The position numbers and the translations under genes are program-made. The notes under the pieces are model-generated. The model was given only the letters and a program-made list of their open reading frames with translations, was not told where the DNA came from and did not search any database. DNA of 64,000 nt from Candidatus Undinarchaeales archaeon (GTDB taxonomy: Archaea > SpSt-1190 > JASMDC01), in the NCBI GenBank assembly GCA_030753015.1, contig JASMDC010000009.1, positions 37,758 through 101,757 of the forward strand, written 5' to 3'. Below, piece by piece: positions 1-64,000 of this stretch (position 1 is the stretch's first letter; each line of letters opens with the position of its first letter).

Positions 1-3000
1 GGACCCTGATCGATGCATTCTGTCGTGACCGGGAGCTCGTCGAACCCGTCGAAGCAGCACCAGCCCGTGTCCGAGGAGGCCGTCTGACACCGATCGAAGT
101 ACGGTGCAGCGAGGCCTCCGGCGGCAGGGACGCACTCATCGGTCCCGTTGGCCGACACCCTTGAGGAGTCCAGTGCCATGGTGACGTTGAACATCCGGGC
201 GCAGCAGGCCCGGACGCGGCGTCCCTGCTCGGGATCCTCGGCCTCGCAGGGAACGTTGGTGGTGTGCCACGTCAGGCCCTCCTCGCATACGCACACGCCG
301 GCCTGGGCTTGGCAGTGGGATGCGGACGCGCCATGGCACCGTCGGCATACAGAGGCGCAGTCCATCCCCGGGGTCGTGTAGGTGAGGCAGGCACCGTCCT
401 GGATGAACAGGCGTGCCGGGTCCACGGTCGCAAGGACGTCCACGACCTTCTTCGCCGCGTTCTGGTAGGCGTCGAGGTTGGCGATCTCGATGTTCAGGGG
501 CAGGGCCGTGGCGCGACACGTACCGCACTTACTTGGCGGGCATGCATCGGGATATTCCTCCGGTGTCACCACGATGGGTTCGGTAGGCCCGCCCCCGCCG
601 CATGAGCACGGGCTGTCGGCCACCACGGCAGTCCACCCCTCGTCGTAGCCGTCCACGTTGCGCTTGCAGTACACCTTGCCCACCATGTACTGTGTCCCCA
701 AGGGCTGTCCGAGGTCGAATCCCTGGCCGGAGTTCCATGCTATCGGCTTGTCCTCCGAGATCACCACGCAGGTGCTGGTGTCCTTGGACGCGATGTTGTT
801 CCGCCACGGGCACGGTTCCTTGGACAAGCAGAGCCTGACGACACCCTTCCTGCAGTATATCTCCAAGCTGTCGTCGCTACCCCGCGGTCCGCTGTCATGG
901 ATGAGGTGTTGGTCGATGAGCCCTACGTAGCCGTCGTCCCGGCCTGTACAGTTGAGCTCGACAGCGGGTTTGTCGCACGAGCATGGCTGGTCGGTGCCGT
1001 TCCCGGCGCCCCTTACTGCCGCGAGGAGCACATGCTTCCCTTCAGCGGGATCGATGTGGTTGTTCGCGACCGTAAAGACCTTGCCGTCCCAGGCGTAGAA
1101 CATCACCGTGGTCTTCTTCTTGACACGCCAGACGAACACCACGATGTCCCCTTCACCATTGCCGTCGAAGTCACCGACGAGCATATTGAGCGGTGGTCGC
1201 TTATCGCACTGTTTCTCGATAGTACCACAATCGGCGTCAAGGTCATTGGCCATACGGGCAGCTACCTGGCCGATGGCGTTGAGCCGGTCGAACTCGTCAA
1301 GGGTGAGATCGGCGTTAAGGTTGTCGGCGTTACGGCGCTCCACGGTGCCGCTCCAACTGTAGAAGACGGCCTCGCCCTTTGCAGAGTGCACGGCCAGCTC
1401 TGTCCGCCCGTCACCATTGAAGTCGCCCGCCGCCATCTTTGGGAAGGTCTTCGGGATGTAGAGAGGGATGAGTCGGCCAAATTCCGCGAATTCTGGTTCA
1501 TATATTATGGTGTCCCCGGGGCTGGACGGACCCAACGTGCAGGGGGAGAAGGGCCAAGAGCGTGGGGGGCACGAGCGCGTGGAATAACGTGCGTCCCACA
1601 CGAGATAGCTGCGTTTGTGCTCCTCCAGCTCCCATCGCTTCCCGTCGCCGCCCTTGGGTGTGATGATCCCGTTCCACCGATAGAACCGTATGTGGTCCCT
1701 CTTTACGACCACGGCCAGTTCGTCTCGGCCGTCCCCATCGAAGTCCCCAGCAGTCGTACCATGATAGATATCATCCCCTTCGATTTGGAGACGTGGTCCG
1801 TCGCGGGCCTTGACCTCACCCTTCCACCGGTAGAAGAACACATGGTCGTCGGTGTTGTAGTTGATGGCCAGCTCGTCAGTGCCGTCGCCGTCGAAGTCAC
1901 CCGCGGCCGTCCATATGATATGGGGGTCGCCCCAGCCCATGCCGTCCAGATGCTCCCCTGAGCGCTCGTGGAAGGTGCCGTCCCAGCGGTAGAACCAGAT
2001 GTTGTCATCTGTCTCGAAGTTGATGGCGAGCTCGTCGCGGCCGTCACCGTCCACGTCGATGGCGGTCATACCGGTGATCCGCGGCGTACCCCAGGTCATC
2101 GGATCGAGGTGACCTCCTCTCTTCTCGTGGACAGCCCCTGTGAACTTGTAGAACTTGACGTTGTCCGTTTCAAGAGGGATGAGTGCCATGGTGTCGCTCT
2201 TGTTATCGCTCTTCTTAGGCTGCTGGAGGTACGCCCGCCTAGGTCTCAGGAGCGATTGATCGAGGGTATCGAGCCAGGATGGTTCGGTCATCCCGCTCAT
2301 CTGTAACTGCTTTGGTTTGGGGTCCTTGAACACGGGCTTCCCGTTCACCTTCCATGTCTCGCAACAGAACTTACAGTCATAGGCAACGCCCGTTTCGCCC
2401 CGACCGGCGCAGGCCGTATCCCGACAGCCGAACCCACCATCGTTGTACCCCTTCGCCACCACGAGCCATGTACCGCAAGAGGGCATACACTTGCCGTTGT
2501 CCCAGCTACAGTGGGGCTTACGGCCGTTACACACCTCGGCGGTCTCGTGCTTGCACACGCCTTTGGTCTTATTACCATCGCCTGGACCGGGTGGCTCTTT
2601 CCCCTTACGACCAAAGCACTTCCCCACGGCGAATCCCTCGCAGTACTCCTTCCATGGGCCGTCACCGGAGAGGAGCACGCCTTCGGCCTTCACACGGAGA
2701 CCCGCCTTCCCGACGTCCTTGGGGACGGCGGGATCGGCCAGGATACCGATCAGCTTCTTCAGGCGGGTCTGGAACTCGGTGATGTTGAGGTCGGCCGACT
2801 TGAACGTGGCATTGATCAGGGCCTGGAGTTCCTCAATATCCTCTTTCAAAGGTTCGGTGGCCGTGCCGTTGGTCGTGCCATTACGCACCTTGCTCACCAT
2901 CTCGTCCATTGCCTTGACGAGCCCGGGGAGGAGGGTGAGGAGGTTATCCTCGAGATACGCGCGGAGCGAACCTACTTCCTTGGCGAGCTCGCACACGTTC

Positions 3001-3998
3001 GCTTTGGAGCCAAGAGTGCAGGCGTCGTTCACTGCACCCACCAGCCGGGTGCACTCATACACACGAACGGGTAGAGGGAGGCTTGCCCGCTGCAAGGTGC
3101 ACGACCCGCCGCTCCGGCAAGGGATGCCATCGCAGAGGGGGCAGGCGCCGAGGGAGCTGTTCTTTACACCGCTCCCGCACTTACCGGGGCATGCGGTCTT
3201 GGCCGCCTTCGCGCAGGCCGACGGGTCCAACGTTCCAGGACCCTTCCCGGGACCCTTTTCAGGACCTTTTCCCGTTCCATTTCCCTTTCCGGTGTCGTTG
3301 ACCGGATTCGCCAGAGCACCGCCGCACTGGGCGTATCCCTTGGCATCGAAGGCACCTTTGGTGCGCTCGCACACCTTGCAGTGCGCGTTCAGGGTGTCCT
3401 GGATGATCGCAAGATTGGTGACAAGAGCCATGTAGAACTCGTTGAACTGACCATAGACGTCCCGACTGGCCTCCAGGTATTCGACGATGTTGTCGAAATG
3501 CCGTGACTCACACTTGAGCTTAGACATGTCCAGTGGTTCCACCTTGCCCTCGACGTTCACGCTGCCGGTAAAGGTGAACGGTGGGATGAGCCCGCACATG
3601 TCCGGCGAGATACACTTATCGCCGCCCCCCTTTCTCTTCTTGCAGTTGCAATGGTGCGTGGGCAGCGTCTGGCGCCAATCGTCGTAGTCGCCGTACCGGC
3701 ACTGTCCCGGCGACACCTGTTTGCCGCAGCACCACCGCTTGCCATCGCGAAGTCTGCATCCCCCCTCGAGGTGGTCACCGAACTCTTGCAGCCCTGAACC
3801 GTTCTCCACGTTGCACACGTTGCACCGGGGCCCGTCGTATTGTAATACGGGGCCATTGTACCCGTTGTTCGTGCTGCACACTTGGTTGCAGTCCTCACCG
3901 TTGGTGGCGACCCACTCGGTGCCCCCCGCCGCTACGCTCAAGGACGTGGAGAGCGCTAGCGCAATAACTATCGCTAGCAGGGCGTGGAGACCTTTCAT
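1..3998 (-). CDS. Large secreted Cys-rich protein with FG-GAP/VCBS-like repeats (3' end runs off window, >1330 aa)
   Basis: Manual translation of the minus strand from ATG at 3998 (MKGLHALLAIVIALALSTSLSVAAGG, signal peptide) stays open to the window edge, which is why the ORF track omits it. Five Ca-binding FG-GAP-type motifs (DVDGDGRDELAI, GDFDGDGTDELAI, GDFDGDGRDELAV, GDFNGDGRTELAV, GDFDGNGEGDIVV) lie at ~1130-2060. AGGAGGG RBS-like element upstream. Confidence 0.85.
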   Translation of the reverse strand, partial: MKGLHALLAIVIALALSTSLSVAAGGTEWVATNGEDCNQVCSTNNGYNGPVLQYDGPRCNVCNVENGSGLQEFGDHLEGGCRLRDGKRWCCGKQVSPGQCRYGDYDDWRQTLPTHHCNCKKRKGGGDKCISPDMCGLIPPFTFTGSVNVEGKVEPLDMSKLKCESRHFDNIVEYLEASRDVYGQFNEFYMALVTNLAIIQDTLNAHCKVCERTKGAFDAKGYAQCGGALANPVNDTGKGNGTGKGPEKGPGKGPGTLDPSACAKAAKTACPGKCGSGVKNSSLGACPLCDGIPCRSGGSCTLQRASLPLPVRVYECTRLVGAVNDACTLGSKANVCELAKEVGSLRAYLEDNLLTLLPGLVKAMDEMVSKVRNGTTNGTATEPLKEDIEELQALINATFKSADLNITEFQTRLKKLIGILADPAVPKDVGKAGLRVKAEGVLLSGDGPWKEYCEGFAVGKCFGRKGKEPPGPGDGNKTKGVCKHETAEVCNGRKPHCSWDNGKCMPSCGTWLVVAKGYNDGGFGCRDTACAGRGETGVAYDCKFCCETWKVNGKPVFKDPKPKQLQMSGMTEPSWLDTLDQSLLRPRRAYLQQPKKSDNKSDTMALIPLETDNVKFYKFTGAVHEKRGGHLDPMTWGTPRITGMTAIDVDGDGRDELAINFETDDNIWFYRWDGTFHERSGEHLDGMGWGDPHIIWTAAGDFDGDGTDELAINYNTDDHVFFYRWKGEVKARDGPRLQIEGDDIYHGTTAGDFDGDGRDELAVVVKRDHIRFYRWNGIITPKGGDGKRWELEEHKRSYLVWDARYSTRSCPPRSWPFSPCTLGPSSPGDTIIYEPEFAEFGRLIPLYIPKTFPKMAAGDFNGDGRTELAVHSAKGEAVFYSWSGTVERRNADNLNADLTLDEFDRLNAIGQVAARMANDLDADCGTIEKQCDKRPPLNMLVGDFDGNGEGDIVVFVWRVKKKTTVMFYAWDGKVFTVANNHIDPAEGKHVLLAAVRGAGNGTDQPCSCDKPAVELNCTGRDDGYVGLIDQHLIHDSGPRGSDDSLEIYCRKGVVRLCLSKEPCPWRNNIASKDTSTCVVISEDKPIAWNSGQGFDLGQPLGTQYMVGKVYCKRNVDGYDEGWTAVVADSPCSCGGGGPTEPIVVTPEEYPDACPPSKCGTCRATALPLNIEIANLDAYQNAAKKVVDVLATVDPARLFIQDGACLTYTTPGMDCASVCRRCHGASASHCQAQAGVCVCEEGLTWHTTNVPCEAEDPEQGRRVRACCARMFNVTMALDSSRVSANGTDECVPAAGGLAAPYFDRCQTASSDTGWCCFDGFDELPVTTECIDQG

Positions 3999-4060
3999 CG
4001 CTGACACTGGTGATACGACCCTCCTATGAGTGGTCCCATTTTGGTTCTGTATCGTCCCAG

Positions 4061-4070
4061 TTTTATATAA
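4061..4070 (-). promoter_or_regulatory. Archaeal TATA box (TTATATAAAA) for the FG-GAP protein gene
   Basis: AT-rich box in GC-rich context, upstream of the RBS and start at 3998. Confidence 0.6.
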
Positions 4071-4397
4071 TGTTCTTGGAACGCCTGTGGGACGCGTGAA
4101 ACGCCCGTTGTTCTTTCGAGGCTAGGGAATGGGGGCGCTCCGCCCTTACTGGTCAGATTGGGCGGTTCTATCGGCAGGATGAACGCTCGGGAGCAGATAA
4201 CATGGTGTAGTTTTTACAGGAGCAGGGGGTGCGCTCAGCCTACGACCAGCACGATACCAATGACCGTGGTCACGACACCGCCGAGCATCCTCAGGCTCGC
4301 TGCCTCGCCCAGGGCGATCGATATCAATGCCGTGAGGATGGGGCTGGATGCTGTGATGGAGGAGATCACGCCACCATCGGCGAGCTCGAGGCCCTTG

Positions 4398-4405
4398 TAC
4401 GTGAG
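4398..4405 (+). repeat. Left target-site duplication TACGTGAG
   Basis: Identical 8-mer at 5979-5986, directly abutting the TIRs. Confidence 0.9.
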
Positions 4406-5978
4406 GTACTTGTTAAGCTGCCCGCATGCATAGCTCCCTGCTGAGCAGCTCTTTCAGTTCCCCGTACACGTTCTTTCCCTGGAATCTCCACGTAGCGACC
4501 AAGGACGCGATGTACTGGTAGTTCTCGGCGCCTTCATCAGAGCGGAAGCATCCTATGATCTTGCGCCACAGCACACATTCGCGGATGGCCTGCTCGCCGA
4601 GATTGTTCGTCGGCTCCATGCCCGGATGGGCGACGCATGTGTACCAGCTCCCCAATCCGTTACGGATGTACGTCACCGGGACATGAAGCTCCTTGTACTT
4701 TTCGAACTTGCACACGAGCTCCTCCATCTCCTGCTCCCAGACCGCCTTCTGGCGGAGCCGCTCCTCCATCGGAGGATCCTTGTCCAGGAACCGTCTCAAC
4801 TTCTTGAACTTCTGATGGATCCGCTTGCTTAGCAACTTTCCCTGCTTGGATACGCCCTTCACATCATCCACCTTCCGAAGGAGGTGGGCCCAGCATCTCT
4901 GTAGTTGGAGGAAGATGTTGTATGACTTCCACCCGTCCGTCACGCCGATGCCGTTAGGTATCTTGCCAAGGATCTCCGCAACCACTTTCGCGCCCCGCGA
5001 GTCCCTGAGAGCGAAGAGCACATGGCCGTCGGGGTCGCGGAATATCCAGAGCCACCACCTCTTCCCGAGGACCGAGAAGCTGGTCTCGTCGACGTACTTG
5101 TACGGCGCTTGGGCGATCAGTTGCCTGGTTCTCTCGTACTCTCCCTTGCACGCCTCGCCCACCCGGCGCAGGACGTTGTGGACGGTGGTCGCAGTGATCG
5201 GGAAGCCGTGGACGGACTGGATGTGCTCTGCCGCCTTGCGCAGAACCCCGCGCAGTGCGTATGTGAGCATGACGATGTTGAGGATGACGTTCAGGCCAAG
5301 CTGCCCCTTCTGCGGGCACTCGGGATGGGCGGCCGTGAACTCGTGCCCGCAGTCACTGCACTTGTACTTGTTGCACTCGTACGCGGTGACGATGGGCTCC
5401 GAGGGCGTCTCGATGTCCTCGCGGACCTTCACCTCACTCTCGCCTTCAAGTTCTTCGATGTTCCCTGAACCGCAGTGAGTGCAGTGATCCGACTCCACAG
5501 GTACGTGCCGGTTCGGCACGGGCGTGGGCCGTGTGGCCCCAGGATGGCCCTTGGGTGCCCCCCTCTTCTTGGGACCTTTGGAGCGGTCCACCTCCTTCTT
5601 GGGCTTGATCCTCTGCTGGGATGGGGGCGTGTTGGGGTTCTTGTAGAAACAGAGTTCTCTCTTGAGCTCGGTGATCTGCTTCCTGAGCGCCGGGATCTCA
5701 GCGTTCTCTGCCAGAAGGCTCTCAACGGTGAATTCAAGTTCCTCGATCCGGCTGTCCTTCTTGGCGTCAGACGCTTGAAGGGATTCAACTGTAGACTGAA
5801 GCGACTCCACAAGATGGGTCAGCAGTTCAACCTTCGATTCAAGGTTGGCGGATCCAGTGGCAAGGGGGAGAATGTCCTGTGTGTTGCATGCGCCTGGGGG
5901 TGGCACGAAGAAGTGAGAGGACAATCATCGTTTTTCTCAGTTTGCTACGCGGGAAGTGCCGCCAAGCTTAACAAATAC
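4406..5978 (-). mobile_element. IS66-family insertion sequence (single-ORF, ISBst12-like), 1573 bp
   Basis: Terminal inverted repeats GTACTTGTTAAGCT / GTATTTGTTAAGCT (13/14 match), flanked by 8-bp direct repeats TACGTGAG at 4398-4405 and 5979-5986, enclosing a DDE transposase. Confidence 0.92.
4413..5924 (-). CDS. IS66-family transposase
   Basis: N-terminal coiled coil, NTPPS motif, GAPKGHPG, CxxC Zn ribbons, and VDET / TDGW / QRCWAHLLR / PTNNLGEQAIR motifs typical of IS66 TnpC. Exact start uncertain. Confidence 0.93.
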   Translation of the reverse strand: MSSHFFVPPPGACNTQDILPLATGSANLESKVELLTHLVESLQSTVESLQASDAKKDSRIEELEFTVESLLAENAEIPALRKQITELKRELCFYKNPNTPPSQQRIKPKKEVDRSKGPKKRGAPKGHPGATRPTPVPNRHVPVESDHCTHCGSGNIEELEGESEVKVREDIETPSEPIVTAYECNKYKCSDCGHEFTAAHPECPQKGQLGLNVILNIVMLTYALRGVLRKAAEHIQSVHGFPITATTVHNVLRRVGEACKGEYERTRQLIAQAPYKYVDETSFSVLGKRWWLWIFRDPDGHVLFALRDSRGAKVVAEILGKIPNGIGVTDGWKSYNIFLQLQRCWAHLLRKVDDVKGVSKQGKLLSKRIHQKFKKLRRFLDKDPPMEERLRQKAVWEQEMEELVCKFEKYKELHVPVTYIRNGLGSWYTCVAHPGMEPTNNLGEQAIRECVLWRKIIGCFRSDEGAENYQYIASLVATWRFQGKNVYGELKELLSRELCMRAA

Positions 5979-5986
5979 TACGTGAG
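5979..5986 (+). repeat. Right target-site duplication TACGTGAG
   Basis: Identical 8-mer at 4398-4405. Confidence 0.9.
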
Positions 5987-6875
5987 TATCGAACCGAAGA
6001 CGGAGCCCACGACACCGCCGATGCTGAGCAGGGCAACACGGCGACCGCTCAGGAGAGACATGTTCGATCGCATGTTCCTCGTCATGGCATTGATGACCAT
6101 CATGAAGACGAATCCTCCTGTCAAGCGGTAGAGATTGAGGATCTCAGGGCGTACCGCGTCAACAACCGTTTTGAAAATGGAGATGCCGACCGCCCAGCAT
6201 AATGCGGCACCCAGGGAGAGGGCGATGCCCATGCCATAATTTGAATGCATAAAAGCGTCTTTCGTCAGGACAGAGGTCGTGGCACGCAGGCGTTTGAGCG
6301 TGTAGGCTGGACGCAGGGCACGCCCGAGACCGAATCCGTATCGCTGGTGATCTTCCGAAGGCTTGTAGATGGCCCCCTCCTCGCTGCGGGACGTGGACAC
6401 CAGGTAGATACCCATCATCACAAGGGTGATCCCAATGAGGGTCCGCACAACGATGGACTCTCCCAGGATGAGCATGACGAAGAGCGGGTACACTGAGCTG
6501 ATGCTCACCGCTCTGGACACACCGATGGCGCTGATCGCTCGAATGAGGAGGGTGTCGGCGATGGCGAGGTTCACCACACCACCAGCGAGGATGAGGGCTA
6601 CATGTGTGTCGCTGACGGCCAGCACCTCACTGGCGAACGGTGCCATTGCAACGATAAGTGTGAGCACAGTGAGGGGGGCAGCCAAACGCACAAGGCTGGC
6701 GAAGGGTGATGGTAGGTCCTTTGCACCCCGCTCGAAGAATACAGGGCACATAGCGAAGCACAGAGCTGCCCCGAACGCGTAGAAGATTCCCTCGTTCAGT
6801 GACATTGTCCTGCCTCGCGGGGGATGGCACACATTCCACGCTTCTTAAGGATTGAGTTGGGGTATAAGGACGGGA

Positions 6876-8531
6876 TTATGCTCCCGAGTAGAGCACATCG
6901 CCAGCTTGCTCGCCGAGCTCGTCCCGGCCGTCATGGTTGTCGTAGGCGACCTTACCGTTGACGAGCACGTAGTCGATGCCCTCGGGATGCTGACACGGAT
7001 CCTCGAAAGTGGCATTGTCCTTGAGGTCCTGGTAATCGAAGACCGTGATGTCGGCGCGTTTGCCCACCTCGATCGAACCGCGCTCGTCGTCGATGCCTAG
7101 CGCCTGTGCCGGCCGGTAGGTCATCATCTGGACCGCCTCGGGCAGGGTGAGAACGCCCTCGTCCCGGGCGTACTTCGCAAGCACCCGGGGGAAGCTACCA
7201 TAGAGACGCGGGTGGGGCTTGCCCATGACAAGCCCGTCCGTGGACACGGTCTGGTAGGGGAGCTGCAGGAATCTCGACTTGTTCTCCTCGCTCATGGAGT
7301 GGGCGATCATGGAGACCCCCATCTCCTCGTTCTGGAGGAGGTCGAACACGTGGTGGAACGCTTTGCGGGACGTGGGATCGATGCCCTTCTCACGGCAGAT
7401 CTCGGCGATCGACTTGCCCACGTCGCCCTGGTACGGGCTGCCGTCGCTCACCGAGGAGACGTAGATGCCCTCCCAGCCCCCGTTGGAGAACTTGTAGAAG
7501 TTATCCCAGTCGCACGGTCCCTGGGCCAACATGTCATCGATCATTTGCTCCCGCTCCAGGGGATTGGCGAGCCGGACCAGGGTGGCATCGGTCCCGCCGT
7601 CGTGGACCCATGGTGGCAGGACCGCGCCGAGCATTGTGGAGCCGGCGGTGTAGGGATACATGTCGCTTGTGACGTTCATCCCTTCATCACGGTAGGAATC
7701 GATGAGCTTGATCATCTCGTCGGCCTTGGCCCAGTTGTCGCTGCCTGCAGCCTTGAGATGGGAGATGTGTACGTGGACGCCGGTCTTCTTACCGACCTCC
7801 AGCACTTCCTTGAGCGATTCCACAACGTAATCGCTCTCGTTGCGGATGTGGACCATGAAGATGCCGTCGTGCTCGGCCACGGTGGAGCACAGTGCCTCCA
7901 CCTCGGGGGAGTCTGCATAGCACGCAGGCGGATAGATGAGACCCGAGGATAGCCCATAGGCCCCCTCCTCCATGGACGATTCGAGCACATCCTTCATTCG
8001 GACGAGCTCGGCGTCGGTGGGGGCATGGTCTCCTGCGCCCATCACGTGCTCACGCAGGGTGGAGTGACCCACCAGGGAGGCCACGTTGGTAGCGGTGTGG
8101 GCGTCGACCCTGTCGAGGTACTCCCCCATGGTATTCCAGTCCCAATCTGCGGGATCGAGGGCGCCGTCCACTCCGCCGAGCTTGCGGGCGAGTTCCTCCT
8201 TGTCTGCATCTCGTACGGGTACTACGGAGAGGCCGTCCTGGCCGGTTACCTGGGTCGTGACGCCCTGCTTGATCTTGGGTACATCGCCGCGGTTCAGCCC
8301 TTCGGGAGTAGGCTCGAACACCGCGAGGTCCGCGTGTGCGTGCATGTCGATGAACCCGGGGGCGACGTATTCCCCGTCGAGCTGGATCACCCGGTCCGCG
8401 GACTGGCCGTCCAGGTCGCCGATGGCGGTGATGACGCCGTCCTTGACAGCGATGTCAGCACTATAAGGATCGCCGCCGCGCCCGTCAACGACGGTACCGT
8501 CGCGAATGATCAGGTCGTAATCAGGATCCAT
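6876..8531 (-). CDS. N-acyl-D-amino-acid deacylase (D-aminoacylase) family amidohydrolase
   Basis: YDLIIRDGTVVDG, PGFIDMHAH, GLSSGLIYPP, HISHLK, DMYPYTAGST, HPRLYGSFPRVL motifs. Start set at MDPDYDL, just downstream of the TATA box at ~8564-8571. Confidence 0.9.
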   Translation of the reverse strand: MDPDYDLIIRDGTVVDGRGGDPYSADIAVKDGVITAIGDLDGQSADRVIQLDGEYVAPGFIDMHAHADLAVFEPTPEGLNRGDVPKIKQGVTTQVTGQDGLSVVPVRDADKEELARKLGGVDGALDPADWDWNTMGEYLDRVDAHTATNVASLVGHSTLREHVMGAGDHAPTDAELVRMKDVLESSMEEGAYGLSSGLIYPPACYADSPEVEALCSTVAEHDGIFMVHIRNESDYVVESLKEVLEVGKKTGVHVHISHLKAAGSDNWAKADEMIKLIDSYRDEGMNVTSDMYPYTAGSTMLGAVLPPWVHDGGTDATLVRLANPLEREQMIDDMLAQGPCDWDNFYKFSNGGWEGIYVSSVSDGSPYQGDVGKSIAEICREKGIDPTSRKAFHHVFDLLQNEEMGVSMIAHSMSEENKSRFLQLPYQTVSTDGLVMGKPHPRLYGSFPRVLAKYARDEGVLTLPEAVQMMTYRPAQALGIDDERGSIEVGKRADITVFDYQDLKDNATFEDPCQHPEGIDYVLVNGKVAYDNHDGRDELGEQAGDVLYSGA

Positions 8532-8583
8532 CCTATTGTCCTGGGATATTATGGGGGGAGCGGTATATAAACCTTCCCTTTTT

Positions 8584-8614
8584 GTTACCACTCTGGAGGA
8601 GTAACATATATATA
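8584..8614 (+). promoter_or_regulatory. GTTAC-N12-GTAAC palindrome followed by TATA box
   Basis: GTTACCACTCTGGAGGAGTAAC then ATATATATA; a near-identical arrangement occurs at 9662-9694. Confidence 0.65.
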
Positions 8615-8637
8615 TGAGTTCTGACTACTATACTCCG

Positions 8638-9459
8638 TTGGTCTATACCGATGCCGTACAGTACGTAAAACCCAGTGAGGTATACGGCTGGGAGCACGGT
8701 GATACCTACGACGCTCTTGTCGATGTCGCTAAAGAGGGCAAGTGGGAGGAGTACAACATCCCTCCCGCCGAGGTGGTGCACTTCCCCAACGGTGTCACTA
8801 AGGACCTGCCCAACGTACATTACGTCATCGTCAACGGCCATCACCGCCATAACGCCGCCCACCAGGCCGGAGAGAAGTTCCCGGTGCTGCCCGTGGACGT
8901 GGGGAAGAAGGGGCGAGATGGCTATGCTGAGAGCGCCATGCGCTATCATGGTGGTGGAACGTACGATTCTAAGTTCAATCCATACAAATCCATGAAGGAC
9001 AAGAGCCCGGAATGGAACGCGGACGGAGTTCCTACCAAGCACATCCTAAAGGAGTCGACCACGATCAGCGACTACTGGGATGACATGTTCAAGGTGGAGG
9101 CCCTGCGCGATCCGGGGATCCTGGAGAGCTCAATCTACGATCTCCTGCACGACAAGGCATACAAGCTTGGGCGAAAGAAGGTGGACAAAATCGACCTCCA
9201 GATAGGTAGCTCAGTGTACGACCATGCCGCCAGCGGTAAGTCGACATCCTTCGACTACGTGACGATCTCGTACTCGGGCGACAAGGAGCACCCCGACAAC
9301 ATCGATGATCTACTCGAGCATGGCCGAGTGAAGGTGGGCAGCCGCTCTTTCAAAGCGAAGGACGTGGCGAACAAGCCCATCTACGATCTTCTGCCAAAGA
9401 AGGCTAGACGCGAGACACCGCATGAGATAGAGCTGGGGATCAACGTGGATCTCTATTGA
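8638..9459 (+). CDS. ParB/sulfiredoxin N-terminal-domain protein with unknown C-terminal domain (paralogue 1)
   Basis: IPPAEVV...HYVIVNGHHRHNAA ParB/Srx-like motif. Start reassigned to TTG 8638 because it aligns with paralogue MTYTDAV and lies 33 bp after GTAAC, as at 9716. Confidence 0.7.
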   Translation: MVYTDAVQYVKPSEVYGWEHGDTYDALVDVAKEGKWEEYNIPPAEVVHFPNGVTKDLPNVHYVIVNGHHRHNAAHQAGEKFPVLPVDVGKKGRDGYAESAMRYHGGGTYDSKFNPYKSMKDKSPEWNADGVPTKHILKESTTISDYWDDMFKVEALRDPGILESSIYDLLHDKAYKLGRKKVDKIDLQIGSSVYDHAASGKSTSFDYVTISYSGDKEHPDNIDDLLEHGRVKVGSRSFKAKDVANKPIYDLLPKKARRETPHEIELGINVDLY

Positions 9460-9614
9460 GGCCAACTTCTTCATGAATAATCGTACTAGCGGATATGCCC
9501 TACTCTCGATACCTTGAGATGGGGAAATTAGTTAATCTCGGAACACTCATACCTGATCACGTTCTATTGATGGTTCAATGGGCCTTCGTATGCTGATTAC
9601 AGGGATGAATAACC

Positions 9615-9638
9615 ATGGTTTCAGTGAGGTGAAACCAT
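9615..9638. repeat. Perfect 9-bp inverted repeat ATGGTTTCA-N6-TGAAACCAT
   Basis: Directly visible in the intergenic region; function unknown. Confidence 0.55.
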
Positions 9639-9661
9639 CCGGAACAGTGGATGTGCTACTC

Positions 9662-9694
9662 GTTACCACTCAACAGAGGTAACATTTATATATA
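9662..9694 (+). promoter_or_regulatory. Second GTTAC-N12-GTAAC palindrome plus TATA box
   Basis: GTTACCACTCAACAGAGGTAAC then ATTTATATATA; ATG lies 33 bp after GTAAC. Confidence 0.65.
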
Positions 9695-9715
9695 GGACGA
9701 ACTATCGTCGCTTGT

Positions 9716-10120
9716 ATGATCTACGCGGAAGCCATTGAACATGGTGATCCACTCCTCCTCGAGAATAACATCGCGGACCTCAAGGTCACCGCACAAGAGT
9801 CCTATTCCATCGGTGGTAGGACCTATGTGCAAGCGGGTGCCGAGTTCTCTTATGCGTCATTGCAGCGATTCTGCCACATGCAGGGTATTGACATACTGGA
9901 CTTCGACGATATGCACGCCGTGGACAAGGCAGGCAATGACCTCTACACTGTCAAGGACCGTGTGTTCGACAAGAACTACGAACTGTGCTCACAGCCCCTT
10001 CACGTAAAGGACGGGCATGCCTACGGGACTGCCGTCACCAAGGACATGATCGAGGCCAATCTCGACCAGGTAGGTGGATGGGAAAACGTAGAGCGTGTCG
10101 AGAACTATTTCATGTACTAG
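9716..10120 (+). CDS. Hypothetical acidic protein
   Basis: 134-aa ORF with genome-like codon use, placed at leaderless distance from TATA and 9 bp before the next gene. Confidence 0.75.
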   Translation: MIYAEAIEHGDPLLLENNIADLKVTAQESYSIGGRTYVQAGAEFSYASLQRFCHMQGIDILDFDDMHAVDKAGNDLYTVKDRVFDKNYELCSQPLHVKDGHAYGTAVTKDMIEANLDQVGGWENVERVENYFMY

Positions 10121-10129
10121 GCTGTAACC

Positions 10130-10954
10130 ATGACCTACACCGACGCTGTTGTATACGCGAATCCCCGGGAGGTACTGGGGTGGGAGCATGATAACACCTA
10201 CGATGCCCTGGTCGACGTGGCCAAGGAGGAGCGATGGGAGGAGCTGAACATCCCCCCTGCCGAGGTCGTGTACTTCCCCAATGGCGTATCCGAGCGTCTC
10301 TCTGACGTGCACTATGTCATAGTCAACGGCCACCACCGCCATAATGCTGCAAAGGAGGCGGGCAAGCCCTTCCCCGTGCTCCCTATCGATGTAGGGGAGG
10401 ACGGGATGGAACGGTACGCATCCCTCGCCCGCGTTGGCGGTTATGATCCTGAACGCAATACCTACACCCTCATGGACCCGAAGGTCCCTGATTGGAACGC
10501 CGACGGCATCCCCACAACCCACTACCTCAAGGAGACCACGGAAGTAAATACGCCCACGGACTGGACGCCATGGTTCAAGATCAAGGCCATGCGCGGGGCC
10601 CGGGTGCTGGATGGCACTGTGGACGAACTGCTGCGCGATCCCGCCTACACACTGGACACCCATCAGGTAGACGCCCTCAAGTTCCAGCTCGGGCGCACGA
10701 CCTACGACCATGCCAAGAGCTCGGAGTCCACCGGCTATGACTACTTCACCGTCGCCTACGCGGGTGATAAAGAGCACCCGGGCTCGTACGAGGAACTCCT
10801 GGCCGACGGAGAGATACGATTCAGCGGTTCCGACGAGGAGCGCACCTACAAGCTCAGTGAGGTTCGCGACACGCCCGTGCGTGAGCTCCTGAAGGCCAGC
10901 CGGCACGATACGGTCCATGAGGTGACCCTGGCAATCGACGTGGACACCTACTGA
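10130..10954 (+). CDS. ParB/sulfiredoxin N-terminal-domain protein (paralogue 2)
   Basis: Colinear similarity to 8638-9459 (GWEHDNTYDALVDVAKE, VHYVIVNGHHRHNAA, WNADGIPT, GDKEHP). Confidence 0.8.
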   Translation: MTYTDAVVYANPREVLGWEHDNTYDALVDVAKEERWEELNIPPAEVVYFPNGVSERLSDVHYVIVNGHHRHNAAKEAGKPFPVLPIDVGEDGMERYASLARVGGYDPERNTYTLMDPKVPDWNADGIPTTHYLKETTEVNTPTDWTPWFKIKAMRGARVLDGTVDELLRDPAYTLDTHQVDALKFQLGRTTYDHAKSSESTGYDYFTVAYAGDKEHPGSYEELLADGEIRFSGSDEERTYKLSEVRDTPVRELLKASRHDTVHEVTLAIDVDTY

Positions 10955-11002
10955 AGGCCCCAAAGACTAGATATAAAAACCGACTCTCGGGCGGGCCGCT
11001 CC

Positions 11003-11911
11003 ATGACAGAGATTGCGGTCGACGAGCTCTATTCACAGTTCAACGCCGGCTACGAGAAGCTGGCTCACGAAATCGAGGTGAAGGGACATCCCGTTCCCGA
11101 TCATACAGAGCGCCAGTTCCGGTTGTGCCTGTACAACGGGGACGTCGCCATAGCAGCGACATTGGGCGCCGACGGCCCTCATCACATCGACATCATGACC
11201 CGTGCCGAGAACATGGCCCGGACGGGCATCCAGCGGCTCTTCCAGGTCTACGCCAATCACAACGCCTTCGAGAAGAGCGATTATGTCCGTGAGCCCTCCC
11301 TGGCGCTCTTCGCCAAGAACCGGGATGCTGGAGACGAACGGTTCTACATCGGGCAGGAATCCCCTCAGCTCAAGCACCACCTCGAGCAGGTCCACATGGC
11401 CTGGCAGGGCCATGAGGGGGACGTACCCTATGGCATGATCCCGAGCACGGCCGCGGCCTTCGATGCAGCGCTCAAGGCCGTCGATGTCGATCCTGCGCGC
11501 CTCGAGAACGAGGAGCGGGACGAGCGGTGGGGTGCTCGGTACAACCTCCAGCGTGGGGATTTCATTCACATCAACAACTTCCTCGACGCACAGGAGAGCG
11601 TCGTTTCCACCGCTCCCGACCTGTACACGCAGCTTATGGGAGAGGACGTGCGTGGTACGTCATCCGTGAAGCTCGTCCAGAGCGACGGCCTGCGGGGAGT
11701 TCACATCGAGCTCTACCGGCCCCGGGATGACGAGGACCAGGTCGTCGGCCGCGAGGCCTTCGAACGGACCGTTGCTGAGCTGGAACGGCTCGACATAGAC
11801 CTCTCGGGTGACTGGGAGGTCACTGTCAGCCCTGACCATTTCGCCTTCAACCAGGAGATCAACCGGTACTTCGAGGGTGCGGATATCCTCAAGGACAGGG
11901 GGGCGGCCTGA
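11003..11911 (+). CDS. Hypothetical acidic protein
   Basis: 302-aa ORF with TATA (ATATAAAA ~10971) upstream; no recognisable family. Confidence 0.75.
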   Translation: MTEIAVDELYSQFNAGYEKLAHEIEVKGHPVPDHTERQFRLCLYNGDVAIAATLGADGPHHIDIMTRAENMARTGIQRLFQVYANHNAFEKSDYVREPSLALFAKNRDAGDERFYIGQESPQLKHHLEQVHMAWQGHEGDVPYGMIPSTAAAFDAALKAVDVDPARLENEERDERWGARYNLQRGDFIHINNFLDAQESVVSTAPDLYTQLMGEDVRGTSSVKLVQSDGLRGVHIELYRPRDDEDQVVGREAFERTVAELERLDIDLSGDWEVTVSPDHFAFNQEINRYFEGADILKDRGAA

Positions 11912-11912
11912 G

Positions 11913-12416
11913 ATGGTGCTCGAACTCTCAATGTCGGATTATACCGATCTCACGAACGAGAACGTCTACACTGCGATCGAGGCGTCCTACCGCCTGGCTG
12001 GAGACGAGCGTGTGATGGTGAAGCTCCCCTACGAGCTCAAGGACGTCGAAGGCGAGCAGGATGTGCTCGATGCTGTGCACGAGCACTTCAGCGAGCGGTA
12101 CGACACCTGGTCGACATTCCTCGAGGAGGAGACGAAGGGTGAGCGGTTCAAGCGCTACGTCACCCACGATATGTGGGTGAAAGAGGACGGTGACTACACA
12201 AAGGGCCTCAGCGCGGGCATGCTCGGGCTCATCACCGTAGCCACCGCCGCGACCCTGCCCTTCAGTCTCGAACTGCTGCCCGCGACGTTGTTCGCCGGAT
12301 TGTTCACCGGCACGGGCGTCTTCAGCTGTTACCAGGGCGCCGCTCAACGGGACCAGAACAAGATGGACTCTTATCATGAGCTTGCTGAGCTGAATATCGA
12401 ATTCGTCTACGGTTAG
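11913..12416 (+). CDS. Hypothetical protein with two C-terminal TM helices
   Basis: ATG 1 bp after the upstream stop; hydrophobic hairpin GLSAGMLGLITVATAATLPF / LFAGLFTGTGVF. Confidence 0.72.
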   Translation: MVLELSMSDYTDLTNENVYTAIEASYRLAGDERVMVKLPYELKDVEGEQDVLDAVHEHFSERYDTWSTFLEEETKGERFKRYVTHDMWVKEDGDYTKGLSAGMLGLITVATAATLPFSLELLPATLFAGLFTGTGVFSCYQGAAQRDQNKMDSYHELAELNIEFVYG

Positions 12417-12419
12417 GTA

Positions 12420-14171
12420 CTAGTGCCCCCGGGGGAACCATACGTCACCGATGACATGATGACCCAGGTATCGTCGGACGATGTTGTCAGGACCGAACCG
12501 ACGGACGATGCAGCGTATGAGGTCGCGGGTCGTACGTGTGGCCCTGGCATGCTCCATTACCAGGAACGAGCATCGGTTACCGGGTGAGATCGAGACATCG
12601 CGGCCGAGCACCTTACCGCCGCTCACGGTGGCCATGTGTAGCGCTTCCCTGTCGGTGAGCCTGCAGCCCCTGGCAAGGAGCTCCATCTCGCGGAACAGGT
12701 TGGGAGAGGACACGAAGCTGTTGTCGGTCCCAAGCCCGACCTGGAGCCCGGCGTCGAGGAGGTCCCTCACGGGTGGGAGCCTATCGGTGAGGGTGAGGTT
12801 GGAGCGTGGGCACACGATGACGGACATCACTGCGTTGGCCGCGCACGTAGCGTGCTTCGGCAGCGCGTGCGTCATATGAACAGCGATGTCGACCCCGAGC
12901 TCAAGGGCATTATCCAGCTGCTCGGGTCGGGGGGCCTCGAGCACGTGGGCGGCCACGGGTTTGTGAGCGCGGTGAGCGGCCGACACCATGTCTGCGTCCA
13001 AGCTGCTCGGGCTCGCGGCTCCCAGACCGTCCGCCTCCATGACGACCGATGCGAGCTCCTCCGGATTGTCGGCACGCCCCAGAAGGATCATATCAAGCGG
13101 TGCATAGGCAATCGCTTCTCGGGCGAGACGGACACCTACCAGCCCGCCCTCGCGGAAGTCCGATGCGACACCGATACCCATCCGGACCATCTCCCATGTG
13201 GTCTGGCGCATGGCGCTTGCAAGCATCCCTGGCGGGGTTTGTGCGAGCAGGCGGTGCTTGAGCCCATTCGGCGGCGCCACGAGCTCCTGGAGCGGGACGC
13301 TCTGGCCGATGTCTAGGAAGGCGCTGTCCCCCAGATGGACGTGGGCGTTGACCATGGACGGGATGATGATGCGGTTCCGCCGGTCACCGGCCACGGGACC
13401 CTCCTCGATCGATTTGATGACACCATCGCGAACCACAACGGCACCCTCCACGGGCTCAAGCTCGGGCCCTACGAGGGCGACACCCTCCTCGATAAGGTCC
13501 TGGGCAGGGACCTGTGCACAGAGGCCCTCGACCATGGATGAGAACCATGCCTCACCCTTGGCAAAAGTGGCATGACGTGGATCCCCCATGACGCCTGTGT
13601 TGGACCGGGCGAGGTTCAGACCCCCGTGCGGGCGAGGGCCCGTGGTAAATGTGTCCCACTGGGGCGGTGCTGGTTCCACGACCACGGTGCTCGGGTCCGA
13701 GCCGAAAAGGAAGGCGGCCAGTGATCCCTCGAACTCACCGGCGTGGCAGCACCCGCCCGGCGAGGAGTCCCGCATCGAGTTCACCAGGTCGCGGTCCACT
13801 AGGTGCCATGTGTGGAGGACCGTCACCCCTTGAAGCCCCTCCACTGCCTGTTTGTTCCCCCCGTGTCCGTTGATGACGAATATCTGGCCTTCCAGTGAGC
13901 CCACAAGGTCCTGAATATAGGTGTGAAGCGACTCCGCCGATACTGAGACAGTCCCCGGCCTGGCACTATGCTCGTGGCTGTCGCCCACTCCCACCAATGG
14001 AAGGACCAGCGCTCCTGTGCGGTCGGCTACAGCCGCCACTAGGCGCTGGGCCACCATCGCGTCCGTGCCCAAGGGGAGATCGGGGCCATGGCCCTCCAGC
14101 GAACCCACAGGGACCAGGATAGGGCGGACCACGTATCCAGCGCGGGGTGATGCCTCCTCCGAGGCGTACAT
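12420..14171 (-). CDS. Fusion: creatininase/ArfB-like amidohydrolase plus metal-dependent amidohydrolase (deaminase-like)
   Basis: N-terminal ~225 aa: PVGSLEGHGPDLPLGTD, SHEH, NGHGGN, HAGEFE, GVMGDP (creatininase family). C-terminal: PSMVNAHVHLGD, DFREGG, HVLE, VHMTH, CPRSN, GLGTDN (amidohydrolase). Confidence 0.85.
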   Translation of the reverse strand: MYASEEASPRAGYVVRPILVPVGSLEGHGPDLPLGTDAMVAQRLVAAVADRTGALVLPLVGVGDSHEHSARPGTVSVSAESLHTYIQDLVGSLEGQIFVINGHGGNKQAVEGLQGVTVLHTWHLVDRDLVNSMRDSSPGGCCHAGEFEGSLAAFLFGSDPSTVVVEPAPPQWDTFTTGPRPHGGLNLARSNTGVMGDPRHATFAKGEAWFSSMVEGLCAQVPAQDLIEEGVALVGPELEPVEGAVVVRDGVIKSIEEGPVAGDRRNRIIIPSMVNAHVHLGDSAFLDIGQSVPLQELVAPPNGLKHRLLAQTPPGMLASAMRQTTWEMVRMGIGVASDFREGGLVGVRLAREAIAYAPLDMILLGRADNPEELASVVMEADGLGAASPSSLDADMVSAAHRAHKPVAAHVLEAPRPEQLDNALELGVDIAVHMTHALPKHATCAANAVMSVIVCPRSNLTLTDRLPPVRDLLDAGLQVGLGTDNSFVSSPNLFREMELLARGCRLTDREALHMATVSGGKVLGRDVSISPGNRCSFLVMEHARATRTTRDLIRCIVRRFGPDNIVRRYLGHHVIGDVWFPRGH

Positions 14172-14199
14172 GACTAGTGTATACCCGTCTTTGTTCCAT

Positions 14200-14263
14200 T
14201 ATAAAGCTTGCATGGCCGGGACCGCGTTCGACGGGGGCACATCTCTATATAAAGCTTGCATGG
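14200..14263. promoter_or_regulatory. Divergent promoter region with two perfect copies of TATAAAGCTTGCATGG
   Basis: 16-mer at 14200-14215 and 14248-14263, between divergent starts at 14171 and 14283. Confidence 0.55.
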
Positions 14264-14282
14264 AAGGCCAACGCGGGGCTTT

Positions 14283-16553
14283 ATGGACTCAGTTAAGGCG
14301 CGGGCGATGGGGATATTCCTCTATTCTTTCGGCGCCCTTGTGTACGAGATCGCTCTGATCATGCTCCTACCCCTCTTTACTGGATTCCTGTTCTTCGACC
14401 GGTCCGCCTCGCTCATGGCGGTGGCCTGCTTCTTCATCGGCTCCGGTATCGGGGCCGTCATGGCCGCGCGACTGGGCGACCGTTACCTCGATACTGCCGT
14501 CTATGCACAGATCTCCTGCGTGCTCCTCCTTCCACTCCTGGTCCCTTTCTTTATTTCGAGCGTCCCTGGTCCCTCCTGCCTCCTTTCAAGCGAATGCATT
14601 GGTTTGTGGGTAACGCACGTGAGCGGGGACGCGCGGATATCCAACGCCATTTGGGGCGAGGCTCCTCCGAGCACATCGGGCCCGTTCACGAATGTTATAT
14701 TTGGGATGGATTGGGTGCTGGTCCTGGTCGCGCTCCCCTTCATCAGTGTCGGCTATGTGATATCCCGCGTATTGGGGAGAGCGTTGGGCGACGGGGAACT
14801 TACGAGCGTGTACGCCTGGGACCTGGCAGGTGCCTGTTTCGGGGCCGCCCTGTGCGGCTACCTGATGATCCCCAAGCTCGGGATGGAGCTCACCCTCCTG
14901 GTGAGCCTTGCTGCGACCCTGGCCGGCGCCGCTCTCCTGGGGATCGTACGACCTCGCCCCCTACCCGCCCTGATATGCCTCCTGCTGACCGCTAACCTCA
15001 TTAACATCGGCATCGAGCCAGGTATTGCTCGAGGATGCCTCGATGAGGGGGACGAGCTCCTCTTCCGTGGCTGGTCCCCCCTCCAGCGGATATCCCTCAT
15101 CCGTTCGCAGAACACGCACTGGTTCTGCTTCAATGGCGTCCGCTACAGCCTTGTGGCACGCGCGGGGCCCGATAATTCCACGCTCACCGAGCTCGGGCGG
15201 CTCGTCTTCAAGGATCTGCGTCCGCGCACCGTACTGGTGGTAGGTCCCGGCGGGGGGTACAAGGACGTATACCAGGCCACGCTCGCGCATGCAGCGGACC
15301 CTGACGTGGCCGCTGCAGTGACCGCGGTCGAGGTGGAGCCGCTCATGGTATCAACCCTCACGGGCGCGTTCTCCCATGTCAATGATGGACTCTATCTCTC
15401 CCCTGGTGTCACCGCGATCAATGATGACGGTCGTTCTTTCCTGGAACGACCGGGGGACACCTATGACCTTGTCCTGTTCTCCAAGGTCACGGACCTGGCC
15501 ACGTTCCGTTCCTATGTGCTCTCCGAGAACCGCATGTTCTCTTTCGAAGGCATCCGCAGTACACTGGGCAGGCTCGCTCCTGACGGGTCCGTCGTGGTAG
15601 TTCTCACCTCTCGGCACGAAGCCCAGGCAAGGCGGCTCGTCGCCACGGGCAGGGAACTGACAAGCGAGCTTTTCCCCGGCGGGCGCTGGCAGGACCACGT
15701 CAGGCTCCTGCGGCTCCCGAGCGGGGACACACTAGGTGATGACCTTATTATCGTCATATCCATGAGCCCCACCGCTCTGGGCGTCCTGGACGAAGTTGCA
15801 GTGCCCGAGACGGAGATGGTCGCATGGACCGCCGACACCCTGCCCCTGTCCATGGACCGGCCATTCGCCTACAACGATCCCGTGGACAACATCCCATCGG
15901 GGCTCCAGAAGCTTTCGGCCGGCGCAGTTGCTGTGATCCTGCTCTTCTTGGTAGCAGCGGGACATCTACTGGCCCCGCGGACTAGACGACGGGGCCGTGC
16001 GTTACGAGCGCTTTTGGTATTCCTCCTGATGGGATGCTGGTCCATGACCTTCCAGGGCCTCTATCTCGCGAAAGCGGGAGAGGTCGTCGGTGTATCGCTG
16101 GCAGCAAAGACCACCGTCATCACTGCGTTCCTCCTCTTCGGAGGCATTGGGAGCCTGCTGGTATCTCGTACCCTCCCGTACCTGCACCTCCTTATCGCCC
16201 TTATGCCCATCGTGAACGTCCTTGTACAGTCCCTACTCCCGTATGCAATCACTCCGCTCATGGGACTTCCGTCCCAACTGGCCACATTGGCACTGTTCAT
16301 CCTTCCACTTGCCCTGGTCAACGGGATGGTGTTCCCCGGAGCTCTCCTGCTCGCGCGTCGGCTCGAGCCCGAGGTGGATGCTCCGTGGGGGTACGCTGCG
16401 GATGTCGCCGGTGCCGTCCTGGGTGTGTTCATGGCCGTCGTGCTGCCCATAACCTACGGCTACGGCGCCACCCTGCGCTGGTTCCCATTCGTGGCCCTGG
16501 TCCCCGCAGCGCTCCTCTACGGACTGGATGTCGGGAAAACAGGGAGAGAATAA
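14283..16553 (+). CDS. Multi-TM membrane protein with central spermidine-synthase-like SAM-binding domain
   Basis: ALVYEI, YAWDLAGACFGA, VLVVGPGGG, VTAVEVEP, DDGRSFLE..DTYDLV motifs, with TM blocks on both sides. Confidence 0.82.
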   Translation: MDSVKARAMGIFLYSFGALVYEIALIMLLPLFTGFLFFDRSASLMAVACFFIGSGIGAVMAARLGDRYLDTAVYAQISCVLLLPLLVPFFISSVPGPSCLLSSECIGLWVTHVSGDARISNAIWGEAPPSTSGPFTNVIFGMDWVLVLVALPFISVGYVISRVLGRALGDGELTSVYAWDLAGACFGAALCGYLMIPKLGMELTLLVSLAATLAGAALLGIVRPRPLPALICLLLTANLINIGIEPGIARGCLDEGDELLFRGWSPLQRISLIRSQNTHWFCFNGVRYSLVARAGPDNSTLTELGRLVFKDLRPRTVLVVGPGGGYKDVYQATLAHAADPDVAAAVTAVEVEPLMVSTLTGAFSHVNDGLYLSPGVTAINDDGRSFLERPGDTYDLVLFSKVTDLATFRSYVLSENRMFSFEGIRSTLGRLAPDGSVVVVLTSRHEAQARRLVATGRELTSELFPGGRWQDHVRLLRLPSGDTLGDDLIIVISMSPTALGVLDEVAVPETEMVAWTADTLPLSMDRPFAYNDPVDNIPSGLQKLSAGAVAVILLFLVAAGHLLAPRTRRRGRALRALLVFLLMGCWSMTFQGLYLAKAGEVVGVSLAAKTTVITAFLLFGGIGSLLVSRTLPYLHLLIALMPIVNVLVQSLLPYAITPLMGLPSQLATLALFILPLALVNGMVFPGALLLARRLEPEVDAPWGYAADVAGAVLGVFMAVVLPITYGYGATLRWFPFVALVPAALLYGLDVGKTGRE

Positions 16554-16557
16554 TTAC

Positions 16558-19500
16558 CTACCACACGGTTATCTCGACGCTGACGAGCTCCTCCTCGTCC
16601 TCGTTGACCTCCATGATGGCGAAACGCTTGACCAGCTCCACGTCCCGCCCCAGGGCCGGCAGGCGCACGTAGTAGTCGAGGATCTCGAGCAGCTGGATGC
16701 GGCGGATGATCACCGGGATCTCCAGTGCCTTGACCTTGCCCCCGATCGTGCACCGGTCATCGTTCTGGTCCCGCACGTAGATCTCCAGCTTGGACGTATG
16801 GGTGCTCTGGAGCCCCGGTGGGTTGAGGATGATGTTGAAGGTGACCTCCTGGAGCGCATCGAGCGTGGGTGGTGGGACGGGGTAGAGCTGTGCCCAGTGT
16901 CGAAGGGACGGGCCGGTCTTGATCGTCAGGCTCGTGAGCCCGCCGAGGTTCTTGATGCGGAGGTCGACAGAGCAGGGCGTGGCATCGATGGATACGCACT
17001 CCAGCACCGATGGATGGTACTCGAGCTTCGACTTGCCCTTCATGCGCACGAGCACCGTATTGTTAGCATGCTTCACACCGGACGCGACCGAGGCGCGCAG
17101 GGACCATGCCTTCCGCGAGTCCTCACAGCGGTCGGTGTCAGTGCCCTTGTTGTACAGCGGCTTGCAGTTCTTGTCCTTGGTGAGGTTGAAGTGACCCGTG
17201 GCGTTGGTGTTCACCTTGCAGTTGTTGGAGGACTGTACGATGTTCCCGAACTCGTCGAGCACCGAGATCTTGACCTCACTGAGCGGGAAGTTGCTCTCGC
17301 CCCAGATCTCCATGGCGGCCTGCCCGTCAATGACCTCGCCGTTCTTATGCGAAGTGATGAGGACGCGGGGCGTCTCCCCCACCGTGAAGGTGTGGAGCGC
17401 GAGGTAGGACTGGCCGTTGGGCATGACCTTGCCCTCGTTGGGATCACCTTCGGGGAACACGTCCTCGGCCCAAAGCTCGACGTGGTAGTCTCCGTAGGCC
17501 AGGGTAGTATTGATACCGAAGGAGCGCTTGAACGTACGTCCGACCTTGACGATGTTGTCCCTGTCGTACACGACAACGGGATCGTTGCCCTTGGCCTTGA
17601 GTCCGATGGAGCCCTTGCCCGGGACGACCATGGTGACGTCGGCGCCCGACCGGGTGAAGGTTATCCCCGTCCCGGAGCTATTGGCCACCGTGAGCTTGGA
17701 ATCATCACCGTTCTTGACGAACGTTACGATGTCGAGGACCTTCTCGTCGTCGTTCACCTCGAGCTTCCAGTCGTTTACGACTGTCGTGGCACCGAGGGAG
17801 ATGTCCATGAGGATATCGTCCCCGCTGCGCGTGAGGGTGGCCTTGTTCCCTGCGTGGGTTAGAGTGACGACGTTCCCGTTGACCGTGATGGGCCCCACGC
17901 CCACCCAGTCCCTTTGCTCATGCCAGTACCGCAGATACTCACGCAGCCCCCACTGGTCGTCGCTGTTGATCTCGCCCAGCTTGCCCCAACCGAAGAGAAC
18001 CCGCCGCTGGATCCATTCGACCCCGCGAAAGATGACGAGGTACCTGCGAAGGTCGAGCTCGTCCTCACCGGGCACCTCCGACCACCTGAACAGCTCAGAA
18101 CCCACGTTCAGGGAGTAGCGGATGGTATCGTTGTCCAAGTTGTCGCACCTCCAAGTGAGGTCAGGGTTGAGCTCGGTGGTGACGTTGGGAGCGATGTTAT
18201 AGGGTGTGCCGGGCGCATCGTTGGCGCACTTGAAGATGGCGTCGGTGACCGTCGAGATGCCGCCGTGCGGGTCCTCGCTGTAGAGCCGGACGAAGTAGTC
18301 CGTGTCGAAGGTGAGGGTGGACGTGATGTCATAGGATGTGCCGGTGGTCTTCTTGTCGTTGACGACGTCCGATCCGTATAGAGCGGATCCGACGAAGACG
18401 TGGTACGTGAGGGCGTCACCGTCATAGTCGAAACCCTTGGTCCATTCGATGGTGGTCGAGGTGTCATGGGTGAGCTCCGGCTTCAGGTTCGTGGGAGCGT
18501 GAGGATTGGCGTTCACGCACCCATCGATCATCACGGCATCGATGCTGCTCCAAGCCTGGTCGGCCTCGTCGCTCACGGCCTTCAGATCGATGCGGACCTT
18601 ATCGACCTTGGACTGCGTGCGCGATATGCTGGGGCTCCAGTACGGGCGCTGCTTGGTGTTGTCCTTGCAGTAATCGACGTGGTCCTTGTCCGAGAACCGT
18701 TCCCACTTGTCGTCCCCCCAGGCAGCGTCCCACACCTTGTTGGCGCTGTCGGCATACCACTTGGGATCGGTGCTATCTATGGGATGGACGGTGATGTTCG
18801 AGATGCGACCCGGCTCGTAGTCGAGCACGAGCACGATGCGGTCCAGGTACACGGGGATGGTGTAGGTGAGCTCGAGCCAATCATGGTCCTTGCGGGTCGA
18901 GGGGCGCCACTCCATGTTCGCCTTGGGATCGCAGTTTGACGGATCTGGTGGGGAGGAATCCCATTCAAGTGGTTCCCCTGAGGCCGCCGACGCCTTGTGG
19001 CTGGCCTTGTTGGTGGACGACGTGGCGCTCGCTGCCCACTGATCCGTGGTCGCCGAGCACCAAGGGACACCCTCGTACATGCAGGTGTGATCGAAGGTAA
19101 GGCCTTTTGCGTTGCGATTCGCACCGGCGTTCTTACAGTCACCCGTCTCGACCTGGTATCGTAACCGCTGGGTCTTCTCAGGCAGGTCCCACGTCTCCTT
19201 GAGGAACACCTGACCGGTCCCCGAGAGGCTCGCCCACTCGCCCGTGTGCTTGCCAAGTGTGCTCCCTCCACCGTCGTACGCGAACAGTACGAGGCGAGCA
19301 TCGTCATCAGCGCAGTCCTTGTCCGCGGGCTTTACGGTGATACCGTTGACCCACAGCTGGGCGATGGCCTGGTAGCCCTCGATGGTGGAGGGTACAGCCA
19401 CGTCCTGATGGAAGAGGTCCGCGTATATCCCGTCGGCCTTCTGCTGGACGCACTTGGAGCCATCATAGCACACAGAACCGCTCGCGGTCTGGACGACGGT

Positions 19501-19629
19501 GCCAGCGGCGCTCCAGTTGTCAGTTCCCTTCTCGAAGTCGGCGTTCTTGACGTCGTTGTTGTCGTCGCACTCGTCACCGGCCGACATAGTCAGCAGGAGC
19601 ATGAGGACGAGGACCGCGGCCCGGACCAT
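16558..19629 (-). CDS. Large secreted multidomain protein (carbohydrate-binding-like jelly roll, galactose-binding-like domain, FN3/Ig-like domains)
   Basis: Signal peptide MVRAAVLVLMLLLTMSAG, then NADFEKGTDNW, QWAASATSS...WLELTY..PV, two FN3-like repeats (PHAPTNLKP..., PGTPYNIAP...) and ITSHKNGEVI Ig-like domain. The ORF track start at 19857 overlaps the upstream gene. Confidence 0.82.
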   Translation of the reverse strand: MVRAAVLVLMLLLTMSAGDECDDNNDVKNADFEKGTDNWSAAGTVVQTASGSVCYDGSKCVQQKADGIYADLFHQDVAVPSTIEGYQAIAQLWVNGITVKPADKDCADDDARLVLFAYDGGGSTLGKHTGEWASLSGTGQVFLKETWDLPEKTQRLRYQVETGDCKNAGANRNAKGLTFDHTCMYEGVPWCSATTDQWAASATSSTNKASHKASAASGEPLEWDSSPPDPSNCDPKANMEWRPSTRKDHDWLELTYTIPVYLDRIVLVLDYEPGRISNITVHPIDSTDPKWYADSANKVWDAAWGDDKWERFSDKDHVDYCKDNTKQRPYWSPSISRTQSKVDKVRIDLKAVSDEADQAWSSIDAVMIDGCVNANPHAPTNLKPELTHDTSTTIEWTKGFDYDGDALTYHVFVGSALYGSDVVNDKKTTGTSYDITSTLTFDTDYFVRLYSEDPHGGISTVTDAIFKCANDAPGTPYNIAPNVTTELNPDLTWRCDNLDNDTIRYSLNVGSELFRWSEVPGEDELDLRRYLVIFRGVEWIQRRVLFGWGKLGEINSDDQWGLREYLRYWHEQRDWVGVGPITVNGNVVTLTHAGNKATLTRSGDDILMDISLGATTVVNDWKLEVNDDEKVLDIVTFVKNGDDSKLTVANSSGTGITFTRSGADVTMVVPGKGSIGLKAKGNDPVVVYDRDNIVKVGRTFKRSFGINTTLAYGDYHVELWAEDVFPEGDPNEGKVMPNGQSYLALHTFTVGETPRVLITSHKNGEVIDGQAAMEIWGESNFPLSEVKISVLDEFGNIVQSSNNCKVNTNATGHFNLTKDKNCKPLYNKGTDTDRCEDSRKAWSLRASVASGVKHANNTVLVRMKGKSKLEYHPSVLECVSIDATPCSVDLRIKNLGGLTSLTIKTGPSLRHWAQLYPVPPPTLDALQEVTFNIILNPPGLQSTHTSKLEIYVRDQNDDRCTIGGKVKALEIPVIIRRIQLLEILDYYVRLPALGRDVELVKRFAIMEVNEDEEELVSVEITVW

Positions 19630-19675
19630 CTCCTTGGCGTGTCGCCCGTTCCTATTTCCTCGTCGTCCCACGGGC

Positions 19676-22600
19676 TCAACCCTCACGTCCGTTCGCGGTG
19701 ACGGTGCGCCGGCGCGTCCTCCGTGCCAGGAACAGACCTGCCAGGGCGAGCAGGAGCGCGACATCCACCGCGCCCACGCCGGGAGCTGTTGCCATGAAGG
19801 CACTACCGCTGGCGTACACGACACGCACGTAGAACTTCTTCTCGTTGAGTCGCTCAAGCGAGTCCGCGTCCACGACGTAGATCTCGATGAGACCTGCAGA
19901 GGTGAGCTTGTAGGGATTGATCTCCACCGGTATGGTCTTCGACTCGCCGGGGAAGAGGGTGAACGCCTCTTCCTTGAAGGTGGACCACATCTCCTCCTTG
20001 TGGAGCTTGAGCACGAGGTTCATAGGCTGGGTCCAGTAGTTCGTGACGTGGGCTCCGAGGAGGAACGTCTCACCTACGAAGGTCGACATGGTGTTCTCGA
20101 CGACATCGGCCTTCCCGGACATCTTACGCACCTCCAGCTTGACGAACTTCTCGAAGGAGAACACCGTCTGGTAGTGGGCGTCGGTGTAGAGCATGCAGAT
20201 GCCCGTCTCAGGTGCTGGCGTGCCCTCATACTCGCACTGGTCCGGCGCTGCCTCCTGGGTGCAGAAGTGGCACATGGGCAGGGTGGCGGTGATTGTCATC
20301 ACCGGTCGCGGTTCGTTGGTGACCAGACCGGAGACGTCGCACAGGAACACGCCGGAGCCCTGATGAGTACAGGTCTTCTCGATGTTCTTGTAGGAGAGGG
20401 TTGCCTGGCACATATTGCACCGCTCCGGCGCGCCGCCGTGTTGCTGGAGGTAGGATGACACGACCACGTGGAAGGCGATCTTGACGTCCTTCTTACCGCC
20501 GGGCAGCGTCTGCTTGCGCACCTTGATGTCCTTGACCGAGATGGCGGGGATGGGGCCGTCCCTGGGGTGGCACAGCTCGCGCTCGTAGCCGAGAGTTGAG
20601 GATAGCACCTGACACCCGGTCTTGGAACAGGTGTAGTATCCACCGTCGATGTAGTCGATCTGACCCTCGGTCTCGTTGAAGAGGGCTTTCTCGTGGTAGT
20701 AGCAGTTGAGGGTCGTGACATTCACGGTACCGGGGTACGGGCAGTTGCCTTTGAACACGTCATCGGACCAGTCGAATCCGTCGTAGGCGTCATCCCCGTC
20801 GTCCTTGCAGATGTCCCCGTACTTCTTCTCGTCCTTGTCGAAGGCGTGGTAGCATGTGTGGGTGGCGTTGTCCAGGCACCAGCCCTCGGTGGCGACGTCG
20901 ATGCTGATTGGCTTCTTGTTCTTCAGCTCCTGGTTGAGGCGGAAGCGCGAGTTGTCTGCGGCGTTCGCCTTGTCGAGCTCGAGCCAGGTGCACCGCTGGC
21001 GGTGGCTGGCGTCCTGCGGTTCCACGGGCGCCTGGTGGCAGCCCTGGGAGTCGCAGTCGGTGGCCTTGGACCAGTCAGATCCGGTCTCCGAGTCCTTATC
21101 GTCCCAGAAGTAGCAGGTGAGCTGGTAGTTCTGCTTGTTGCTGACGAGGTTGTAGATATGGCCGACGATCTCCACGTCACCCGCGCCGTCGCAGTCCCTG
21201 GTCTCCTGGCTGTCCACACCGAAGAAGTCGTTGTAGTTCGTCGAATCGATACCATTGTAGAGCTTGTTGTCCACTTGGCTCGTCTTGTTGACACCCTTCT
21301 CGCAGTAGTGGCAGTAGTCACGGCTGTCCGAGTAGTAGTAGAAGTTATCGTTATCCCCGTCGTCACCACAGCACGGTGCCTCGGCGTTTGTACCCGCTTC
21401 GTCGTGGAGGCCGCCGTCGCCGATGTCGGGGTGGTCGTCGGGCTCGAACCAGGCGTGTTTGTTGTACTTGTCCACATCATAGCTGCGGGCACGCCAGGAC
21501 AGGCAGTGGCACGCATTGGCGCTGACGTCGCCGCCCTTCTTGCCGCCGGTCTCTGTCGAGTCGTAGCAGGTACCGTTGGACACGCAGTCCATCTCCCGCG
21601 GGCAGCAGGCGAGGTAGTAGTTGTACGTCTTACCGCTGGCGAAGTTGGGCGCGTCCGAATCCTGCCATGAGCGCACACCTATGTTGTCGGCCGGCACGCG
21701 GTGGAGCGAGCCTGTGCCCGTCCCCTCCGAGCGCAGGGACCACTCGCTGCTGTCGTCACCGCAACATGCGCCCTTTGAGTCCGAACCGCCGTTGTTGACC
21801 GAGGTGCCGTACTTGACGTCCCACCAGAGGCCTTGGTCCTTGTTCTGGCTGCCGGTCGAGGTGTCGGAGAAGCATCGGGTATCGCAGTACCTCCAGGCGA
21901 TGGACGCATCATCGGCCTTGCTCTGGCCGGCCACATCCCGGTTATTGTTGTTGAGGTTGTCGTAGTCGACGTAATACATCTGAGAGTATGCCTTCTCGTT
22001 GGAGTTGGGGAGTCCCGTCGGATCGTCGCTCGTCGGCGTGTCGTCGAAGTAGCGGTTGCGGTTGCTCTTGCCGGAGTAGCTCGAACCGCCCATGGCACGG
22101 TTCTCGCCGTAGTACTGCCACAGCATCTTGTACTGATAGCTCCCCTCCTGGGTGCACATCTCGAGCGGGTCGGTGGTGCGCTTGATTGGATCGTGGTTGG
22201 TGGGTGTCGTCGTGATGGTGTTCACTGATATCTTGTTGTCCGAGGTGCCATCGTTGAGCACGTAGGTGAAGGTGTAGCTGCACGTCTCCTTGCCGTACTC
22301 GCTCGTGCCGATGCGCCAGGTTGTGGGACCTCCACCCTCGTTGACGCAGGTCATGGCAATGTCCTTACGGTACTCGATCCCGTCTGGCTTCTTGAACGAG
22401 TAGGTGCCGTCCGTGTCGTAGCCGCAGTAGTAGTAGCTCTGGCATGTACCGGTGCGGCAGCCTTTGCGGTCGCCGGTCTTCTGGTCGTCGCAGGAGTTGG
22501 GGCAGTTGGAGATCTTGCTGGCCCCGATTTCGACGGCGTTGTTGTCACAGCAGTAGGTGTTCACGGGCGTCTTGCCGGGAATCGAATACTGGAACTTGAC

Positions 22601-25600
22601 ATAACCGTAGTACCAGCTGCTGACGGTGCAGGCTGTGAACTCCTTCGAACAGTGGGCATAACACCAGTCGGAGTCGGACGTGCCACTGGCGCGGGAGTAG
22701 AAGTCACACTCGATCTGTTTCATGTTGTCGTTATACCTGCATGTCGTCTTCTTGTTCTTGTACGTGGCACCGCACTTCAACTCCCCGCAGTTCAGGGATA
22801 CCTTGGGGCTGCTGGCGTCGCCGTTGTAGAGCTGCTCGTCCTGATCCCAGAGGAAGAGGAAGGGGGCGACGGAGGCTATATCGACCCACTCGCCAGCCCG
22901 GCAGAACTCCTTCGGATTGTCGTTGTCCACGTTCGCGAGGTACTCGTGGTGGTAGCACTTGTTATTGTACACACAGTCCGTGGCCGTCGGACAGCACGCG
23001 ATGTCGTCCGCGGACGCGTCGCATGCGTTGTCGGTCTCGGTCTCGTCGCTGTGACACTTCAGGTAGAACTCGTTGGCATCGTCGCCGCAGCACGTATCAG
23101 CGCTCGCTGTCGATCCACCGTCGTTAAGGGCGATCTTGTACCACGATCCGTCGTTCTTCTTGGTCTTCGTGCCTCCGCCGAGGTTCCAGCCGACGCCCTG
23201 GTCGTTCGCATGCACCGTTGTGTCGTCGAAACAGGTGGCCGAGCAGTAGCGGTCGGCGTCAACTGTCGCGGAGGCGTAGGTGCCGGGATCGCCCGGTGGT
23301 GCCTTGTTGACATTGCCGTGGTTATCGAAGTTGACCTTGTAGATGGTCGTCCAGTCGTACTCCTCAACAGTTGTCTTTGAGCTCGCACCGCCACACTCGC
23401 CATTGAAGTAGAACTTGGATTTAGCTTCGTACGTGCCCTCGCGCTCGCAGTGAGCTCGCTCGAGGTCCTTCCACTCCATCTTGCATTTATCGGAAAGAAT
23501 CTCATTGTTGCCCTGGCAGCTGGACTTGGGGCAGGTCAACACCTTCCATCCGCCAGAGAGGTCGACCTTCGAGTCCTTGTGGCGTATCTTGTAGTACCCC
23601 GGCGAGCACCAGTAAGCGTTGATAGGCCCTTGCCACTCCGGGGTAACGATAGGTAGGTCGTCGCAGGTCTTCCCATTGAAGATAAACTCCGACTTCACAG
23701 TGTACCGTCCCGCGATCTTGCACGAACCATAGCTCCACGTGGGACAGTCATTGGTAGTGATCTTCATGACCCTGTTCCCGCTACCGTCCTCCTGGCAGAA
23801 CTTGTTCGCACCCTTACCGGGGCAGTCGAGGATTCCGGAGTTGGCCTCCTCGGTGCCGACACCGTTGTAGATGCGGTGGCGGATCTGGACCGGAGGTTTG
23901 GACGCCCAACATCTGAAGATCTTGTTGTTCTTGAACGTCTCCGCCGTGGTGCGGAAGGCCGTCTGTTTGCAGTTCTTGCCGTTGTAGGTGAAGTCGACCT
24001 GGGCCCGGTACCAACCGTCCTCGGTGCACGTGTCGGGGAAGGAGAACGTCTCACACGTCTCTACGCGTGCCTCGCCGCTGCACGAGGTCAGGCAGCTTGC
24101 GGTCTTGTCGAACACGACCTTGTTGCTGGGCGAGTAGATACGGATGCGGGCATTGTCCCGGCGCAGCTTCCACACGCCGTTCTCGCACAATTCATTATAT
24201 CCGTCGCCGTCGGCGTCCAGGTCGTACCCGTTGTCGAAGCACTTCCCGTTGCTGACACAGTCGTAGCGTGACGAACAGCATGCCTTGTTGTCGCTGTGGC
24301 GACAGGCCGATGGGGTCGCTGACTTCTCATCATCGCTGGTCTCGCACGTGCGGTACCACTCGTTGTTGTCATCACCGCAGCATGAAGAGGAAGCGGTCTC
24401 CCCACCAAGGTTCCAGGCGATACCGTTGTCGTGGGCGCCCGTGGTCTTGTCGCCGAAACAGGTGAGCGAACAGAAGATGCCGCTATGGGCGTCCCAGTTC
24501 ACGTTGTACTTGACTTCGTCGATGTCCTGGTACGTGGCCGCCAGCGCCCTCCCGTCCCAGTTCTTTCCCGAATAGGACATCCGGCTCACGAAGTGCATGT
24601 CCCCCTCGTAGTCGCAGCGTTTGTTCATGCTACTATGGGTGATATAGGGCGAGGGGTCCCAGGTGTACGAGCACGGGATCACGAGCGATTTGTGCGTGGG
24701 ATCGTGGGAGAACTGGTCGGCTGTGTCGGTACAGGACATGTCCTTCCAGTTGAGGAGCGTCGTACCACCGACATAGATCTTGATCTTGGCAGTGGTGTCG
24801 AGAGCGCACGAGAACACCTTCATCTTGCTGTCCTCGACCCAGCTGCTCGTGTGGGGGAGGGCTGCTCCGTTGACGCACGAGTTGCCCTTGTGGGTGACCT
24901 TGGCGCGGACGGTGTAGTACCCGTTGGTCTGCGAGCAGATCGCCTTCTCCGGGACGGTGTACGTCTCGCAGTCCGACATGTAGGTCCCCCCGTCGCACGA
25001 CGTGTCGCACTTCTTCTTGGGGCTGGTGTGAGCGAGATTTCCGTTGGGATGGTAGACGTAGTAGTAGACCTCGTCATCGATGTCACAGAAGTAGAGGTTC
25101 GTCTTGCTCAGTCTCGATTTCACGTTCGATGTGGGGCGGTTCTGGCATTCGGGCCGGTTATGCAGTATGTCCACCTCGGCCTGGTAGTAGCCTGGGATCT
25201 TGCACTCGCTAAAGTCCATCGTGCACTCGTGGTATGTCTGCGCCTCATTGCCAGTGCCCGAGGGGCAGCTGGTGGCACAAGTGACGTCGTAGGACTTGAT
25301 CTGGCCAGCGGTGTAATGGAAGATGCGGTACTTGGCCTTCTCGGGCAGATCCTGCCATACGCCGTTGACGCACTTCTCCTCGGCGTTATCGCCATCGATG
25401 TCACCGATGTGGTTGTTGTTGTAGCAGTTACCGAAAGCCACACAGTCGTACTGGGCGTTGCAGCATGCACTGTTGTCACCCTTACAGGCGTTCTTTACCA
25501 GCTCGTCGGTCTCGCACTTGCGGTACCATTCACTGCCATCGTCACCGCAACAGGTGGTCGATGCGGTCTCGCCTCCGATGCTCCAGGCGATGCCGAAGTC

Positions 25601-28147
25601 GTGGGCACCGGTCGTCTTGTCATTGAAACAAGTGGGCGCAGAGCAGTAGGTACCGGAGTGGCCGTCCCAGTTGACGTTGTACGCCGTGATTTGCAGGTCC
25701 TGTGAGGCGTCCTCGAGGGCCGTGCCGTCCCAGTTCTTGCCGCCGTAGTGGACACGGACCTTTATCTTGTGGTCGCCCTCACGGTCGCACTGGTGCTTGT
25801 TCCCACTGACGGTGACATAGTGGCCGGCAGTGGGCGACCATCCGGAGTAGCTGCACGCGACGACTGCGCTGTTGTCAGTGGGATCGTGTGAGAACTGGTT
25901 AGCAGGACAGTCGATCCACGCACCGTTGACATAGTAATGGCCGCCGACCCAGTACCACATCTGCATGGTCGTGTCAAGGCCGCAGGAGAACACCTTCTTC
26001 TTGCTGTCATCTACCCAGCTGCTCGTGAATCGGAGGGCGTTACCATCGGTCACGCACGAGCTGCCTGAGTGGGTGACCTTGGCACGGACACTGTAGAAAC
26101 CGTTCTGCGTGCAGAGGCCGGCCTCGTCAATGGTGTAGCTTTCGCAGTTGGACATGTACGTGCCGCCGTCGCAGGAGATCGTGCAGCTCTTCTCGGCGCT
26201 GGTATGGGCGGCGGCCCCGTTGGGGTGGTAGACGTAGTAGGTCACCTTGTCGCCGATGTCCTTCCACGCTCCGCTATCACAAATCTCTTGGTCGTTATCG
26301 GTGTCGCTGTCCCCGGTCCAGCCATGGGCATAGCATTTGTTGTGGGCGACACAATCGGTCTGGTGGGAGCAGCAAGCACTGTTGTCGCCATCGCATGACT
26401 TCGGGTTCACCTTCTCGTCGGTCTCGCACTTGCGGTACCATTCGCTGCCATCGTCGCCGCAGCAGGACGAAGCGGCCTTTTCCCCGCCGATGTTCCAGGC
26501 GACGCCGAAGTCGTGGTTGCCGGTGGTCTTGTCGCTGAAGCAGGTGGGTGCCGAGCAGTAGACGCCCCCCTCGCCGTCCCAGTTGACATTGAACTTCTTC
26601 TCGGTCAACGTCTCCTTGCGGTGCGAGGCCGGCGAGTGCAGGCTCGTACCGTCCCAGTTCTTCCCCGAGAACGAGAACTCCACCTTCGTGTAGTAATCAC
26701 CCTCGATGCGACAGTAGCGCTTCTGGCTGCTCACGGTCACGAACTGGCCCGCGGGTGGCGTGTAACCGGCGTAGGTGCATTCGTGGAGCCCCGCATCGTC
26801 TTTACCCGGATTGGTAGCGTAGGCTTTGGGGCAGTCCATCGCCTGGCCGTTGACGAAATAGGTGCCGCCCACATAGTACCAGACCTTGCCGGTGGCCGAT
26901 AAGGAGCAGGAGAACAGCTTTTGGTTCGCTTCGTTCACCCAGCTTGTGCCGATATTGAGGGGCTTGCCGTCCGAACAGGAGTTGCCCTTGTGATCGATGC
27001 GGGTGTTCATCGAGTAGTAGCCGCCGTCCTTTGTGCACAGTGCAGTTCTGTCAATGGTGGCCGCGGGGCAGTCGGAGATATACTCCTTCGCAGAGTTGCA
27101 ATTAGCGGGACAGTCAATGTCCTTCTTCCATACATACTGGCTGCTGGACGTGGATGGCGAGTTGACCCCGGGCTTGTATATGTAATACGTGCCCTTGTCA
27201 GTGATTTCGCATGTGAACAGGTCGTGCCTGCCGATATTGCTCTTCCCACCGATGCTTCCACCGGTCTTGCCATCGCACTCTAAATCCCCATGGGTGACGG
27301 AGGCCTCAGCCTGGTACTGACCGGGGATCTTGCATCCCGCTTTGGAGTAGGTGTAGGTGCAGGCCGACTCACGCTGACAGTTCGCGGAGGTGCATGGGCA
27401 TGTTGTCGTGCACTCGATATTGCTCTTGGTAGTGACGAGCCCCCCCGTCTTGTGATAGATCTTGACCTCGCCGAACTCGGGGCACTCATAGAGCTTCTTT
27501 GTGAAGGAGCTGGTCGCTCCCTGGGAGGTCTTGCCATCGCATTCGTTAGCGCCGTGCTTCACTTTCACCTTGGCCTCGACCCATCCTGGAGCGTTGCACG
27601 AGTCGTAGGTATGGGAGCACTCGGCGTAGCGCTGGGAATTGGCTCCCGTACCGGATGGGCACGAAGCCGTGCATTCAACGTTGACGGTCTTCATATGGCC
27701 CCCGAGGCCGTTGTAGTACTTGATCTCGGCAATATCATTACAGGTGTAGAGGTCGAAGTACGAGGACGTGGCCGAACCGCCGCCGGTGGTCTTGCCATCG
27801 CACTCCTTGTTCCCGTAGCTGAATGTGGCTTTCGCCTTCACCGGGCCGGGGGTCGTACATGTCCGGGAGTAGCTGACGGTGCACTCGCAGACCTGCTGTG
27901 CATTGGCACCTGTGCCGCCGGGGCAGGAGCATGAGCAGCCACCGGTGTTCTTGGTATCGATGTGGTTGTTCTGCCAGTCGTAGATCTTGATCGTGGCACT
28001 CTCTGAGATGGCCGTCTGGACCGCTAGAAGCACGAGAACGCCTGTGAGGAGCAGGAGGGTGGCGAGGGAGGCAGCGGCGCGCGTAGAGCGAGAACTAACT
28101 CTAGAAAAGCCTCCTCGCTCTATTGATGACTGAATAGGATGAACCAA
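19676..28147 (-). CDS. Giant (2823 aa) Cys-rich repetitive cell-surface protein with C-terminal membrane anchor
   Basis: N-terminal hydrophobic signal, repeated ~85-100-aa Cys modules, six CCGDD motifs, a C-terminal Ig-like domain, then APGVG + TM + RRTRRR. GGGAGA RBS before the TTG start. Confidence 0.9.
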   Translation of the reverse strand: MVHPIQSSIERGGFSRVSSRSTRAAASLATLLLLTGVLVLLAVQTAISESATIKIYDWQNNHIDTKNTGGCSCSCPGGTGANAQQVCECTVSYSRTCTTPGPVKAKATFSYGNKECDGKTTGGGSATSSYFDLYTCNDIAEIKYYNGLGGHMKTVNVECTASCPSGTGANSQRYAECSHTYDSCNAPGWVEAKVKVKHGANECDGKTSQGATSSFTKKLYECPEFGEVKIYHKTGGLVTTKSNIECTTTCPCTSANCQRESACTYTYSKAGCKIPGQYQAEASVTHGDLECDGKTGGSIGGKSNIGRHDLFTCEITDKGTYYIYKPGVNSPSTSSSQYVWKKDIDCPANCNSAKEYISDCPAATIDRTALCTKDGGYYSMNTRIDHKGNSCSDGKPLNIGTSWVNEANQKLFSCSLSATGKVWYYVGGTYFVNGQAMDCPKAYATNPGKDDAGLHECTYAGYTPPAGQFVTVSSQKRYCRIEGDYYTKVEFSFSGKNWDGTSLHSPASHRKETLTEKKFNVNWDGEGGVYCSAPTCFSDKTTGNHDFGVAWNIGGEKAASSCCGDDGSEWYRKCETDEKVNPKSCDGDNSACCSHQTDCVAHNKCYAHGWTGDSDTDNDQEICDSGAWKDIGDKVTYYVYHPNGAAAHTSAEKSCTISCDGGTYMSNCESYTIDEAGLCTQNGFYSVRAKVTHSGSSCVTDGNALRFTSSWVDDSKKKVFSCGLDTTMQMWYWVGGHYYVNGAWIDCPANQFSHDPTDNSAVVACSYSGWSPTAGHYVTVSGNKHQCDREGDHKIKVRVHYGGKNWDGTALEDASQDLQITAYNVNWDGHSGTYCSAPTCFNDKTTGAHDFGIAWSIGGETASTTCCGDDGSEWYRKCETDELVKNACKGDNSACCNAQYDCVAFGNCYNNNHIGDIDGDNAEEKCVNGVWQDLPEKAKYRIFHYTAGQIKSYDVTCATSCPSGTGNEAQTYHECTMDFSECKIPGYYQAEVDILHNRPECQNRPTSNVKSRLSKTNLYFCDIDDEVYYYVYHPNGNLAHTSPKKKCDTSCDGGTYMSDCETYTVPEKAICSQTNGYYTVRAKVTHKGNSCVNGAALPHTSSWVEDSKMKVFSCALDTTAKIKIYVGGTTLLNWKDMSCTDTADQFSHDPTHKSLVIPCSYTWDPSPYITHSSMNKRCDYEGDMHFVSRMSYSGKNWDGRALAATYQDIDEVKYNVNWDAHSGIFCSLTCFGDKTTGAHDNGIAWNLGGETASSSCCGDDNNEWYRTCETSDDEKSATPSACRHSDNKACCSSRYDCVSNGKCFDNGYDLDADGDGYNELCENGVWKLRRDNARIRIYSPSNKVVFDKTASCLTSCSGEARVETCETFSFPDTCTEDGWYRAQVDFTYNGKNCKQTAFRTTAETFKNNKIFRCWASKPPVQIRHRIYNGVGTEEANSGILDCPGKGANKFCQEDGSGNRVMKITTNDCPTWSYGSCKIAGRYTVKSEFIFNGKTCDDLPIVTPEWQGPINAYWCSPGYYKIRHKDSKVDLSGGWKVLTCPKSSCQGNNEILSDKCKMEWKDLERAHCEREGTYEAKSKFYFNGECGGASSKTTVEEYDWTTIYKVNFDNHGNVNKAPPGDPGTYASATVDADRYCSATCFDDTTVHANDQGVGWNLGGGTKTKKNDGSWYKIALNDGGSTASADTCCGDDANEFYLKCHSDETETDNACDASADDIACCPTATDCVYNNKCYHHEYLANVDNDNPKEFCRAGEWVDIASVAPFLFLWDQDEQLYNGDASSPKVSLNCGELKCGATYKNKKTTCRYNDNMKQIECDFYSRASGTSDSDWCYAHCSKEFTACTVSSWYYGYVKFQYSIPGKTPVNTYCCDNNAVEIGASKISNCPNSCDDQKTGDRKGCRTGTCQSYYYCGYDTDGTYSFKKPDGIEYRKDIAMTCVNEGGGPTTWRIGTSEYGKETCSYTFTYVLNDGTSDNKISVNTITTTPTNHDPIKRTTDPLEMCTQEGSYQYKMLWQYYGENRAMGGSSYSGKSNRNRYFDDTPTSDDPTGLPNSNEKAYSQMYYVDYDNLNNNNRDVAGQSKADDASIAWRYCDTRCFSDTSTGSQNKDQGLWWDVKYGTSVNNGGSDSKGACCGDDSSEWSLRSEGTGTGSLHRVPADNIGVRSWQDSDAPNFASGKTYNYYLACCPREMDCVSNGTCYDSTETGGKKGGDVSANACHCLSWRARSYDVDKYNKHAWFEPDDHPDIGDGGLHDEAGTNAEAPCCGDDGDNDNFYYYSDSRDYCHYCEKGVNKTSQVDNKLYNGIDSTNYNDFFGVDSQETRDCDGAGDVEIVGHIYNLVSNKQNYQLTCYFWDDKDSETGSDWSKATDCDSQGCHQAPVEPQDASHRQRCTWLELDKANAADNSRFRLNQELKNKKPISIDVATEGWCLDNATHTCYHAFDKDEKKYGDICKDDGDDAYDGFDWSDDVFKGNCPYPGTVNVTTLNCYYHEKALFNETEGQIDYIDGGYYTCSKTGCQVLSSTLGYERELCHPRDGPIPAISVKDIKVRKQTLPGGKKDVKIAFHVVVSSYLQQHGGAPERCNMCQATLSYKNIEKTCTHQGSGVFLCDVSGLVTNEPRPVMTITATLPMCHFCTQEAAPDQCEYEGTPAPETGICMLYTDAHYQTVFSFEKFVKLEVRKMSGKADVVENTMSTFVGETFLLGAHVTNYWTQPMNLVLKLHKEEMWSTFKEEAFTLFPGESKTIPVEINPYKLTSAGLIEIYVVDADSLERLNEKKFYVRVVYASGSAFMATAPGVGAVDVALLLALAGLFLARRTRRRTVTANGREG

Positions 28148-28279
28148 GTCATCTCCCTTCCAATGCCTCTTCTTTCCTGTCGTTCCTCACTCTATAACGT
28201 CTGTTATGACCACCTCCGATGGTAAATAACAGCTACTACTGACTATACTATACTAGTCCGCGATGCGATATAAACCTTT

Positions 28280-29191
28280 TTACCCGGGCACGATGCGGAC
28301 AGTGAGCATCTTACCCTCGACGATCACGTCCATGCGCTTGAGGGAGGACACACCCGAGCGGGGGAGGGCGATGCGGAGCAGGTAGGTCCCGGGAGAGATG
28401 CAGGTCGCGGGCTCGAAGGTCAGCCTCCCGTCGAGATCGGTGGAGGTGACCGTCTTCGCAAGCGGCTCGGCATCCAGTCGAGGGAGGATCGAAAGCTCGA
28501 CCTCGGTGTTAGTCAGGCGTAGTGCCGGCGCCTCGGTGAATCCCTCCACGAAGTACGTACCGTGTAGCGTGGCGGAGAGCACGATGCGGGTGCAGCACAC
28601 GTCCTCGTGCTCCTCGTCATCATCGGTGTCGATCCATGCGCCGTTGTCCGCACCTGTGCACTCCGTCTTGCACGAACCGCCCACGCAGTGGAAGGACGGG
28701 GAGCAGTCCGAGCCCGTCCGACACGTACGCCGACATTCCCCGGCATCGCACCCGAACGGCGAACAGTCCTGGACGGCCACCGCCGCACCAGCACGGCACC
28801 GCGAGCCATCATCATCGGTGGCACATGAGTACCCGACAGCGTAGCGCTCGTGCCCATGGCAGAGCGTGTAGTCCAAGGAGCGGCAGTCCACCCACGTTCC
28901 CGCGCAGGTGTTCGCTTGTGCCACGAGCTCGTACAACCAGGGACCCATGCACATGTCGTGGTAGTCGTACCGTATGCAGAAATCCTGGTAGCTACCCTGG
29001 TGGTCGGTGCAGAATCCGCCCTGGAGGAGGTCGAATCCGTCGGAGTCCTCGCTGTCGGTGCGACACTGGTCAGCGATCTCCTCGAAGGCGGCGAAGGCGT
29101 TCCCTCCCGAGAACAACCCGCTTGTCGGTGCACCGAGGGCGAGGGCCAAGCACAGGAGGGCGACGGCCGCGACCAGGTACATTCGCGGCAT
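28280..29191 (-). CDS. Secreted Cys-rich protein
   Basis: Signal peptide MPRMYLVAAVALLCLALALGA, CRTDSED..G, CSPFGC...C..GSDCSPSFHCVGGSC, Ig-like C-terminus; TTTATA box at ~29219-29224. Confidence 0.8.
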   Translation of the reverse strand: MPRMYLVAAVALLCLALALGAPTSGLFSGGNAFAAFEEIADQCRTDSEDSDGFDLLQGGFCTDHQGSYQDFCIRYDYHDMCMGPWLYELVAQANTCAGTWVDCRSLDYTLCHGHERYAVGYSCATDDDGSRCRAGAAVAVQDCSPFGCDAGECRRTCRTGSDCSPSFHCVGGSCKTECTGADNGAWIDTDDDEEHEDVCCTRIVLSATLHGTYFVEGFTEAPALRLTNTEVELSILPRLDAEPLAKTVTSTDLDGRLTFEPATCISPGTYLLRIALPRSGVSSLKRMDVIVEGKMLTVRIVPG

Positions 29192-29244
29192 GATACTATG
29201 TACGTGGCGCTTGTGGGCTATAAATGTGCCCCGTGGACGGGGCC

Positions 29245-29826
29245 TCAATCATCCGGCTCGGATACATCGAGGTAGACGTAGAACGTGCGCGTCTGGAAGG
29301 CCTTCGTCTCTCCGAGCGCTGTCCAGTTCACGTCCGCATAGAGCCGTTCGAGATGAAACTGGAATGTCATCTGTACGTCGTCCAAGGCATCGTCGCTGCC
29401 CTTCTCCTTCACGATGATCACCCGGGAGGAGTTGAGGGGGATCTCTAGGTGGGCTTTCACCACGGTGTCCTCCACATCGTACGTCGAGGTGAGGTGCACA
29501 GGGTACCGGTAGTTCGTCCCATCGGCCTTCCAGTCCGAGACGTACCGCACCTGGCCTTCCCAGTCTACTGCCTCCGTCTTCAGGGAGGCCTGGAAGAGGA
29601 TGTCAAGTGCTCGCATGTTACGCTCGCGGGAGAAGTCGTCGGAGAGCGTGTCCACCGTGTCCACGGCCGATAGGAGGTTCTCGAACTCGTTGAGCTGGCC
29701 TATGGAGATATCGCCCATGGGCACATGCCGCTGGGTGATGTACATACCGATCATGTGGAGGGACATGATCACGAGCACGCTTGAGACGATGAAGAACTGG
29801 CCTTTGCGGTGTGTAGTGAGCATCAT
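29245..29826 (-). CDS. Class III signal-peptide (pilin-like) protein with DUF2341-like C-terminal domain
   Basis: HRKG|QFFIVSSVLVIMSL prepilin-type cleavage motif; W..YRYPVHL...TFYVYLD. Confidence 0.75.
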   Translation of the reverse strand: MMLTTHRKGQFFIVSSVLVIMSLHMIGMYITQRHVPMGDISIGQLNEFENLLSAVDTVDTLSDDFSRERNMRALDILFQASLKTEAVDWEGQVRYVSDWKADGTNYRYPVHLTSTYDVEDTVVKAHLEIPLNSSRVIIVKEKGSDDALDDVQMTFQFHLERLYADVNWTALGETKAFQTRTFYVYLDVSEPDD

Positions 29827-30389
29827 CAGTGTCGACCTCTCAAGTGGAGCGCATCGGTAGAGAACTCCGCATAGAAATTATAGCCGTTCTGTTCGATGGG
29901 GAAGGTCTGGACGTGATGGGTGGAGGCGTTGAGCGTGATGGTCATGCCGTCAGAGGGGGTCCCGTAATCAAGGAGGGTGATGTTCCCGCTGTTCAGGACC
30001 GTGCGTAGCTGATTGAAGCTCGGTGTCTCGACGAGGATGTGGAACCTGGTCGTGGACGGGTCCCGCAGGATCTGGACGGGGGCGTGGACGGCGCCCGTGA
30101 TCTTCCCCCAGCTCTGGACGGTGCCCTTGACACGGAGACACTCGCCCGCTGGCATGCTCGCATCGAAGGACTGCCACGACTCGACCTTGATGTGTATAAG
30201 CTGGTTCGGCTTCACGGGAATAACCCACTCAGATGGATCTCCCAGAGAGTACCACGAGAGTTCTTCCCCGGTGTCCAGGTAAGTGACATTGACGTACTTG
30301 AGCTTGTAGAATCCCTGGTTCGCTCCGCCGCCGCTGTTGAGCAGGAGCACCAGCGCTGCCAGGACCACAAGGGCGAGAGCGGATCTCAT
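29826..30389 (-). CDS. Hypothetical secreted/membrane-anchored protein
   Basis: N-terminal hydrophobic helix; start and stop overlap both neighbours (translational coupling). Confidence 0.75.
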   Translation of the reverse strand: MRSALALVVLAALVLLLNSGGGANQGFYKLKYVNVTYLDTGEELSWYSLGDPSEWVIPVKPNQLIHIKVESWQSFDASMPAGECLRVKGTVQSWGKITGAVHAPVQILRDPSTTRFHILVETPSFNQLRTVLNSGNITLLDYGTPSDGMTITLNASTHHVQTFPIEQNGYNFYAEFSTDALHLRGRH

Positions 30390-31084
30390 AGCCCCTCACC
30401 TCTCGTCGTCGTGTTGAAGTAGATATAGAAGCGCTGGGGCTGGAACGGCTTGAGCTGGGAGACTGTCCATGTGAAGTTGACCTTCCATGAGCTCTCGGGG
30501 ACGCACTCAGCATGAGGCAACATGCTGTTCTCGGCAACGATACCCGATTTGAGGGTGCAGATGACCTTGTACTCGACAGTGTCACCCTGGGGGACGTCCG
30601 TACCCATCTCCACCATCCATATTTCGGTCGCGAAGTCGGTCGTCAGTGGGAGGGGGATCACCTCATAGACCTGCACCTCGTCCATCGGATAGTTTGCAAC
30701 GACCTCCACTGGGATGCGGTAGGTGAGAGTATTAGTCGCGGGGACCAGGTTCCAGGAGGTGGCCGTGGTATAGGTGATCTCCCCGTTCCAGGAGAACCCG
30801 AGCTCGTTCGCCGTACGTTGCATGAAGAACACATAATCGTTGAGGTTCTGTGTCATGATGTCCGAGCACACGCTGTCCCTGGCCGACGCCTGGGTGCACG
30901 ATGCATCGACGATCTTGGATCCCTGCTGACGGCTGTTCTGGAAGAAGAGGAGGGGCATCAGGGAGAAGTCGTCGCGATTGAGGGGGCGGTGCTCCCTGAT
31001 CATCGACTCCATGACCAGGAGGGCCATGAGGATCGTGATGCAGGAGATGACGTAGAACTGGCCGCGCTCCGACCGGACCGACAT
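30386..31084 (-). CDS. Class III signal-peptide (pilin-like) protein, paralogue of 29245-29826
   Basis: GGAGGTG RBS; SERG|QFYVISCITILMALLVME; W.GEITY, YRIPVEV, RFYIYFN. Confidence 0.75.
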   Translation of the reverse strand: MSVRSERGQFYVISCITILMALLVMESMIREHRPLNRDDFSLMPLLFFQNSRQQGSKIVDASCTQASARDSVCSDIMTQNLNDYVFFMQRTANELGFSWNGEITYTTATSWNLVPATNTLTYRIPVEVVANYPMDEVQVYEVIPLPLTTDFATEIWMVEMGTDVPQGDTVEYKVICTLKSGIVAENSMLPHAECVPESSWKVNFTWTVSQLKPFQPQRFYIYFNTTTRGEGL

Positions 31085-31151
31085 ACACCTCCCACTACCC
31101 ATTGGAGATATCTAGGTCGTGGAGGTATTAAATCCTTTCGCGTGCGGGACC

Positions 31152-31637
31152 TCAAACGGACTCGGTGCGTGTGCACACGCTCGACTCGGTACGCTCGATC
31201 ATGGGTGTCACGGCGAGGTCGATGATATCGTTGTAATCGGCGAACTGTGTTCCCGAGATAGCGAAGATCCGGGTGCTCCCCCCCGCCCATCCTTCGACCG
31301 TCTGTTCGATGAGGAAATCACATTTGTTCCCTGTCACGACCAGGGTCTCGTTAGCGATCCATGATCCCGCGTTGTACTCGAACATAGCTCTCTCGAGCAC
31401 CCGGTGCGGTATCCGGTTCTGCCCTTTGTTGGTGATGGCAAGACATACTGCGCCGGGAAGGGTTCCGCACCTGGCGGTGACGTTGTCCGGGCAGGCATAG
31501 ACCACCCTGCAGCCTAACCTGTAACGAATGTACGCCGAATCACCTGCGGAGGAAGCGTAGACGTGGAGCACGGCCACTATCAGACCTGTGAACACGGCGA
31601 TGGCCACGACCACCATTGCAAGCGTTCGATCGGCCAT
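31152..31637 (-). CDS. Hypothetical membrane-anchored protein (possible pilin-associated)
   Basis: N-terminal TM followed by a small beta-rich domain with LAITNKG; GGAGGG RBS; TTTTTAAG box upstream. Confidence 0.68.
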   Translation of the reverse strand: MADRTLAMVVVAIAVFTGLIVAVLHVYASSAGDSAYIRYRLGCRVVYACPDNVTARCGTLPGAVCLAITNKGQNRIPHRVLERAMFEYNAGSWIANETLVVTGNKCDFLIEQTVEGWAGGSTRIFAISGTQFADYNDIIDLAVTPMIERTESSVCTRTESV

Positions 31638-31681
31638 GGTCCCTCCATATTTATTCGTCGTTCAAGCCTTAAAAACCCTCC

Positions 31682-32848
31682 TCAGGAGTCAGCGCCTTCC
31701 TTGAAGGGATCGTGCACGACGATCTCGTAGGACGGGTTCCCGAGCGCGAGGGTGCGAGCAGCCTGGAGCTGAAAGCGGGGATGCGCCTTCGTCGACGTCC
31801 GGTACACCTCCCCGAACGTGTCCTCACGTATCTTCTTGTCCAGGGCGGAGGACGGTGCTGGCGGACAGGCGTTCACGAGGTCTAGACTGGCGCGGTCGAT
31901 TGCCAAGGGATCGGCGCCTGCGAGGATGCCCAGGTCGGGGACCAGGGCGTTGTCGGAATGAGGGATGCAGTCGCATTGCGGGGTCACGTCCAGCAGCACG
32001 TTGACGTACGTGAACCGTTCAGGCCCTAGGAGATCCAGGACTGCCTTGGCCGCGTCCACCATCTTCACCGACGTGCGTTCCGCAGAGGACCAAGTGACAT
32101 GCACGGCGTGCTCGGGGCACGACTCGGCGCATCCCAGGCACCGCACGCACCTACCGGCGTCGATGGTGTGGTCCTTGCCGATGGCGCCCGTGGGGCACAG
32201 CTTGGAGCAGACATCGCAATCGGAACAACGCTCCGGATCGATGACGGGGAGGTCCTCCTCCAGGTGGATGGCGAACTTCGTGGGCTTTGCCACGCACCCC
32301 ACGCCGATGTTCTTGAGAGCGCCTCCGAATCCACCGAGAGCATGTCCCTTGAAGTGGGCGAGGGACACCACATGGTCCGCCTCGGCGATGGCACGGGCCA
32401 CGTAGACCTCCTTCAGGGCGACACCAGCCACCTCGACACGGACACCATCGATGCCCTTGAGGCCGTCAGCGATCACCAGCGGTGCAGCGCAGGTCTCAGC
32501 GGTGAACCCGTTCTCCTTGGCGATCTCCAGCCGTCCCGTGCCGAAGGAGCGCGGGTAACGCATGCCCAGCCCGGTCGTCTCGGTGACGAAGGGATGAGCT
32601 CCCTTGTCGGCGATGGCAAGGGCGAGGCGGCGAACGTAGAGGGAACGGATGGCCTTGGTGGTCCCACGGTCCCCGAAGTGGGTCTTGATGGCAACTTGGT
32701 CGCCTTCCTCAACCCGGTCGAGGATGCCGCTGGCACCGATGAGGAACGTGAACTTCTCCGCAAGACTGTGTCGGGGGTCGAAGAGGTCGCGCCGGCTCTT
32801 GGAAATCGTGACGCGTGACGTGACGAAATGGAGGGGGACCTTGGTCAT
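31682..32848 (-). CDS. DUF362-family Fe-S protein with 2[4Fe-4S] ferredoxin insert
   Basis: VAIKTHFGDRG, PFVTET, HFKGH..GFGGALKNIGVG, CxxCxxCxxxCP twice, CDC, DPLAIDRAS. True start MTKVP; the ORF-track N-extension is antisense to the next gene. Confidence 0.87.
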   Translation of the reverse strand: MTKVPLHFVTSRVTISKSRRDLFDPRHSLAEKFTFLIGASGILDRVEEGDQVAIKTHFGDRGTTKAIRSLYVRRLALAIADKGAHPFVTETTGLGMRYPRSFGTGRLEIAKENGFTAETCAAPLVIADGLKGIDGVRVEVAGVALKEVYVARAIAEADHVVSLAHFKGHALGGFGGALKNIGVGCVAKPTKFAIHLEEDLPVIDPERCSDCDVCSKLCPTGAIGKDHTIDAGRCVRCLGCAESCPEHAVHVTWSSAERTSVKMVDAAKAVLDLLGPERFTYVNVLLDVTPQCDCIPHSDNALVPDLGILAGADPLAIDRASLDLVNACPPAPSSALDKKIREDTFGEVYRTSTKAHPRFQLQAARTLALGNPSYEIVVHDPFKEGADS

Positions 32849-32911
32849 GGAGCTGGCAGGGCCGCCAAGGTTTAAGTCTTTTGCCGGGCGAAAACCAGCA
32901 AGGTACGCTCC

Positions 32912-34057
32912 ATGTCCATGCTCGACAATGTCCTGGGCAGGAAACGCGAGGAGGAACCACCGCCCCCGCCGCGCAAGCGCGCTGAGGCCCTGGAGCGAAA
33001 GGGACTGTTCGAGCAGGCGGGCGAGGCCTACCTCGAGGCGAACGAACCGCTCAACGCGGGCCACTGCTTTCGCAAGGCAAAGACATGGGACAGGGCGACC
33101 GATGCCTACCGCCAGGCCAACGACTGGATGGCCGCCGCCGAGTGCGAGAAACGAGCCGCTGCCGAGCGGAAGGAATCCGAGCGGAAGGACATGGAGAGCT
33201 TCTGGCGGGAGAGCGCGCTCCAGCACGAGGAGGCGGGTCGATGGGACCTCGCTGCCGAGGCGTTCGAGAAGGTGCGGGAGTGGGAGCGGGCCGCTGAGTG
33301 CTACGAAAAGGCCGAGAACTGGCCTCCTGCTGCCCAGTGCTACCTCAAGTCGGGCCGCCTCGAACCTGCTGCACGGAGCTTCCATCGAGCAGGCCAGCGG
33401 GAGAAGGCCGCAGAGCTCTTCGAGGAAGCAGGTGCCTGGGCCGAGGCGGGTGAGGCCTACGAGTGGCTCGAGGAATGGACCCGTGCCGGTGATTGCTTCG
33501 TCAAGGCGAACGAGTTCGACAATGCCCGGCGAACCTACGCGAAAGGCGAGCGATGGGACCGCCTTGCCAGCGTGGCTTTCAAGGGGGGCGATTTTGATGA
33601 GGGGATCGAGTTCCTGATTAAGGCCAAGCGCAACGACGTCGCCGCCCGTCGTCTCCTTAGGCGCGCTGTGGAGCGACTGGACGAGCCGGAGGACGCTCTC
33701 AAGGACGTGAAGCAGGCCCACTCATGCTACAACATAGTGGGACTGCGTGGTGCGATGCAGCTGCTCGAAGGTGTGATCGGGAAGGATGTAGCTCGTGTGC
33801 ACGAGGGTGCTGCCATCCTCGAGTCGGGCAAGGATTTCGAGCCTAAGGCCGCCAAGGAGTTGCTGGCGTTCGCCAAGAAGACCGCCGATGAGCTCAAAGA
33901 GACCAAGGGTGAGCCTACGAAGGAGAAGACTGGGGACGGAAAGCGGCGCAAGCGCCGTCTCGAGCTCATCGAGGAACTGGTTCGCAAGGGCACGATCAGC
34001 CGTGTTGAGTATGAGCGTCTGAAGAAGAAGCATCTCAAGGAGCTGTTGGACGAATAA
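32912..34057 (+). CDS. Alpha-solenoid (TPR/SNAP-like 13-aa repeat) protein with C-terminal SHOCT-like domain
   Basis: Repeats AAECYEKAENWPP, AAQCYLKSGRLEP, AAELFEEAGAWAE and others; C-terminal LVRKGTISRVEYERLKKK. Confidence 0.8.
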   Translation: MSMLDNVLGRKREEEPPPPPRKRAEALERKGLFEQAGEAYLEANEPLNAGHCFRKAKTWDRATDAYRQANDWMAAAECEKRAAAERKESERKDMESFWRESALQHEEAGRWDLAAEAFEKVREWERAAECYEKAENWPPAAQCYLKSGRLEPAARSFHRAGQREKAAELFEEAGAWAEAGEAYEWLEEWTRAGDCFVKANEFDNARRTYAKGERWDRLASVAFKGGDFDEGIEFLIKAKRNDVAARRLLRRAVERLDEPEDALKDVKQAHSCYNIVGLRGAMQLLEGVIGKDVARVHEGAAILESGKDFEPKAAKELLAFAKKTADELKETKGEPTKEKTGDGKRRKRRLELIEELVRKGTISRVEYERLKKKHLKELLDE

Positions 34058-34111
34058 GGCGCTGGCGCATAGAAAGGTTTTTCCCCTTATAGACCTATGA
34101 GCTGATGGGCG

Positions 34112-36052
34112 ATGATGATGAGGACGACAGGCATTGCTGTAGCAACGCTCATCCTCATCACGACCTGTGGCCTTTGCGCGGACGGACAGGTCGCCAGCCA
34201 AGACATAAACACCCTTGATCATGCTATTGCCTTTCTTTCTCTTCTCGTCGTGTTCGTCCTCCCCGGTCTGCTACTCGCGAGAGCGATGCTCCCCGATGCG
34301 CGGCCGGAGGAATCCCTCGCGCTCGCCCTTGGGAACGCCACGTTCATACTCCCGCACATCTCGCTCACCGGTGCCATGCTTATCGGCACGACCTTCTCTC
34401 CGAGATTCATCATCCTCATAGGCTGCATCGCGTGCATCGCATCCGCCCTCGTGCGCGGACGAGAGGTAGTACCCTCCGTCGGTCACCTCCGGGACCTTCT
34501 CTCCACACCACTCACCCCCGTGTGCATCGTCGTGATGATCGCTGCAGCCGCCCTGTCCGGCGGGCACCCCCTTCAGGCCGAGGGCGCGTACGTGCTGGAG
34601 ATGGAGGGCGGTATCTCTCGCCACCGTCAGACCCTCGACGGATGCGAGCCTCTCGCCCATCTCTCTCTCCCCGAGAACCTAGTCGTCCACGTCGAGCGTC
34701 TCGGTGGGCCTGCCATCCTGGGCGCGTACCATGCGGTGGCCGGGGATGCAGGCCTCGCCATTGCCTTCGGCCTTGCCTTTGCTACATGTCTGGCATCAAT
34801 GTACGCGGCGGGAAGAACGCTTTCGATAAGGCCGATGATCGCCCTTGCGACGTCGCTCCTCGTACTCACCTCCCCGCTCGTCGTCCGTGGCTTCGATGAG
34901 GCCCGGACCATGCACCTTATGTCCGCCCCGGCCGCTTCGCTGGTGCTGTTCCTTGTCATCAGGGCAAGGACGGTGCCGATGCTCATGCTCACGGGCATGG
35001 CCTTCGGTTCCCTGAGTGGTGTGATGCATATCACTGCCCTCATGGCCCCGGTTCTTGCGCTGGCAGTGGCCAGATCACGACACCCGACAAGGGCCGCTCT
35101 CGCCCTTCTATCGGGCCTCGCGCTCACTGCTTTTCCCTGGGTCCTGTGGCATCGGTACGCTTATGACGCCATCCTCGTCCACGAGACCCAGCCCCCCTTG
35201 GGGCAGCTCCTCCTGGGCGGCGAAGACGCAGCGTCCTTCAACGGTATGCTCAACTCGCTCCGCGACCCGGTCCGGACACCAGGGTTCCCTCTCCCATCCT
35301 TCCTCTATCTCCCGTTCTCGTTCCTCGGCTCTCTCGGCGCCCTCCTCTCATCAGCGACGATCCTCGGTCTGGTGCATCTGCCCTCTCGGCACCGTACGAC
35401 ACTTATTCTCTGGCTGGTGCCGTTCCTCCTATTCCTTGGGCTGAACGAGAACTGGGACGGGACCAAGACGTACCTCTCGCTCCCGGCCTTCATAGTCCTG
35501 GCGCTCCCGGCCGGTTACTACCTGAACGACCTCCTCTCTACGGGATCGGCCTTCCCCCGCCGTGCCACCGTCTTCGTCGGCCTGATCACTGCTCTCCTCC
35601 TCCTCCCCCGGGTCCTTCCCGTCCCTGCGTACCCGCTCGATCCACGCTGGACCCTGCGCTTCCCCGGAGAGCCCATCCCCACGAACGACCTCCAGTTCAC
35701 CAGGAGGGAGCTGTTCTCGCCAGGCCTTCTCCCTGATACACGGCTCCTTCCATCGGGCGACCTCACGAGGGACCGGAAGATCCTGGTCCCTGTACACAGT
35801 ATACACTTCACGGGTCTCGGTGATGAAGAATTCATCGATCCGTGCGATCCAGGGCTCCGATGCTACTGGGTTGCGTTCAGGACCATCAGGAATCCGTCCT
35901 CATGGATCGATTCCCCGTGCCATGCAGTTGCCTTCACGTCCCGGTTCAACATGACACATTCACACGTTTGCGTGCTCGAGCGCAGATTGGAAGAGTGCCC
36001 CGTTGATGACACGCTCGCATCCAAGGGCTACATGCGGGACCCTGTCATCTAG
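34112..36052 (+). CDS. Polytopic membrane protein, possibly GT-C (ArnT/PMT-like) glycosyltransferase
   Basis: More than 12 hydrophobic helices with extracellular loops and an FVLPG motif; lies next to deacetylase and S-layer genes. Confidence 0.6.
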   Translation: MMMRTTGIAVATLILITTCGLCADGQVASQDINTLDHAIAFLSLLVVFVLPGLLLARAMLPDARPEESLALALGNATFILPHISLTGAMLIGTTFSPRFIILIGCIACIASALVRGREVVPSVGHLRDLLSTPLTPVCIVVMIAAAALSGGHPLQAEGAYVLEMEGGISRHRQTLDGCEPLAHLSLPENLVVHVERLGGPAILGAYHAVAGDAGLAIAFGLAFATCLASMYAAGRTLSIRPMIALATSLLVLTSPLVVRGFDEARTMHLMSAPAASLVLFLVIRARTVPMLMLTGMAFGSLSGVMHITALMAPVLALAVARSRHPTRAALALLSGLALTAFPWVLWHRYAYDAILVHETQPPLGQLLLGGEDAASFNGMLNSLRDPVRTPGFPLPSFLYLPFSFLGSLGALLSSATILGLVHLPSRHRTTLILWLVPFLLFLGLNENWDGTKTYLSLPAFIVLALPAGYYLNDLLSTGSAFPRRATVFVGLITALLLLPRVLPVPAYPLDPRWTLRFPGEPIPTNDLQFTRRELFSPGLLPDTRLLPSGDLTRDRKILVPVHSIHFTGLGDEEFIDPCDPGLRCYWVAFRTIRNPSSWIDSPCHAVAFTSRFNMTHSHVCVLERRLEECPVDDTLASKGYMRDPVI

Positions 36053-36069
36053 ATGGAGATCCCGTCCCC

Positions 36070-36957
36070 TCACACCTCGTCGAGCTCCTTGTACAGATTC
36101 TGCATCAGCACGATGCGGGCACCTGGCCGCTCCTTGGCCATGCGGATGACATCGCGCAGGAGATTGAGGTTCTCTGGTGTGTGGTGCCACTCGTGGTGGA
36201 GCATGATGCCCACAGCCCCTGCGGTCGAGGCACAGTCATCGATCTCCGCGGCGATCTCATCCCGTGCCTTGAAGGCGAGCGGGTCCCATGTCATGATGTC
36301 GACACAGGTCGAATAGTCCTTTACACGGGGATTCCAGACCAGCCCCTGTGCGTATGTATTGCTCCAGAGCTGACGCTCGATACCAGCATAATGGGTCGAA
36401 TACCCGATGAGGTCGGTCTTCCATACCTCGCCCACAGCCTTGATGTCGAAGGCGCTGAACGGGACGGTGATGATGAGCGAGAAGTCGTCACCGAACTCCT
36501 GGAGCAGGATGCCGTACCCCGAGATGATCTCGTTGATTATATCCACCTGCCGCCGTCGCCCCCTGAACTCGGACCTGTCCCCCACAACCTTTACCTGGTG
36601 GGTGAACCCGTGCTGGTCCAGCTCGATGAGGTCAGGGTGACGTCGCTTCATCTCCTTGAGCCACACGGTGCACTCCGGCGTCAATGCCTTGGGCATGATC
36701 CCCAGGGCGACCGGCACGCCCTCATCAATGAACATCTGGGTGAAATTGACGAGCGCCGGGGTCAGCGATCCCACGTCGTCGTCACGGAAGAAGATGGTGA
36801 CAGGCCGGGAGTGCACGGTCCACCAAGCCCAGGCCCATACGAGGAGCAGGATGATCGAGACAGAACAGACTAGGAGCAGGAGCTTGGAGCGACGCGGACG
36901 ACTCGTGCTCATCCCTTCCTCAGACGACCCCCCCTCTTCCATGACAATCTTCTGCAA
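36070..36957 (-). CDS. Membrane-anchored polysaccharide deacetylase-like protein (DUF2334-like)
   Basis: FFRDDD, QHGFTH, SEF, MLHH motifs after an N-terminal TM; start may be the second Met. Confidence 0.75.
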   Translation of the reverse strand: MQKIVMEEGGSSEEGMSTSRPRRSKLLLLVCSVSIILLLVWAWAWWTVHSRPVTIFFRDDDVGSLTPALVNFTQMFIDEGVPVALGIMPKALTPECTVWLKEMKRRHPDLIELDQHGFTHQVKVVGDRSEFRGRRRQVDIINEIISGYGILLQEFGDDFSLIITVPFSAFDIKAVGEVWKTDLIGYSTHYAGIERQLWSNTYAQGLVWNPRVKDYSTCVDIMTWDPLAFKARDEIAAEIDDCASTAGAVGIMLHHEWHHTPENLNLLRDVIRMAKERPGARIVLMQNLYKELDEV

Positions 36958-36995
36958 GCAAACCTTTTTCTATTATCCGGAGCGGGTTCCTTCCC

Positions 36996-37505
36996 ATGGA
37001 AAGGTTCGTCAGGATCATCGCCGTCCTCTTTCTCATTACCGTGTTCGGCCACGCTACCGATACTCATGTGGAGATCGGCCGCACCGATATCTATGAGGCT
37101 CAAGGCCTGCCGGCCATCAAGGGGGTGGTGATCGGATACAACGCAGCCGTCACCGATTACATCGTGGCCGCGCGAATCGCCGTCCGGCTCACGTCCAAGG
37201 CGTTCATGCGCACCACCGTCCAGCTCTCATGCACCGATGGGGCGCCGCGCGAGGTCGCCCTTATCCTACCGAAGGAGCGTGAGGTCCCACTCTATGCGGA
37301 CATCGACAAGCCCTCCGGACTGGTGGTCGTGGTGGGAGGTCCCCGTGTGAACCAATACTCACCGGATCACCTGCTCGAACGGCTCAAGGACCCGGGGGAT
37401 GCCGTCGTCATCCGAGAGGGCGACCGGATCCATATCGCCGGCTACACCGCCGAGGACACCGTGAACGCCGTGGAGTCGTTCCTGCGGTTCGTCGACCAGG
37501 TCTGA
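36996..37505 (+). CDS. Small S-layer-domain protein
   Basis: VVIGYNAAVTDYIVAARIA, VVVGGPRVN and IAGYTAEDT motifs of Methanococcus-type S-layer N/C domains. Confidence 0.75.
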   Translation: MERFVRIIAVLFLITVFGHATDTHVEIGRTDIYEAQGLPAIKGVVIGYNAAVTDYIVAARIAVRLTSKAFMRTTVQLSCTDGAPREVALILPKEREVPLYADIDKPSGLVVVVGGPRVNQYSPDHLLERLKDPGDAVVIREGDRIHIAGYTAEDTVNAVESFLRFVDQV

Positions 37506-37563
37506 CATCTGCTCCCCACCGAAAAGGATTAAAGGGATGCCCGGTTCGCCCGGGGTGGTTGGA

Positions 37564-38850
37564 ATGCTCGACATCAAGCTCATCCGCGAGAACCCGGACA
37601 TCGTGCGCGCGGACCTGGAGAAGCGCGACGCTGAGGACAAGCTCGATCTCCTGGACGAGCTCATCAACGTGGACCTTGGCTGGCGCAACACACGCACTCA
37701 GCTCACTGAGCTGCAGCACAAGCGCAACGTCATGGCGCGCGAGATCGCCAACCTGAAGCAGGCGAAGAAGGACGCGTCATCCCTGATCGCCGAGATGAAG
37801 GGGATTGGTGCGACCATCAAGGACCTCGAACTGGCAGTGGAGCAGCAGCGCGAGCGCTCCCGCTTCCTGCTGATGTCGCTCCCCAACCTCATGCACGAGA
37901 GCGTTCCCGTAGGCGTGGACGAGACAGAGAACGTCACCGTACGCACATGGGGCGGGACACCGACACCGGACTTCCCCGCCAAGAGCCATGTGGACATCAT
38001 CGCCGACCTGGACGTCGTGGACATCGAGCGAGCAGCGCGCATCGCCGGTGCCCGGTTCTACTATCTCAAGCGCGAGATGGTGCTCATGGACCTCGCGCTA
38101 CAGCGGCTGGCCCTGGAACTTCTGGCCGAGCGAGGATTCATCCTCGTCCAACCGCCGTTCATGATCAGCCGCAAGGCCATGGAGGGAGCCGTGAACCTTG
38201 GCGACTTCGAGGATGTCATCTACAAGATCGAGGGCGAGGACCTATACCTCATCGCCACATCCGAGCACTCCCTGGCCGGCCTGCACATGGGCGAGATTCT
38301 GGAGAAGAAGGACCTACCACTGCGCTACGCCGGACTGTCGGCGTGCTTCCGCAAGGAGGCGGGCGCCCACGGCAAGGATATGAAGGGCATCTTCCGCGTC
38401 CACCAGTTCAACAAGATCGAGCAGTTCGTGTTCGCCCGTCCCGAGGACTCATGGGAGGAGTACGAGAAGCTGATCAAGAACGCCGAGGACCTGTTCAAGA
38501 TGCTGGAGCTGCCGTACCGAGTGGTCAACATCTGCACCGGTGACCTGGGCGGGACAGCGGCCAAGAAGTTCGATCTCGAGTGCTGGATGCCGGCCCAGGA
38601 CACCTACCGCGAGATGGTGTCCTGTTCCAACTGCACCGACTACCAGGCGCGCAAGCTCAACATCCGGTACCGGGAGCAGGCCCACCTCGATACCCAGATG
38701 GTCCACACGCTCAACTCGACGGCGATCGCTACGGGCCGGGCCATGGTCGCCATCATCGAGAACAACCAGCAATCCGACGGCAGTATCAAGGTGCCCGACG
38801 TGCTTGTCCCGTTGATGGGCGGGATTCGCACGATCGGCAAGAAACAGTAG
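37564..38850 (+). CDS. serS: Serine--tRNA ligase
   Basis: MLDIKLIRENP, LIATSEH, FRKEAGAHG, GIFRVHQFNKIEQF, EMVSCSNCTDYQAR, HTLNSTA. Confidence 0.97.
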   Translation: MLDIKLIRENPDIVRADLEKRDAEDKLDLLDELINVDLGWRNTRTQLTELQHKRNVMAREIANLKQAKKDASSLIAEMKGIGATIKDLELAVEQQRERSRFLLMSLPNLMHESVPVGVDETENVTVRTWGGTPTPDFPAKSHVDIIADLDVVDIERAARIAGARFYYLKREMVLMDLALQRLALELLAERGFILVQPPFMISRKAMEGAVNLGDFEDVIYKIEGEDLYLIATSEHSLAGLHMGEILEKKDLPLRYAGLSACFRKEAGAHGKDMKGIFRVHQFNKIEQFVFARPEDSWEEYEKLIKNAEDLFKMLELPYRVVNICTGDLGGTAAKKFDLECWMPAQDTYREMVSCSNCTDYQARKLNIRYREQAHLDTQMVHTLNSTAIATGRAMVAIIENNQQSDGSIKVPDVLVPLMGGIRTIGKKQ

Positions 38851-38919
38851 GAAGATTATGTGCGGGCCCGCCGCCACCTTGGCGTGCCCGCAGCTCTCGC
38901 ATAAGCTGGAAACGTCTCG

Positions 38920-39699
38920 CTAGTACTCGTCGATCAGGTCCTTCCACATTTCGCGGAGACGGTCGATCGCGGTCATGTCGTGCACGAACTCGCGGCCAAC
39001 AAGCTCGGCGCCGAGCTTGCGGTAGGTGCGAGCGGCGCCGGAGTTGGGCCGCGCGAGCACGACGGGGCTGCAGTAGGCGATGCCCTTGCGCACGTTGTGG
39101 TCCTCGGGGACCTCGGCGATTATTGGAGCGTCGAGGAACGACTCGATCTGGTCGGTTGGGGGCTCGATACTCTCGTTACGGCGCTTGTTGAGGATGACGC
39201 CCGTGGTGTAGACGCCCAGTTCCTCGGCGAACTTGATGGTCTTCATGGCGTCAGCAATGGAGGGCCACTCGGGGTTCACGACCACGAGCAGCTCCTGGGC
39301 CGAGCCGATCCCGACCATGGCGTCCGAGCCGAGACCGGGAGCGCAGTCGAGGAGGATGAAGTCGTAGTGACCGTGGAGGTCCGCCATCGAGTTGAGGTAA
39401 GCGTCGATGTCCACCTGCCGGACGTCATCGAGGGTGAGCCCGGCGGGGATGTAATGGAATCCGCCATTGTCATGTGTGTGGATGGCGTCGTGCACCTTTG
39501 CCTGATGCCGGAGCACGTGGTGGAAGTGAATGGTGTTCGCTGGGGCGCCGAGGTGCAGCCCGAGGTTGGGCGCGGTGAAGTTGGCGTCGACGGCGATGAC
39601 GGCGTGGCCATGAGAGGCCAGGGATGCTGCGAGGTTCGTGACGGTCGTGGTCTTGCCCACGCCGCCCTTGCCGCTGGCTATTGCGATTCTACGAGACAT
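38920..39699 (-). CDS. minD: Archaeal MinD-family cell-division ATPase
   Basis: ASGKGGVGKTT deviant Walker A, DCAPGLG, VVNPE, PED..VR; AGGTGA RBS before ATG 39699. Confidence 0.88.
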   Translation of the reverse strand: MSRRIAIASGKGGVGKTTTVTNLAASLASHGHAVIAVDANFTAPNLGLHLGAPANTIHFHHVLRHQAKVHDAIHTHDNGGFHYIPAGLTLDDVRQVDIDAYLNSMADLHGHYDFILLDCAPGLGSDAMVGIGSAQELLVVVNPEWPSIADAMKTIKFAEELGVYTTGVILNKRRNESIEPPTDQIESFLDAPIIAEVPEDHNVRKGIAYCSPVVLARPNSGAARTYRKLGAELVGREFVHDMTAIDRLREMWKDLIDEY

Positions 39700-39897
39700 A
39701 CTACTCACCTGGGGGGGTAAAGGTGACTAGTGCTGAGATTGTTTATAATATTTTGTAGGATTTATTCGTATCCATCCTCTTAACATCATAGTTACTCTCG
39801 TCAGTAGGGCACGGTGTTTTTTATACTATGCCCGCCATGTATTCCTATTGGTTGGAACCGGATCCAGAAGTCCCGGATCCACAATCAGGGCGAGGCC

Positions 39898-40536
39898 CTA
39901 CTGCCGCCCGAACAGCGCCCAAGAGGCGCCAACGGACGCAAGGACGATGGCCAGCGCGCCGAGCGCGAGTTCCCCGGCGAAGGCGCCGAGTACGACGTCC
40001 CGGTTGTCCTTGACGCCCCGGCCCACCAGCTCGCGGAGCTTGGCGGGATTGCGCTCCAGGTATCCGTCCACGGATGCGTCGATCACGGCCGGTTCGGTAG
40101 CGAGGGTGATATTGAGCAGTCGGCGCACCACACTCGGATTGGATCGCATGTAGTCGGTGACGATGGCCTCCACCGTCCCCGGGTTCCTCTTCAGATAGTC
40201 CTCCACGATTGTCTCCACCCCCTTCGGCTCGCTCTTCTGGTAGGTCTCCACCGCCCCGGTGATGCTCTTTGGATGCTTGGAGATGTAGTCGTTTATGATG
40301 GCTTCCACGGCACGGGGCTGTTTGTAGAGATAGGTCTCGACCACTTTCGTGACCGTCTCGGGATTGTCCTCCACATGCATGTCCACCACCTGCTCAATGC
40401 AGGGTGCAATAAGGTCGGCACCCAGGCTGATGAGACCCAGGTCGATGTCGCACAGGTCGCGCACGCCGCGTTGCGCGGCGGACGCAGACGTCGCCAGGAG
40501 GAGCACTGCGAGAAGGATGATCGTTCGTCGTTCCAT
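39898..40536 (-). CDS. Exported protein with eight 15-aa helical repeats and C-terminal TM
   Basis: Signal peptide MERRTIILLAVLLLATSASA; repeats such as ETIVEDYLKRNPGTV and EAIVTDYMRSNPSVV. Confidence 0.75.
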   Translation of the reverse strand: MERRTIILLAVLLLATSASAAQRGVRDLCDIDLGLISLGADLIAPCIEQVVDMHVEDNPETVTKVVETYLYKQPRAVEAIINDYISKHPKSITGAVETYQKSEPKGVETIVEDYLKRNPGTVEAIVTDYMRSNPSVVRRLLNITLATEPAVIDASVDGYLERNPAKLRELVGRGVKDNRDVVLGAFAGELALGALAIVLASVGASWALFGRQ

Positions 40537-40577
40537 GGGCCGTGTTAAGTACCCAACACAGAAAAAGTTATGGCCGA

Positions 40578-41231
40578 CTATCGCTCCCAGCCGTGCTCTC
40601 CGATGAGTGGGACGAACCTGCACCCGCAGATGTGCCGCTTGCGCACCCCCCCCTTCTCCCGCTCGATGGCCACCAGCTCCTGGAACCACGAGCCGCCAAC
40701 AGGGATGACCAGCCGTGCACCCTCGCCCAGCTGCTCCACCAGTGGCTCGGGCACCGTGGGCGCGGCAGCGGTGACGATGATACCGTCGTACGGTGCCTCA
40801 CCGGGATGGCCCTTGGTCCCGTCGCCCTCGACGACCGTGACGTTATCGTACCCCAGCTCTGCAAGACGCTCCCCGGCGCTCCGGGCCAGGGCCGGGACGC
40901 GCTCGATGCTCACAATGTCGCCCTGGGGCCCTACGACCTCGCTGAGCACGGCCGCCTGATAGCCGGAGCCGCACCCGATCTCCAGCACGTGGTCGCCGGG
41001 TGAGAGATGCATGTTCTCCGTCATGAGGGCGACGATGTAGGGTTGGGAGATTGTCTGGCCATCGCCCACAGGGAGGGGGAAGTCGCCATGGGCCTGGGAC
41101 AGAAGGGATGACGGGACGAAACGGTGGCGGGGGACGGCGCGCATGGCGTCGAGCACGCGCGGATCGGAGACGTCGCGACGCGCTATCTGGTCAGCGACCA
41201 TCTGCCGCCGCTCCCGCGCGAACTCGTCCAT
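40578..41231 (-). CDS. pcm: Protein-L-isoaspartate O-methyltransferase
   Basis: VPRHRFVP, GQTISQPYIVA, VLEIGCGSGYQAA, APYDGIIVTAAA, RFVPLIG. Confidence 0.95.
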   Translation of the reverse strand: MDEFARERRQMVADQIARRDVSDPRVLDAMRAVPRHRFVPSSLLSQAHGDFPLPVGDGQTISQPYIVALMTENMHLSPGDHVLEIGCGSGYQAAVLSEVVGPQGDIVSIERVPALARSAGERLAELGYDNVTVVEGDGTKGHPGEAPYDGIIVTAAAPTVPEPLVEQLGEGARLVIPVGGSWFQELVAIEREKGGVRKRHICGCRFVPLIGEHGWER

Positions 41232-41771
41232 CTACCTCACCGTAGAACAGTAGATTGTCGTGATTTCGTCCGCTAGGGCCGTGCCACGACGTAAGGTGCG
41301 GCCGTCGGCACGGATACCGGTGATGCGGAGGTCGGCCTTTTCGAACTCGAGGAGCTGGCCGACAGTGAACTCGGTCTCGGGCCGCGCCTCCATCAGGATT
41401 GACTGCGTCTTGCCCTTCCCGGTGCGGATGGCCAGCCTCAGGCGCACATAGGACCGGTCAATGAGCCAAACGCACTCCACGTCCCGGGGCATGGCGCGGG
41501 GCACGCTCCTGACGCCCACCTCCACCTTGGTGATGCGGCAGATCACGTCGTCGAGGAGCATGTCGTCACCTACGGCGAGCTCGGCGTCACCGGGGACGGA
41601 GATGCGACGGCGTTCCGACTCCTCCTGGTGGGAGAGTACCGCGGTGATCTCCACGGCCTTGTCCTCGACCTCTATGAAGAAGGTGCCACACTCCGCGCAC
41701 TTGAAGTGCTTCTCCCGGCCTCGCTCCTTGATCAGGATGCCTTCGCCGCCGCACTCATCGCACTCGGACAC
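41232..41771 (-). CDS. Archaeal Zn-ribbon protein (HVO_0476-like), coupled to pcm
   Basis: CDECG...CAECG N-terminus and duplicated beta domains; this gene typically precedes pcm in archaea. Confidence 0.75.
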   Translation of the reverse strand: MSECDECGGEGILIKERGREKHFKCAECGTFFIEVEDKAVEITAVLSHQEESERRRISVPGDAELAVGDDMLLDDVICRITKVEVGVRSVPRAMPRDVECVWLIDRSYVRLRLAIRTGKGKTQSILMEARPETEFTVGQLLEFEKADLRITGIRADGRTLRRGTALADEITTIYCSTVR

Positions 41772-41819
41772 GGACGGGCCTCTCCCACCAAGACACATAA
41801 ACCTATGGATGCGGCGGGC

Positions 41820-43304
41820 TCAGCCGTCGCTCTCCATCATCCAGGACAGCACCGGCTTCCGCACGGCAGCGACCTCGTCGAGCCTGGAGGAGGACGTGAG
41901 CGTGGGCGCGGCGTGCACCTTGCCCGGGTCGTCCCGTGCATCGGCGAGCGTCTGGCGCAGTGCGTCGGCCCATCCTTCGAGCGCCTCCTTTGGCTCTGTC
42001 TCGGTGGGCTCGATCATCAGTGCGTTGTGGACGATGAGCGGGAAGTTGATCGTGGGCGCGTGCACCCCGCAGTCCAGCAGCCGCTTGGCGAGGTCGATCG
42101 CGTCGCACCCGAAATCGGCCTTGCTCGGATCGGCGGAGAACACGCACTCGTGCTTGCGCGGCGTCCCCGGAGCGTAAGGCAGGTCGATACCCTCGGTGCC
42201 CTTGAGGATGTGCAGGACGTAGTTGGCGTTGAGCACGGCCATCTCCGACGCGGTCGTGAGGCCGTCCCCGCCCATGGAGAGGATGTAGGCCCATGCCTTG
42301 GCGAGCACGCCTACGTTACCGTGGAACGAGTGCACCTTTCCGATGGACTTCGGGCGGTCGTTGTCGAGCACGTATCGGTCGCCCTCCTTCTCCACAACGG
42401 GCGTGGGCAGGTAGGGGACCAGTCGCTCGACGACGCCTACGGGGCCGGAGCCTGGACCGCCCCCGCCGTGAGGCGTGGCGAATGTCTTGTGGAGGTTGAA
42501 GTGCATAACGTCGAACCCCATATCGCCGGGCCGTGCCTTGCCCATGATGGCGTTGAGGTTGGCACCGTCGTAGTACAGCAGCCCTCCAGCATCATGGACG
42601 ATGGCCACGATCTCCTTGATCTGACGCTCGAACACGCCGATGGTATTGGGGTTGGTGAGCATGAGCCCCGCCGTGCGCTCGTTCACGGCGCTCCGCAGAG
42701 CGTCGAGGTCCACGCACCCATCATCCCCCGAGGGGATCTCGATGACCTTGAACCCCGCCATGGCGGCCGACGCGGGATTGGTGCCATGGGCCGAATCGGG
42801 TACGATCATCTCGTCTCGTTCCTCTCCACGGTCCTCGTGATAGACGCGGATGAGCAGCATGCCAAGGAACTCGCCGTGGGCGCCAGCAGCGGGCTGGAGC
42901 GACACGCGGGCCATCCCGGCCACCTCTGCAAGCCACGTCTCCAGCTGGTGCATCATGGCCAACGTCCCCTGGACCGTCCCCTCGGGCTGGAGGGGGTGGA
43001 GGTTCGCGAGTCTGGGGTCGCTGGCGACGTCCTCGTCGATGCGTGGGTTGTACTTCATGGTGCAGGAGCCCAGGGGGTACATCCCCGAGTCCACGCCGAA
43101 GCACATCTGGGAAAGTCGTGTGTAGTGGCGCACGACCTCGGGCTGGCTCACCTCGGGCAACCGTGGAGGTCGGGTTCGGCGTAGCCCCTCGGGCACCTCG
43201 AACGGTTCGTCGGCGCCATGGGGCACACGAATCCCGCGCCTGCCGGTACCGGAGCGCTCCCTGAGGCTCGGCTCGTCCCACACGGCCTGTCGGTGCCCGC
43301 TCAT
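41820..43304 (-). CDS. gcvPB: Glycine dehydrogenase (decarboxylating) subunit 2
   Basis: YPLGSCTMKYNP, QPAAGAHGE, SAHGTNPASA, NLHKTFATPHGGGGPG, IEPTETE. Confidence 0.96.
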   Translation of the reverse strand: MSGHRQAVWDEPSLRERSGTGRRGIRVPHGADEPFEVPEGLRRTRPPRLPEVSQPEVVRHYTRLSQMCFGVDSGMYPLGSCTMKYNPRIDEDVASDPRLANLHPLQPEGTVQGTLAMMHQLETWLAEVAGMARVSLQPAAGAHGEFLGMLLIRVYHEDRGEERDEMIVPDSAHGTNPASAAMAGFKVIEIPSGDDGCVDLDALRSAVNERTAGLMLTNPNTIGVFERQIKEIVAIVHDAGGLLYYDGANLNAIMGKARPGDMGFDVMHFNLHKTFATPHGGGGPGSGPVGVVERLVPYLPTPVVEKEGDRYVLDNDRPKSIGKVHSFHGNVGVLAKAWAYILSMGGDGLTTASEMAVLNANYVLHILKGTEGIDLPYAPGTPRKHECVFSADPSKADFGCDAIDLAKRLLDCGVHAPTINFPLIVHNALMIEPTETEPKEALEGWADALRQTLADARDDPGKVHAAPTLTSSSRLDEVAAVRKPVLSWMMESDG

Positions 43305-44665
43305 CGTCCGCCACCTCCCGAGATGGAGTCGACGAGCAGGTCGATGTCCTCGGTGGTGTGGCGCTCAGTGGCGCACAGGAGGGCGACGTTGTCGAGGCCG
43401 TCCAGGTGGGCCCCGAGGTCGAGCCCGCCCATGATGCCCGCGCTCAGGAGGCGGTGGTTGAGGTCCGTGACAGTGCCGTCCTCGACGCGCACGGTGAGCT
43501 CGTTGAAGTAGGGCGCGTCCAGATGGGGGACGCTGAGTCCGTCCACTTCACCCAGTCGTCGCGCCAGGTAGCGGGCGTTGCGCATGCACGCCTCCCCCGC
43601 CTCCCGCAGTCCCGCTGGGCCCAGGGATGCGAGGGTGATGCCCGCCGCCACGGCTACGAGCGCCTCGTTTGAGCAGATGTTGCTGGTCGCCTTGTCACGG
43701 CGGATGGCCTGCTCGCGCGCCTGGAGCGTGAGCACGTACCCGAGCTTTCCGTCTGACGTCTCTGCGCGGCCAACGAACCTGCCCGGCGCCTGTCTGATGG
43801 TCTTGCGGTCGAAACGGCAGGCGAAGATGCCCAGTCCCGGCCCGCCGAACGATGGAGGTCCTGCCAGGCTGGCACCCTCGCCCACGGCAACGTCCGCGCC
43901 GTAGGCGCCCGGTGCTTCGAGCACGCCCAGGGTCCACGGGTCCACCCCGGCCACGAACTTCGCTCCGGCGTCATGGGCGATCTCGCACAGTCCCTTGACT
44001 CCGGTCTCAAGCACGCCCAGGAAGTTGGGATTCTCGGCGTACACGCAGGCCGTCGTGTCATCGACTACCGCGGTCACTGCATCGGGATCAACACGCCCGT
44101 CCGGTCCCGCGGGGATGTCGACGATACGGCCGCCGGGTCCCCTGAGGAAGTTCTCCAGCACGGAACGGCGCCAGGGCGCGATAGCGCCCGCAAGCACGAT
44201 CGTGTCCCTGCGGGTGAGGCGTATGCACATCAGCGCCGCCTCTCCCATGGCGGTGGCCCAGTCGTACTGGGAGGCGTTGACGCACTCAAGCCCGGTGAGC
44301 TCGGCCATCATGCTCTGGTACTCGTAGAGCGCCTGGAGCATGCCCTGCGAGATCTCGGGCTGGTAGGACGTGTAGGCTGTGAGGAACTCGCCCCGTTGGA
44401 CCAGATGGGCCACGTGCGCGGGCACGTGGTGGTACTGCAACCCCGCGCCAAGGAAGGAGAGCAGCGGCCGGTTCCGGGCTAACACCCGGTCAGCCTCCCG
44501 CGCCACCTCGCTCTCGCTCCGGCCCGGCGGGATGTCCAGGGGCCGGTCCAACCGCACACCGACGGGGATGTCGGCGAAGAGCGCCTCCAAGGTGGTGCCC
44601 ATGGTCGCGAGCATATCGTCCGCTGCGTGGGCGTTCGGGATATAAGGGTGAGGGGCAGCGGCCAC
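43301..44665 (-). CDS. gcvPA: Glycine dehydrogenase (decarboxylating) subunit 1
   Basis: EFLTAYTSYQPEISQGMLQ, FGGPGLG, REQAIRRDKATSNICSN. Confidence 0.96.
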   Translation of the reverse strand: MAAAPHPYIPNAHAADDMLATMGTTLEALFADIPVGVRLDRPLDIPPGRSESEVAREADRVLARNRPLLSFLGAGLQYHHVPAHVAHLVQRGEFLTAYTSYQPEISQGMLQALYEYQSMMAELTGLECVNASQYDWATAMGEAALMCIRLTRRDTIVLAGAIAPWRRSVLENFLRGPGGRIVDIPAGPDGRVDPDAVTAVVDDTTACVYAENPNFLGVLETGVKGLCEIAHDAGAKFVAGVDPWTLGVLEAPGAYGADVAVGEGASLAGPPSFGGPGLGIFACRFDRKTIRQAPGRFVGRAETSDGKLGYVLTLQAREQAIRRDKATSNICSNEALVAVAAGITLASLGPAGLREAGEACMRNARYLARRLGEVDGLSVPHLDAPYFNELTVRVEDGTVTDLNHRLLSAGIMGGLDLGAHLDGLDNVALLCATERHTTEDIDLLVDSISGGGGR

Positions 44666-44677
44666 CTGTGGACCCTC

Positions 44678-45091
44678 CTAGTCCTTCTTGTTCTGTTCGA
44701 TGAACTTCACGTACGCGGTGGCGTTCATCAGACCGGCCTTCTCGGAGGGGTAATCGTCCGCACTGATAATGAACAGCCAGCCCTTGTCGTAGGGCGACTC
44801 GTTGACCACCTGGGGCTCGTCCTCCACAGCGTCGTTGGTCTTGACGATCTCGCCAGAGAGGGGGACGAACACGTCGGTCACTGCCTTCACGGACTCGAGC
44901 TGGAGGACGACATCGCCCTGTTTGAAGGTGCTACCCTCGTCGGGAACGTCGACGAACGCTATGTCGCCCAGCTCCGACTGGGCGAAGTCGGTGATGCCCA
45001 CCATGAACCCCTCGGGGACCTGCTTGAGCCAATCGTGCTCCTTGCTGTAGAGGAGGTCGTCGGGGACCTCGAACCTTCCCAATGCCTTCAT
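44678..45091 (-). CDS. gcvH: Glycine cleavage system H protein
   Basis: YSKEHDW, GITDFAQSELGD, ESVKA lipoyl-Lys, VNESPYDKGW. Confidence 0.96.
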   Translation of the reverse strand: MKALGRFEVPDDLLYSKEHDWLKQVPEGFMVGITDFAQSELGDIAFVDVPDEGSTFKQGDVVLQLESVKAVTDVFVPLSGEIVKTNDAVEDEPQVVNESPYDKGWLFIISADDYPSEKAGLMNATAYVKFIEQNKKD

Positions 45092-45303
45092 GCTCTCTGC
45101 CTCCTTAGTCCCGGACCCGGCGGACCCAGGGGAACAACGCCCACCACCGTGCCGGTTAATTTAAACCTTTGGCCGGTCGTGGCATGTGGTCACATTACCC
45201 GTGCCCCACCCGGTTTATTTTTAAACGCCGGACCAGTGGCGCCGCCCGGGATGGAGGGTGACCACTATTGACGGGCCCGTCCCGTTGTCAGGAGGGAATG
45301 ACC

Positions 45304-47394
45304 ATGTCAGACGAGCGCGGCGCGTATCGCATTGTAGGCCACCCCATCCTGCCCGCAGAGGAACGAGGTGAGGTGAGGTTCACCTGGCAGGGGCGCCCCT
45401 TGAAGGCCCTGGAGGGCGAGGTCCTCTCGTCAGCCCTCTTCGCCAATGGCGTGAGGACGTTCGGCCACCACCACAAGGACGGTGCCCCCCAGGGTATCTT
45501 CTGCGCCAACGGCCAGTGCTCTCAGTGCATGGTGATCGCAGACGGGCTCCCAGTGAAGTCCTGCATGGTCACGGTAAGTGAGGGGATAGCGGTCGAGCCT
45601 GCTGAGGGGCACCCGGCGCTCCCCGCGGTCGATGCGGTCCCGCCCATGGGCGACATCCCCGTCATAGAGCGTGAGGTGCTCATCATCGGCGGCGGTCCGG
45701 CCGGTCTGGCGGCGGCCATCGAGCTGGGGAAGGTAGGGATGAGCGTACTGCTGGTGGACGACAAGGACCGGCTGGGCGGGAAGCTCGTGCTCCAGACCCA
45801 TAAGTTCTTCGGGAGCATCGATGCCTGCTACGCGGGCATGCGTGGTATCGACATCGCCGCCAAGCTCAAGGAGAAGATGACCAAGCACGGGACCGCCGAG
45901 TGCTGGACCAGCACCACGGCCGTGGGCGTGTTCGCCGACGGGCTGGTGGGCGTGCTGAAAGGTGACGAGTACGTGCTCGTCCGTCCCGAGGTGCTCCTCG
46001 TGGCCACCGGCGCCCGGGAGCGGTCGCTGGTATTCAAGGGCAACACCCTCCCCGGCGTGTACGGTGCCGGCGCGTTCCAAACGCTCGTGAACCGCGACCT
46101 GGTGCGCGCTGCTGGTCGTGTGTTCATCGTCGGTGGTGGGAACGTGGGCCTCATCGCCGGCTACCACGCGCTCCAGGCGGGCATCGAGGTGGCGGGTCTG
46201 TGCGAGGCTTTGCCCGAGTGCGGGGGGTACAAGGTCCACCGGGACAAGCTCGAGCGTCTGGGGGTCCCCATCCATACCTCGCACACCGTGGTGAGCGCCA
46301 ATGGGACGGACTCCGTGGAGTCAGTGACCATCGCCCAGGTCGGTAAGGACTGGCAGCCCGTCCCCGGAACGGAGCGGACGTTCGCCTGCGACACCCTGCT
46401 GGTCGCTGTGGGCCTGGACCCGGTGGACGAGTTCATCACCAAGGCATGTGCGTGCGGGATCACCGTGTATGCAGCGGGCGATGCCGACGAGGTCGCCGAA
46501 GCCTCGGCCGCCATATTCTCGGGCCGCATCACCGGCATCGAGATAGCCCGGGCCCAGGGCGAGGACGTCGAGGAGGTGCCCGCCGACTGGATCGTCACCC
46601 GCGACGTGCTCAAGTCCAAGCCTGGTCAGGTGCACCCGCGGCAGGCGCTGGGGATGGAGAGGGGCGTATACCCCGTGTTCCACTGCCACCAGGAGATCCC
46701 CTGCAATCCTTGTACCTCCGTATGCCCCCAGGAGGCCATCCTGATCGGCGAAGACATTCGCGGCATTCCCCGGTACATCGGCGGGGAGCTGGGCAAGGAC
46801 TGCCTCGGCTGCGGCAAGTGCATTGCCATCTGTCCGGGACTGGCGGTCACCCTGGTCGACCACCGCAAGTACCCCGACACCCCCGTGGTGACGCTGGCGC
46901 ACGAGTTCCAAGCGGACTCCATAGAGGTGGGCGACACTGTGATCGCCGTGGGGGCAGACAACGAGGACCTCGGTGAGGCCGATGTCGTGGACGTGCGCGC
47001 AGGCCGGGTGTGGAACCGTACACTCCTGGTCCAGGTGAAGGTCGACAAGGCCATAGCTGCGGACATCGTGGGGGTCCGCATCCAGCATCCCGGCGTCACC
47101 CAGGCCATGGACAAGCCCGTGGTACGGATCGAGGACGACGTCATCGTGTGCCGGTGCGAGCGGATCACCGCTGGTGAGGTGCGGAGGCTCGTCCGTGACG
47201 GCGCCCGGGATATGAACGCGATAAAAGCGGTCAACCGGGCCGGGATGGGCGCCTGCGGCGGTAAGACCTGCTCGGCCCTCATCAAGCGCATCTTCCGCGA
47301 GGAGGGCGTAGACCTCGGGGACGTGGTCCCCGGCGTGGACCGGCCCCTGTTCGTTGAGGTGCCCCTGGGCGCCTTCTGCGGAGGTGAGAAGTGA
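45304..47394 (+). CDS. FAD/Fe-S oxidoreductase, sarcosine oxidase / dye-linked proline dehydrogenase alpha-like, with fused ferredoxin and BFD-like domains
   Basis: FCANGQCSQC (2Fe-2S), IIGGGPAG, LGGKLVLQTHKFFG, ATGARE, CHQEIPCNPC / CLGCGKCIAICP (4Fe-4S), VCRCE...GMGACGGKTC. Confidence 0.88.
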   Translation: MSDERGAYRIVGHPILPAEERGEVRFTWQGRPLKALEGEVLSSALFANGVRTFGHHHKDGAPQGIFCANGQCSQCMVIADGLPVKSCMVTVSEGIAVEPAEGHPALPAVDAVPPMGDIPVIEREVLIIGGGPAGLAAAIELGKVGMSVLLVDDKDRLGGKLVLQTHKFFGSIDACYAGMRGIDIAAKLKEKMTKHGTAECWTSTTAVGVFADGLVGVLKGDEYVLVRPEVLLVATGARERSLVFKGNTLPGVYGAGAFQTLVNRDLVRAAGRVFIVGGGNVGLIAGYHALQAGIEVAGLCEALPECGGYKVHRDKLERLGVPIHTSHTVVSANGTDSVESVTIAQVGKDWQPVPGTERTFACDTLLVAVGLDPVDEFITKACACGITVYAAGDADEVAEASAAIFSGRITGIEIARAQGEDVEEVPADWIVTRDVLKSKPGQVHPRQALGMERGVYPVFHCHQEIPCNPCTSVCPQEAILIGEDIRGIPRYIGGELGKDCLGCGKCIAICPGLAVTLVDHRKYPDTPVVTLAHEFQADSIEVGDTVIAVGADNEDLGEADVVDVRAGRVWNRTLLVQVKVDKAIAADIVGVRIQHPGVTQAMDKPVVRIEDDVIVCRCERITAGEVRRLVRDGARDMNAIKAVNRAGMGACGGKTCSALIKRIFREEGVDLGDVVPGVDRPLFVEVPLGAFCGGEK

Positions 47395-48548
47395 TGGCCG
47401 ACAGGTACGACGTCATCGTCATCGGCGCGGGGAGCATCGGCGCCCCCGCGGCCATGGAGCTGGCGGACGCCGGGCTCTCTACCCTGGTCATCGACCTAGC
47501 CGCCAGCGTGGGCCAGGGCGCCAACAAGGCCGCCATCGGCGGCGTACGCGCCACACACTCCGAGAAGGGCAAGATCGCAGTATGTCAACGCAGCCTGGAT
47601 ATCCTCTCCACCTGGAAGGAGAAGCACGGCCACAACATAGAGTGGCGGCAGGGCGGGTACTCATTCGTGGCGTACCGCGAGAAGGAGGAGATGTCGCTCA
47701 AGGAGCTTTTGAAGGTTCAGCGGGCCTTTGGATTGGACATCGACTGGAAGGACCGTGACGACCTGCTCGAGCGCATACCGTCGCTCAACAGGGAAGGCCT
47801 CATGGGTGGGACCTTCTCTCCCGGGGACGGGAGCATTTCCCCGCTGCTCGCGGTGCACGCGTTCTACGACCGGGCCCGGGAACTGGGGGCGATGTTCCAG
47901 TTCCGGGAAAAGGTCACGGGCATCGATGTCGAGGACGGCGCAGTGAGGGCCGTGACGACAGACAAGGGCACATACCAGACAGACTGCGTCGTGAACGCGG
48001 CCGGCGCCGCAGCAGCGGAGGTGGCGAAGCTCGCCGGTGTCGATGTGTCCGTCCGACCGGACTGCCACGAGGCGGGCATTACCGAGCCCGTGAGGCGGTT
48101 CATGGAGCCCATGGTAGTGGACATCCGGCCCGGACCGGGCTCGGCGAACTTCTATTTCTACCAGCACGGGACGGGGCAGGTGATCTTCTGCATCACGCCC
48201 AGACCCAGCATCTGGGGCGACGACAGGCGGGCGACGTCGGCGTTCCTGCCCATGGTCGCCAAGCGCATGGTGGACGTGATGCCGCTTCTGGCGAACCTGA
48301 AGGTGCGCCGTACCTGGCGCGGGCTCTATCCCATGACCCCGGACGGCCTGCCCATCGTGGGGTGCGCAGAAGACCTGGAGGGCTACGTGAACGCTGTGGG
48401 GATGTGCGGCCAGGGGCTCATGCTAGGGCCCGGACTGGCGACGTTCATGCCCGGGCTGGTGAAGGGCGACCTCTCTTGCGAGGACCGCGAGCTGCTCGCG
48501 GGCTGGCACCCCTGCCGGGACTTCTCCTGCGAGGAGAAGCTGAAGTAG
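47394..48548 (+). CDS. FAD-dependent oxidoreductase (DAO family), sarcosine oxidase / proline dehydrogenase beta-like
   Basis: YDVIVIGAGSIG, VVNAAG, RTWRGLYPMTPDG, GMCGQGLMLGP; GGAGGTGA RBS. Confidence 0.88.
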   Translation: MADRYDVIVIGAGSIGAPAAMELADAGLSTLVIDLAASVGQGANKAAIGGVRATHSEKGKIAVCQRSLDILSTWKEKHGHNIEWRQGGYSFVAYREKEEMSLKELLKVQRAFGLDIDWKDRDDLLERIPSLNREGLMGGTFSPGDGSISPLLAVHAFYDRARELGAMFQFREKVTGIDVEDGAVRAVTTDKGTYQTDCVVNAAGAAAAEVAKLAGVDVSVRPDCHEAGITEPVRRFMEPMVVDIRPGPGSANFYFYQHGTGQVIFCITPRPSIWGDDRRATSAFLPMVAKRMVDVMPLLANLKVRRTWRGLYPMTPDGLPIVGCAEDLEGYVNAVGMCGQGLMLGPGLATFMPGLVKGDLSCEDRELLAGWHPCRDFSCEEKLK

Positions 48549-48551
48549 GGA

Positions 48552-48695
48552 CTACTTGCCGCTTTTACCGCCCATCGCCCATGCCAGTACGATGAGCAGG
48601 ACCACGATGACGCCCAGGGTCCGCGGATCCAGGAACCAGTCGACAGGCTCCTTGGGCTCGCACACGTAGTTGAGCACGTCACACTTGTCGGTCAT
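48552..48695 (-). CDS. Small (47 aa) single-TM protein
   Basis: Manual translation MTDKCDVLNYVCEPKEPVDWFLDPRTLGVIVVLLIVLAWAMGGKSGK*; below the ORF-track cutoff. Confidence 0.6.
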   Translation of the reverse strand: MTDKCDVLNYVCEPKEPVDWFLDPRTLGVIVVLLIVLAWAMGGKSGK

Positions 48696-48797
48696 CGGAC
48701 AGTCAAGGGGCCCTGCAAAGCACTCTCTTGCAACAAGCGTTTCTCTCAGAAGGAACGGGCCCGAGGATGGAATAAATCGGTATCTATGAGGGGGTGG

Positions 48798-49652
48798 TCA
48801 CGCGTCACCGTTGATGGCCTGTTCGAACACACCCTTCAGACCGTCCTTCTCTAAGGTGCGGGAGAAGTCCCAGTAGCCAGCGGTGTACTCGCGCTTGGCG
48901 TGGACGTGGAGGGTGCTCATGCGTTCCTTGTACAGGTCCTGCATCTCTTTAGTGCCCTGCTCGGCGAGCACCTGCTCCTCCATCACCAGGGCGAAGCCCT
49001 CCTTGAGGCGTGTGTCCGGCTGGAGCGTGAACATGGGATCGCCTATCGTAAAGGGCCATGGAGCTTCGCGGATGCCGTTGTGCAGGTGGTGCATGGCCTC
49101 GTGGACCATGATTGTCTGGAGCTGGGCCGAACGTGTGTAGCCTTCGTACGCCGTGCCCTCGAGAACATCCTCGTTAGTGGGGAGCGTGCCATAGTCGCCC
49201 ACCTTGTCCTCCACCGTCATCCGCAGCGGGGCGGAGTCGAAGCATCCGTTGTAGCGATCGGTCGTGGGCACCACCCTCAGTATGTCCACGGTGAGGTCGT
49301 CAAGGTGCTGGAGGTACTGTGGTGCGTGGTCGGCGAGGTAAGAACGTACGCGCCCCATGGCCTCCTCGAAGTTGCGCTCAACGAGCTTTCGGTCCGCGGA
49401 CAGGTAAGTTGACCGATGGACGATCTCGTCCTTGTCCCCCATGACCTTGTAAACACCGGGGAGCTTGCGGTCCAGAACGCCAAGGGTCTCGAGGGTGTCG
49501 CGCTCCTGTCCATCGGGGAGCGGCCCCACATGGTAGCCGTGCAAGGTGCGCTCGCTCGCCTTCTGGTAGATGGACAGGCCTTTCTCGCCGACAGTCTCAA
49601 GGAGAGCTCCCTCAAGGTCCATATCGGCAGGATCGGCGTACACGTTAGGCAC
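48798..49652 (-). CDS. Orphan zincin-like metallopeptidase domain protein
   Basis: IMVHEAMHH followed by LKEGFALVME (gluzincin pattern); TATA ~30 bp upstream. Confidence 0.7.
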   Translation of the reverse strand: MPNVYADPADMDLEGALLETVGEKGLSIYQKASERTLHGYHVGPLPDGQERDTLETLGVLDRKLPGVYKVMGDKDEIVHRSTYLSADRKLVERNFEEAMGRVRSYLADHAPQYLQHLDDLTVDILRVVPTTDRYNGCFDSAPLRMTVEDKVGDYGTLPTNEDVLEGTAYEGYTRSAQLQTIMVHEAMHHLHNGIREAPWPFTIGDPMFTLQPDTRLKEGFALVMEEQVLAEQGTKEMQDLYKERMSTLHVHAKREYTAGYWDFSRTLEKDGLKGVFEQAINGDA

Positions 49653-49725
49653 CTCGCGGGGCAGATGACCCCTCGCTGGTTAATAAAGGTTCCCTTTTGT
49701 TACTACTTTATAGGGGTAAACGGGC

Positions 49726-51000
49726 TCACTCGACAGGGTCCATCCGGTCCTCCAGGGCATAGATACCCCGTACCATCTCCAGGCAGTCGAAGGCGTCGAA
49801 CCGCTGCTTCATGCGGTCCACAGCTTCATCGGTAAGTGTGTAGCTCGCCGGGAGCAGGAACTCGATGATGTTCACAGCGTCCTCGAACCTGCGGTCCCGA
49901 TGATAGCGACTCTCCCGCTCCACATGCTCACGCAGATGCTCGATCATCTCCTCCCTGGCACCGTCCTCGCCCAGCTCCTTTACCCGGTGCTGCCAGTACT
50001 CGTTGTGGCCGTCCTCGAAGAAGTCGTCCTTGCGGATGAGCTCGGCAGCCGTCTCGATGAGCTCGGTCTTGGAGTAGTATTTCTGGGTGGCCGCCCTTTC
50101 CGGAGTGAGAGTGCTCCCCTCCCACAGCCGGGCGTACTCGGTACGGAGCTCCTCGTAGAACGCCTTGTACTGGGGACGAGCGCGCTCGAAGATGGGACGG
50201 AAGGCGTTGAAGAACACACAGGACGAGCCGGGGATGTGATCGGAGGCCTTCTCGACGAACTCCGTGAGCTTGGCCGGATCTCGGACTATGTCGGTGGCGG
50301 AGAAGCCGAACTCGGTAGCGAACGCGTCGTCATGCTCCTCGTAGCTCTCCCTTATCTTGGGGAGGGTGTGATGGTAGAACCATGAGTCGAGCACCGGATC
50401 GTCCCGGGCGAGGACGTTGAGGGCGTGGTAGCCGAGGACCTGGCCTGGGATTTCGGTACGGAAGGCGTTGAGGAAGCGATTTGTGTTGTCGGTGAGCGCA
50501 TCACCGGTATCGGTGTCCAGCTTGTACTCCTGCTTGTCGAGCAGAGCATCATCGGCCCAGTGAGCGTACTCGTGGGCCAGCACCCACGCATTCTCCGCAA
50601 TTTTGTTGGAGGGGGCGATGAACACCGTGGACTTTCCAGTGAAGTCGTGGACGATGCGATTGGCGGCGTGGATGTAGTGCCGGGAGAGACTGTTCTCGGG
50701 CGCGAGGTCGTCGCCGTCGTTGATGAGGGTGGACTCGTGGCAGTACAGCCCCTTCCAGTGACCGTAGTTGGTCACGTAGGCGTGGGGGGCCTCGACATCA
50801 GGGGCATTGAACATGTCCATGTACACGTCGACCACGGCATCGCAGTACGCAGTGATGACGGGCTGATCCTCGGGGGTGAGCTCGACGGCCTTGTACGCGA
50901 ACTCCCGACCATGGATCTCCCCGAGTTCGTTCCAGGTGGCCCACAGGGCCTTGGTCTCAGCGATGATCCCTTCGCCGTCGAAGGAGTAGTCCGTCTCCAC
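49726..51000 (-). CDS. Orphan acidic protein with HEXXH motif
   Basis: VLAHEYAHW with a downstream E (RTEIPG); TATA ~25 bp upstream of GTG. Confidence 0.68.
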   Translation of the reverse strand: METDYSFDGEGIIAETKALWATWNELGEIHGREFAYKAVELTPEDQPVITAYCDAVVDVYMDMFNAPDVEAPHAYVTNYGHWKGLYCHESTLINDGDDLAPENSLSRHYIHAANRIVHDFTGKSTVFIAPSNKIAENAWVLAHEYAHWADDALLDKQEYKLDTDTGDALTDNTNRFLNAFRTEIPGQVLGYHALNVLARDDPVLDSWFYHHTLPKIRESYEEHDDAFATEFGFSATDIVRDPAKLTEFVEKASDHIPGSSCVFFNAFRPIFERARPQYKAFYEELRTEYARLWEGSTLTPERAATQKYYSKTELIETAAELIRKDDFFEDGHNEYWQHRVKELGEDGAREEMIEHLREHVERESRYHRDRRFEDAVNIIEFLLPASYTLTDEAVDRMKQRFDAFDCLEMVRGIYALEDRMDPVE

Positions 51001-51100
51001 GATGTCGGCCGCCTGGGATGCGGTTATTAAAGGTTCCCCCGGGTGCTCCGAGATGTGAGGGCCTCATCCCTCCTTTCTTTCGGGCTCACATGCACGATCA

Positions 51101-51117
51101 GTTCATGGATCATGAAC
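51101..51117. repeat. Inverted repeat GTTCATG-N3-CATGAAC between divergent peptidase-like genes
   Basis: Directly visible; possible operator. Confidence 0.4.
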
Positions 51118-51215
51118 ACTCTTTTCAGAAAACGTGAACGAACGCCCCCCGACCCATGGGAAAGCCATATAAACCGGATGTCGGGCTGGACACCGTCATC
51201 CTAGGAGGACATGGT

Positions 51216-52814
51216 ATGCTCGAGGTCGACGATCCAACCTTCGACGCGGAGGCAGCGCCCTACGTCGAGGACTTCTCGAAGCAGTACGAGCAGCTGTCCC
51301 TGGACTCAAACCAGGCATACTGGGACCTCTACTCCACGGGTAAGAGCGACGAACTGGAGAAAGTGCAGGAGCGCGAGCGTGAGCTGTACAGCAGCGACGA
51401 GCTGTATACCAACATGGCCAAGTGGGACGGCCATATCACCGACCCCATGCTCGCCCGACAGGTAAAGGGCCTGTACGAGGCCGCCAAGCAGTACCACTCG
51501 GACAAGGACCGACTGGAAGAGATCGACAAGAAGACCAACGAGGTCAACGAGATCCACATGAACTACCGGGCCACCTACCAGGGCAAGGAGGTGACCGACA
51601 CCGAGCTCAGGAAGGTCCTGGAGGAGGAGAAGAACCCGGCCCTGCGCAAGGAGGCGTGGCTCGCGTCCAACGCAAAAGGCGACAAGGTCGCACCGGGGCT
51701 CATCGAGCTCGTGAAGCTGCGCAACGAGTTCGCCCAATCGCAGGGATACTCCAACTTCTTCGAGATGAGGTTGAAGGAGCAGGACATCGATCCTCAGAAG
51801 CTGTACGACCTGCTCGATGACCTCGACAAGGTATCAGAGGCCCCCTTCACCGAGCGCAGGGATGCTTCGAAGGAGAAGATCGCCAAATTATTCAACATCC
51901 AGTTGGACGAGCTCAGGCCGTGGCATTTCGGGTATGACATCGACAAGTTCTCCAAGGAGCTCGACGCCCACTTCCCCAAGAGCCGGCAGCTCAAGATCCT
52001 CAAATCATCCTACAATGACATGGGCTACGACCTCGATGCGATGGGTGTGCAGTACGACCTCGAGCAGCGGCCGGGGAAGACCCAGCACGCCTTCTGCTTC
52101 GGAATGAGCATCCCCGACGACGTGCGCATCATCGCCAACGAGGAGCCCACCCATTACTTCCAAGAAGTGCTCCATCACGAGAGCGGACACGCAGTGTACG
52201 ACAAGGGCATCCCCGCGGCCCTGCCCCCACTCCTGCGCGGCTGCGCCTCCTCGGTGATGACCGAGGGTGCTGCCATGATGTTCGAGCGCCTAGCCAATGA
52301 TGCAGCATGGCTCCAGGAGTACGGTGGTGTGCCCAAGGAGCTTGCAGAGCGTAATGAGGAGAAGAACCGAAAGGGCGGGCAATCCTTCATCCGCGCCTAC
52401 CTCGCATACATCAACTTCGAGAAGGCGTTGTACGAGGATCCCGACCAGGACCTTGCCGGACTGTGGTGGGATTTGCGGGAGAAATACTCGCAGACGCCGA
52501 AGCCCGAGGACACATCCCTCAACGGCTGGGCCGAGACCATCCACTTCACCGGTTACCCGGCCTACCTCCAGAACTACCTGCTGGCAGAGATGGTAGCAGC
52601 CCAGCTGCATGACAAACTTGTCGATGAGAACGGCTCAGTGATCGGTAATCCCAAGACGGCCGAATGGCTCGACCGCGAGGTGTTCGCCCAGGGAGCGACC
52701 ATGGACGAGGCAGACCTGCTCGTGCAGGCCACCGGCGAGAAGCTGAACCCGCAGCACTACGTGGACTACGTTTTCGGCCGGGATGATGATGATCGGGACG
52801 ACGGGAATCCCTGA
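51216..52814 (+). CDS. M3/M2-family (oligoendopeptidase/ACE-like) metallopeptidase
   Basis: LVKLRNEFA..GYSNF, RPGKTQHAFC, LHHESGHAVY, TEG, IHF..YPAY..NYLL; AGGAGG RBS before ATG 51216. Confidence 0.9.
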   Translation: MLEVDDPTFDAEAAPYVEDFSKQYEQLSLDSNQAYWDLYSTGKSDELEKVQERERELYSSDELYTNMAKWDGHITDPMLARQVKGLYEAAKQYHSDKDRLEEIDKKTNEVNEIHMNYRATYQGKEVTDTELRKVLEEEKNPALRKEAWLASNAKGDKVAPGLIELVKLRNEFAQSQGYSNFFEMRLKEQDIDPQKLYDLLDDLDKVSEAPFTERRDASKEKIAKLFNIQLDELRPWHFGYDIDKFSKELDAHFPKSRQLKILKSSYNDMGYDLDAMGVQYDLEQRPGKTQHAFCFGMSIPDDVRIIANEEPTHYFQEVLHHESGHAVYDKGIPAALPPLLRGCASSVMTEGAAMMFERLANDAAWLQEYGGVPKELAERNEEKNRKGGQSFIRAYLAYINFEKALYEDPDQDLAGLWWDLREKYSQTPKPEDTSLNGWAETIHFTGYPAYLQNYLLAEMVAAQLHDKLVDENGSVIGNPKTAEWLDREVFAQGATMDEADLLVQATGEKLNPQHYVDYVFGRDDDDRDDGNP

Positions 52815-52908
52815 GCGGACGACCTGTTAACACCGCCCCACCGAAAGCTTTAAGGGCAACCTCCGTAACGATACAGTAGCAGTTGCGAGCACCATCTCGC
52901 GGTGAGAT

Positions 52909-53151
52909 ATGATGGTGGAAGAACCATTCCTCTTTGAACGGCTCGTGTATCCTTTCACCGAGCTCGTGGACATCCCGGCCTGGACCTGGCCTCTGCTGGT
53001 CGCGCTGTTCGCAGCGGTCATGGCACTTGCTTACCGGGACCGCCTGCGGGCCGCAGAGGAGCAGGAGCGAGCCAGCCGGTTCCCTGATGCTTGGAGCGAT
53101 CCGCCGGGCAACCCCTGCTCTCGCATCAAGTCGATCCAGAAGAGTCAGTGA
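52909..53151 (+). CDS. Small single-TM protein ending in a WSDPPGxPCxRI motif
   Basis: TM segment WPLLVALFAAVMALA; GGTGA RBS; C-terminal motif shared with the next ORF. Confidence 0.68.
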   Translation: MMVEEPFLFERLVYPFTELVDIPAWTWPLLVALFAAVMALAYRDRLRAAEEQERASRFPDAWSDPPGNPCSRIKSIQKSQ

Positions 53152-53255
53152 ACACTACTGTGTATGACCTGTATATACATTAGTTTTATAGCGATTCAGC
53201 GCTTACAGAGTATTTGGGCGTTATACGCGAGAATTATCTGTGAGGGGCGAGAACA

Positions 53256-53423
53256 ATCGACGAAGAACAACCGCTACTACACACGGTGCTGCGCACGGTG
53301 GCCGATGTGCTGGGGATGGAGTCGGAGGAGCGACCCCGGCCACCGAGTGCGTGGAGCGATCCGCCCGGCAGACCTTGCCAGAGGATTACCAAGCTCCAGC
53401 GTACCAAGAGCGCTTGTGCCTGA
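53256..53423 (+). CDS. Small protein with WSDPPGxPCxRI motif (start uncertain: ATC 53256, GTG 53286 or ATG 53316)
   Basis: Frame not in the ORF track: IDEEQPLLHTVLRTVADVLGMESEERPRPPSAWSDPPGRPCQRITKLQRTKSACA*. Confidence 0.55.
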   Translation: MDEEQPLLHTVLRTVADVLGMESEERPRPPSAWSDPPGRPCQRITKLQRTKSACA

Positions 53424-53612
53424 GCCGTGAGCGAAAGTGAGAAAGGGAAGGTAGGAAACCCGGCGGGAAGGGAGAGATGGCCGGGGCGCTTCTTCTATCG
53501 ATACATCGGTCTCTTAACGGAAGGATGGTGATGGGCCGGGGACGATGCCCCGGCACGTAGGTGATGGTTTGAGGTCGTGGTCGATCCTAAGTGATGAACG
53601 GTCGTACGGCCC

Positions 53613-54170
53613 CTATACCGCGTCGATGTCGGCCTGGTCAAGGTTCTCCTGTGGTCCGCCGGTGGTGCCGTAGGGTCCAAGATCGGTGGGCGTGTAGGTA
53701 CGGTCCGAGGGATTAGGGATGAACTCGTTGACGTATGACGCTTGGTGCTCGTGGTGCTGGTTGAAGCTATGGAGCCGGCCGTTCATGTGCTCGACCACAT
53801 TCTCGGCAACCGCGCCCTGCCACATTGAGTGGCACTCGCCGCTGATGGCGATGTACTTCTGCTCGCGTCCGGTCTCGCCGTAGAATCCCATGACCTGGGC
53901 CTGCTTGCACAGGCTGTAGCCGCGCACGCCGTCGGCGGCGATGTCCAGCACGTCCTCGATCTCGTCGGGGGTGAGCTCCGAGACGTCCAGTGTAGCGAAC
54001 CGCACCATTCCGCTGGAGCGGCCCTCGTCGATCTCACGGTCGTACCCGTGCATATCGAACCGCTCGCCGAAGAAGTACGGATCCTGGTCCCAGTCGAGGA
54101 GCCCCTTGTGGCCCTGACGTCCGATGAGGAGGTTGCCCAGTTTCTTGAGGAGCCGGCCCATGGTGTTCAC
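53613..54170 (-). CDS. Hypothetical protein, tandem paralogue B
   Basis: Colinear similarity to 54167-54778 (GYDREIDEG.SSGM, YS.CKQ.QV.GFY, DLGPYGTTGGP). Confidence 0.82.
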   Translation of the reverse strand: MNTMGRLLKKLGNLLIGRQGHKGLLDWDQDPYFFGERFDMHGYDREIDEGRSSGMVRFATLDVSELTPDEIEDVLDIAADGVRGYSLCKQAQVMGFYGETGREQKYIAISGECHSMWQGAVAENVVEHMNGRLHSFNQHHEHQASYVNEFIPNPSDRTYTPTDLGPYGTTGGPQENLDQADIDAV

Positions 54171-54778
54171 GCTCCGTACTCGCCGTCGCGCTCTTCCTGG
54201 ACCTGGTCGTGCAGCTCCTTGGCAGCATCGATGTCGGCCTGCTCGAGGTGCTCAGGGGGTCCACCAGTGGTGCCGTACGGTCCCAGGTCAAGGGGCGTGT
54301 AGGGCTGCGCGTTGGGGATGGAGACGAAGCCGTTCTGGTAGGTGACCTGATGCTCGTGGTTCTCGTTGAACTCGAAGAGCTTCCCGTTGACGTGATCCTT
54401 GTACATGCTGGCGGTGCTGCCCTGGTAGTAGTGGTGGCTCTCACCGCTCACGGCGACGTACTTCTTCTCTCCGCCGTCGCTACCCTCGGTGTAGAACCCA
54501 GCGACCTGGACCTGCTTGCACATGCTGTAGTCGCGGGCCTCGTCGGAGACGATGTCCAGGACCTGCTCGATCTCCTTGTTATCGAGCTCGGTGACGTCGA
54601 TGGTGACCAGTCGACGCATGCCGCTGGACATGCCCTCATCGATCTCCCGGTCGTAGCCGGACTGCTGGAACGTCTCGGCGTAGAAGGGATTGAAGTCCCA
54701 CTTCGTGTCCTCGCCGTGACCCTTATCACCTGTGACTATGCCTGCGAGCTTCCTCAGGAACTTGCCCATTGTGTTCAC
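54167..54778 (-). CDS. Hypothetical protein, tandem paralogue A
   Basis: See paralogue B; GTGA stop/start overlap couples the two genes. Confidence 0.82.
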   Translation of the reverse strand: MNTMGKFLRKLAGIVTGDKGHGEDTKWDFNPFYAETFQQSGYDREIDEGMSSGMRRLVTIDVTELDNKEIEQVLDIVSDEARDYSMCKQVQVAGFYTEGSDGGEKKYVAVSGESHHYYQGSTASMYKDHVNGKLFEFNENHEHQVTYQNGFVSIPNAQPYTPLDLGPYGTTGGPPEHLEQADIDAAKELHDQVQEERDGEYGA

Positions 54779-54930
54779 GTCCGTTCTTACGAGAAGCGCG
54801 CCACAGAGGCCCCCTCTTAAGCATTGCCTTGGGGAGGTCCCCCCTCACGGTCGTCACAAGAACATATAGTGCCCGACCGACATCCACCGATCATGGACGA
54901 GGAAGGTACGGACCTTTGCAGGGGGTGGAC

Positions 54931-55125
54931 GTGACGGCGGACGGCTGGCGTAACTACGCCTGGTACACGAGCGCCGACCTGGCCGATTACGCTGGAAGAT
55001 GGATCGTTGTGGTCGACCGCCGGGTGGTCGGCTCGAGCGATGGCTCCGACCTGCGTGACATGCTCCGGCGGGTGCGCGACCGGTTCCCGGGAAAGGACTC
55101 TCTGCTCGCGCTAGTACAAGCCTGA
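54931..55125 (+). CDS. Small DUF5678-like protein
   Basis: YAGRWIVVVDRRVVGS motif; GGGGTG RBS before GTG. Confidence 0.62.
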   Translation: MTADGWRNYAWYTSADLADYAGRWIVVVDRRVVGSSDGSDLRDMLRRVRDRFPGKDSLLALVQA

Positions 55126-55213
55126 TCGGCACTATGTATCATGCACAGGCCAAAGGCAACACTTTTAACCCGGGCCAAGACCTCAACAGTCCTGTTCTAG
55201 TGGAGATGCACCC

Positions 55214-55651
55214 ATGTACACTGATATTGCTGCACCTGAGGGCACGGAGGTGCTCGACTATCTGGCCGAGCATGGTATGCAGGAGTTCGCGGGCCTCATG
55301 CACGCGACCGGCCTCTCCTCCACAGAGGTCATGGAACAGCTGGACGGCCTGAACAAGGCCGGACTCCTGGAGCAGTATCCCTTGCGAGGATGCGGCGAGA
55401 CCTACATGGACCTCAAGGAAGAGGTGCTAGAGGCGCGCGAAGTGTTCAGCTACCTGGCCGAGCATGGTATGCAGGAGTTCGTGGGCGTCTCCAACGGCAC
55501 GGGTCTCGACCTCACAGAGACCATGCACCAGATGGGCGTGCTCAACCGCGCGGGCCTGCTGGAGCGACATCCTTTACGGGGGTGTGGCGAGGAGTACTTC
55601 TCGCTCCCCGAGGACGTGCCCGAGGTCGTCGTGCATTACATGGGCAGATAG
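55214..55651 (+). CDS. Protein with two tandem winged-helix-like repeats
   Basis: EV..YLAEHGMQEF.G...TGL...E.M.Q...LN.AGLLE..PLRGCGE.Y occurs twice. Confidence 0.78.
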   Translation: MYTDIAAPEGTEVLDYLAEHGMQEFAGLMHATGLSSTEVMEQLDGLNKAGLLEQYPLRGCGETYMDLKEEVLEAREVFSYLAEHGMQEFVGVSNGTGLDLTETMHQMGVLNRAGLLERHPLRGCGEEYFSLPEDVPEVVVHYMGR

Positions 55652-55691
55652 GGCCATCCCCCAAGGGAAGGCCAAAGACGGTGGACCAGCC

Positions 55692-55961
55692 ATGCCGTGG
55701 AAGGAAGTTGAACGGGAGTTGAAAGGTCTTTCCCGTGAGCGGACGGTCCCACTCGACATACCTGACTTCGTGTTCCAGGAGCTGGCGAACGTGGGCGTGC
55801 GCACGGGACTGGACCTGGACGACGCCTTCGATGTGCTGTCCGAGCTGGACGAAGCGGGCCGCACCCGGGTATTCCCCACGCCAAAGGGTATCGACCCCCG
55901 CCGTCACCCGCAGCCCCCGCCCCGGCCCCACGAGCCCACCAAGAGGTACCTGCGCAGCTGA
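55692..55961 (+). CDS. Hypothetical protein with a single divergent copy of the preceding winged-helix-like repeat
   Basis: FQELANVGVRTGLDLDDAFDVLSELDEAGRTRVFP aligns to MQEFVGVSNGTGLDLTETMHQMGVLNRAGLLERHP. Confidence 0.6.
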   Translation: MPWKEVERELKGLSRERTVPLDIPDFVFQELANVGVRTGLDLDDAFDVLSELDEAGRTRVFPTPKGIDPRRHPQPPPRPHEPTKRYLRS

Positions 55962-56011
55962 GGGCACCCTGGTAGGTCAGACTTATATCGTTCGCAGCCC
56001 ATCCGTCCTCC

Positions 56012-57229
56012 GTGGACCAAGGTGAGGTGGACGCCTACGTAGACGCGTACCTCGCCCGTGGCTACACCCTCGACCAGGTCCGCCAGGGCCTCATGAATGC
56101 CGGTGTACCAGCCGCCCAGGCGTACGCCCACCCAAAGCTCCAGAACCCCTCAGGCTCGTACTACGCCGCCTACGCTGCCGGATACGGTGGGTACGGCGGC
56201 TATAGCGAGTACGGCTACGGCCAGCAGGCCGCTGCCGCCGGGGACGGCGAGGACGTGTCCGTTCCGGCCGAGGAGGCAGCGCCGCCCCCTGGTGAGCCGG
56301 AAGTGGGCGGGCACGGGATGCTCGTACCGGTGGTGCTCGTTATCGTGCTGCTGGTGGCCGCCGGCGGGGGGTACTGGTACGTCCAGGGAGGCGCCGCCCC
56401 CGTAGCGACACCGACCGTGGAGCCTATGGTGAGCGCCACACTCGCGCCGACGACCACACCAACGGCGACCCCTGCCCCCCTAGGCACACCATTGCCCACT
56501 CCCACACCGCGGCCCACCTTCGGCCCGGTGACCACCGACACGGCCAGCCCCACGCCCAGGGCTCCCCGCGAGTACTGTGATTACACCGACATGGCCGTGA
56601 TCACCATGGCCCATGACAAGTCCGGCGTCCCGCTCGAACCGGTACCGGGCGAGGAGGCAGTGGCCCAGCTCTACGCCCAGGGAAGAGTGCAGAAGTTCTA
56701 CATGCAGGGCGGCGTGGTCAACCAGTACGTAGTGGACGGGAAGGACAGCAGCCAAGCGGGGGCAGCGCTCGCCGGACTGGTGTTCGTGGAGGCGTGCGGG
56801 GCGACGACCCTTGCCTTCTACGACACCTTGGCCGAAGGTGGTGGCGGCGTGATGGCGCCAGACTTCAACGCAGACGACCGGTGGTTCGAGCGCAAGGGAT
56901 TCACCGCTGAGGACGTGACCTGGACTCGGTGCAGACTGGGCGTGGTGGGCGATGCGTCGTACGTGGTTTGGGAGACACGACGTCACGCACCATCGCTCGA
57001 TGAGAGCGGCCCAGATAGTCTGGAGGTACGGTTCGAGGAGCTATGGCGCGATACCGGGTTCGTCAAGAAGGTAATCACGGTGGACGGGCCGGCGGGGACG
57101 ATCGTGGATATAGCGACATCGATAGACGATCTCGTGGCCTCGCCCCCTCAGGGCGCCTCGGTGGCCGTCAGGGAGTTCGGCTACCTGTTCGGCAACGGTG
57201 ATCGACTAGGACGGGTCGAGACGCGGTAG
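56012..57229 (+). CDS. Single-TM protein with cytoplasmic helical N-domain, Pro/Thr-rich stalk and extracellular domain
   Basis: YV..YLARGYTLDQVRQGLMNAG, Gly/Tyr-rich linker, TM, PTPTP stalk. Confidence 0.78.
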   Translation: MDQGEVDAYVDAYLARGYTLDQVRQGLMNAGVPAAQAYAHPKLQNPSGSYYAAYAAGYGGYGGYSEYGYGQQAAAAGDGEDVSVPAEEAAPPPGEPEVGGHGMLVPVVLVIVLLVAAGGGYWYVQGGAAPVATPTVEPMVSATLAPTTTPTATPAPLGTPLPTPTPRPTFGPVTTDTASPTPRAPREYCDYTDMAVITMAHDKSGVPLEPVPGEEAVAQLYAQGRVQKFYMQGGVVNQYVVDGKDSSQAGAALAGLVFVEACGATTLAFYDTLAEGGGGVMAPDFNADDRWFERKGFTAEDVTWTRCRLGVVGDASYVVWETRRHAPSLDESGPDSLEVRFEELWRDTGFVKKVITVDGPAGTIVDIATSIDDLVASPPQGASVAVREFGYLFGNGDRLGRVETR

Positions 57230-57319
57230 TACCGGACCACCGTGACCCCTGGTGACATCCGCCACCGGCATTTTTTTAAGCATGGCCCCACTGTCCGGGA
57301 CCGTACGAAGGGATGATCC

Positions 57320-58507
57320 ATGGCACGTGTCCAGCTGCACGAGTGGCATGCAAAGCGGGCAAAGATGGGACCGTTCTGCGGGTACGAGATGCCCCTGTGG
57401 TACGGTGGTGCCCTTAAAGAGCACATGACGGTGCGCGAGGCGGCCGGTGTGTTCGACATATCCCATATGGGGGAGCTGGTGCTTACCGGCCCCCAGGCCC
57501 TGCCCTTCATGAACATGCTTGTCACAAGCGATCTCGCCCGGATGCCCGTGGACCGCGCCAAGTACACCTGCATGTGTAACGAGCGCGGTGGGCTCAAGGA
57601 CGACATAGTCGTGTACCGCACCGGCGAGGAGGACGTGCTGCTCCTGGTCAACGCTGTGAACAAGGACAAGATCGACGCGTGGATCCGGGCGCTGCTTACC
57701 ACCGCCGAGTCGATGGGTGCCGACGTACCGGGATACTGCGACGCCACGGCCGAGCATGCGCTGTTCGCCGTCCAGGGCCCGCGCGCGCTGGACATCGCCG
57801 ACGACCTGGGGCTCACCGTCCCGGAGAAGATGTTCGCTATCACCCGCGGCGAGGTCAACGGTGTCGAGCTCATCGTCAGCCACACCGGGTACACCGGCGA
57901 GGACGGGTACGAGCTCATCATACCCTCCACAACACCCTACCACCCGGACCCCGAGATGCGGGGCACAGGTGCTGAGGCCATGGCCGTGTGGGACGGTGTG
58001 TGGGCCTCCGGGGAGCCTGTGGGTATGGCACCCATCGGGCTGTTCGCCCGGGACACCCTGCGTCTGGAGGCCGGATTCATCCTCTACGGTAACGAGGCGT
58101 GGGAGAAGCAGGTGCCGTTAGCGACGGTGGACGACATCACTCCCCTGGAGTGCGGGCTCGGCTTCCTGGTGTCACCCAAGAAGGAGCTGTACATCGGCCG
58201 GGACGCGCTGCACGAGCGGGCCCGGAACATGGAGCGCACCCTGGTCAATCTCCGGCTCACCGACCGCGGCATCCCCCGTCCCCACTGCCGTGTGTTCGCC
58301 GGGGACACGGACGTGGGCGAGGTCACCAGCGGCACCATGTCGCCGCTCATCAAGCAGGGGATCGCCCTGGCCCTGGTCCACCCGGACCACGCTGAAGAGG
58401 GCGGCCGGCTCGAGGTGGAGGTGCGCGGCAAACGACTGGCCGCCGAGGTCGTGCCCAAGCCGTTCTACGATCCGTCCCGATACGGGCGCACGAGGGAACG
58501 AACGTGA
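57320..58507 (+). CDS. gcvT: Glycine cleavage system T protein (aminomethyltransferase)
   Basis: GYEMPLWY, GVFDISHMGE, AVQGP, HTGYTGEDGYE, ARDTLRLEAG, GEVTSGTMSP. Confidence 0.96.
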   Translation: MARVQLHEWHAKRAKMGPFCGYEMPLWYGGALKEHMTVREAAGVFDISHMGELVLTGPQALPFMNMLVTSDLARMPVDRAKYTCMCNERGGLKDDIVVYRTGEEDVLLLVNAVNKDKIDAWIRALLTTAESMGADVPGYCDATAEHALFAVQGPRALDIADDLGLTVPEKMFAITRGEVNGVELIVSHTGYTGEDGYELIIPSTTPYHPDPEMRGTGAEAMAVWDGVWASGEPVGMAPIGLFARDTLRLEAGFILYGNEAWEKQVPLATVDDITPLECGLGFLVSPKKELYIGRDALHERARNMERTLVNLRLTDRGIPRPHCRVFAGDTDVGEVTSGTMSPLIKQGIALALVHPDHAEEGGRLEVEVRGKRLAAEVVPKPFYDPSRYGRTRERT

Positions 58508-59241
58508 GCCGCGAGGCCGAGCTGCACGTGCGGCTGCTAAGGAACACGCCCGAGCCCGAGCGCGCTGTGGCCACCGCCGCCCGGCTGTGCTACTCACCGG
58601 CAGGTGTAGAGGAGATCGACCAGCGTATGGACGACGCTCAGGTCGAGAAGCTCGTCGGCAAGCTGGTGGACCTCGGGCACGAGTCGCCCTTCGAGCACGC
58701 CAGCTTCACCTTCGGTGTGGAGGGCGTTTCGCGTGCGCTCACCCACCAGCTGGTGCGCCACCGCATCGCTTCCTACTCCCAGCAGTCCCAGCGGTACGTG
58801 GACGCGTCTGGCGACAACGGATTCCGGTATATCGTGCCCCCGTCCGTCCGGGATGACGCCCAGGCGTACAAGCGGTTCACATGGGTGATGGAGCGGCTCG
58901 CCGACACCTACGGCCGGCTGGGCGCCGACGTGCCGCGTGAGGACGCACGCTACGTCCTGCCCAACGCCGCCGAGACCAAAATAGTCATCACCATGAACGC
59001 CCGTGAGCTGTGGCACTTCCTCCAGGTGCGGTGCTGCGAGCGCGCCCAGTGGGAGATCCGGGCCATGGCCACCGAGATGCTGCGCATCCTCATGGGACGG
59101 TTCCCGCTGCTGTTCGCGCATGCGGGGCCCGGGTGCGTGCGCGGGCCATGCACTGAGGGGACTATGACCTGCGGGAAGGCGAAAGAGGTCAAGGAGCGGT
59201 TCGCACGGATGTGCGAGGACGCAGCGCCCGGTGACGAATAG
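58504..59241 (+). CDS. thyX: Flavin-dependent thymidylate synthase
   Basis: GHESPFEH, HQLVRHRIASYSQQSQRYV, EDARYVLPNA, AQWEIR. Confidence 0.97.
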   Translation: MSREAELHVRLLRNTPEPERAVATAARLCYSPAGVEEIDQRMDDAQVEKLVGKLVDLGHESPFEHASFTFGVEGVSRALTHQLVRHRIASYSQQSQRYVDASGDNGFRYIVPPSVRDDAQAYKRFTWVMERLADTYGRLGADVPREDARYVLPNAAETKIVITMNARELWHFLQVRCCERAQWEIRAMATEMLRILMGRFPLLFAHAGPGCVRGPCTEGTMTCGKAKEVKERFARMCEDAAPGDE

Positions 59242-59455
59242 GGGCGGCCTTCAGGAGATCTGAACGGTCCTTCAAGGTCTTATCAACAGAAACGGGTGCC
59301 CCTCAGCCCTCAGAAAAGTCTAATCTACACTTTCCTGTTCGCTATTTCCGACAATGTTCCGTTCTCCTGACGTCCCCCTGCCATCCCCTCCCACGGCCCT
59401 GCCCAAACCCCTTTAAAGCTAGCTTCACTGTCCCCGGCCACAAGGTGCGACGACC

Positions 59456-60712
59456 ATGACGCTCACGTACATACCCCAGGTTGATCCCGAGGCCGCGAAC
59501 ATCCTCGCCGATGAGGCTGCACGCCAGCGCTCGGTTATCAACCTCATCGCCAGCGAGAACTACGCCTCCGTGGCCGTGAACGAGGCCCAGGGCTCGATCA
59601 TGACCAACAAGTACGCTGAGGGCTACCCCGGGCGACGGTACTACGGCGGGTGCCAGCACTATGACGAGATGGAGCAGCTGGCCATCGACCGGGCCAAGGC
59701 GCTGTTCGGTGCCGAGCACGCCAACGTCCAGCCCCACTGCGGCTCCGCTGCCAACATGGGCGTGTACTTCGCCGTGCTCCAGCCCGGCGACACGATCATG
59801 AGCATGGAGCTCTCCCACGGCGGCCACCTCTCCCACGGCTCGCCGGTGAGCTTCTCGGGCAAGCTGTACAACATCGTCCCCTACCGTGTCAATGACAAGA
59901 CCCACATGCTCGAGCACGACGACCTGATGGCCGTCGCCAAGAAGAACAAGCCCAAGCTCATCATGTGCGGCGCCAGCGCCTACCCACGGACCATCGACTT
60001 CAAGATGTTCCGCGAGGTCGCTGACGCCGTGGGCGCCTACCTGGTCGCGGACATCGCCCACATCGCGGGCCTTGTGGCCAGCCGGGCCCATCCAAATCCC
60101 GTGCCCCACTGCCACTTCGTCACCACCACGACCCACAAGACCCTTCGCGGCCCCCGGGGCGGGCTCATCCTGTGCACCGAGGAGCTGGCCAAGCCGCTGG
60201 ACCGGGCCGTGTTCCCCGGGATGCAGGGCGGGCCGCTGATGCACGCCATCGCCGCCAAGGCCGTCTGCTTCCACCTGTGCCTGCAGCAGGAGTTCAAGGA
60301 CTACAACCGCCAGATCGTGGCCAACGCCAAGCGCCTGGCCCAAGTGCTCATGGAGCACGGGTTCACGCTCATCACCGGCGGCACCGACAACCACCTCATG
60401 CTGGTTGACCTCAACGCTCAGGACATCACCGGCAAGGACTGCGAGAAGCTGCTCCAGGACGGGAACATAATCCTCAACCGCAGCACCATCCCCAACGAGA
60501 CCCGCAGCCCCATCGTCACCAGCGGTGTGCGCATCGGTACGCCCCCGGTCACCACCCGCGGCATGAAGGAGCCGGAGATGGCCCTGATCGCCGACCTCAT
60601 CGCCGATGTTATCATCGGGAAAAAGCCCATCGACGACGTGAAGAAGAAGGTCGTCGACCTGTGCCAGAGGTTCCCGGTGTTCGCCGGCGACGTGGGTGGC
60701 GAGCAGTTCTGA
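59456..60712 (+). CDS. glyA: Serine hydroxymethyltransferase
   Basis: [57 protein letters not shown]. Confidence 0.97.
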
Positions 60713-60774
60713 GAGAACCGTGCGTCCGGTGAGGAAATCCATAAATAATCCGTAGCATCAGGACTCGACCGGGC

Positions 60775-61620
60775 ATGTCCGACGACACCGACCACTCAAA
60801 GCAGGTGAAGCTCACCGAGGCCTTCGAGGCGGCGACCCCCCGACCTACGGGGCACATGGAACTGTTCGGCATCCACACGCGACTCATCGTCCCCGGCGAC
60901 GACCTGCCCCGTCTCCTGGTGGCCGCGCTCAAGGACGCGCGGATCCGGCCCCGGGATGGCGATGTGCTGGTGGTGGCCGAATCTGCCGTCGCCACTGCCG
61001 AGCGGCGTATCTTCGAGCTAGCTGCAGTGGAGCCATCGGACGAGGCCCGAAAGATGTCCGCTGAGTGGGGACTGCCCGTAGAGCAGGCGCATCTCGTGCT
61101 CCAGGAGGCCGACCAGGTGCTCGGCGCCTGCGACGGTGTGGTGCTCGCCCTTAAGGACGGGGTGCTGCTGGCCAACGCCGGCCTGGACATCTCCAACGCA
61201 CCACCGGGGTACGCTGTCGGCCTCCCCAAGAACCCCAACTCCTCGGCAGGCGCCATTCGCATGGCGCTGCTCACAGCCTTCGCCGCCAACGTGGGCGTGG
61301 TCATCGCCGACTCGCGGGTGCTCCCCCTGCGTCTGGGCTGCGTGGGCGTGGCCCTGGGCACCAGCGGATTCGAGGCCGTGGAGGACGACCGCGGCAAGAC
61401 CGACCTTTTCGGCCGTGCGCTGAGCATGACCCGCGTGGCACTGGCCGACAACATCGCCTCGGCGGCCGAGCTGCTCATGGGAGAGACCGACCGGCAGGTG
61501 CCGACGGTGCTGGTGCGCGGCGCCCCGATCTCACTGTCCGAGCGCGAGGGGGTGCCCCTGGTGCGTGAGGACCAGTGCGTGTACATGGGCGTGCTGAGGC
61601 GTGGCGACCGGTCCCGATGA
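60775..61620 (+). CDS. cofE: CofE-family gamma-glutamyl ligase (F420-0:glutamate ligase-like)
   Basis: PGDDL, DGDVLVVAE, ANAGLDISN, VVIADS, D.RGKTDLFGRAL, ADNIASAAELLMGE. Confidence 0.85.
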   Translation: MSDDTDHSKQVKLTEAFEAATPRPTGHMELFGIHTRLIVPGDDLPRLLVAALKDARIRPRDGDVLVVAESAVATAERRIFELAAVEPSDEARKMSAEWGLPVEQAHLVLQEADQVLGACDGVVLALKDGVLLANAGLDISNAPPGYAVGLPKNPNSSAGAIRMALLTAFAANVGVVIADSRVLPLRLGCVGVALGTSGFEAVEDDRGKTDLFGRALSMTRVALADNIASAAELLMGETDRQVPTVLVRGAPISLSEREGVPLVREDQCVYMGVLRRGDRSR

Positions 61621-61669
61621 TGACGACGAAAGGTTGATAAGCAGGGAGGCCCCACTGGGTCAGCACGTA

Positions 61670-61812
61670 GTGCCGGTCATCGGGACGCGTCCGGGAGGGC
61701 GCATCCCTACCACCAGAATCCATTCATCATCCCCGGGGGGCCATGCGATAAGTATGGTCCCCGGGGGTGAAATGCTTTCGTGACGACCGGGAGGAGTAGA
61801 ACACCGGCACAC
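61670..61812 (+). ncRNA. Candidate structured non-coding RNA (unassigned)
   Basis: TATA-like AAAGGTTGATAAG at ~61629-61641, closing helix GTGCCGGT/ACCGGCAC, GNRA-capped hairpin 61682-61707, ~18-bp hairpin 61728-61769 with plus-strand G-U wobbles. Confidence 0.45.
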
Positions 61813-61868
61813 CCCCGCCCACATCCTTATAATCCTGACCGACCTACTATCTACACGGGGGAACGACC

Positions 61869-63281
61869 ATGACCACCATCACCTTCCTGGGAGGCGTCGA
61901 CGAGATCGGCGGCAACAAGGTGCTCGTCCGCGACGGCGACCACGCTATCCTGCTCGACTTCGGGATGAGCTTCGGCCGTTTCGGCACCTACTACGAGGAG
62001 TTCCTCTCGCCCCGGACCGTAAACGGCATGGGCGACTTCCTGGAGATGGGGCTTCTTCCAGACCTGCCGGGCATCTACCGCGCGGACCTGCTACGCCTGC
62101 TCGGCCGCCAGAGCATGGAGGACCGGGCCGTGGACGCGTGCTTCATAAGCCATGCCCACGCAGACCATCTCAACTACGTCTCATTCCTCCGGCCCGACAT
62201 CGCCGTGCATATGGGCGAGACCGCCAAGCTCCTGGTGGAAGGTATCACCGAGGGCAGGGGCCGTGCCATCGACTTCGAGGTGCTCGATTTCAAGGAGCGG
62301 CCCATCAACCGCAAGGAACCGCCGGTCCCTCGCGACATCCAGACCTTCCGCACCGGTAACACGGTGAAGGTGGGCGATATGGAGATCGTCCCGGTCCATG
62401 TGGACCATTCCGTCCCCGGCGCCTATGGGTTCATCATCCGCACATCCGAGGGGACACTCGTCTACTCGGGCGACGTTCGGCTCCACGGCTCCAATCCCGG
62501 CATGACCGAGGAGTTCGCGGCCAGGGCCGCCGAGGCCGAACCGGACGCGCTCATCACCGAGGGCACGCGTATCGACAGCGACGCCCGGGCGAGCGAGGCA
62601 TCGGTGTCCACCACCTGCAGCGACGAGATGGCGGGGGCTGGCGGGAAGGTCGTGTTCACGGAGTTCAACTTCAAGGACGTTGACCGGCTGCGGACCTTCT
62701 CGGAACTGGCCCTCACCCAGGACAGGAAGCTCGTCATCGGGTACAAGGAGGCGTGCATCCTCAAGCGCTACGCCGCCGATCCCGGGCTCGAGAATGTGCC
62801 ATCGCTCGATGACGACCACATAGCTCTCTTCCAGCCACGGAAGAAGTCGGGGACCTACGACGAGAAGGACTATGGTGTGTCAGAAAGGCCGTTCTACCAG
62901 CGCGACAACGTGCTCACCGCCGACCAGATCCACGACCGGCAGCAGGAGCTCATCGTGTTCGTGAACATGTGGAACTTCGGTAACCTCATCGACATGCGAC
63001 CGAACAAGGGTAGCCTCTACGTCCACTCGCTCTCCGAGCCGTTCAACGACGAGATGCGCATCTCCAACGAACGCAAGGACGCATGGCTCGACCACTTCGG
63101 GCTGAAGCGCGTAAACGCCCACTGCTCGGGCCACGCATCGGGACCGGAACTGCGCGAGCTGATCAACAGGATAGCGCCAAATCGTTTGTTCCCGATCCAC
63201 ACCGAGCACCCGGAGCTGTTCACGGGACTGGAGACGAACGACGTGGTCCGGGTGAAAGTGGCTAAAGAATACACGCTCTGA
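61869..63281 (+). CDS. Beta-CASP / RNase J-like metallo-beta-lactamase-fold hydrolase
   Basis: GGVDEIGGN, LDFG, SHAHADH, VDHS.PGA, YSGD.RLHG, HCSGHAS, PIHTE. Confidence 0.9.
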   Translation: MTTITFLGGVDEIGGNKVLVRDGDHAILLDFGMSFGRFGTYYEEFLSPRTVNGMGDFLEMGLLPDLPGIYRADLLRLLGRQSMEDRAVDACFISHAHADHLNYVSFLRPDIAVHMGETAKLLVEGITEGRGRAIDFEVLDFKERPINRKEPPVPRDIQTFRTGNTVKVGDMEIVPVHVDHSVPGAYGFIIRTSEGTLVYSGDVRLHGSNPGMTEEFAARAAEAEPDALITEGTRIDSDARASEASVSTTCSDEMAGAGGKVVFTEFNFKDVDRLRTFSELALTQDRKLVIGYKEACILKRYAADPGLENVPSLDDDHIALFQPRKKSGTYDEKDYGVSERPFYQRDNVLTADQIHDRQQELIVFVNMWNFGNLIDMRPNKGSLYVHSLSEPFNDEMRISNERKDAWLDHFGLKRVNAHCSGHASGPELRELINRIAPNRLFPIHTEHPELFTGLETNDVVRVKVAKEYTL

Positions 63282-63893
63282 TCATTTGGGGGCTGACAGC
63301 TCCCAGAACAGCGCCTCCACCATCGCCTCGAACAGCCAGAATGCCCTGCTATCCTCCAAGCCAGCCGCCCGGAACGCGGCCACCAGTTCCCGGTAGTACC
63401 AGGCGACCTCGTCACGCGGTGCGTTGAACCGGTCCCAGAAGCGCGGATCGTTCCCCGTGGCGGACCTGTCGATGTGCATGTCGCGGGCGTTGGCCAGCTT
63501 GTCGGCGAGCAGCACCATCAGCAGGTCCCTGTCGGACGTGCGTCGGATGAGGTCGACGGTGTGTCGCTTGCGCTCCTGCCAGGTCTCTCGCTGCCGCTCC
63601 CGGCCAGCGTCAGGCGTGTTCTGCGGCTCGGTCGCAGCCTCCACCAGCGCGCATACACGGGATCCGAAGTCGCGCTCGAGCTCCTCGCGCGTGTACGACG
63701 TCTCCTCGAGCACGTCGTGGAGGATGCCTGCCACCAGCACGTTCTCGGGCAGATGGCCGTCCGACTCCTTGAGCAGGATGGACAGCACATCCAGGGGATG
63801 GACAGCATAGGGGACGTTGGTGCCCTTACGCGTCTGCCCGCGGTGCAGCTCGAAGGCTGCCTGGAGCGCGAGGGTGATGGTGGCACCGGCCAT
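63282..63893 (-). CDS. HD-domain protein, RelA/SpoT hydrolase (Mesh1/SAH)-like
   Basis: H.GQTRKG..PYAVHP, LHDVLEET, LADKLAN; start MAGAT ~25 bp after the TTAAAT box. Confidence 0.85.
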   Translation of the reverse strand: MAGATITLALQAAFELHRGQTRKGTNVPYAVHPLDVLSILLKESDGHLPENVLVAGILHDVLEETSYTREELERDFGSRVCALVEAATEPQNTPDAGRERQRETWQERKRHTVDLIRRTSDRDLLMVLLADKLANARDMHIDRSATGNDPRFWDRFNAPRDEVAWYYRELVAAFRAAGLEDSRAFWLFEAMVEALFWELSAPK

Positions 63894-64000
63894 GGGATAA
63901 GTGAAGAGGGCGGGATTTAACTCTTTTTTGTTTCGACGGGAAGTCCCCTTACGAGAGGGAGGGGATGGAGTCGAAAGGGAAATCTGCATGGTTGTATATA

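Follow-up and report, generated by a model that had tools for sequence, protein, structure and literature searches.

The leading candidates for mediating surface or partner contact in uncultured archaea of the DPANN type are type IV filament subunits and giant adhesins, almost none of which have been characterized. In the bacterial type IVa minor-pilin/PilY1 priming and tip complex, pilin-like proteins are encoded together with a large Sec-exported non-pilin that is presumed to be adhesive. In the Sulfolobus bindosome, sugar-binding proteins use class III signals as a non-pilus device for surface anchoring. For Methanococcus maripaludis, the available text on the Epd pili describes minor pilin genes that are unlinked to the pilus motor as normal, and pilin-like proteins of 200-299 aa as occurring in pairs (PMC3875500). 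Additionally, the available sections of a study of Undinarchaeota report putative adhesion proteins with LamG or immunoglobulin domains (Dombrowski et al. 2020, PMC7414124).

Here we describe seven genes (g1 to g7) in a 64-kb window, the whole stretch of DNA that was analyzed, from a marine archaeon that is a relative of the tiny-celled Undinarchaeota. Its genome is 3.85 Mb (99% complete) as compared with ~0.66 Mb in Undinarchaeota, and the organism is contained in seawater metagenomes of 11 studies and in one hydrothermal-vent study. The genome encodes a great many giant surface proteins, one being an 1868-aa FG-GAP protein at the start of the window. The seven genes constitute a real, lineage-restricted surface locus that probably serves adhesion. 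The explanation that we favor, while giving it somewhat less than an even chance, is a composite cell-surface (adhesion) locus composed of two adjacent co-oriented modules, one pilin-like (g2-g4) and one based on a giant protein (g5-g7).

Gene content, conservation and transcription of the locus

The original prediction placed seven co-oriented ORFs on the minus strand between 16558 and 31637 and took all of them to be exported. All seven are present at these coordinates, and each of g1 to g7 has one N-terminal hydrophobic segment, with a second such segment in g6 only:

31152..31637, minus strand: g1, 161 aa, a single N-terminal hydrophobic segment MADRTLAMVVVAIAVF...VYA followed by SS, a Sec-type signal or signal anchor
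30386..31084, minus strand: g2, 232 aa, pilin-like, class III signal MSVRSERG, then the predicted cleavage, then QFYVISCITILMALLV
29826..30389, minus strand: g3, 187 aa, Sec-signal secreted protein between g2 and g4
29245..29826, minus strand: g4, 193 aa, paralogue of g2, class III signal MMLTTHRKG, then the predicted cleavage, then QFFIVSSVLVIM
28280..29191, minus strand: g5, 303 aa, Sec signal, 6.9% Cys, with homology to the last ~300 residues of a 5262-aa giant paralogue
19676..28147, minus strand: g6, 2823 aa, N-terminal signal, 168 Cys (6.0%)
16558..19629, minus strand: g7, 1023 aa, Sec signal, 46 nt after the g6 stop

The likeliest start of g2, as corrected, is ATG 31084 behind GGGAGGTG, that of g5 is probably ATG 29191, and the corrected start of g7 is ATG 19629 behind AAGGAG, with no overlap with g6. 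Pfam and NCBIfam thresholds were reached by 0/7 locus proteins, with g1 giving no match at all in either collection, and a PDB sequence comparison with two of the locus queries found nothing. Homology to PilY1 or to FimU/PilVWX was rejected for g2 to g7, there being no such match of any kind in Pfam or NCBIfam.

The locus is fully syntenic in a congeneric genome, at 80-96% identity. Co-conservation of all seven genes across relatives, which had been anticipated, is confined to the genus: the entire cluster is kept in only 2/17 genomes of the phylum, and outside of the genus the g2-g3 pair alone recurs, in a distant lineage. Given the synteny in the congeneric genome and a class III motif in every relative found, the pattern is, on these comparisons, not attributable to chance.

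TATA-like elements precede g1, g2 and g6, as read by eye against a consensus, and suggest several transcription units, apparently three or more. Two of these elements are:

31126..31138, minus strand: TATA/BRE-like element AAAGGATTTAATA between g1 and g2, candidate promoter for g2-g3-g4(-g5)
28267..28279, minus strand: TATA/BRE-like element AAAGGTTTATATC immediately behind the g5 stop codon, candidate promoter for g6

No TATA-like element was seen between g6 and g7. The proposal that the genes are expressed jointly agrees with RNA-library contigs from two studies (2/2 runs), which cover g4, g5 and g6 and not the flanks, though this support is at the contig level only and DNA carry-over is possible. 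The flanks that are absent from these contigs are present in two DNA runs. One contig (29483-29802) lies inside g4, another (29001-29343) spans the g4/g5 junction, and a third (27964-28232) is located just downstream of the element at 28267..28279.

The pilin-like genes and the filament machinery

Both g2 and g4 conform to the class III pattern of a short basic leader, Gly or Ala at position -1 and ~20 hydrophobic residues. Their signals prove to be genuine and conserved, and a pilin-like identity of both proteins has good support; the cleavage motif [KR][GA]|QF[FY] is found in 16/16 family members (g2, g4, the G001 orthologue of g2, P0003-P0008, P0037-P0039 and four family-f3 ORFs) that span widely different GC content, with position -1 being G (13) or A (3), +1 always Q and +2 always F. 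The neighboring g1 was ruled out as a canonical class III protein, as it has Thr at the position that requires G/A. The predicted paralogy of g2 and g4 is borne out by a full-length alignment at 22-26% identity, as is their coupling around the secreted g3, where the g2 stop and g3 start share 4 nt (ATGA) and the g3 stop shares 1 nt with the g4 start. On L042, a distant metagenome contig of higher AT content, a g2 homologue is followed by a g3 homologue with the same ATGA overlap. Among 1.84 billion representatives there are only 5 full-length relatives of g2 and g4, which makes the comparative support thin; the independent g2 relative P0037 is also 232 aa. No further copies of g2, g3 or g4 were found in the host genome.

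This conservation bears on a reading in which g2 and g4 are uncleaved signal-anchor proteins and the locus is simply a series of exported proteins with no relation to each other, in a genome where surface proteins are abundant. Giant surface proteins such as the 1868-aa FG-GAP protein do abound in this genome, and the gene functions are all predicted from sequence. However, invariant G/A at -1, Q at +1 and F at +2 in 16 GC-diverse sequences are hard to explain without processing, and the conserved g2-g3 translational coupling and a fusion of g5 to a giant protein argue in the same direction, which leaves this reading very improbable.

An AF2 model of g2 contains a helix at 3-31, two further helices and a C-terminal, jelly-roll-like beta-sandwich at 121-225 (pLDDT 70-85), with a moderate overall confidence (mean pLDDT 61.7) and fold matches that are all below significance. 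At 190-230 aa and with the extra two-helix insert, g2 and g4 differ from typical major pilins, while the short f3 relatives (~130 aa) resemble ordinary small pilins. Pilin families in Pfam gave no match to g2 or g4, the only hit at E <= 0.1 being a chance-level one to WIF. For example, Pilin_N/DUF1628, which we take to be the N-terminal domain family of haloarchaeal PilA-type pilins, had no Pfam match for g1, g2 or g4; the family linked to Epd-type pilins is presumably Class_IIIsignal (DUF361). Assignment of g2 and g4 as Epd-type QxSxE pilins was rejected since the +1 Gln is present but +5 is Ile in g2 and Val in g4, again with no Pfam match. As in the EppA-processed, type IV-like Epd pili, so far as the available text describes them, the leader is short and Gly-ended, +1 is Gln and several pilin-like genes are at a distance from the motor (PMC3875500). 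In contrast to Epd pilins, there is no +5 Glu, no Pfam pilin match and no wider family than the five representatives in 1.84 billion proteins; the g2 model has a helical insert plus a beta-sandwich, and a Sec-type partner, g3, is situated between the two paralogues.

As originally noted, genes for the filament machinery are absent from the window: TFF ATPases, platform proteins and A24 peptidases have all of their genome matches outside of C117:37758-101757, and within these 64 kb g2 and g4 have no ATPase or platform gene linked to them. On the same contig, the closest genes of the A24 peptidase and TadC-like types are ~31-38 kb upstream of the locus. The ATPase and platform genes sought elsewhere in the genome were found, with 6 T2SSE matches (5 over the cut-off) and 7 T2SSF matches. 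Prepilin peptidase, whose absence from the genome had been named as evidence against the prediction, is represented by 4 Peptidase_A24 matches, two of them with the archaeal Arc_PepC domain. On contig C63, two RGQ pilin-like genes with a G|Q site immediately precede an ATPase gene and two platform genes, and C60 and C73 have Epd-type RGQ(A/S)xEF N-termini with no adjacent platform gene. At no fewer than 12 places in the genome, a ~600-aa RGQ-signal protein is also paired with an adjacent ~900-aa secreted protein, indicating that class III signals are widely used on large surface proteins in this organism.

Such pairs favor the idea that the class III signal of g2 and g4 is an anchoring device only, and that these are surface-displayed binding proteins rather than filament subunits. 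Like Sulfolobus bindosome substrates, g2 and g4 have a class III signal, are larger than pilins, with a helical insert and jelly-roll-like beta domain, and are not adjacent to motor genes. Unlike those substrates they have no substrate-binding-protein domain, nor any similarity to a binding-protein family in Pfam or NCBIfam, and their short f3 relatives are like ordinary small pilins. We regard an anchoring role alone as decidedly improbable.

In the composite locus that we favor, the first module would be g2-g3-g4, perhaps with g1. The g2 and g4 products would be synthesized as preproteins whose short basic leader is cut at G|Q by an archaeal prepilin peptidase of the A24 type, the gene for which lies elsewhere, and the hydrophobic N-terminal helix would keep them in the membrane or permit their entry into a type IV filament. 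As low-abundance, minor-pilin-like subunits they may, together with the Sec-exported g3, prime or cap a filament that one of the ATPase/platform sets located elsewhere in the genome builds.

The giant protein, the CCGDD module and their neighbors

A 2823-aa repeat protein with a membrane anchor had been predicted, and g6 fits this description. It is composed of tandem ~90-aa Cys modules and ~300-aa super-repeats, with six CCGDD motifs (residues 562, 866, 1256, 1686, 2128 and 2259), only 5 N-glycosylation sequons and a C-terminal hydrophobic segment:

25313..25735, minus strand: an example of the CCGDD module in g6, at residues 805-945, W-N-x-GGE...CCGDD...ACC...DCV...CY...C-x-x-G-x-W, the stretch that was folded
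19721..19801, minus strand: g6 C-terminal membrane anchor, residues 2783-2809, then an RRTRRR tail

The tail, ...APGVGAVDVALLLALAGLFLARRTRRR, is similar to that of a PGF-CTERM/archaeosortase A substrate, but this assignment was rejected as there was no NCBIfam match at E <= 1. A search of the genome for an archaeosortase returned only an exosortase-family protein at 35.6 bits versus an ArtA cut-off of 75 bits.

CCGDD is an undescribed, disulfide-rich module that is widespread in DPANN surface proteins, and its presence in g6 agrees with the prediction that the giant is a surface protein. CCGDD modules occur in 23 large proteins from public data, six of which have archaeal source names (Woese-, Diaphero-, Nano- or Altiarchaeota), and two weak matches bear bacterial labels. 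Several of these proteins also have peptidase C1, subtilase S8, NosD, LamG or Ig-like domains. Within Undinarchaeota the modules are found in 9/17 genomes, and in 7/10 small-genome family-f4 genomes. Six small-genome loci with CCGDD giants were fetched, and in 3/3 loci with both flanks visible the giant adjoins an A24 peptidase gene. Like other giant surface proteins of Undinarchaeota and DPANN archaea, those described here are large, secreted and multi-domain with a proposed attachment role, and come from the same phylum (PMC7414124); unlike here, the available sections of that study mention neither a CCGDD module nor a link to pilin-like genes (PMC7414124).

With its Sec signal and 6.9% Cys, g5 is the Cys-rich secreted protein that was expected. 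The 5262-aa giant paralogue carries a g5-like C-terminus in both genomes of the genus, which we interpret as gene fission or fusion and which indicates that g5 and the giant belong together. The description of the large proteins as Cys-rich holds for g6 (6.0%) and not for g7, which has only 1.8% Cys. The predicted length of g7 (~1020 aa) is correct, while its FN3/carbohydrate-binding-like label draws only on Pfam matches below the gathering score, namely fn3 (PF00041; E 0.015, 16.0 bits versus 25) and CBM_4_9 (PF02018; E 0.032, 15.0 bits versus 25.9); a chitinase A1 FN3 domain also matched weakly (E 0.029).

The pilin-like proteins and giants had been predicted to form a single apparatus, in which g2/g4 and g3 would build a short stalk or tip complex, rooted in the membrane, for carrying, anchoring or exporting g5, g6 and g7. 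As in the PilY1 tip complex, pilin-like genes are paired here with large Sec-exported non-pilin genes, and the tight co-orientation is kept in the genus. The RNA-library contig that spans g4 and g5 also fits, as do the A24 peptidase genes beside CCGDD giants in the 3 small Undinarchaeota genomes and the location of the second, 5262-aa giant, which in both genomes lies in convergent orientation to an ATPase / 726-aa / 951-aa / 640-aa class III cassette. However, no g2/g3/g4-like gene is among the neighbors of this second giant and there are no other copies in the genome, which speaks against the prediction. Unlike in the PilY1 complex, the giant has a membrane anchor of its own, there are only two pilin-like genes, and no sequence or fold relation exists. 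Furthermore, the distant g2-g3 pair of L042 is followed by an unrelated convergent gene with no giant within the 1.6 kb visible, and TATA-like elements separate g1, g2 and g6. We consider a single apparatus unlikely.

For the composite locus, the second module would be g5-g6-g7. The Sec pathway would export g6 and its C-terminal helix would retain it in the membrane, from which it may project a disulfide-rich chain of ~2700 residues made of CCGDD and related modules. The g5 protein would be an accessory domain that has split off, and g7 a secreted beta-rich protein that is co-transcribed.

Implications for the family and the organism

The locus offers a clean and very narrow family of pilin-like proteins whose secreted partner is conserved, as well as the undescribed CCGDD module, and the natural fission or fusion of g5 and the giant tells which parts belong together. 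Since the organism is in seawater metagenomes and the genes are in metatranscriptome libraries, the putative G|Q cleavage, surface display and g2-g3 binding are directly testable in existing samples. A role in host contact is speculative given a 3.85-Mb, 99%-complete genome, and we regard it as doubtful. A broader reading, which we think quite unlikely, is that g2/g4 and g3 make up a membrane stalk of the pilin type by which giant CCGDD proteins are held or presented, with the locus being the large-genome form of a DPANN-wide "pilin-anchored giant adhesin" apparatus. If this were true, finding it in a relative of the 0.6-Mb Undinarchaeota that has a 3.85-Mb genome and is probably free-living would imply that the apparatus is older than genome reduction, and that it did not originate as a host-contact device.

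Organization and transcription of the locus

The boundaries originally predicted for the locus are correct, as seven minus-strand ORFs (g1 to g7 in transcription order) occupy window positions 16558-31637 with other genes on either side. These are an unrelated DUF362/ferredoxin gene upstream in the same orientation and, downstream, a convergent gene for a 765-aa multi-pass membrane protein.

Genes of the locus (window positions; starts are predicted)
g1: start 31637, minus strand; exported protein; Shine-Dalgarno-like motif
g2: start 31084, minus strand; class III signal protein, 232 aa, same size as its independent relative P0037; Shine-Dalgarno-like motif
g3: start 30389, minus strand; Sec-type partner of g2 and g4; Shine-Dalgarno-like motif
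g4: start 29826, minus strand; class III signal protein; Shine-Dalgarno-like motif
g5: ATG at 29191 chosen, minus strand; Cys-rich secreted protein, 303 aa; no Shine-Dalgarno-like motif
g6: 19676-28147, start TTG at 28147, minus strand; Cys-rich giant, 2823 aa; Shine-Dalgarno-like motif
g7: start 19629, minus strand; secreted protein, 1023 aa; Shine-Dalgarno-like motif

Every one of these proteins has a single N-terminal hydrophobic segment, and g6 has an additional C-terminal one followed by RRTRRR. Stop and start codons overlap twice, by 4 nt between g2 and g3 and by 1 nt between g3 and g4. None of the seven proteins has a Pfam or NCBIfam match that passes the threshold, and an Rfam search of the window returned 0 matches. 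The locus is real and not a chance pattern. Elsewhere in the window there is an IS66-family transposase gene (4413-5924, ~10 kb from the locus) and, at 3-4007, a gene that overruns the window start (on to position 36158 of the contig, C117) and encodes a secreted protein of 1868 aa with FG-GAP repeats and a Cys-rich C-terminus.

Elements of the AAAGG-TTTATAT type, read by eye and presumably reflecting a promoter consensus, precede g1, g2 and g6, pointing to three or more transcription units: g1, g2-g3-g4 (with or without g5) and g6-g7. Contigs from two metatranscriptome libraries of two studies cover parts of g6, g5 and g4 at identities of at least 99%. For example, one contig (27964-28232) contains the g6 start plus 85 nt upstream, and another (29001-29343) bridges the g4/g5 junction. 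The same libraries have no contig on g1-g3 and at most a trace on g7 and the flanks, although this does not show those genes to be silent. In two DNA runs, 30 and 29 of the 30 bins are covered. This contig-level evidence hints that the locus transcripts are real.

Our preferred reading, itself tentative, is that the locus comprises two adjacent surface modules. One would be a minor-pilin-like trio served by machinery encoded elsewhere in the genome, and the other a membrane-anchored giant adhesin with an accessory that would have split off from it. The alternative, one integrated apparatus of pilin-like proteins and giants, we consider less likely. It draws on the RNA-library contig that joins g4 to g5 and on the synteny of the locus, which is co-oriented in its entirety in the congeneric genome G001 at 80-96% identity, but the elements before g1, g2 and g6 point away from a single unit. 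Across the phylum, g3 and full-length g2/g4 are each found in 2 of 17 genomes.

A narrow family of class III signal proteins

The class III signals ascribed to g2 and g4 are borne out. Both proteins, which are paralogues along their full length, have a basic leader of 8-9 residues ending in Gly; QF[FY][IV][IV]S and a stretch of ~20 hydrophobic residues follow. The residues of the predicted cleavage site are kept across 16 family sequences, with G (13) or A (3) at -1, Q at +1 and F at +2. According to PMC3875500, the Epd pilins of M. maripaludis have in common with g2/g4 the Gly-ended leader and the +1 Gln, whereas their +5 Glu is absent from g2/g4. Judged from sequence, g2 and g4 belong to an undescribed family of class III signal proteins that would be cleaved and assembled into filaments.

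This family is extremely narrow. A collection of 5.8 billion sequences yielded 6 members among 54 candidates, and a profile search of all 1.84 billion representatives gave 6 matches, of which 5 are genuine (P0003, P0008, P0037, P0038 and P0039). The sixth, P0040 (1673 aa, with eukaryote-like WAP/SEA-type repeats), was taken as a chance match. P0038 and P0039 are K/N/I-rich proteins with 37-41% identity to g2 that keep the sites HRG/QFYIISCITII and RRA/QFYIISCITII (slash, cleavage site). Additionally, all four genomes of another Undinarchaeota family, f3 (G003-G006, loci L045-L048), have a ~130-aa ORF starting [KR][GA]/QFF[IV] that is preceded by a 410-480-aa ORF, and one such ORF aligns with g4 over residues 1-77 (E 2.6e-6). 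These ~130-aa proteins are g2/g4 relatives with a Cys-rich tail, and neither member of the pair matches Pfam.

From a 10-row alignment, AF2 modeled g2 at a mean pLDDT of 61.7, with an N-terminal helix (3-31), helices 37-61 and 70-94, and a beta-sandwich (121-225) at pLDDT 70-85. A Foldseek search of PDB had no match at E <= 0.001, and a wide VIA-align search, which hardly probed the beta domain, gave helical matches only (Z < 8, residues 1-97). A resemblance of the g2/g4 beta domain to DUF2341 was set aside, as there is no Pfam match. In ESM Atlas the clusters nearest to g4 are unnamed DPANN hypotheticals (0.89-0.91), and DUF7261 marks 18% of one cluster at 0.82; both are no more than leads. 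For g3, ESM Atlas gave no usable match.

A 1585-bp metagenome contig (L042) carries the P0039 gene and, overlapping it by the same ATGA, a gene for a 195-aa Sec-signal homologue of g3 (22% identity, E 6e-10 in a pairwise test). The presence of this pair on such a distant contig indicates that g2-g3 is the old unit, with g4 having arisen later by duplication. Beyond the g3 homologue lies an unrelated gene in convergent orientation, and the lack of a giant near the pair within this short contig weighs against an integrated apparatus. Complex prediction for g2 36-232 and g4 33-193, with g3 24-187 as the partner, scored 0.00 in both uncontrolled runs, which speaks neither for nor against binding.

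Cys-rich giants and their neighbors

The g6 giant has 168 Cys (6.0%) and is built of tandem ~90-aa modules and ~300-aa super-repeats with six CCGDD motifs. N-glycosylation sequons are strongly depleted in this protein: its 2823 residues hold 5 NxS/T, where 1000 shuffled versions have 28.1 +/- 4.8 and never fewer than 13. A PGF-CTERM identity for its C-terminus was rejected, there being no NCBIfam match. Of 4036 candidates, 5 are proteins like g6 of comparable length, and these belong without exception to close relatives or to the genome itself. P0013, a 55% identical giant, and P0005, a g4-like protein, may share one 38,502-bp contig, judging from the equal size of their contigs only.

The CCGDD module reaches further than g6 itself, as its profile, scored against 8000 proteins, recovered 23 longer ones. 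Archaeal source names (Woese-, Diaphero-, Nano- or Altiarchaeota) are attached to six of these, Woesearchaeota being the label of two proteins with the module, two weak matches bear bacterial labels, and several also contain peptidase C1, subtilase S8, NosD, LamG or Ig-like domains. Within the phylum the module is present in 9/17 genomes (families f1 2/2, f4 7/10, f3 0/4, f2 0/1). Ten columns of the module are invariant, seven of them Cys, from which a disulfide-knotted beta fold is predicted. The profile has 0 matches to PDB sequences, and the top Foldseek rows for a module model (pLDDT 65.5) are vWC, VWF and mucin Cys-rich modules, none of them significant (E 0.28-0.6). Full-length conservation of g7 is limited to the genus; its FN3-like stretch (residues ~360-480) matches repeats in two other genomes, and against PDB sequences g7 reaches only E 0.029-0.048.

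A second giant of the genus is one 5262-aa ORF in G001 and is divided by assembly breaks (contigs C32, C4, C86 and C26) in G000, the genome of the window. In both genomes g5 is homologous to the C-terminal ~300 residues of this protein, so that fission or fusion connects g5 with the giant; no functional tie within the locus is stronger. At C73:20245-21477, G000 encodes a 410-aa protein that has a signal and a C-terminal anchor of its own and shares 50% identity with the final ~350 residues of g6, which makes the anchor-proximal part of g6 a separate module.

The neighborhoods of the giants bear on the integrated apparatus in both directions. Six f4 loci with CCGDD giants were fetched, and in the three with both flanks visible (L069, L070 and L071, from G008:C2, G011:C7 and G007:C21) a giant of 1712-2625 aa adjoins a gene for a prepilin peptidase of family A24, in the company of genes for small TM proteins and of 4-5 radical SAM genes, of which one encodes a SPASM domain; the other three loci, with one flank visible each, had no such gene flagged there. 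The radical SAM neighbors may mean that a Cys-rich surface protein is modified after translation. In both genomes, the second giant is convergent to a cassette of ATPase, 726-aa, ~950-aa and 640-aa RGQ-signal protein genes. Against this, g6 has a membrane anchor to itself, no g2-g4-like gene neighbors the second giant, and there are no other copies of g2-g4 in the genome.

Pilus machinery and lineage

As originally noted, no ATPase, TadC-like platform or prepilin peptidase is encoded in the window. All matches lie elsewhere in the genome, where each of the three was found: 4 Peptidase_A24 matches, two carrying the archaeal Arc_PepC domain, 6 T2SSE (ATPase) matches, 5 of them above cut-off, and 7 T2SSF (platform) matches. 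On C63, two G/Q pilin-like genes immediately precede an ATPase gene and two platform genes, and canonical Epd-type RGQ(A/S)xEF N-termini occur on C60 and C73. Upstream of the window, at C117:21271-23697, a CetZ tubulin-like gene is immediately followed by one for a weakly TadC/ArlJ-like membrane protein, with A24 peptidase and presenilin-type signal-peptide peptidase genes a few kb away. The genome also carries a large family of paralogous two-gene cassettes, in which the gene for a ~900-aa secreted protein precedes one for a ~600-aa protein with an N-terminal RGQ plus hydrophobic (class III-like) signal; tblastn located the two queries in 15 and 16 places, with at least 12 adjacent pairs. One copy (C117:31614-36142) is just upstream of the window start, adjoining the FG-GAP giant, and one pair on C26 comes after a TFF ATPase and a 726-aa protein. 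Pfam matches of the cassette proteins are limited to weak CarboxypepD_reg ones.

The genome (3.85 Mb, 117 contigs, completeness 98.9%, contamination 5.0%) has a GC of about 0.60-0.62 on the contigs checked, and genes of archaeal character (CetZ, a CPxCG zinc finger, weak ArlJ/UpsF-like matches). The Undinarchaeota compared form one class of 17 species, in which the window's family contributes 2 genomes of 3.6-3.85 Mb and ~61% GC and the 15 other members have 0.6-1.2 Mb. Published Undinarchaeota MAGs average 0.66 Mbp, with 38-43% GC in the table rows seen of PMC7414124. This lineage is either a large-genome, possibly free-living sister of the DPANN phylum or else misplaced, and the host contact proposed for the locus is unsupported for a genome of 3.85 Mb. 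Contigs with the locus come from seawater/marine metagenomes of 11 studies and one hydrothermal-vent metagenome. Literature searches with full text sampled yielded no paper on this lineage, a CCGDD module or pilin-plus-giant clusters. The locus is of a known kind, type IV pilin-like proteins together with large surface adhesins; its component families are all undescribed.
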